Assembly (NCBI RefSeq): GCF_001194135.2
Contig: NC_069002.1
Span: 17,657,517 to 17,695,736, forward strand
Length of the DNA stretch: 38,220 nucleotides
Direction: 5' to 3'
Origin: Octopus bimaculoides
Lineage: Eukaryota
Made by a program: the position numbers and the translations under genes. Shown here one piece after another: positions 1 to 38,220 of this stretch. The stretch's first letter is position 1. Each line of letters begins with the position of its first letter. A model generated the notes under the pieces. That model did not search any database, was not told where the DNA came from, and saw nothing but the letters and a program-made list of their open reading frames with translations.

Positions 1-224
1 CCATAACCAAAAACGTGGGATTCCATAAAAAAATCAATATATATCCATTTTACCCGAAGTTATGACAGAATAATCGGATCTTGTGAATTTTCTGAAAGTC
101 CCTTCCCCACCCCCAGGGTCGTCAGCACACATTTTTTTTTCCATATTTGTTTTCCATACACTTGTTAACACCCCACCAGGCTGGTTAATTTTTTTTTTTT
201 TGTTCCTGGGTGAAGGTCTTTATA

Positions 225-410
225 TTGACTGGCACAAGGCCAGCAATTTAGAGACAGAGTTAGTTGATTAAATCATGCTAAGTACTTGATTTGTATTATA
301 TTTTATCAACCCTAGAAGGATGAAATCCAAGATTGACCTTGGCAGGAATTGAACTCAGAGTGTAAAGAGCCAGAACAAATACCACGTAGTATTTTGTCTG
401 GATCATATGT
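225..410 (-). mobile_element. Degenerate SINE fragment, family S2 (ggcagcaagctggcagaa head)
   Basis: ttttatcaaccctagaaggatgaaa...gaccttggcaggaattgaactcag aligns with the copies at 11280-11495 and 32682-32899. Confidence 0.7.
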
Positions 411-689
411 TGGTTTTGATAAGGAATATTATAGTTATCTGATCAACTACACTACATACAATTAGCATATAAGTAGCTGGGTATTTCACACATGAGTGCC
501 TTTAATGTATAATCATTAAATAGAATAAACCCTGCACTTTGTAACAAAGCTTACCCTTAGAATTACAGGCACAAACCTTCCAATAGGCTAACACCCACAT
601 TCACTCATCAGACTTAGATTAATCCAAGGCTGTGGTAGAAAACACTTGCTCAAGATGCTACAGACTGGGATTCTAACCTTCAGTAGCAT

Positions 690-945
690 ACAAAAAGGCA
701 ACATTCTCCCTTCCTGGGGACTTGTGAGCTATATGATAACCTCAATACTGCCAATGACATGACAAAAGCACCCTGTACACACTGTAAACTGGTTGGTGTT
801 ATAAAGGGCATTAAGCCATAGAAATCGCACCAAAGAAGACAATGGAGTATAAATGCAGTGCTTGACTCACTGGATCTTTGTGAAACTGTCCAACCCACGC
901 CAGCATGGAGCATGGATGTTAAATGATGGTGATGATGACATAACA
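690..945 (+). mobile_element. RTE-tail-bearing retroposon fragment
   Basis: Ends in ccaacccacgccagcatggagcatggatgttaaatgatggtgatgatg, the same 3' terminus and (GAT)n tail as the RTE copies at 3281, 23540 and 35821. Confidence 0.65.
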
Positions 946-974
946 CACAGACATATATACATCCATCATATGTA

Positions 975-1732
975 TTCGAGGGCGAGTCAAAAATTATACA
1001 CACTCTTGTTTTTTCAATGTACTTACACAAAAGCAGGGGATAAACAAGTACACCATTTTTCTATATAGTCTCCTTCCTTTCCAATGCACTTCGTCCAGTG
1101 GTCCACAAGCTTGCATATTCCCTCCAAGAAGAAGGTTTTTGGTTGGTTGTGCAACCATTTATGCACCACTTCCTTCATATCTTCATTTGGTTAATGGTTT
1201 CAATGGTCTGGGTGGACATGTGTGGGTGTGCATTGTCATGCAACAACAAAACTTTCTTCAACAATAGGCTATGGCATTTGGTGCAAATTGCTGGCTTCAG
1301 TTTCTTGGCCAGCAAAGCACTGTATTTTGCACTGGTTATTGTATACCCCTTTTCCAAGCAGTCTTCCAGTATAGGCCCTTTTGAGTCCAAAAACTTTAAA
1401 ACTTTAAAACTTCTTGATCCACTCATACACATTTCTACACAGTAGTGCACTGTCCCCGTATTGTGCTAAAAGCCTCCGATGAATTTCAACACCTGACACA
1501 CCTTCTGACCAGAGAAATCAGATCACTGCACTTTGTACTTCTTTGATGCACATGGCTAATGGAGCGGCCATGCTTACACTGTAAAGCCAGAAAGAAAAAT
1601 GGTACAATTCAGCTCAAACTTCAATCACATGACCACAACAGTAGCAACTATAAGCACACATGCACTGAAGGCAGTGTGACAATGATAAAGCTATGTTATG
1701 GTGACTGTACGGATAATTTTTGACTTTCCCTC

Positions 1733-1733
<1 letters not shown>
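975..1733 (-). mobile_element. Internally deleted non-autonomous mariner element with both TIRs
   Basis: TIRs cgagggcgagtcaaaaattat (left) and ataatttttgactttccctca (right), followed by TA. The minus strand reads MAAP..EVQSAVI*FLWSEGVSGVEIHRRLLAQYG..VYEWIKKF fused to LDSKGPILED...VLLLHDNAHPH (transposase N-terminus and second catalytic Asp). Confidence 0.85.
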
Positions 1734-1763
<30 letters not shown>

Positions 1764-1789
1764 TGTATATACACACACACGTGTGTGCA

Positions 1790-1836
<47 letters not shown>
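1734..1836. repeat. (ATGT)n/(AC)n/(AT)n compound microsatellite
   Basis: Directly visible. Confidence 0.95.
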
Positions 1837-1838
<2 letters not shown>

Positions 1839-1844
1839 GCACAC

Positions 1845-2220
1845 ATAAGTTTTTCACAAGTGAAGAATGTACAACTCAACATAGATTAGTGGTTAGTAAC
1901 TTTAGACTTAAGGTTAGAAGGACCCAGGGACACAAATTGATATAGAAAAGGAGGTCATGGAAACTCACAGATCCTTCAAATGGGCAGAGATTTAGGTATG
2001 TTCTTAATGAAAGTTTGATGAGGAGGAGGAAGAGATGAAAACATTATGACATAGAAGATATCTGGAGTTCCTATGGGATAATCTACTGAGGATGACAGAC
2101 TAAATGTGTGCCTGGAACAAAGCTTCTACCAGACAAAGAGCGACATGGTGGTGGAACAGTGAGGTCAACAGGTCCATAAAAGAGAAGAGACAGGTTTGGA
2201 AAGAGTGGAAGAGCGGAGGA
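1845..2220 (+). mobile_element. RTE LINE fragment (end of APE domain and linker)
   Basis: Translates to [16 protein letters not shown] and TWWWNSEVNRSIKEKRQVWKEWKSGG, typical of RTE ORF2 between endonuclease and RT; contains stops and frameshifts. Confidence 0.75.
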
Positions 2221-2351
2221 ATGTAATAGATGTCAAAAAGAGGGGGTTTAAAATTGAAATTAGAATTAAAATTGAAGATTAAAAGCTGTAGTTGAGAATA
2301 AAAAACAGTAAACAAAAAATACACCATATAAAAGGAAAAGAAAAATGAAGA

Positions 2352-2499
2352 AATAATAATAATAATAATAATAATAATAATCCTTTCTATTACAGGTGCA
2401 AGGCCTGAAATGTTAGGGGCAGGGAGTTAGTCAATTACATCGACCCCCAGTGCTTGACTGGTACTTATTTTATTGACCCTGAAAGGATCAGAAGCAAAG
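2352..2499 (-). mobile_element. 5'-truncated S2 SINE with (TTA)n tail
   Basis: (AAT)n-cctttctattacaggtgcaaggcctgaaat...gactggtacttattttattgaccctgaaagga has the same layout as 11220-11495. Confidence 0.8.
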
Positions 2500-2756
2500 A
2501 GTACTAGTCCAACCAAAATTTTGGTTGGACTAGTATTCTGTTGAAATGGTATCGGAAATGTAGTTGAATTTTATCCTGGTGAAGCAGCACCAGTAATTAA
2601 CATGAAAATGCACACCAAGATGCATAATTTGCAGTGTGCATTAGCTTGCAGCAGAAACACCAGTAAGCGCTAACAAAGAAAGATGTGATTAACTGTATAA
2701 TAAAACCTGGATATGTAAATCTCTGTTCTCCTGATTTTTATTAATTATAAATATTA

Positions 2757-3002
2757 AAAAGCCCACCGCTTTTTAATATTCTCCCAAAGAGCCTGAGGAA
2801 CCTGCACAAAGTAGATGTAGGGGTTTTTAAATCAAAGCTGGACCTCTTCCTGTTGAGAGTCCCAGATGAACCTACCTCACGGCAAGAGGTGCAAATGAGG
2901 GTTGCTAAATCAAACTCCATTCTTCACCAAATGCCACATATTGTAGGAGGCTCCCTGTAATAACAGTGTAGCAACACGGCGGTGCATCAGCATGGCCGCA
3001 GC
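2757..3002 (+). mobile_element. 3' end of a CR1/L2-group LINE (ORF2 C-terminus and 3' UTR)
   Basis: Frame reads KSPPLFNILPKSLRNLHKVDVGVFKSKLDLFLLRVPDEP...GGSL* (stop 2958-2960), matching the LFN.LP...F..KLD.FL..VPD(E/Q)P terminus of CR1-like ORF2. Confidence 0.75.
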
Positions 3003-3280
3003 TCAGTTTCTGTCTACAAAATCCACTCACAAGGCTATGGTCAGCCTGAGGCCATAGTAGAAGACACTTGCCAAAGGTGCCACACAGTGGAACAAACCTC
3101 ATCTTTTTTGACATCTACTATCGTCATTTTAATTATTTGCAATTCCCATTTCTGGACATCATCATTCTGTTTTGCTTAATCGCTTTTATATTAAGTTTTT
3201 ATTCATTTCATCTATTGCTTATATTTATTTCTCTGCTAAGGTCAACGTTAACTGGTATCCAATTATACTCCCTTATTCAT

Positions 3281-5030
3281 CATCATCATCATTTAAAGTC
3301 CATTATCCTTGCTGGCATGGGTTGGACAGTTTGACCAGGCTGGCATGCTGGAAGGCTGCACCAGACTCCTGTCTGATTTGGCATGGTTTTCTATGGCTGG
3401 ATGCCCTTCCTAATGCCAAACACTCTGACAGTGCAATGTGTGCGTTTACGTGCCACCAGCATGGGTGCCATTTGTGTGACACCAGAGTGCTTTCACGGGC
3501 TACCAGCACGATTGCCAATTCATGTGACACCTGTATCTGCCATGGCTGTGGTTTTGCTTGGCTTAATGGGTCTTCTCAAGCATGACAGAATGCCAAAGGT
3601 CTTGGTCATTGCCTCCATGAGGCCCAACACTCAAAAGGAACTCAGCCTCCATGAGGCCCAATTCTCGAAAGGTGTTCTTCACATGCCACCAGCATGAGTG
3701 CACTTGGTTTGACGGGTCCTCTCAAACACAGCACATCGCCAAAGGTCTCATTCATTAGTCATTGCCTCTGTGAAGCTCAAAGTTCAAAGATCATGCTTCA
3801 CCACCTGGTTCTATGTCTTCCTGGGTCTACCTCCACCACAAGTTCCCGCCACAGTTAGAGATTGGCACTTCTTTACACAGCTGTCCTCATCCATACACAT
3901 CACGACTGTACCAGTACAGTCGTGTCTCTTGCACACCACATCTGATGCCTCTCATGCTTAACTTTTTTCTCAAGATGCTTACACTCTGTTGAACATGCAC
4001 ACTGACATTGCACATCCAGCGAAGTATACTGGCTTCATTTCTTTCAAGCCTACGCATGTCCTCGGCTGTCACAGCCTATGTTTCACTGCCATACAGCATA
4101 GCTGTTCACACACAGGCATCAAACAATCAGCCTTTCACTCTGAGAGAGAAGCCCTTTGTTGCCAGCAGAGGTAGGAGCTCTCTGAACTTTGCCCATCCTA
4201 ATCTTATTCTCACAGCTACGCTCTTGGAGCATCCACCTCCACTACGAACTTGGTCACCTAGGCAACAGAAGCTATCTACTACCTCTAGCTTGCCCCACTG
4301 GCAGTTGATGGAGCCTATTTTCTGCCCATTTTCAGCATTTATTGCATGCAAAAACTAGTTTCCTCTGTTAACCTTCCCTTGATATTGCTGCACTTTTTAT
4401 GTGTCCAAAGCTTACATTAGGTGCATCTTATTGAGTTTCTACCTATACCTTTTCTACAGATTAAGCAGGGCCATCTCCTTGAAGGGATTTGTGATTTGCC
4501 AGCCTTCCTACTTACTAAGACTTTGGTTTTTGCTAGGTTAACTCTAAGGCTCTTTGATTCTAGACCTTGTTTCCATACCTGGAACTTCTTCTTTAGTTCA
4601 GGTAGTGATTTAGCTATAAAAGTAAGGTCATCAACATAGAGGAGCTCCCTGGGGCAGCCAGTCTTCAATTCCTCTGTTATTGCCTGGAGGACTTTGATGC
4701 ACTTGATGGGGCTGAGCACTGATCTTTAGTGAACTGCTACTTGTACCCTGAATTCTTTACTGTACTCATTGTCAACCCTCACCTTACTGGTAGCATCCCT
4801 GTACTAGGCTTGTACAGCTCTCACCAACCAGTCGTCTATCACTAGTTTTGGCACTGACCACCAGATAAGCGATTGGGGGACCCTGTTAAAGGCTTTCTCC
4901 ATGTCAACAAAAGCCAAGTACAGAGGTTTATCTTTGGCTAGGTATTTCTCCTGCAGCTGACTCACCAGAAATATAGCATTAGTGGTGCTTTCCCCGGGCA
5001 CAGAACCAAACTGCATCTCATCTAAGCTAA
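3281..5030 (-). mobile_element. 5'-truncated, decayed RTE LINE (RT to 3' UTR, (GAT)n tail)
   Basis: ORFs 4804..5016 (QFG..PG.STTNAIF), 4417..4719 (LLYVDDL, KTKV), 4127..4351 (FCCLGD, WAKFRELLPLL) and 3887..4072; homologous to 35821-38220. Confidence 0.92.
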
Positions 5031-6121
5031 CTGAAATTATTTACCCAGTCAGATTGAAATGCTAACTCATTGAACTGTATCCACTAAAGACTATATTATA
5101 TTATATATACTCACATAATTTAATTATTACATGTTATCACAATTGTCTGATGAGTGATTATGCAAAACTCTGAGTAAGAGTTTGTGAAGATCTTTTCAGC
5201 TTTAATAAAATGGTATAGTTTCTGCCTTTGATATTTAAGTATTATTTTTAACACCTTGTTTTGCACTTATGTGCTTACTTGTGTGTGTATATATGTTGTT
5301 TTGTCATTTCACGATCTAGTTTAGCTTTAATGTGCTAAAAATATTATAACAGCTTGACTGTGAGAGAGTCTCATTGCACCCCATTGAGTTTGTTGTGTTG
5401 GATAATATTTATTCCTCATGTGAAAACACCAGATTCACTAGCAACTGGGCTTTTGGTGTTTCCACTGAACTTTGCATTGACCAACAGTCAGTATACTGTC
5501 AGACATTCCTAACTAGAAACTAGTCTTATCTCATTTTACAATAAGCCATGGACTATACTTCAATATATATATATATGATGCAACGTGTAATTCTTCTAAG
5601 GAAAATAGTTGTGGTTCTTATTATTGATTATTCTGCACAAGTGAGAGCCAAATAATTCAGTTGGTCAGCTTGCATTGATACCAACCACACTGTGATATTT
5701 AATATTGCTTAGAATAAAGTATATGCAGGACTGAAACAACCCAAACACTGCACACTGTCGATTCATTTATTCTGCACTCTTTTTTAAAATAGCTTTGGCA
5801 GAGGATGGAAGAGAAGTTATGATGACCCCTTTCAAAGCCTTCAAGCCTGGCCAAAATGTTTGCAACAGTGTGGACTCTTCTAAAGGTATTAAAATGATAT
5901 GTAATACAGGAACAGTTACTCCGATAGTCTTCTATGCAGTTTCTGTTAATCCAATTTCGCTCACAAAGCTTTGGTCAACCTGCAGCTATGATAGAAAACA
6001 CTTTTCCCAAGACAGTGCACGATCAAATAGTTGTTAGTGCCCATTACAAGATTGTAAGTGCAATGTCATCCAAACTTCTTTACTATGTATGTATAAATAT
6101 ATACACACACACAAACATATA

Positions 6122-7085
6122 TATCATGTCATCCCATAAGTTCTATCCAAATTTTGAATAAAGAAAACAAGTGATTGAATGTTATATTTAATTGAAATTT
6201 AATCATCAATGTACTTTCCCTGATTATCTATGACTTCCTTCCATCGATTTACAAGCTTTTTTAATCCCATCAATGTAAAATTCTTTTGGTTTCAAAGTGA
6301 AGAACTCTGAAATGTCAGTTTCGACCTCCTCCTGGCTTGCAAAAGTTATGTCCCCCAAATGATTCTGTAAACTATGAAACAAAAGGTAGTCTGAAGGAGC
6401 AAGGTCGGGAGAATAAGGTGGATGAGGAATTTTTTCCCAACCAAGCTCTTCGATCTTCTGTGATGTGATCTTTGCAGTGTAGGGTCACACATTGTCCTGA
6501 TGAAACATCACTCCTTTTTGATTCACTAAAGCCGATCTTTTTTCCTTCAAAGCTTGGTTCAAATGCTCTAATTGCTCACAGTAGACTTGAGCATTGATTG
6601 TTGCATTAGGTGGTAACAATTCAAAGTGAATTACTCCTTTGCAATCCCACCAGATAGAGAGAAGAACCTTTTTCCCATGAAGTTCCCTTCTCGGTTGTAG
6701 TTGAGCTTTTTCCCTTTTACCAAGCCACTGTTTACGACATTTAACATTTCGATAGAAGATCCATTTTTCGTCACCAGTCACAAGTCTATCCAAAAAGGAT
6801 GAAATAAGTTCGCGAGAATGGAGAGAATAGCAGATGTCAATTCGGGATTTGCAGTTGCTTTCGGACAATTCATGAGGCACCCATTTTCCAAGTTTAGGAA
6901 CCTTTCCAAGTTGTTGAAGATGACGGTGAACAGTTGTATGGTTTGAACTAAGCTTTATTGCCAATTCTTCAACTGATAATGCAGGATTTTCTTCAAGTAA
7001 TGCCTCAAGGAGCTTATCATCAAACTCAACTGGACGTCCTATTCGATCTTCATCTTCAAGGCCGAAATCTCCACTTCTGAATTTT
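6122..7085 (-). mobile_element. Mos1-like mariner (DD34D) transposase pseudogene running into an assembly gap
   Basis: ORF 6485..6964 contains TGDEKW, KVLLSIWWDCKG and FHQDN; downstream PHPPYSPDLAPSDY...HLG. TIR-like end tatcatgtcatcccataagttctatcc at about 6122. Confidence 0.9.
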
Positions 7086-7449
7086 NNNNNNNNNNNNNNN
7101 NNNNNNNNNNNNNNNNNNNNNNNNNNNNNNNNNNNNNNNNNNNNNNNNNNNNNNNNNNNNNNNNNNNNNNNNNNNNNNNNNNNNNNNNNNNNNNNNNNNN
7201 NNNNNNNNNNNNNNNNNNNNNNNNNNNNNNNNNNNNNNNNNNNNNNNNNNNNNNNNNNNNNNTTATGTTATTTATTATTAAAAAACAATACAAGAAATCA
7301 TTATTATTATTCATTTAGTTCATGATGTACAAGTATGTGTGTATTCATCAATATCTTATTTATTTTATACAATTTTAGAAAAATTGAAGTATATCTTTGA
7401 CAATTCCAGAGTGTATTGAACATATTTTGTGCATGACTTTTGACCCACC

Positions 7450-7497
<48 letters not shown>

Positions 7498-7679
7498 CTG
7501 TGTGTGTGTGTCATTATTCAATTTATTTCAAGATTTCTTGCCAATAGAGAAAGAACTGGTTTCTAATCTAGATCTAAGGCTCCTTCACTGGAACTTCAAC
7601 ATCAACAACAGGGTATGTATGTATGTATGTATGTATGTATGTGTGTGTGTGCATGTGTGTGCATATGTATGTATGTGCA

Positions 7680-8200
7680 GATTTGTATATTTTATGTATG
7701 TATTCTCATGCATATAGTTGCATATCTAGACATGCACATATTAAATGATAAACTTCTGGAAAGTTTTACAGATTTTTACAGTTCCAGTGATGGATTGGAT
7801 CTGTAGTCTTGAATTAGCTTTCTCCTTTCTGGTTTTGAGAAGCTTAATTTCTCGTGATTGGTATTTATGCAGTGTGTTACATATCCCAGGGACCCAATAA
7901 TTACAGGTATAAACCTGCAGATTGCTCAATAGTTCAGCATAGGTGTTCTCTTTTTCACTGATCTTCAGCTTTATGTTAACATCTGCAGGACAGCTAATTT
8001 CCACAACTATGCAGTTTCTCTTCTCTATCCCAAATCATTATATCAGGCCCGTTGTGCTTACATTTTATTGAGGTCTTCACTGGGACATTCCACTAGTATT
8101 CCTTTTCATTATAAGTGACTATGGCTTCTACCATATTGTGGGTTTTTATATCTTTGTCCTTGGGATTATCCTTCCGACAGATTTCGTTATAGTGTCCTAG
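7680..8200 (-). mobile_element. 3' end of a restriction-like-endonuclease (RLE) non-LTR retrotransposon embedded in (CATA)n
   Basis: Minus frames give KCKHNGPDIMIWDREEK, EISCPADVNIKLKISEKENTYAELL and LQIQSITGTVKICKTFQKFII* (stop 7741): the PD-x(n)-E/D-x-K type RLE core and C-terminus of R4/NeSL-group elements. Confidence 0.78.
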
Positions 8201-8356
8201 TATGTATGTATGTATGTATGTATGTATGTATGTATGTATGTATGTATGTATATATATGTATGTATGTATGTATGTGGTCCAACCCATGCCAGCATGGAAG
8301 ATGGACATTAAATGATGATGTTGATAATGATGATGTTTTATACATATATATATATA

Positions 8357-8725
8357 CAGGGTGTGATGGGTAAATTGTTGCCATTTTATATTTCTAATTT
8401 CATGCATGTGCATTGTTTGCTTTTGATTTTGTCGACTACACAGTATAGTAGGTTCAGTTGGGCACTATCTGTGAGAAAAACAGCACCATGATGCAATTCA
8501 GTCTGCCAGAACTTTGGAAACGACATACTGTAATGCTTGGCAAAGCTCCAATACAAATATTACAAGGAGTTTAGGTGTCAATCTGAGGACAGTGCAGAGG
8601 ATTTGGAAAGAGTTGGATGAGTCTAATGGTGATTAGGAAGGTACGGCAGCTTGTAAAACTCACTCTGATTGTTCTGATAAGAAAAGAACTCCTAAATTTG
8701 TTGGGGAGATCCAGGCCATGATTAA
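8357..8725 (+). mobile_element. 5' part of a Tc1/mariner (maT-like) element
   Basis: TA-cagggtgtg TIR start; frame NTNITRSLGVNLRTVQRIWKELDESNG...KKRTPKFVGEIQAMI is an HTH-type N-terminus. Confidence 0.65.
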
Positions 8726-9027
8726 CAGGGCTGACCAAAGCATTTGAGTGGATCTGATACATGGAAATTGAAAAAAGCCTGTTGTATGCATGTGTGAGTG
8801 TATCCTTGTTTTGACAACATGAGATGATTAGAAATAAGCATCATCCTTATACAAGTGGTGTTGTCTGTTTCCTGTCTTCCACAGTGAAATATTACTTTGC
8901 TCGAAAACAGCATAGGTTTGGCAACAGGAGGGGAATCTGGTCATAGAAAATCTACCTGAACAAATTCCATCTAACCCATGCAAACATGGAAAAGTAGACA
9001 TTAAATGATGACAATGGTGATATAGAC

Positions 9028-9353
9028 CAGGAGTTCTCAACCGGGATCCACATGGATTCCGGGAGTCCATATAAGATTTTGGAGGGTCCATGGATGCAAT
9101 ATATTAAATTGAGGGTCTATGGTAAGTTTTCAAGGACCCTGAAAAAATTGTGCTGCAGACTAGTAAAGTTTGTGCAATAACTTAGTTATACATCCACAAT
9201 ACACAAAATATTTTAGCAATTCTTATACAAGTCCTAATAATATTTAATTATAAAAATACAACAGAATTTTTAAACATCAAGTGGTAAGGGAGTCTACCCC
9301 AGTAAAATAGAAATCAAAGGGGTCCACAGGTAAAAAATGGTTGAGAAACCCTG
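9028..9353. mobile_element. hAT-type MITE
   Basis: Termini caggagttctcaacc and ggttgagaaaccctg. Flanks atatagac and (a)ttatagac resemble a decayed 8-bp TSD. Confidence 0.7.
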
Positions 9354-9644
9354 ATTATAGACAGACTGGTTGACAGCTTATGACATACAAAGACTTTCAT
9401 AGGCATAAAAACGTGTCTAATGAGTTAGATGCCTGCTATAGATGAGATCTTAATCACATTTGTCTGTCAAGGTGGATCCTTATTTGTCAATGGTAAGATT
9501 TAAACACGATCCTAGACAGCTTTGTTTCCTGCATTACATATAACATACAGCAACCAAAAGTATACAATCATACAGCTCATAACTCCAGCAATGGTGAATA
9601 AGGATCCACTTTTCAAGTCAAATGCAGCTTTTATTCACAGCAGA

Positions 9645-9945
9645 CATAATGATGATGATGTTGGTGATGATGATGATGATGATGATGGATATCATGATCG
9701 TAATGATGACAACAATAAAGACCACAATGACGATATTGAGACTATAACACTGAAGACTACAGCAACGATAATGATTATGATGTTGATGACAATAATGAGA
9801 ATGATGACAAAAATGAAGATGACAATGGCTACTACAATGACAATTATAATAATGATGGTGATGATGATGACAATGATTATGAAGATATTGATATGTATGA
9901 AAATGATAATGATAATGATGATGATGAAGACAATACTGATATCAA
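9645..9945. repeat. Degenerate (GAT/AAT)n trinucleotide tract
   Basis: Directly visible; explains ORF 9522..10019. Confidence 0.9.
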
Positions 9946-10059
9946 TAACAAGTTATGGTTATGTTCTAAAGAGCGCTGACAATACCGACTGGTGTTTTGT
10001 TGTTCAAGAACTTACATGATAATAGCCTAACTCCAACAGAATGTAGAATTCTGAGTCAT

Positions 10060-10545
10060 TAGCATTGAACAAATGATATTTGATGACAAAAGAAGTGTGA
10101 ACACTGAAGTCTCAGAGGATGATGATTTCAGAGGAATGCGAAGTGAGATATATGTCTTGAATTTAAAGAGTAGTAGAGAATGCAGATGTATTTAGAAGAA
10201 TAAGGGAGGTGGGATTAACCATGTAATGTCTTTGCTGCTGTTATCCAAGTAAGACTGGTAAGTCACACTTAGAGCAAATATCTCCTTTCACAGAAAAGTT
10301 TTAGCATAGTGTGCAGCCTGGAGAGCAGATTTGGACTTTAGATAAAGGGTAAATGATTATACCTGGACAGCAGAGATCTAAGATAAGGGTTAAGAGATTA
10401 TGCCTGGGAGCAGAGATGGGCTTTAGATAAAGGGAAAGAGATTTGTGTCTCAGAGAAGAATAGTATGTATGGTTTGTGTGTGAGTAGGAAGTGATATGTA
10501 AGGTCTGAGTTTGATAATATCCAAGGATATTAGGGCAAAATAGTA
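10060..10545 (-). mobile_element. CR1/L2-type APE endonuclease N-terminal fragment
   Basis: Minus frames HFLLTHKPYILFFSETQIS and SEIIIL*DFSVHT (decayed ET and GDFN motifs). 10250-10545 aligns to the reverse complement of 14165-14429. Confidence 0.65.
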
Positions 10546-10959
10546 ACTACTGTCATTTATGTAACTGATTTTTTGGGGGGCATTTTATATTTTATCATTT
10601 CATTCTGTTCCACACATTGAGCTGCCTTAAACAGTTTCAAAGTATCCTGATTTCTTCTTGCAAAGAGACTGCTAGCCCCTTAACATTTTCCAGTGTCTGG
10701 ACAAAGAGACATTATGAGCAGAGTGAAAGGCAGCCAATTCCAAGAAGAGAAGAATTTACCCCCGTATTAGACTGGTACTTTACTACTTCACCTTTGAAGA
10801 ATAAAAAGTAAAAGTGACCCCAGCAGAATTTGAACACAAAGGCTTGAGTTGGAACAAATACCACAATGCTCAATTTACTTAAATCCGCTACCGTAAATCA
10901 CTCATTTATTTATTCTTTACTCATATTCTTTTTATGATAAATCTATAGGTGAATGAATT

Positions 10960-11217
10960 ATTGGTTTCAAATTTTGATACAAGGCCAGTAATTTCGGGGG
11001 AGGGGGTATGTCAATTACATCAACTCCCGTGCTCAATTAGTAGTTATTTTATCTACCCCAAAAGGATGAAAGGCGAAGTTGACCTCAGCAGAATTTGAAC
11101 TCAGATGGACGAAATGCCACTAAGCATTTTGGCCAGTACACTGCCTATTCTGCCAACTTGCTGCATCATCATCATCATCATCATCGTTTAACGTCCGCTT
11201 TCCATGCTAGCATGGGT

Positions 11218-11282
<65 letters not shown>

Positions 11283-11495
11283 CCTTTCTACTATAGGCAC
11301 AAGGCCTGAAATTTTAGGGGAGTGGGCTAGTTGATTACATTAATCCCAGTGTCCAACTGGTACTTATTTTATCAACCCTAAAAGGATGAAAGTCAAAGTT
11401 GACCTCAGCAGAATTCGAACTCAGAACATAAAGATGGACAAAATACTGCAAAGCATTTTGCCCAGTGTGGCAACGATTCTGCCAGCTCACTGCCT
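10960..11495 (-). mobile_element. Two tandem S2 SINE copies separated by an RTE-tail stub and (CAT)n/(AAT)n
   Basis: 10960-11160 and 11220-11495 share ggtacttattttatc.accc.aaaggatgaaag.c.aagttgacctcagcagaatt.gaactcag. Confidence 0.85.
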
Positions 11496-11761
11496 TAGAA
11501 TCAATGAATTATTAATAATTTATCAGGTAACAGACTAAAGATCACATCTGCTATAGTATTGTTGTGGTGTATATTGCAGCATATACTACTTCTTATAAAA
11601 GTTACCCTCACACCCCGCCCACCGTCTTAAGGGTGGAGCCAAATATCGAGCTGATGGTGTTACTTTGCTTGCCAGAAATTGCAATCAAATTCCCTCATGT
11701 TGCCTACTACCATGTTAAAGGTAGAATGGATACATCTAGATATACAAAATACTGTGTTGAT

Positions 11762-12822
11762 CAGTGGGAAAGATTTGATTTTGTGCTCAAACTGAAAATT
11801 TTTCAGTCTCTTCTTTGAGTCCTGAGTTTCTTAACCATTGTTGGGATTTTACTTTGTCTATTTCTTTTCTGTTTAGCTTCACCCAATATTTTCCATGCTG
11901 GGGCTTTTCTTGCCATCATTTTATCAGGATATGTTGTTACACCAGTTATAGTTTGGATTTCAGTTGTTTTACAGCTTTTGTTGTTTCTTCTTTTTCTTCA
12001 TAGTTGTCAGGTACTATGACTTCTTTCTTGTATTTTTCAGCTACCTTAAAGACAGAAAACAATTTTTTGTTTTGCTCATGTTTTGTGGACATTTGTACCA
12101 GTTTTCCTTGCTCTGAATTAGGTATTTGTGTAATCTCATGGTGGTTATTTTTTATAATAGTTTTCTCGCTGTATAAGACCTCTACCACCTTCAATACGTT
12201 GTATATATAACTTTTCTATGTCAGATTTTGGGTGGTGCATCTTAAATTAAAGTCATTAGTTTTCTTGTTTTCCTGTCTAGTTTGATTAGTTCATTTAGAG
12301 TCCAGTTAAGAATATTGTAGCTGTAACTTATAACTGGGATGGCTAGAGTGTTGATAACTGTTATCTTGTTTTTCGCATTGAGCTCTGTTTTCAGTATTAA
12401 TCTAACTCATCTATAGTATTCCTTTCTTATTTTCTTTTTCATTTGTGTGTGTTGCATCGTATCTAGTTCATTGATTCCTAAATATTTTTATGACTGGCTT
12501 TGGTGTAATTCTCTTATTTCATTTACTTTATGTAGTGTGAAATTGTTCCTCTTAACTAGTTTTTCTCTTTTCAAGGTTGCACATTTTTCTATGCTGAATT
12601 TAAAGTTTATTTCTTTGGTAAATCCATGCACTGTTTGTAGTAATGTAGTAATGTTTCCAGCTATTTACCATTTGCAGTATACAGTTTTAGATCATCCATA
12701 TACAAGAGATGGTTGATTGTTTTGTCATAACAGTTGTATCCACATCCAGTTCTGTGTAGCATGTCAGATAAAGGTGCCAGTGCCAAGCAGAGAAGGAGTA
12801 GAGAGAGCGTGTCTCCCTGGAA

Positions 12823-12830
<8 letters not shown>
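11762..12830 (-). mobile_element. R4/Dong-clade LINE RT fragment, 5'-truncated at an (AAT)n tract
   Basis: Minus frames: FQGDTLSLLLFCLAL, HLLYMDDLKLY, KYLGI, AIPVISYSYNILNW, HPKSDIEKLYIQRIEGGRGL, WQEKPQHGKY, SQQWLRNSGLKEETE, AQNQIFPT. Confidence 0.88.

Positions 12831-12880
<50 letters not shown>
12831..12880. repeat. (TTA)n tract joining two Dong-like fragments
   Basis: Directly visible. Confidence 0.95.
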
Positions 12881-12882
<2 letters not shown>

Positions 12883-13290
12883 ACATTTGGTAGTTTCAGG
12901 CAAATTTCTACTGCGTCACCTCCTACACCTCTATGTTGCTGGGGGGTGTGCAGCATTGTGTGTTCTTTTTTGTGGCTGGGAGTGTGCAAATACTTTCTGG
13001 TATTGTATTGCATCAGTTTCTTTTTTTTTATGGGGTGTGGTGCAGTTTTTTGTTGTATTAGTGTTTGTATTGTGTGTTGGATGTGTAATGCGTTGGGTAT
13101 CTGGCTGCTGGTGGTAGTTTATTTCATTGGATATTTGCGAGATAGAGTGTGTCTTGTGTTTGTGAATTGTTTTGTTTAGCTTGCATATTTGAATTGATAG
13201 TGTCTTGCGTAGGATGTGAGCTGTTCCTTGTAGAGCTATGTTTTGGATCGTGTGTAGTGCGGAGGATCCAGATATAGCTTCTACATTTTT
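12881..13290 (-). mobile_element. Extreme 3' end of an R4/Dong-like LINE (ORF C-terminus and 3' UTR) with (AAT)n tail
   Basis: AISGSSALHTIQNIALQGTAHILRKTLSIQ matches the IQK..L.GTA.ILRK.L terminus of R4/Dong ORFs; ends ccaaatgttg-(aat)n. Confidence 0.8.
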
Positions 13291-13334
13291 GTTCATATTT
13301 CTTCTTCTACTCCTTCTTCTTCTTATTATTATTA

Positions 13335-13562
13335 TTAAGAAGGAGGAGGAGGAAGAGGAGGAGGAGGAGGAAGAAGAAGAAGAAGAAGAAGAAGAAGAAG
13401 AAGAAGAAGAAGAAGAAGAAGAAGAAGAAGAAGAAGAAGAAGAAGAAGAAGAAGAAGAAGAAGAAGAAGAAGAAGAAGAAGAAGAAGAAGAAGAAGAAGA
13501 AGAAGAAGAAGAAGAAGAAGAAGAAGAAGAAGAAGAAGAAGAAGAAGAAGAAGAAGAAGAAA
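13335..13562. repeat. Long (GAG)/(GAA)n triplet microsatellite
   Basis: Directly visible; source of the poly-E, poly-S and poly-L ORFs. Confidence 0.97.
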
Positions 13563-13639
13563 AAGCAGCAGCAGCAGCAGATGGAGATGAAGGAGGAGGA
13601 GATAGGTCCAAATTAACATGAAATATTTAGAGTACAAAC

Positions 13640-13746
13640 TTTTGTCTTCTAGAAATACTGGTCAGTCTATTATTTGAGTTGCTTTTGTGGCTAAATTTGT
13701 CTAAGAAGTTCGAATAATTAATGGATCCATCTGGATTTTTGTTGAT
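13640..13746 (-). CDS. Exon C (107 nt) of the EF-hand gene; encodes INKNPDGSINYSNFLDKFSHKSNSNNRLTSISRRQ
   Basis: Very strong acceptor ttattttgtttctttttctgcAG; phase 0 matches exon B; second EF-hand loop NKNPDGSINYSN plus FLDKF exiting helix. The donor is less certain: AA|GTttgt at 13639 preferred, CA|GTattt about 20 nt upstream possible. Confidence 0.75.
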
Positions 13747-14164
13747 CTGCAGAAAAAGAAACAAAATAAATGATGAGCCTCATAATCATCATTATCAACA
13801 TCACTACCACCATCACCATCAACAATAACAACATCATCGTCTTTACCACCATCACCGACACCATCATTTACATAGCTTATATAATTGCAAAATACATGTT
13901 GCTTGACCCTGGGCCTTCATATACCTGGTACTGCATTGTCTGATATATTGCTGTTGTATATGAGCCCCGCTTACATTTCTTTTTTTTTTTTCTTCTTGAG
14001 ATTGGTGATAATATATCATACCGCTTGATTTAACTCCACCCAATGGCCTGCTCCAGATAGACTCCAAGCAAGGTGTTATTATGACATCATGGCACACCAA
14101 CGCTTTTACACTTACCTAGATACTGAAAAATAATTGTCCACTGAAAAATTCTCCTTCCTCTTCT

Positions 14165-14429
14165 CTAATATTCATGGACACTATCAAACCCAAATCTTAC
14201 ATATCCCTTATTACTAACACACAACCCACACATACTATTCTTTGCTGAGACCCAAATCTCTTTCCCTTTATTTAAAGCCCATCTCTGCTGCCCACGCATA
14301 ATCTCTTATCCCTTATCTTAAACCTCTGCTGTCTAGGTATAATCACTTACCCTTTGTCTGCTCTCCAGGTTACATGCTAAAACTTTCTCTGTGAAAAGAG
14401 ATATTTGCCCTAAGTGTGACTTACCAAAC
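14165..14429 (+). mobile_element. CR1/L2-type APE fragment, interrupted by a Gypsy LTR
   Basis: Inverted homologue of 10250-10545; the alignment stops at aagtgtgacttacca, where tgtgggg begins. Confidence 0.65.
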
Positions 14430-15570
14430 TGTGGGGATGAAATGAGTGAGAAGGAAACGGCTGTGGCATCAATGGTCAAGGAGCCTGACCAGAACAGGAA
14501 GATGGAGAGAGAAACTGAAGGAAAGAAAGACCAGGGTCATCCCCTTTTGGCTTGCTGCAGTCGCTGTGAATGGACATCAGTGGAGCAAGCTAGCATGATT
14601 GGTAGTAGCAGCTGCTAATATTAGGGCACGAGTTTGGACTTAGCACAGCTGGACAGCCAACAATGAGAGGTAGGTGAACCGTATCTTATTTCCCCACATT
14701 ACAGTTCCCACATACCACAAGCTATTTCGGTTCTCATGTATAAATATATTCTTCCATTGTTGTTCCCTTCCATGAGATGGCAGCAAAGATAAAAATTGGC
14801 AGCAAAGATAAAAATTGGCAGCAAAGATAAAAATTGGCAGCAATGCTGTTAGACCTTTCTATAGCAAAGGATCTGTAGTTGCATGGATCCCTAAGATAAA
14901 CATAGTGGCCAGGCTACAAGGCATCGGCGATGTAGTGGGTCTCATAACCTGTACCTGGAGGAAGCGCATTGGCACTGTACCTTGAGATGGACAAGGAAGA
15001 CCAATTGAGTGCGGTGAAGACTGAGCAGCGCTTGAGGGAAGCCTATATGGAGGGAATGTATGCCATGATTGCTATGCTGGGAACAGTCATGTGGACAGGG
15101 GAACAGGTCAATGAGTATGTCAAGGAGGTTCGGAGACTGGCCATGCTATCTGGTTTTACCGGAGAGGTCTAGAGAAGGCAGCACAACTGGCCTTCATAAA
15201 TGGCTTTCTTGACAACATATCGGTGTCATTGTGCAGTCACTGCTCGTAGTTGAAGTCTTCGTTGGGGGAAAGGCATTCAAAGTCCTCATGGATACAGGCT
15301 GTACAACATCTCTCATGACCCTGAGGGTAACAAAAAAATGGAAGGGGACAAGTAGTGTTTGAGCAGTCGATGGCAGCAAAACTGGATGTAAGGGTATCAG
15401 TGGCATCAAGATAGTAGTGTGGGGCACAACATTGAAGCTGCAGGCGATTGTGATTGACCACGTGGTAGACAGAACTGACATAGTGATGAGCATGGACATG
15501 ATCAACTGCTTTGGAGGTGTCAGTGTCGGTGGAGACATGATTTCATTTGGTGGTGCGGGGGTGTCCCACA
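14430..15570 (+). mobile_element. Gypsy LTR retrotransposon 5' remnant (LTR about 14430-14772, PBS-like repeats, gag, protease)
   Basis: TGTGGGG start; gag-like WIPKINIVARLQGIG...ALALYLEMDKEDQ...RLREAY; aspartic protease FKVLMDTGCTTSLM...AVDGSK. Confidence 0.82.
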
Positions 15571-15867
15571 CTATGAGAGGGAGATAGAACTCCGCAAGGG
15601 ACTGTGCTGCTTAGAACCATTGACTGTGCTTACACTAATAGCAAGCTGCTTTCACTGGTTATGCGTGTTCTGCTTTTCATGTGGGTTACCATTACACATC
15701 CAACAGATCACATTGATTGTGTATCAGTTACAATTCCACGGAGATCTCCTATTCAATGGCATATATAAGCATCAGCTGTCATTACATAGCATCATACTTC
15801 TTACAGAGAATTTAGAATAAAAATCAGAAGCTGATCATTGAGAAAAGTAAAGTAACATAAAACTGAC

Positions 15868-15987
15868 CTTACAAACAATGTTTTCAAACACAGTGTCGGA
15901 AATATGTCCAAAGAACATCTCGATAACCTTTCGGAAATCCTTTACTTTGACTGAAAAATTCTTCTTTGTGTCAAAATATTTAAAACT
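15868..15987 (-). CDS. Exon B (120 nt) of the EF-hand gene; encodes SFKYFDTKKNFSVKVKDFRKVIEMFFGHISDTVFENIVCK
   Basis: Strong acceptor attctttttgttttttgcaAG and donor AAG|GTcagt; phase 0-0, 40 codons with no stop; lies inside track ORF 15835..16071(-). Pattern F-x2-F-D-x6-V-x3-D-F-R-K-V-I is a degenerate EF-hand followed by an EFCAB6-like linker helix. Confidence 0.8.
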
Positions 15988-16556
15988 CTTGCAAAAAAAC
16001 AAAAAGAATATTGGATTTAATAACACTGATAACATGCACACACACACACACACAGAGTCATTCAACACCACATAAGCTTTGACTGAACAAACCTGTGACC
16101 AAAATCTTTCTAACCATGGTCATTTATCTAAATTTTGGACCAAGTATAAAGAATTTCTAGATGCACTCCTTTCTTAAAGTCAGCTGGGTATCATTTATAA
16201 GATATTCGGTTATATTTTTAGCAAGTCTTGTTTACTTGTCAGTAATGATCATGTGATCATATTTCTATCAATATTTCCTCAGTGGTAAAATATGATCAAT
16301 TAAATTAGACATTTATAAGCTACACCTTTATTAACTAGCCTGCTATTTTCACTCCATTTTCTTTTTCAGTTCTAAGACATGGGCTACAAGACCACATCAT
16401 ACAAGACTACATCATACAAGACCACTTATGTTTCCTCTTTAGTACTGGGGATGTTTCAATTATGAAATAGGAAATATACATAGTAGGTAAACATACACCC
16501 CATACCCACAGTTTATACTTATATACAGGTAGAATAGTTAGTGGGTTGTTATGTAG

Positions 16557-16632
<76 letters not shown>

Positions 16633-17225
16633 AAATGCATATGTATGTAGGCAAATGGATATGAATGTAAACAGATAGACATACAGACAGATAGGTACAT
16701 AGGTAATATGAACAGACAAGCATACATACACAAATAAAGACTGAAACACATGACCATATACACACACACTTCACTTCACACAAGGACACATATGGAGACA
16801 CACATCCACACATATGGAGATACACATCCGTATATACAGACACAGTACATAGTTACAAAAACCCATATGCACACACATAAAAACACACAAACACGAACAC
16901 ATGAATATGCAGAATACATACAAACATACATACATATGCACACACACATACATGTATGCATACACTTACATACATGTGTATGCGCACACACACTGATCCA
17001 CACTCATGGGTACAAACAAACAAAAGAATACAGTTTGGATAACGGACAGAGTCAATGAGTATTGAAAAGGTTGCAAGGCAATGAAAATTTTAGGAAAAAT
17101 AAATAAGTAAATGAGTGGAAATTTTACCGGTGAACGTGTTGAATAATAAGGCACTAAAAGAGAATGACTCTCCCCAGACACAACAATATATATATATATA
17201 TGATGATGATGATGATGATGATATA

Positions 17226-17320
17226 TATTAATATTTAGCAGAAGTAACAGAGTGATTCAAAGTCTGAGAGTATTATGCTTGGACCTTGAGTCACTCAGTT
17301 ACTTCTGCTAAATATTAATA
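17226..17320. repeat. 95-bp foldback element (39-bp arms, 3 mismatches, 17-nt loop); probable miniature MITE
   Basis: Left arm tattaatatttagcagaagtaacagagtgattcaaagtc versus reverse complement of right arm tattaatatttagcagaagtaactgagtgactcaaggtc. Confidence 0.85.
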
Positions 17321-17394
17321 AAAATATACAAATACTCATATTCTGAGTTTTATTTTTCCTGCCTGCATTAACATACCTATATATATAGATATAA

Positions 17395-18600
17395 TTCTTT
17401 TTATTTACCCAGGCCTATTCCCCATTTCTTTAGGAAGGGGTAGCCACAACAAGACACACACCAGGCATTTCATTCATTTCCCAGCTCAAAGAAACGAGCC
17501 CCATTCTATGCTTGGATCAAGACATAGAACGCAACTCCCAATATTAGCAGCGGGGCCGAACAGCATATGCTGGTTTACCCCTGCCGCATCATGCTGNNNN
17601 NNNNNNTATTAGCAGCGGGGCCGAACAGCATATGCTGGTTTACCCCTGCCGCATCATGCTGATTCCATACCCCTTTGAGCAACATCAAATTCACTCATCT
17701 GTCCACAAACACTCTCCAAGCTTTCCTATCATTTATAAACTCTCTTGCCTCTCTCACTCCAACACCGCTAACCGCCAAAGCTTTCCTCACTCCATCCATA
17801 CACACAAACCAAGGTCTGCCTCTGGTTCTAGCTACCTACCACTTCTACTTTCATCACCCTCCTTACCATCTGCTCCTCATCCATCCTCTTCGTGTGCCCA
17901 AACCACCTCAACATTCATCTATCCATTTTGGTTGTTAGTTTTTCTCCCATTCCTGCTTGCCTTTGCACCTCCTCATTCCTCATCCTGCCCATCCGTATCA
18001 CACCAACCATAGCCCTCAAACATCTCATCTCAGCCCCCTCCTTTCCACCTCTCTCAGCTCTCACGTCTCTGCCCCATATAACATTGTCGGCACAATCACG
18101 CCCTCATACACACCTCTTTTTACTTTCATATTCAATCATTTATCTCTCAGCATACCTTTCACAACTCCCCTCCCTCCCTCTATATCCCACTTCCTCAGCC
18201 AACCCCACCATCCCAGATACTTAAAAACACTCACCTCCTCTAACATCTCACCATTTATACTCACATCCATCCTACCGGCCATTCCATCTCTCGAACATCT
18301 CATCCCCTTACTCTCAGCTACATTCACTTTCAGTTTCCTCCTCTCACACACTCTTCCAAACTCTATCACCAGTCTCCTCAGTTGCTCTTCCGAATCTGCC
18401 ACCAGTGCTGTATCATCAGCAAACAACTGACTCACCTGCCATTTCTCTCCACTTTCTCTCACCATTTGGGTTCCCCTACCAAAAGTTCTAGCATTCACCT
18501 CTCTCACCACACCAGCCATATATAAATTAAACAGCCACAGAGACATCACCCAACTCTGTCTTAACCCCACCTTCACATCAAAGCACTCACTTCACCACCC
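17395..18600 (-). mobile_element. Second RTE-clade LINE family, RT to 3' end, decayed
   Basis: ORF 18136..18576: VGLRQSWVMSLWLFNLYM, QLFADDTALVADSEEQL, KVNVAESK, FKYLG. There is no Cys/His insert between motifs 6 and 7. Confidence 0.85.
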
Positions 18601-18654
18601 ACCCTAACACATGCCCTACTTTCTCTATAAAATATATATATTTATATATATATA

Positions 18655-18972
18655 AGGGTAAAGACCCCTTTTGGTTATGAAAGTTTCCCTCCAAGGCACA
18701 AGTCCAGGCAAGATTGTTTGTGGAAAACCAGCAGTCACCCATGCATATCAGTCTCCCCTTTCCATGCCACTGATGTTATCCAAGGGAAAGGCAAAGACCA
18801 ATACAGCTTGGCACCAGTGAAATCACAATTCAATTCTACAGTTTAGTGAACTGGAGGAACATGAAATAAAGTGTCTTGCTCAAGAACACAACACACTAGC
18901 ACAGTCCAAGTATCAAACTTACTATCTCACAATTATAAGCCCAATGCTCTAACCACTGAACCATGTGCCTTC
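18655..18972 (-). mobile_element. SINE family S3 (gaaggcacatggctcagtggttagagc head)
   Basis: Reverse-complement homologue of 21203-21538 (tRNA-like A box, ttcttgagcaagacactttattt body). Confidence 0.85.
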
Positions 18973-19282
18973 ACACACACACACACACACACACACATGT
19001 ACATGTGAGTGTGTGTGTGTGTGTGTATGTGCATGCATATACATAGACATGCACACACACACACACACATACCACATCAACTAACCACATCACACATCTA
19101 CCACATCAACTAACAAGGATTTGGTCAGTCTGGGGCTATATAGTAGGAGACAAATACTCAATGTGCTATGCAGTAGGACTGAACCTGAAACCATATGGTC
19201 AGTAAGTGAACTTTTTACCCACATAGCTATGCCTGCACCTATTTATGATATAAATTGTAAGATGATAATTTAAATTATATAC

Positions 19283-19353
19283 CTTAAGAAAGTCTTCAAA
19301 CTTTTCTCCAACAAAAGCTCGCAAACCATTCTCCAAAGCAAAAGGCTCAGATC
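19283..19353 (-). CDS. Exon A (71 nt) of a spliced EF-hand gene, EFCAB6-like; encodes (G)SEPFALENGLRAFVGEKFEDFLK
   Basis: Minus-strand acceptor aataaatttctatttccAG and donor AAG|GTatat. Open in the phase 1 to phase 0 frame; joins exon B in frame to give the EF-hand entering helix DFLK|SFKYFD. Confidence 0.72.
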
Positions 19354-19432
19354 CTGGAAATAGAAATTTATTCTGAATAATTTTCAGAGAAATATATTTT
19401 ATTTATACAAGATTGTTTCAATGACAACAATG

Positions 19433-19633
19433 TTAACCTTTTTGTTACCATCTTTCTTTTGAAATACACTGCCTTAGTTTCAGTCAATTTTGAAAGTAAT
19501 GAAAGAATTTAATAAAATGATGTGATTATTAGGCAGGTGCAAGAGAAAATTTGAATTTCAATAACATTAGAACAGGAAATTCATATCATAAAACCAAGGG
19601 CAATTTTAGGCAGTGGGGTATGAAAATGGTTAA
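19433..19633. mobile_element. piggyBac-type MITE
   Basis: TTAA-cctttttgttacc ... ggtatgaaaatgg-TTAA termini. Confidence 0.6.
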
Positions 19634-19661
19634 AGCTATTTAAAAGCAACATCTGAATATA

Positions 19662-20425
19662 TAGGAAGTCCCTAAAATCTGGACACACAGGAAATCTCAT
19701 TAACTATGTTTTTTTATCTAGGAGTGGCTGTGTGGTAAGTAGGTTGCTTACCAACCACACGGTTCTGGGTTCAGTCCCACTGCGTGGCACCTTGGGGCAA
19801 GTGTCTTCTACTATAGCCTCGGGCCGACCAAAGCCTTGTGAGTGGATTTGGTAGATGGAAACTGAAAGAAGCCTGTCGTATATATGTACATATATATATA
19901 TATATATATGTTTGTGTGTCTGTGTTTGTCTCCCCAACATCGCTTGACAACCGATGGTGGTGTGTTTACGTCCCCGTAACTTAGCGGTTCGGCAAAAGAG
20001 CCCGATAGAATAAGTACTAGGCATCCAAAGAATAAGTCCTGGGGTCGATTTGCTCGTCTAAAGGCGGTGCTCCAGCATGGCCACAGTCAAATGACTGAAA
20101 CAAGTAAAAGAGTAAAAGAGTAAAGAGTATATTTCATATATTATATTTTACCTATATATTTTTTACTCAATGAAAATCACAGATGCAACACACTTGATGG
20201 AAGGCATAAAGAGTAAATATGCTCAAATTGATGGCAATGTAGAGTTATTGCATCGGGTTCACATGAATCTTACAAAGTGCACCGACCTTTGCATCACAAA
20301 TGGTGGAAATAATATTGAAGATGTTATTCATTAATATTCCAAATGAATAAAATGGCGTTGAAAATTTTATGTGTATTTCTTGAAAATGAACTATTTGCCT
20401 GTGTCCAGACTTTAGGGACACCTTG
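19662..20425. mobile_element. Non-autonomous Tc1/mariner element with a nested S1 SINE
   Basis: Left gtccctaaaatctggacac matches right gtgtccagactttagggac (inverted); TA on both sides. Confidence 0.7.
19720..20128 (+). mobile_element. Full-length tRNA-derived SINE family S1
   Basis: ggagtggctgtgtggtaag (A box), gggttcagtccc (B box), internal (TA)/(TG) tract, tail aaggcggtgctccagcatggcc...(AAAGAGT)n; homologous to 29314-29717. Confidence 0.92.
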
Positions 20426-21202
20426 TACAAACAAAATAGAAAGCTTCAGTTTTGAGCCTACAATGCCCATCGGCTGAGACTGAAACCTGGAAAAGAGCCA
20501 AACCAAGGCAAAAAAAGAAAATTTATTTTTAAGTAAAATATGTCATTGTATTTTTAAGTAAAAATATTTAATTTTAGGTGCAAAGTCTTGGTGGCTTCCT
20601 TATATCATTTCCTTGGACAACATTAATTACAGTGTCGTGAGATAGATAATGTGAAATCATCATCATCATCACCATTTAACATCCATTTTCCATGCTGGTA
20701 TGGGCTGGACAGTCTGACAGTTGGCAAGGCCAGGAGCCATACAATTGTCTGTTTTGTCATGATTTCTACAGTTAGGTGCCCTTCCTAATGCTAACTACTT
20801 TACAGATTGTGCTGGGTACATTTTATTTGACACCAGCACCAGTGCTTTTTATGTGATACTAGCACCAGTACTTTTCACGTGACAGCAACACCAGTGCTTT
20901 TAGACTGATACCAGCACCGAGAGAGTCACCAAGTACCTTGCAAAACAAAAACCCCTCAACTGGAAGGTAGGAGTAGTATTGAAGAGGTGTTGCTTTGTGC
21001 CAGTTGAGAGATAAAAGGTACAGGGGAGAGAGATAGGTGTCTTGCTATTGAGTAGATACATGGATACCCCAGCTGGAAAGCAAAGGAGAGTGAGTTAGGG
21101 AGTAAGATAAAGAGAGCAATAGGGAGAGAGATGACAGCAAAGATGTTTCAGGACATGCCCTCAAAGGATATTAGAGTGGTAAGAATAGGCGAGGTGATAT
21201 AT

Positions 21203-21538
21203 GAAGGCACATGGCTCAGTGGTTAGAGCATTGGACCCACAATCATGTGGTAGTGAGTTTGATTCCCAGACAGGGCTGTGTGTTGTGTTCTTGAGCAAGA
21301 CACTTTATTTCTTGTTGCTCCAGTTCCCTCAGCTGTAGAAATGAGTTGCAATGTCACTGGTGTCAAGCTGTATCAGTTTTGTTATTCTCTTGAATAACAT
21401 CAGTGGCATACAGAAGGGAGGCTGGTATGCATGGGTGACTGCTGATCTTCCATTAACAACGTTGCTGGACTTGTGCTTTGGAGGGTAACTTTCTAGGTGT
21501 AATCCCATGGTCATTCATGGTCAAAGGGGGTTTTACCG
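21203..21538 (+). mobile_element. Full-length SINE family S3
   Basis: tggctcagtggttagagc A box, gagtttgattccc B box; homologous to 18655-18972. Confidence 0.87.
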
Positions 21539-21784
21539 TTATAGTGGTTTGAGATGGTTGAATGGGCAGGATGTGGTGACTGTAACAAATGATGGAGAGA
21601 AATGTAGGAGAGGCTCAAGGCAGCGGTTGCAGCAAATACATGAGGACACTGAGGGTGATAGTAGGTAAGCAAGGTATTAAAGATGGAGAACAGCACAGGG
21701 GTGAGAAAGCACAGAAAGGTGGTGTTTGGTGGAGACAGCAGACAGAGTATTATGTCTTGAGTTTGAATATCTCATTGCGAATAA

Positions 21785-23140
21785 TGTTATGACAATGTTG
21801 GGGTGTGCACAAGGGTATAGAATAGTATTACCCAAATAAATATTTGGATATGGTTATCTGGAATAACCTTTCACAGAATTAATATGCTCATACAGAACAT
21901 ACTCTGTACTATACCAAACGTAGGTCCGATATTAAACTGACACAGTAATCCAATGTGCACAATCAACACTGTCAATTGCTGACTGTCAACTACCGACAGT
22001 TCACACAGTTTCTTCATTTTATTGAAATGCATCGGTCCACTTTTGGTCAAGTGGGGGTGGTCAGTATCCTTCCACAACATCTCGCATTTTTTGAGAACTA
22101 CCCTCCCATAACTTCTCCCCCTTTTGAGAATTAAACCCTGTCCAGAGTTTAATATCTCTTACACTTAGGGTTTAATTCCAGTATTTCCATTCTTTTCCAT
22201 TTTCTGTTATTTGAATGTGTACTTTCAATTTGAGACCATTTATTCCATACATCTTTTTTAAGGTGATTTATATGTCTTTAAGTTCAAAATATTTTCCTTT
22301 TACCAAGAATTTTTCAATTTGTTTAATAATTACACCATCCTCCCACCTTTCTTTACATATCTATATGATTTTAAAAAAACTTTGTCACCTATCATAAAGA
22401 ATTTTGAAGTATATTTGTTGTTTGCCATTTTTCTTCTTTTACTCAGTATCAACTTATCAAAGATGGATCTAATCTTTCTAGCAAACATTAATTCCACAGG
22501 TGACATTCCAGACAGGGTATTCAGATTAGATGATACTCGGTACACTCTTAGAAATTGTTGAAGTGCTAGGTCATCCATTACTTCAACGTTCACCGTTTTC
22601 TATGCTTTCTTAAAAGTACCAACAAAATGCTCCACTTGTCCATTTGACCTAGGATGATATTGTGGAGTGGTGACATGTTCAATAACGAACATTTTACAAA
22701 ATTTTTTGAACTCATCTGGAGTAAACTGAGTTCCGTTATCAGACACAATAATGTCAGGAATACCATATCTGGTGAACAATTCATGTAAAAAAACTTACTG
22801 TAACTTCAGATGTCAGCTTTTTACATTTATGCACTTCAGGCCACTTAGAAACACTGTATAACACAACAAGGTAATATGAATCCTTAAGTGAACCTATGTA
22901 ATCAACGTGCAGTCTGGTTGATGGAATATCTATTTTTGACCACAGTTGCTATTTTGTGGTTGGTGCTTTTAAAGCTAGGGCACAACTTCTGCAAGCTTTC
23001 ACTAGTTCTTCAATATCACAGTTCATTGTTGGCCAATACGCATAACTTCTCATTAACGATTTCATTCTCAAACTCCCTGGGTGACCAATGAGAAATTCCT
23101 TTAATAATTGCTTGTTGTCGTGTGGCTGGTACTACAACTC
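21785..23140 (-). mobile_element. Gypsy 3' remnant: integrase, PPT and 3' LTR (about 21785-22113)
   Basis: Minus frames GHPG..RMKSLMRSYAYWP, SKWPEV, RYGIPDIIVSDNGTQF, YHPRSNGQVE; PPT aagggggagaag; LTR bounded by (t)gttatg...cataaca. Confidence 0.87.
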
Positions 23141-23540
23141 TTTGTGCATACCGTGATCATTGCCAGAGCAGCTGTCTGGCTTCTGCGCCAGTGGCATGTA
23201 AATAGCACCATTTGAGTGTGATTGTTACCAGCGTCGCCTCACTGGCACGTGAAAAAAACATTCAAGCGAGATCGTTGCCAGTGCCACTGGACTGACTCCT
23301 GTGCAGGCGGCACGTAAAATACACCATTTTGAGCGTGGCCATTGCCAGTACCGCCTGACTGGCCTTCATGCCAGTGGTACGTAAAAGCACCCACTACACT
23401 CTCGGAGTGGTTGGTGTTAGGAAGGGCATCCAGCAGTAGAAATTCTGCCAGATCAGATTGGAGCCTGGTGCAGCCATCTGGCTCGCCAGTCCTCAGTCAA
23501 ACCGTCCAACCCATGCCAGCATGGAAAGCAGATGATGATG
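23140..23540 (+). mobile_element. RTE LINE 3' UTR fragment with internal ~55-bp degenerate repeats and (GAT)n tail
   Basis: 23342-23535 is nearly identical to the reverse complement of 35821-36060. Confidence 0.88.
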
Positions 23541-24516
23541 ATATATATATATATATATATATAATGAGCTTCTTTCATTTTCTGTCTATCAAATTCAAGA
23601 GACTATAGTTGGCCTGGATCTACAGTAGACAATTACCTAGAGTGCCATACAGTGGAGCTGAACCCAAGACCATGTTGTTAGGAAGTGAACTTCTTAACCA
23701 TGTAGCCATGCCTTCACCTATACTAATGCCTGTACCTATAGCCAGGCCTATAGAAAATAAGGTCTCATATATGTATTATAGAGATTCGGAAAACTTTAAG
23801 TAACTGATTACCTATAAAATTAGTAAACAAAATCTCCCTTTAACAGTGCTAAAGGATGTTTAAAATGTAAAAATAACAACGAAAGAGGATAACTCACTAA
23901 CTATCAACTAAATGAAATTTTTGGAATAGAAGAGAGGAGTGATTCTGATCTTTACATTTAAGGAAGAAATAAGTATGCTTCAGACTTATTGGGCCCTCTT
24001 CAATGAAACATTTTCTCAGTTGGCAAGGCTTAAAAGTGATCAGTATATATAGAAATAGAGGGAACACAGTAACACTGATTATTAACATCAACAATATGCT
24101 AAAGGAATTACCCCAAGGGAATGTTCTGCATACAAAATACACATACAATAAAGCCTTACATATGCAAAATAGTAAGATAATGATTTCAATTAATTGAAAT
24201 TATCCAAGCAATTAAGACAAAATCTACCTCAAAAGAGGTTAAAAAAACCAAAACTAAAAATAGCAAACATGGGAGATAACTTCAATAAAATCAGCTAATT
24301 AAAATTTTTGGAAACTAAACATGAAACAAATAGAAGTCAAACTCAGGTTTAAAAACTTGCTTTGATTTACCAATTATTTGTCAATTTAACTAATTATTAG
24401 TCAATGTGCTTTAGAATATTTTTGTTTATCTATTGTTACATTGATACTCTTCAATCATTTGAACAACAAAAATGTGAAACTCAGAGTTATCATTCAGTCT
24501 CAGAGTAAGCTTTAGT

Positions 24517-24706
24517 GCACTGTCATGGTATTAGCTGTCAAAAGATAGACAGACAGACAGACAGATAGATAGATAGACAGACAGGCAGATAGATAGCTCC
24601 GGTCAGTCAGTAGCCAAAGAAACAGATTTCAACTCAAACCAGCAGTAACGTTCCTTGTTTAGATTTTTCTACTTTCACTTCTGACAGCTAATACCATGAC
24701 AGTGCC
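24517..24706. mobile_element. MITE with 24-bp perfect TIRs and 9-bp TSD (Mutator-like)
   Basis: gcactgtcatggtattagctgtca (24517-24540) and tgacagctaataccatgacagtgc (24682-24705); agctttagt at 24508-24516 and 24707-24715. Confidence 0.8.
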
Positions 24707-25549
24707 AGCTTTAGTGTCTAAAACAATACAAACACTCCATTTTGTGTATTGAGTACTTTTTCTCTGTTTGTTAATACAAATGCTTACTTGTCCATATGGA
24801 TTGAAACTGTTCCCCCTTTTATTATCCTAAGCTTATTCATAGACATACACACACAAAAATTATATAATATAAATATATGTGTGTACATGGATAAATGAAC
24901 AGACACACACACATACACACAGTACATACTCAGATACTTGTGTATGTGAATGCACATATGCACAGACATTGACAAGCACTTATTCATATATACACATAGA
25001 AACACAAATGGACACATACACACACACACATAAACTTTCACACAGACTTGTACACTGGTGCATGTACACACACACACACATACACACAGATGCGCATACT
25101 ATTCCATTAAACATATCCTGTTGCTGTCAGTTTTGTTTCTCTCTCTCCCTCTCAGCTTCCCCTCTTCTCTCTCTCTCTCCCTGTTTCACTCTCTTTTATT
25201 TTTCTCCTTCATACTCATCATTGCTACTTATCTTTCTCCTTTTCTTTTCTCGTAATTTCTCCTCTCCCTGCTTCCAATGACTGAGTCTTGACCAATGTTA
25301 AAATAGATGCTTAACATTCCTTTGAATGTGACTGACGAAGCTAAGTGCATGATTCGGAAATAATTTCCAAGCTCAGCCATCCAGATGCATTAGAACAAGA
25401 TTCAGTTGCCTCTAGCTTGGTTTGATTCCTCGAGATTATGGCTTCATCTTGCATAATTTAATTCCTTTTTACAACAGGGTTGGGTTTTATATTAGATCCA
25501 CATACCATACATTAATTGTCTGCATACAGTTGTCTATATCTGTATGTGT

Positions 25550-25551
25550 AT

Positions 25552-25608
<57 letters not shown>

Positions 25609-25634
25609 TGTAAGAGAGAGAGAGAGAAAGAGAG

Positions 25635-25679
<45 letters not shown>

Positions 25680-25758
25680 ACGAAAGAGAGAGAAAGAGAG
25701 AGAGAGAAAGAGAGAAAGAGAGAGAGAGAAAGAGAGGGAGAGAAAGAGAGAGAGAGAA

Positions 25759-25791
<33 letters not shown>

Positions 25792-25794
25792 TAA

Positions 25795-25827
<33 letters not shown>

Positions 25828-25838
25828 AAGAGAGAGAA
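25550..25838. repeat. (TG)n plus (GA/GAAA)n compound microsatellite
   Basis: Directly visible. Confidence 0.95.
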
Positions 25839-26225
25839 AGTTTGCACATACAAGCATATTTGCACACACAAACAGATACATGTACATGTATATATGTATG
25901 CATGTAACCCTATGTATATAAACATATATACAAATAAATGTGTGTATATACACACACACACACTTCATTTCTTTGTATTTAGTTTGTAAGATTCTTGTTG
26001 TGAAACAAATCTTGCTGTGTCTTGGCATAGAGACTTTCACAAGACTCGATAAGATATGTATATAGGGAGAATTCACAAAAAAAAACAAAAGACAAAGACT
26101 GGTGGTGTAGACAACAAACAGATGTATTAGTTTAACACTCAGGAAGTGAAAAAGTCTTTAATGTTTCGAGCCTATGCTCTACAGAAAGGAATATAGAAAG
26201 AAACAAGGAGAGAAAATAAAGAATG

Positions 26226-28816
26226 TGTAGTGGCTAGCAATCTATAATTTTGAATGCTGGACAGAGGGGTCACACAGGAGAGCTAAGAAGAAGGGGAGAT
26301 AATAAAAGTAGTGGTGATCCCAAAATGAAGGTGTGCGTGCGTGTGTGTATGAGAGCGTGTATGTGTGTGTGGAAGAGGGCTATGGTGCAAGTCATTGACA
26401 CCCCTGGCAGGTTGGAGAATGGACTAGCCAAACTCTTATAAAGAGTAGTGGTTGGTAGTAGATGGGGAGAGCATTTTGGTAGTCTAGTGAAGCACATCGT
26501 GTGAACACACTGATTAAACCTCTGTGGTGTAATTTATATATACCAGCCTGTGGCAGGATATAAAAGTAGCGATGAGATATTCAAAGCTTGCGTAGGATGT
26601 TTAAATTTTATTTGTTTGGTATGAAAAAAAAGAAAAAACTATTTAACATGGAAGACTTGTTGGCTTGAGTGGTACAGTAGCAACAGTAACAACAACAGCA
26701 GTTACAACAACAACTACAACAGCAACAACAACAATACCAACAAATTATGGACATTATGCTCACAGGTTCGGATTTCGCTGTAGCTTACCTTGATGAGATA
26801 CTCATAAAAAGTGAATCTAGAGGTCAGCACGCTGAGCATGTTAAAAAGGTCTTTGAAAGAATAAAAGATTATGGGTTTAAGCTCAGCGAAGAAAAGTGTG
26901 AATATTTTTTGCCAAGAATAAAATACCTAGGGCTAATTATTGATGAAAATGGATGCAAACCAGACCTGTCTAGGGCAAGTGCAATAAAAAATATGCCTCC
27001 CCCAGTGAGCATTACATTACAAGCATTTTGGGGACTTGCAAATAACTACCAGGTATACATACTGAATATGCATGATTTAAGAGATGGAACTGGTCAGACA
27101 AATGCCTAAAAGGCTTTGAAGAAATTAAAAACGTCTTAATGTCGGAATTGTTGTTATCACATTTTGAACCAAATTTAAAAATACTAGTAGCAGCAGATGC
27201 TAGTGAAAGTGGTATCGGAGCTGTGATTTTACATAAGTATGAAGATGGTAGCTTGAAAGTAGTAGTTCATGTTTCACATTCATTACTGCCAGATGAGAAA
27301 AGCTACAGTCAAATGGAAAAAGAGGCATTAGCCATCATATTTGTGGTAAAAAAATTCCATAAATTTATACATGGAAGAAGGTCCTGTCTGCAGACAGACC
27401 ACAGCCCATTATTGTTGATCTATGGATCAAAATAGGGTATCCTCACTCATACAGCCAACAGATTGTAGCACTGGGGAATGATCCTACTGAATTACGACTT
27501 CAAGATGGAGTATTTGCCGTTGAAAACATTGGGACATGCAGATGGTTTGTCAAGATTAACACCAAAATACAGTGAACCACTAGAAAACAATGTGATAGTG
27601 GCATTAAAAGCTGAAAATGAAATAAAAAAATGTGCAATGTTGTGTGCGAATTGCCTGTGAAATTGGAGGAAATAAAAATTACGGCAGAGACGGATCAGTT
27701 TATCATAAAAATGTAAAAAAATAGTGAGATCAGAAGAAACAAATAAAAAAATACATGTGACTGGACGTAACACAGACGGTTGTAATGCCTACCTCACTAC
27801 AAGATCAGGTTGCTCTTGGCTCTTGGGCACTATTAGTAATGTGTAACCCAGAACAACCTGTTGTACAATGTCAGTTGCTCTTGGGTGCTACTGGTAATGA
27901 GTAATCCAGTACAACCTGTCGCACTGGTCAGGTTGCTTTTTGGGACGCTACTGGTAACATGTAACCTAGTAGAACCTGTTGCATGCACTGGGACATCAAG
28001 AAACTGGTGAAAGCTGGTAGAGGTGGCATGCTCAGCAGCCAAAGTACCACCAGTAAAATACCTATCATGTCCTATGAGAAGGCAGCACGCCGGCAGAAAT
28101 CATTGAAGAGTTTTGCTAGAGTCCAATAAGAGTCGGTGTGTTAGTTCCGCATTGAACTTGCACCGAACAAGTAAGTTGCCATAATGATAGTTATTCGAAT
28201 TACTGTGTGTTGGTTTCATCGCTAGAATGTGGTAAGGGTTCGATTCCCCCTGCTCACAATATATCAGATGCAACTGTGCAGTGTTAACCAGCTAAAGGAG
28301 ATGTCTTCTTGTGGTTAAAAAATTGCACTAAAGTCCATTTGAGTGAAAAACAAGAGAGCTAACAAGAGTGCTTAGTACAACAGAAAACAAGAGTGCTGTG
28401 TGCAAAAAACGAACAATAGTACCTAAGAGTTGGGTAACAATTAAATTACATCTGGCAATGAGTTGTTAGGATATAAAAGTGACAACATAAAAACAAAATA
28501 AAAATTCTAATTTCTAATTTCAAATTCCAGGCTGATACTGTGTGAAAAAGCCAATACTGTGTAAAAATAGATAAATAAAAATAATAATAATATTAACTTC
28601 AAACGGAAGTCAATCTCAAAGGGGAAGATGTTGTGGCAACAGTCATTGACACCCTTGACAGATTGGAGAATGGACTAGTTGAACTCCTATAACGAGTGGT
28701 GGTCAGTAGTAGTCGGGGAGAGTGTTTTGGCAGTCTTGCGAAGTACATCATGTGAACACATTGATTAAACCTTTGCTGTGTAATTTATATATACCAACCT
28801 GTGGCAGGATATAAAA
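26226..28816 (+). mobile_element. Internally deleted Gypsy element: 5' LTR about 26226-26565, degenerate PBS, RT-RNase H remnant, PPT, 3' LTR about 28629-28816
   Basis: About 190 bp of direct-repeat homology (gtcattgacacc...aatttatatatacca.cctgtggcaggatataaaa). tagcgatgag after the 5' LTR resembles a TGGCGACGAG PBS; PPT aaaggggaaga. ORFs 26747..27109 (AYLDE, KCEYF, KYLG) and 27139..27435 (ADASESGIGAV, EKEALAI, TDHSPL). Confidence 0.85.
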
Positions 28817-28831
28817 ATATATATACATACA

Positions 28832-28866
<35 letters not shown>

Positions 28867-29020
28867 GCATTATATACCATTAGTGTGAAAAATCCTAAAT
28901 GTTAAATTTTACTCATAATTCGCCTGAAGAAAACTATTTTTCACATTATTGTGTAATTGATTTGTTCATCAATAAAAAACACATGTGAAACAGCTATAGC
29001 GAACTTCCGCCCATTTGTGT

Positions 29021-29074
<54 letters not shown>

Positions 29075-29077
<3 letters not shown>

Positions 29078-29287
29078 TAGTACCTCAGTTTTCGAACAAC
29101 TCTGATCACGAATAAATCAGGCTTTATATATGTATAGATAGATGTAGATATATATAAAGCATGATTTATTTGTTATCAGAGGCGTTCGTAAACCAAGGTA
29201 CTACTGTATTAAATGAATATGAGAAAGACAGAAGATAAAGCACGATTTATTTGTGATCAGAGCTGTTCGAAAACCGAGGTACTACTC
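29075..29287. mobile_element. Tigger/pogo-like MITE with ~52-bp TIRs and a duplicated right end
   Basis: TA-cagtagtacctcagttttcgaac left TIR; right TIR copies at 29155-29206 (followed by TA) and 29236-29287. Confidence 0.75.
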
Positions 29288-29313
29288 TGTGTGTGTGTGT
29301 ATATATATATATA

Positions 29314-29717
29314 TACTCTTTACTCGTTTACTTGTTTCAGTCATTTGACTGCGGCCATGCTGGAGCACCGCCTTTAGTCGAGCAAATCGACCCCAGGACT
29401 TATTCTTTGTAAGCCTAGTACTTATTCTATCGGTCTCTTTGTGCCAAACTGCTAAGTTACGGGGACGTAAACACACCAGCATCGGTTGTCAAGCGATGTT
29501 GGGGGAACAAACACAGACACACAAACACACATACATATATATATATATATACATATATACGACGGGCTTCTTTCAGTTTCCGTCTACCAAATCTACTCAC
29601 AAGGCTTTGGTCGGCCCGAGGCTATAGTAGAAGACACTTGCCCAAGGTGCCACGCAGTGGGAATGAACCCGGAACCATGTGGTTGGTAAGCAAACTACTT
29701 ACCACACAGCCACTCCT
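29314..29717 (-). mobile_element. Full-length S1 SINE
   Basis: Reverse-complement homologue of 19720-20128 over its whole length. Confidence 0.92.
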
Positions 29718-30944
29718 GCTATATATATTTGTATATATAAGGAGTTGCTGATAAGTTCCTGATTTTAAGGGTATCACAAGAGACTTGGCTGGAGGCCTGA
29801 TCTTCTGAGTTCTTTTACAAAGCTTAAAAAAAACTGAACCACTACTGCAACAAATTTGTGAATCTGAGAGGAGAATATCTTGAATAAAATCATAATTAAC
29901 TGATCCTCCTGCATCTTTTCCATACCAGCTGCCCCTGAAGAGCATATATATCAAATAACAGCCCAGTTATCTAATATCCAGTACAAAGCCAATTGCTAAG
30001 ATCGGCTGTGAATCTATAATACTGTATACTTTGGTTCATATATATATGTGCCTGTGTGCTTGTGTGTGTATGTGTAGATTATATATGTGTGTGTGTGTTT
30101 GTTTTTATACATATATATTCATATAGACACACACACATAACAAGAGAGGAGATAGTTTTTATATTCCTTTCAATGTATCTATCTGTTTCATCAATGAAAC
30201 ATCCATTATGTAAGGTTATACATTACAAGAAGATTACATCATCAAATCATCATAGTTTATATAACAAAAGAAGAATTATGCTGAAGACACTTTACTGCAG
30301 TTTGAGAGATACATCATTTCTACATAATGTGACTGACTTCTGCTATAATTTTATGGTTAGTCAGACAGCATAATTATTTGGTTACAATGAGTGACATATG
30401 TTTCTGCTGGACATAGTATGTACCATTGCACATGCAACCCAGCATAATCTTCTGTGCACCTTCAGTCAAGGTCCTACAGCATGCGTATTTGTAGCGAAGT
30501 GAGTTAATTCATCTATTTGTGGCTAGTTTACGATACCAAGTGAAGTGATGGGGGGGATATGTTGAAATCCGATATGACTCTAAAATTTATATCTAGGGTG
30601 ACCTCTACTTAACACCAGTGCAGAGCAGAAAATGGGAGTTTAATCTGTATTAAATAAGGTCAAATTGTATCTGGGCATTCCAACATGGTTTTTCCTAGGA
30701 TTAAAGGAGATTGAAAAGAACTGGAGTTGGACTTAGTTATATCGATGGGATGCCATTACTATATTTTATAGTTGTGCACTACTTAGTTGAGTCTTAGGTT
30801 ATTCATAAGTTTCTATACCTCTATGTGTCACTATGATTTATAGGGATGGGGCAAAAAGTAAGATATTTTAAGGTAGTGATAATCATGATATTAAGTTGTG
30901 AGTTAGGCCAGATAATATCCTGATATATACCTTAATAAAGAGTC

Positions 30945-31318
30945 AAAAGTGGTTATTGGAGAATTTCTATGACTTCACAAGCCCCAATTTCTGGCCACCT
31001 AATCCCAATCCTATGGAATACTGTTGAAAAGGACACCAACCACTTTACCTGCAACACCAAGGCTGAACTGATGGCCAAGATCAAAGGGGTGTTTGAAGAT
31101 CTTCCCAGGGACACAGTGAGGAACACACGCACCAGGTTCCAGAGCCATTTTGAGGCCATGGTGAAATCTGAAGGGTGGAAGAGACTTTGAGTGAATTGCT
31201 ATCTCCCAGCCATAACCAAGTTGATATATTTTGATTTTTTTAAATGTATTTTTGGATGGGATATTGTGCTTTCCTTTCCTTTTATGCAAACTGTCAAATT
31301 TAGCCTGAACACTCTGTA
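30945..31318 (+). mobile_element. 3' part of a Tc1/mariner (maT-like) element
   Basis: WLLENFYDFTSPNFWPPNP...WNTVEKDTN..TCNTKAELMAKI...FEAMVKSEG; ends with a ctgta TIR terminus. Confidence 0.72.
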
Positions 31319-31917
31319 TATAATATATATTAAAGAGAGTAATATGAATTAATGGACTTACAAGGGGACAGGAATTATGTAATCACCTTTATTGGCCTAT
31401 AGCTGTTTCTGCTATAAATTGCTGGCTTTGTGCCAAAATTTGAAACCAATATATTATGCAGACTGTGACAAATAAACCATTCAACAATATGCACAAGTCC
31501 TGAAATTTTGTAGAGAAGGGGCTTATCAATTACATCAACTCCAGTATTTGACTGGTACTTATTTCATTGACCCTGAAAGGATGAAAGGCAAAGTGGACCC
31601 CACAAGGCCAGCATACAGTCAAAGTTGAACCCTTGTGCATCACCTCATAGTTTCCTCAGCACCTTTAAAAACATATATCATCATCATCTTATGTCCACTG
31701 TCCATGTTAGCATGGGTTAGAAGGAATGTCAAATCCAAGCCGGTTCTTAGTGTATTTGGAGATTCTAGTCCTAAAGAGGTCAGAGAATCAAATCCCACTT
31801 GCAAGCTTCATTACTGGTGTGGTTCTTGTAGCTGGAGGCCCTTCCTAAGACCAAGAACTTCATAAACTGTACTGAATTGTGAACACCACCAAGATGTTTT
31901 GAGTTTGTGTGTATGTG

Positions 31918-31960
<43 letters not shown>

Positions 31961-32445
31961 ATGTGCACACATATATGCACAAAAGTTGCAGATAACCAAA
32001 TCAAAAGGGTTCTAGATAATCAACCAAGAGGTTGATGCTCATATCTTTACATGAGTGCTACACCGAAGTGAGTTCACTTTGCACCCACCTCCAGAATCTA
32101 TGGTTATGTAGAAACAGACTGGACAATGGAAAGTGTGTGACATGCTCAGACTGCTGCACCACACAACATACAAATAACCACCACATAACAGACTGTGCAG
32201 TATGGTTCTCAACTAGGAAGATGTATGGTATATACAAAAGTGCTATGGATCTGTAAACTGCACAATGCCATGTGTGTGCCTCTGTGTATGTGTGTGTGTG
32301 TATATGAATAAAAGATAAACATCAGTGAATACCTGATAAATTGGAGCATCAAATAAATAATATAGCAAGTGTTAATTATTCCACCAATGTTTCAAAGATG
32401 CTACCTTTCTTACTTATTAGTCCATTGGAAGCCTGTAAAACCAAT

Positions 32446-32899
32446 AAGGCAGCAAGCTGGCAGAATTGTTAGCATACCAAAGTGCTTAGCAGTATTTCAT
32501 TTGCCTCTATGACCTGAGTTCAAATTCTGCAGGAGCCCACTTTACCTTTCATCCTTTCAGCATCAATGAAATAAGTACCAGTCACGTACTGAGGTTGATG
32601 TAATTGATAAGCCCTTTCTCCACAAAATTTCAAGACCTCTGCCAATTGTGGAAAGGATTATTTGTCACAAGCTACATAACAGATTGGTTTCAAATTTTGG
32701 CACAAGAACAGCAATTTTCAAGGAGGGGATAAGTCGATTACATTGACCCCAGTAATCAACTGGTAACTGGTACATATTTTATCAACCCCGAAAAGATGAA
32801 AGGTAAAGTCAACCTTGGCAAAATTCGAACTCAGAACATAAAGACAGACAAAATGGTGCTGAGCATTTTGTCCAGTCTGCAAATGATTCTTCCAGCTGC
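32446..32899. mobile_element. Two S2 SINEs tail-to-tail (32446-32665 plus, 32682-32899 minus)
   Basis: Head ggcagcaagctggcagaattgttagc on the plus copy and its inverse gattcttccagctgcc at the far end. Confidence 0.82.
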
Positions 32900-35260
32900 C
32901 ATTTTAAGCTACATAATATATTTTTAAAAAAGACAGGAAGAGGTCTCTGGTTTCCAAAATAAGCTGTCCCCCCGCCCCCAGCTCTACAAGCTGTAGAAAC
33001 CTGCAAAATGTTAATGTTACCCTTCCTCTTTTGATGAAGCCATAAAGAAAAAAAAGATTTTTCTAAACTATGTTCCAATAATACTTCAGTCATTATGTCA
33101 TGCTACTGAACAAGGGACTTAACTCTGCTTGCTCCAGTTTGCCTGACTGACAAAATAATGTTCCACTCCTAATTCACAGATGAGTGGCTAGCAGTAAGGA
33201 GGGCATCCAGCCATAAAAACAATCGCTTCAACAAGAAACTCTGTTAACCATGCAAGCATAGACAAAAATGGATGCAAAACAGTAAAAGAAAATATATAAA
33301 TGTGTATGGTGTGTATATGTGTGATGATGTATGTGTGTATGTAAGTTAGTAGGTATATCAAAGTCTGTGTATATGCATTTGTAATTTTATGAGTATGTGA
33401 GCATTTATCTCTATGAACATAACCATACAGAAAAATTGGTTGATGTGTGAGTGTCCATGTATGTGTGCGTGCATTTGTCTGTAGTGTGTGCGCTATTATA
33501 TATATGTGCAGTGATCTGTGAGTATTAATGTGCTTGTACATGTGCATGTGTTTTTGTGTGTGTTAGTGTATGTGTATACTAGTCTGTGAATGTATTTCTG
33601 TGTATCAGTTCAAGTACACATCTATGTATGTGCATGTGAGCATGAATGAGTATGTACATGAATACATGTAAGCACTTATCTGGAATGTATTTGCGAGTAT
33701 ATATACATGTGTGTCTATATATGCACATATGCATTTGTACATTTATGTGTATATGCAAATCTATATGCATGTGCATGTATATCTATGTGTGCCTGTACCA
33801 TAAATCAATATTTATACAACTCACTGCCAGTATACATATGCGTATAGTTACTTACTGACTGACATCGCCATGTTTAAACCCATAAATATATTGTATGTGT
33901 ACGTATTGTATACATAAGAAAATGTATACTTAAGCAGAAGTATGTATGAATTTAGTATGCATATATAAATCTACATGCACAGCATGCTATATGTGAATAT
34001 AAGTATGCCTACATGTGTAGGTCAGTGCATGACTTGCTATATCTTTGTATATTATATGCTGATATTATATTTCCAAATATATGTGTATGAGTGTATATAC
34101 CAATTTGTACATTGTAGTTTGATGTATAACAGCAGGTCATTTTTGGCCAAGGAGACCTATGATAAAAGGCATTTCAGCCATGGCAGTTCTGTCTATTTTG
34201 TAGCAGTTTATCTCAATACCTTAATCTATGTGGCAGCTATTCCTAGTAGATCATATACTTAAATACAAGCTATGTCTGTACATAGGTAAATATGTTTATA
34301 TAATTCTACAAGAGTAGATACAACTCTAAATATACAGATACATCTATGAAAGTCTGTGAATATAATACATATCTATCTGTTTACATTAGAGCATATTAAT
34401 TTGTGGTTGCATGTATACATAAATTTGCAAGTTAGGGAAGTGTATGTGGATATGTACATGTGTCTCTGCAAAGTTCATGTGTGTGTGTATGTATGTATGT
34501 ATGTGTGTGTGTGTATGTATATATATATANNNNNNNNNNNNNNNNNNNNNNNNNNNNNNNNNNNNNNNNNNNNNNNNNNNNNNNNNNNNNNNNNNNNNNN
34601 NNNNNNNNNNNNNNNNNNNNNNNNNNNNNNNNNNNNNNNNNNNNNNNNNNNNNNNNNNNNNNNNNNNNNNNNNNNNNNNNNNNNNNNNNNNNNNNNNNNN
34701 NNNNNNNNNNNNNNNNNNNNNNNNNNNNNNNNNNNNNNNNNNNNNNNNNNNNNNNNNNNNNNNNNNACACACACACACACACACACACAAACAACGGTCT
34801 TCTTCCAATTTCTGTCTACCAAATCCACTCACAAGGTTTTGGTTGGCCTGAGGTTATAGTAGAAGACACTTGCTCAAGGTGCCATGCAGTGGGACTGAAC
34901 CTGTAACCATGTGGTTGGGAATCAAGCTTCTTACCACATAGCCATGTATGGTCATTATCATCTAACAACTATGCTCAATGCTGGCAAGGGTTGGATGGGT
35001 TACAGTATATCTTATGTATGCACTGCCGGGGCATATTTGTATATAAAGGGTTTTAGTCAAACAAACACAGATATAAAGGCTCACACACACACACACATAA
35101 GCTAGCAACTCAGTTCACCTCCAATTCTGTTTGGGTACATTGTGTTGATAAGCCAGAAAAACAGTGAATCATCCACGTCCATCACTCTTGAATGGAGTGA
35201 CTTATCTCACCTGTCTATGACTTTCAGCTTTTTTAACACTTGGTACTTTGGAGGAGTCAT

Positions 35261-35388
35261 GCCCACCACACCAAATCATGTCCCACCACACCAAATCATG
35301 TCCTACCACACCAAATCATGTCCCACCACACCAAATCATGTCCCACCACACCAAATCATGTCCCACCACACCAAATCATGTCCCACCA
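35261..35388. repeat. 20-bp minisatellite (tcccaccacaccaaatcatg), 6 units plus a partial
   Basis: Directly visible; two single-base variants. Confidence 0.95.
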
Positions 35389-35723
35389 GCTAACAAGCAA
35401 AGTACATATATTGAATCCTTGTGTTTGATAATGTGTAGTTTTCCTCATTTTTCTTCTTTGTTTTTCTGTTTTCTTTTTCTTTTCTTGTATCTCTTTTTCC
35501 ATTCTTTTCTCTCAGTTTTGGATTTACATTTTTAATGTTTTGTATTATATATGTATCATATACATATGTGTTATATTCCAATACGATACAACATCCAATA
35601 TACATATGTATATATAACTCTTATTTCTATCAATATAGGTAAATACACTGCACCCTCAGTCACAATTAGTGACAATTGAATTATTCCTTTTTGGTTTTAT
35701 ATTGCAAGTAGTCGCCTTCATTT

Positions 35724-35754
<31 letters not shown>

Positions 35755-35820
35755 CTCTGTGTGAGTTAGAGGTTGAGAAACCAACTAAGAGATAGTACCT
35801 ATCCAATATACTGCTGGTAG

Positions 35821-38220
35821 TCATCATCATCATCATCATCATCGTTTAACATCCGCTTTCCATGCTAGCATGGGTTGGACGATTTGACTGAGGACTGGCA
35901 AGCCAGAAGGCTGCACCAGGCTCCAATCTGATCTGGCAGCGTTTCTACTGCTGGATGCCCTTCCTAATGCCAACCACTCCGAGAGTGTAGTGGGTGCTTT
36001 TACGTGCCACCGGCATGAGGGCCAGTCACACGGTACTGGCAATGGCCACGCTCAAAAAGGTGTTTTTTACGTGCCACCTGCACGGGAGCCAGTCCAGCGG
36101 CACTGGCAACGACCTCGCTCGAATGATTTTCTAACGTGCCACCNNNNNNNNNNNNNNNNNNNNNNNNNNNNNNNNNNNNNNNNNNNNNNNNNNNNNNNNN
36201 NNNNNNNNNNNNNNNNNNNNNNNNNNNNNNNNNNNNNNNNNNNNNNNNNNNNNNNNNNNNNNNNNNNNNNNNNNNNNNNNNNNNNNNNNNNNNNNNNNNN
36301 NNNNNNNNNNNNNNNNNNNNNNNNNNNNNNNNNNNNNNNNNNNNNNNNNNNNNNNNNNNNNNNNNNNNNNNNNNNNNNNNNNNNNNNNNNNNNNNNNNNN
36401 NNNNNNNNNNNNNNNNNNNNNNNNNNNNNNNNNNNNNNNNNNNNNNNNNNNNNNNNNNNNNNNNNNNNNNNNNNNNNNNNNNNNNNNNNNNNNNNNNNNN
36501 NNTCACTTGCCTTGCTGGGTCTTCTCACATACTGCATATTTCCAAAGGTCCCGGTCACTGGTCATTGCCTCGGTGAGGCCTAAAGTTCGAAGGTTGTGCT
36601 TCACCACCTCATCCCAGGTCTTCCTGGGTCCACCTCTTCCATAGGTTCCCTTAACTGCTAGGGTGTAGCACTTTTTCACACAGCTATCCTCATCCATTCT
36701 TGCCACATGTCCATACCAGTGCAATTGTCTCTCTTGCACACCACAACTGATGCTTCTTAGGTCTAACTTTTCTCTCAAGGTACTTACACTCTGTCGAGTA
36801 TGCACACTGACATTACACATCGATCGGAGCATACTGGTTTTGTTTCTTGCGTGCTTACGCATGTCCTCAGCAGTCACGGCCAATGTTTCACTGCCATGTA
36901 GCATGGCTGTTCATACACATGCGTCATACAGTCTGCCTTTTACTCTGAGTGAGAGGCCTTTGTCACCAGCAGAGGTAAGAGCTCTCTAAACTTTGCCCAG
37001 GCTATTCTTATTCTAGCAGCTACACTTTCAGTGTACCCTCTCCCGCTACAAATTTGGTCACCTAGGTAGCGGAAATTATCAACTACTTCTAGTTTTTCTC
37101 CCTGGAGTGTGGCAAAGGTAGTTTTCTGCACATTTTCAGTGCTTATTGCTCCTGAGCATCTGCCACATACAAAGACTATCTTGCTAGTTAGCCTTCCTTT
37201 GATATTGCTGCACCTCTTATGTGTCCATAGCTTGCACTGGGTACATCTTATGGAGTTTCTATCTACACCTTTTCTACAGATCGAGCAGGGCCATCTACCT
37301 GAAGGGGTTTGTTTTGTCAACCTTCTTACTTATTAGGACTTTGGTTTTAGCTAGGTTGACGAAGGCCCTTCGATTCTAGTCCTTGCTTCCACACCTGAAA
37401 CTTCTCCTCTAGTTCTGATAGTGACTCAGCAATTAGGGCAAGGTCATCAGCACAGAGGAGCTCCCAGGGGCATCCCATCTTGAATTCCTGTGTTCTTGCC
37501 TGGAGGACTATGATAAATAGGAGGTGGCTGAGGACTGAACCTTGGTGGACCCCTACCTCTACCCATAATTCTTCACTGTACTCGTTGCCAACCCTCACCT
37601 TACTGACAACATCCCTGTACATGGCTTGTACAGCTCTCACTAACCCTTCGTCTATCCCTAGTTTCCTCATTGACCACCAGTTAAGGGAGCGGGGGACCCT
37701 GTCAAAGGCTTTCTCCATGTCAACGAAAGCCAGGTACAGAGGTTTATCCTTGGCTAGGTATTTCTCCTGCAGCTGTCTTACCAGANNNNNNNNNNGTACA
37801 GAGGTTTATCCTTGGCTAGGTATTTCTCCTGCAGCTGTCTTACCAGAAATATAGCATCAGTGGTGCTTTTCCCTGGAATGAACCCAAACTGCATCTCATC
37901 TAAACTGACTCTCTCCCTAATTTGTTGGGCTGTGACTCTCTCGGTGACCTTCATTACCTGGTCCAACAACTTGATACCTCTGTAATTGTTTGTGTCTAAA
38001 GTGTCACTTTTACCTTTGTAGCAGTTGACTATGGTGCTGTTACACCAGTCATTGGGTATGACTCCTTCGTGTATCAACTGGTTAACTATACGGGTGACTA
38101 GGCTATAGCCGACACTGCTAGATATTTTAAGCATCTCTGCAGTGATTCCTGATGGGCCGAGGGCTTTCCCTGTCTTCATACTCTTGATTGCTTTATCTAC
38201 CAAGGTGCTGTCAATTAGCA
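35821..38220 (-). mobile_element. RTE LINE (RT with PHD-like insert, 3' UTR, (GAT)n tail), decayed, running off the window end
   Basis: ORFs 37778..38203 (NYRGIKLL, QFGFIPGKSTTDAIF), 37347..37718 (KAFDRVP, GVHQGSVLS, LCADDL), 36940..37320 (Cys/His module, FRYLGD) and 36503..36904. Confidence 0.93.

Follow-up and report, generated by a model that had tools for sequence, protein, structure and literature searches.

Three octopus exons, absent as a gene from an open reading frame list, encode the first repeat unit of the annotated EFCAB6 gene

Within a 38,220-nt stretch of the Octopus bimaculoides genome (the window), a prokaryote-style list of open reading frames shows no gene between positions 13,640 and 19,353. 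A sequence-only reading of this region had proposed a hidden multi-exon EF-hand gene of EFCAB6 type. This raises the question whether or not the proposed exons are real, to which gene they belong, and whether their EF-hands can be expected to bind Ca2+. The identity of the locus is already known: the exons belong to the annotated Octopus bimaculoides EFCAB6 gene. The gene is thus hidden from the prokaryote-style track only, since RefSeq annotates exactly these exons. We are highly confident in the reading as a whole, i.e., that the three follow one another as internal coding exons of the octopus EFCAB6 (DJBP) orthologue and encode unit 1 of 11 in a putative axonemal inner protein, where this unit would be structural rather than Ca2+-sensing.

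All three exons are on the minus strand. Exon A is 71 nt long (19353..19283) and lies between the acceptor tttccAG and the donor GTATAT. It contributes the second and third bases of Gly46 followed by S47-K69 of XP_052831670.1, with which the lead-in helix is encoded and EF-hand 1 begins. Exon B, with 120 nt (15987..15868) between the acceptor ttttttgcaAG and the donor GTCAGT, is in phase 0 at both ends and encodes S70-K109. Here the incoming helix ends, followed by loop 1 (DTKKNFSVKVKD) and the exiting helix; after a linker, EF-hand 2 starts with its incoming helix. Exon C has 107 nt (13746..13640), is bordered by the acceptor ttctgcAG and the donor GTTTGT, and encodes I110-Q144 and, at its end, two of the three bases of Asn145 (the first two). 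It provides loop 2 (NKNPDGSINYSN) with its exiting helix, and then the linker that connects to unit 2. When spliced, exons A, B and C form a single open frame of 98 aa that reads SEPFALENGLRAFVGEKFEDFLK, SFKYFDTKKNFSVKVKDFRKVIEMFFGHISDTVFENIVCK and INKNPDGSINYSNFLDKFSHKSNSNNRLTSISRRQ, respectively. Both the GT-AG borders and the in-frame splice of the sequence-only reading are borne out; the peptide is as written there, extended by the tail of exon C.

The spliced peptide matches XP_052831670.1/XP_052831671.1 (1289 aa) at 100% identity over residues 47-144; this protein is RefSeq EFCAB6 isoform X2 of Octopus bimaculoides. Isoform X1 (XP_052831669.1) holds the same peptide at residues 65-162, such that the protein length is 1,289 or 1,307 aa. 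Using tblastn, identity with the public model ends precisely at the proposed exon borders, and no difference was found between these borders and those of the RefSeq models. The split codons agree as well: Gly46 is composed of G plus GA at the start of exon A, while Asn145 is composed of AA at the end of exon C plus N. Past exon C, XP_052831670.1 reads ...RRQ/NSRL... (slash at the exon border), which is consistent with AA/gt. The predicted junctions are supported by the computed RefSeq model together with protein conservation across phyla.

An exhaustive HMMER search of 1.84 billion representative proteins was needed to recover this match, since a word-indexed protein search with the 98-aa peptide returned nothing although the exact protein is in the collection. 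The peptide is found at 100% identity in the top HMMER match (E = 2e-61), and further high-ranking representatives are EFCAB6 proteins from a crinoid, paddlefish, Lottia, a frog and amphioxus. Further public records of the octopus protein are the older XP_014777448.1 and UniProt A0A0L8GXP6. The latter (1,197 aa) is the shortest of three public models and lacks exon A as well as the first 23 codons of exon B, because its start Met ('MFFGHISD') falls inside exon B.

The gene range spans 289,179 nt (about 289 kb) on a 37.7-Mb record of GCA_001194135.2, and transposon fragments are found throughout the introns, in line with the earlier proposal that the gene continues beyond these exons through transposon-filled introns. 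Intron A-B (15988..19282, minus strand) is 3,295 nt long as written and about 3,230 nt without a gap artefact. It holds a decayed LINE-type retrotransposon with frameshifts and stops (17698..18591, minus), whose reverse transcriptase domain lies at 18139-18591 (PF00078 RVT_1, 36.5 bits, minus) and whose 3' part runs toward the gap, as well as (TG)n/(CA)n microsatellites. The gap itself is a run of ten N (17597-17606) that is separated from exons A and B by 1,677 and 1,610 nt, respectively; being inside the intron, it is crossed by no reading frame. An exact 55-nt duplicate flanks it (17542-17596 equals 17607-17661), so the contig ends overlap; most likely there is no real break in the sequence, and the written version is 65 nt too long.

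Intron B-C (13747..15867, minus; 2,121 nt) contains a plus-strand fragment resembling a gag/aspartyl-protease retroelement (14948-15584; Asp_protease_2, weak at 18.6 bits) and a 19-nt tandem repeat (14778-14843). The start of the downstream intron (1..13639, minus) runs off the window. It contains a (GAA)71 microsatellite (13352..13565 in plus-strand reading), i.e., (UUC)71 in the pre-mRNA, which starts 75 nt after the donor of exon C, and further holds SINE-like repeats, a mariner transposase fragment (6485-6964, minus) and a LINE copy (3701-5032). No tRNA-derived SINEs were found with ARAGORN. At the other side, the end of the upstream intron (19354..38220, minus) also runs off the window and includes three N gaps, an LTR-retrotransposon integrase (22603-23131, minus), an RT/RNase H stretch (26690-27432, plus) and a LINE reverse transcriptase (36506-38203, minus).

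We also considered whether or not more of the EFCAB6 gene is within the window. No other EFCAB6 exon was found there by phmmer of the peptide against six-frame fragments, by tblastn of the full RefSeq protein, or by searching for exact 5- and 6-mers from residues 1-370 of isoform X1. These searches gave the three known exons and chance 5-mers only, such that the idea was rejected; the exons for residues 1-45 are absent from the window.

Next, family membership was assessed. The peptide scores 28.0 bits against Pfam PF08976 EF-hand_11 (DJBP/EFCAB6 type), above the curated cut-off of 21.7, and the whole octopus protein reaches 109.4 bits in 4 stretches. In a PDB sequence search, the best five matches of the peptide are all EFCAB6, with E-values from 2e-26 to 8e-24 for chains 9cpc_1P, 8i7o_Q1, 9fqr_3 and 7rro_t compared to 2e-8 for centrin. 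This picture is also reflected in the fold. The AlphaFold model of the unit (pLDDT 82.9) shows five helices, where the lead-in helix covers positions 3-16 and is conserved in orthologues, and the six best matches of a PDB fold search are the EFCAB6/DJBP crystal structures 5d67 and 1wlz (TM 0.66-0.86, rmsd 1.1-4.2 Å). The assignment to an EFCAB6-type repeat unit with lead-in, made from the letters alone, is hence confirmed by Pfam, by PDB sequence and fold matches, by the RefSeq name and by the conserved lead-in.

Could the exons instead stem from a small calmodulin- or centrin-like gene, or from another multi-EF-hand family? The per-domain scores of the peptide against PDB EFCAB6 are modest (17-19 bits), it also matches EF-hand_7 (26 bits), and calmodulin, centrin and troponin C share the EF-hand pair fold with sequence matches of 1e-8 to 1e-6. 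These are, however, small proteins with canonical Ca2+ loops that lack the lead-in helix, which is specific to the EFCAB6 unit type. Their fold matches are at least 100-fold weaker than those of EFCAB6/DJBP, and every fold match with E <= 0.001 is EFCAB6/DJBP. Furthermore, the 1,289-aa protein that contains the peptide at 100% identity carries 11 such units, and its closest sequence matches in the PDB are EFCAB6 chains with E-values of 1e-76 to 2e-88 (best 7rro_t, 2e-88). Such an origin is refuted by this evidence, and we assign it a negligible probability.

The mammalian EFCAB6/DJBP proteins (7rro_t, 9fqr_3, 8i7o_Q1, 9cpc_1P; crystals 1wlz, 5d67) are built from the same unit of lead-in helix and EF-hand pair with the same fold. 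Their C-terminal third is well conserved and collinear with octopus, i.e., octopus residues 939-1286 match residues 1170-1496 of 7rro_t, whereas unit 1 is only about 20-30% identical. Based on an HMM of unit 1, we detect 11 units about 110-120 aa apart in the octopus model (1,289 aa) compared to 13 in each of four orthologues of about 1,500 aa (paddlefish, frog, Lottia, crinoid). Lottia gigantea V4B8D3 / XP_009064370.1 (1,532 aa) is the closest other mollusc found. The three exons encode the first of the octopus units (residues ~47-144), which is the sole unit inside the window.

The lower unit count bears on another explanation, namely that the exons are no longer functional (a pseudogene or exonised fragment) and have been joined in the public model by mis-prediction. 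The protein model is computational, exon A is missing from its shortest public version, and transposons have heavily invaded the introns, all of which would fit such a remnant. On the other hand, the three exons are open, in phase and canonically bordered, and the unit folds with high confidence while keeping residues that are invariant or nearly so across phyla (D29, F25, V44, G70, Y74, F77, L78). The full model is uninterrupted over 1,289 aa, with the collinear C-terminus described above. Given these observations and the database match at 100% identity, a chance ORF or pseudogene remnant was rejected as very unlikely.

This leaves the question of Ca2+ binding. Canonical EF-hand loops follow the pattern D-x-[DNS]-x-[DENSTG]-[DNQGHRK]-x-[LIVMC]-x-x-x-[DE] (PROSITE PS00018), which neither loop fits. 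Loop 1 spans D29-D40 (D29-T-K-K-N-F34-S-V-K-V-K-D40) and fails at positions 3 (Lys) and 6 (Phe), while Asp1, Asn5 and Asp12 are retained. Loop 2 spans N65-N76 (N65-K-N-P-D-G-S-I-N-Y-S-N76) and fails at positions 1 and 12, both Asn. The Phe in loop 1 and the Asn at position 12 of loop 2 had been pointed out before and are read directly in the sequence. The Lys in loop 1 and the Asn at position 1 of loop 2 are departures beyond that earlier account.

Much of this degeneracy is common to orthologues. The first unit of bovine and mouse EFCAB6 aligns with octopus unit 1, and its loops are degenerate too. Lottia V4B8D3 shares Lys3 and Asp12 of loop 1, the lead-in helix and Gly6/Ile8 of loop 2 with octopus, but has Gly at position 6 and Asp at position 5 of loop 1. 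Position 1 of loop 1 is an invariant Asp across 12 orthologues, while position 1 of loop 2 is Pro, Glu, Val, Thr, Asp or Ser in the other aligned orthologues. Judging from the loop residues, weak or absent Ca2+ binding is a reasonable inference. Since the loops are off canonical at liganding positions and much of the degeneracy is common to orthologues, unit 1 is most likely a structural or protein-binding module and not a high-affinity Ca2+ sensor.

Loop 1 may still bind some Ca2+ or Mg2+, given its Asp1, Asn5 and Asp12. One could go further and regard unit 1 as a working sensor, in which these side chains and the backbone carbonyl of position 7 coordinate the ion such that the unit would have a share in the calcium regulation of ciliary or flagellar beat. 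The invariant Asp (12/12 orthologues) and the oxygen-bearing residues at positions 5 and 12 speak for this, as does the suggestion that EFCAB6 may function similarly to algal inner-junction proteins that bind calcium (PMC8595878). Against it stand, in loop 1, the Lys at liganding position 3 and the bulky Phe that replaces Gly at position 6, as well as, in loop 2, the Asn at position 1 and at position 12, where Asn takes the place of the bidentate Glu. With neither loop fitting the canonical pattern, we consider the sensor unlikely and prefer the structural or protein-binding module.

Concerning the role of the whole protein, nuclear functions have been reported for mammalian EFCAB6/DJBP (DJ-1 binding, androgen-receptor binding). 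In bovine and mouse, EFCAB6 is located as a microtubule inner protein in the B-tubule lumen, at the ribbon/inner-junction side on protofilament A13, where it contacts CFAP52 (PMC8595878, PMC10663601). By homology, octopus EFCAB6 most likely belongs to the microtubule inner proteins, too, in motile cilia as well as in sperm flagella. Within the paper library searched, EFCAB6 in octopus is not mentioned.

For octopus biology, the finding is an ordinary one, as it restates the existing RefSeq annotation. It nevertheless illustrates that real eukaryotic exons, their junctions and the correct family can be recovered by eye where a prokaryote-style ORF list shows nothing. On the practical side, UniProt A0A0L8GXP6 is N-terminally truncated relative to the exons seen here. 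A bolder extension, which we consider unlikely, would be that octopus EFCAB6 is truly shortened (11 versus 13 units), that unit 1 has fully lost Ca2+ binding, and that the Lys3/Asp12 loop 1 is shared by molluscs; separately, the (UUC)71 tract could affect splicing or transcription. If the shortened, Ca2+-free state were true, octopus EFCAB6 would be a purely structural brace in the doublet microtubule of cephalopod sperm and cilia.

Three minus-strand exons, here called A, B and C, were read directly from the window. Exon A (19353-19283, 71 nt) has the acceptor tttccAG and the donor GTATAT, exon B (15987-15868, 120 nt) is preceded by a T-rich tract plus AG and followed by GTCAGT, and exon C (13746-13640, 107 nt) is bordered by ttctgcAG and GTTTGT. 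When spliced directly, they share a single frame (SEPFALENGLRAFVGEKFEDFLK, SFKYFDTKKNFSVKVKDFRKVIEMFFGHISDTVFENIVCK and INKNPDGSINYSNFLDKFSHKSNSNNRLTSISRRQ for A, B and C, respectively), i.e., the resulting 98-aa peptide comprises the one proposed in the sequence-only reading plus the remainder of exon C. Direct reading thus confirms what was claimed there, namely three minus-strand exons with canonical borders that splice in frame. None of them is found in the mechanical list of ORFs (at least 80 aa), since each exon holds only 24-40 codons.

An exhaustive search among 1.84 billion representatives returned XP_052831670.1/XP_052831671.1 as top match of the peptide (E = 2e-61). Its RefSeq name is 'EF-hand calcium-binding domain-containing protein 6 isoform X2 [Octopus bimaculoides]', and its residues 47-144 equal the spliced peptide at 100% identity. 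Isoform X1 (XP_052831669.1, 1,307 aa) has an N-terminus that is 18 residues longer than that of X2. In a tblastn comparison of the public protein with the window, identity ends exactly at the borders of the three exons, and the split codons agree with the gene model (Gly46 as G plus GA, Asn145 as AA plus N). That is, the feature is already known and annotated in RefSeq; the gene described as hidden is indeed absent from the ORF list but not from the public annotation. The identity also indicates that the window stems from O. bimaculoides or a species extremely close to it. A word-indexed search with the peptide gave no match despite the 100% identical protein in that collection; an empty result of such a search should not be taken as absence.

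The Pfam model EF-hand_11 (PF08976), a domain model built on DJBP/EFCAB6, scores the peptide with 28.0 bits (cut-off 21.7), and with Pfam's generic EF-hand pair model the peptide stays under that model's cut-off. A comparison with all PDB sequences ranks five EFCAB6 chains first, which come from cryo-EM structures of doublet microtubules (2e-26 to 3e-20, based on scores summed over about 12 repeats, where the best single repeat reaches 17-19 bits); centrin and calmodulin rank after them at about 1e-8. The whole octopus protein matches bovine EFCAB6 with 2e-88, collinear in the C-terminal third. The suggested protein and Pfam homology check therefore yields both an exact octopus EFCAB6 match and an EF-hand_11 score above cut-off, which, along with the EFCAB6 matches in the PDB, supports the earlier EFCAB6-type assignment. 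We regard it as almost certain that the three exons are part of the octopus EFCAB6 orthologue. A dead remnant joined up by a gene predictor is a very improbable source, given that the exons are open and in phase, core residues are conserved and the full-length model is open as well.

The EFCAB6 gene range covers 289,179 nt on the 37.7-Mb chromosome record (GCA_001194135.2), in line with the prediction that the gene continues past the three exons. Within the window, tblastn (E up to 10) found no further exon of isoform X1 or X2, and exact 5-/6-mer look-ups returned nothing beyond the known exons except for a few 5-mers attributable to chance. Thus, the flanking introns are no shorter than 18.9 kb on the upstream side (19354-38220) and 13.6 kb on the downstream side (1-13639). 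Of the three public models, UniProt A0A0L8GXP6 (1,197 aa) is the shortest. It starts at an internal Met ('MFFGHISD') in exon B and so lacks all of exon A along with 23 codons at the start of exon B; both parts are present in RefSeq.

Exons A-C encode the first unit of the EFCAB6 orthologue, a unit being a lead-in helix followed by an EF-hand pair. Its AlphaFold model, for which the first units of 12 orthologues were aligned, has a pLDDT of 82.9 (above 89 for residues 11-80) and shows helices at peptide residues 3-16 (lead-in), 18-28, 38-49, 54-62 and 74-81. In both hands, loop position 8 makes short strand contacts, and the tail is disordered from residue 85 onward. A Foldseek comparison with the PDB gave six matches at E <= 0.001, all of them crystals of EFCAB6/DJBP EF-hand domains (5d67, 1wlz; TM 0.66-0.86, rmsd 1.1-4.2 A), with calmodulin-type pairs at least 100-fold weaker. 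An HMM of unit 1 recognizes 11 such units along the octopus protein; the window encodes the first one (residues 48-139). An origin of the exons from a calmodulin- or centrin-like gene is refuted by these EFCAB6/DJBP-only fold matches, the 11-unit architecture, the 100% identity with octopus EFCAB6 and the bovine match of the latter, leaving it a negligible chance. The crinoid, Lottia, paddlefish and frog orthologues have 13 units each (about 1,520-1,535 aa), in contrast to the 11 detectable units of the octopus model (1,289 or 1,307 aa); this reflects either a true shortening or exons absent from the octopus model.

Read by eye, both loops lie outside the canonical EF-hand pattern (PROSITE PS00018). 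Loop 1 (residues 29-40, D-T-K-K-N-F-S-V-K-V-K-D) carries the Phe at position 6 noted before, a Lys at position 3, which is a liganding position, and Asp for Glu at position 12. Loop 2 (residues 65-76, N-K-N-P-D-G-S-I-N-Y-S-N) carries Asn at position 1 and, also as noted before, at position 12. Within the orthologue alignment, Lottia shares Lys3 and Asp12 of loop 1, Gly is rare at loop 1 position 6, and the other orthologues have Pro, Glu, Val, Thr, Asp or Ser at loop 2 position 1; all of the 12 first units begin loop 1 with Asp. Since orthologues share many of the departures, the degeneracy of unit 1 is a family trait and no octopus peculiarity. Ca2+ binding of unit 1 is probably weak or absent, and a functional Ca2+ sensor in loop 1 appears unlikely.

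The introns were correctly described as transposon-filled, i.e., they contain LINE, LTR and mariner pieces. Intron A/B harbors a LINE reverse transcriptase (RT; 18139-18591, minus strand; the 3' part of the element reaches about 17698) and intron B/C a weak gag/aspartyl-protease-like fragment (14948-15584, plus strand). In the upstream intron, we find an LTR-retroelement integrase (H2C2 + rve; 22603-23131, minus strand) and an RT/RNase H piece (26690-27432, plus strand), i.e., LTR-retroelement pieces in opposite orientations. The latter lies between 176-nt direct repeats (26390-26565/28641-28816, 86% identical) that could be LTR remnants or a piece of a nested insertion. The upstream intron further contains a LINE RT (36506-38203, minus strand) of a family in which the RT is followed by a Cys-rich PHD-like finger ('RWPCxICRKGxxRNSIRCT'). 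Its second copy is located in the downstream intron (3701-5032, minus strand; 79-90% identical to 36504-37910), such that the pair flanks the three exons with one copy on each side. The downstream intron also holds a mariner transposase fragment (6485-6964, minus strand; Pfam Transposase_1, 103 bits) adjoining a 177-N gap (7086-7262). Several short interspersed repeats have 3-5 copies each in the window. One family of at least four copies (3003-3099, 19725-19871, 29559-29712, 34791-34944; 84-93% identical) includes a longer match of 19720-20132 with 29305-29717 (93%), and a member of this family is found 370 nt upstream of exon A. A (GAA)71 tract (13352-13565, 98% pure), i.e., (UUC)71 in the EFCAB6 pre-mRNA, begins 75 nt downstream of the splice donor of exon C and has sufficient length for triplex or otherwise unusual DNA. 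ARAGORN found no tRNA-like structures in the whole window.

A 10-N gap at 17597-17606 is located within intron A/B, at a distance of 1,677 nt to exon A and of 1,610 nt to exon B, and is thus crossed by no reading frame. The preceding 55 nt (17542-17596) are exactly duplicated on its far side (17607-17661), which is the signature expected of overlapping contig ends joined with a placeholder gap; most likely, the true sequence is then uninterrupted and has 65 nt less than the written one. The gap sits just beyond the 3' end of the decayed LINE, and LINE ends are typical break points for assemblers. The same pattern surrounds the 10-N gap at 37786-37795 (region 37734-37847). Given exact flanking duplicates of about 52-55 nt, both gaps appear to be negative-length assembly artefacts with no sequence missing.

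EFCAB6 is a microtubule inner protein (PMC8595878, PMC10663601). De novo identification in doublet microtubules of the bovine trachea showed it to be the main component that mammals add at the inner junction (PMC8595878). In mouse sperm, it is bound to protofilament A13 inside the B-tubule with 16-nm periodicity, and every copy touches CFAP52 (PMC10663601). By homology, an axonemal role of octopus EFCAB6 is likely, i.e., the protein would serve as the same kind of microtubule inner protein in motile cilia and sperm flagella. With both loops degenerate, unit 1 would have a structural or binding function and not that of a high-affinity Ca2+ switch.
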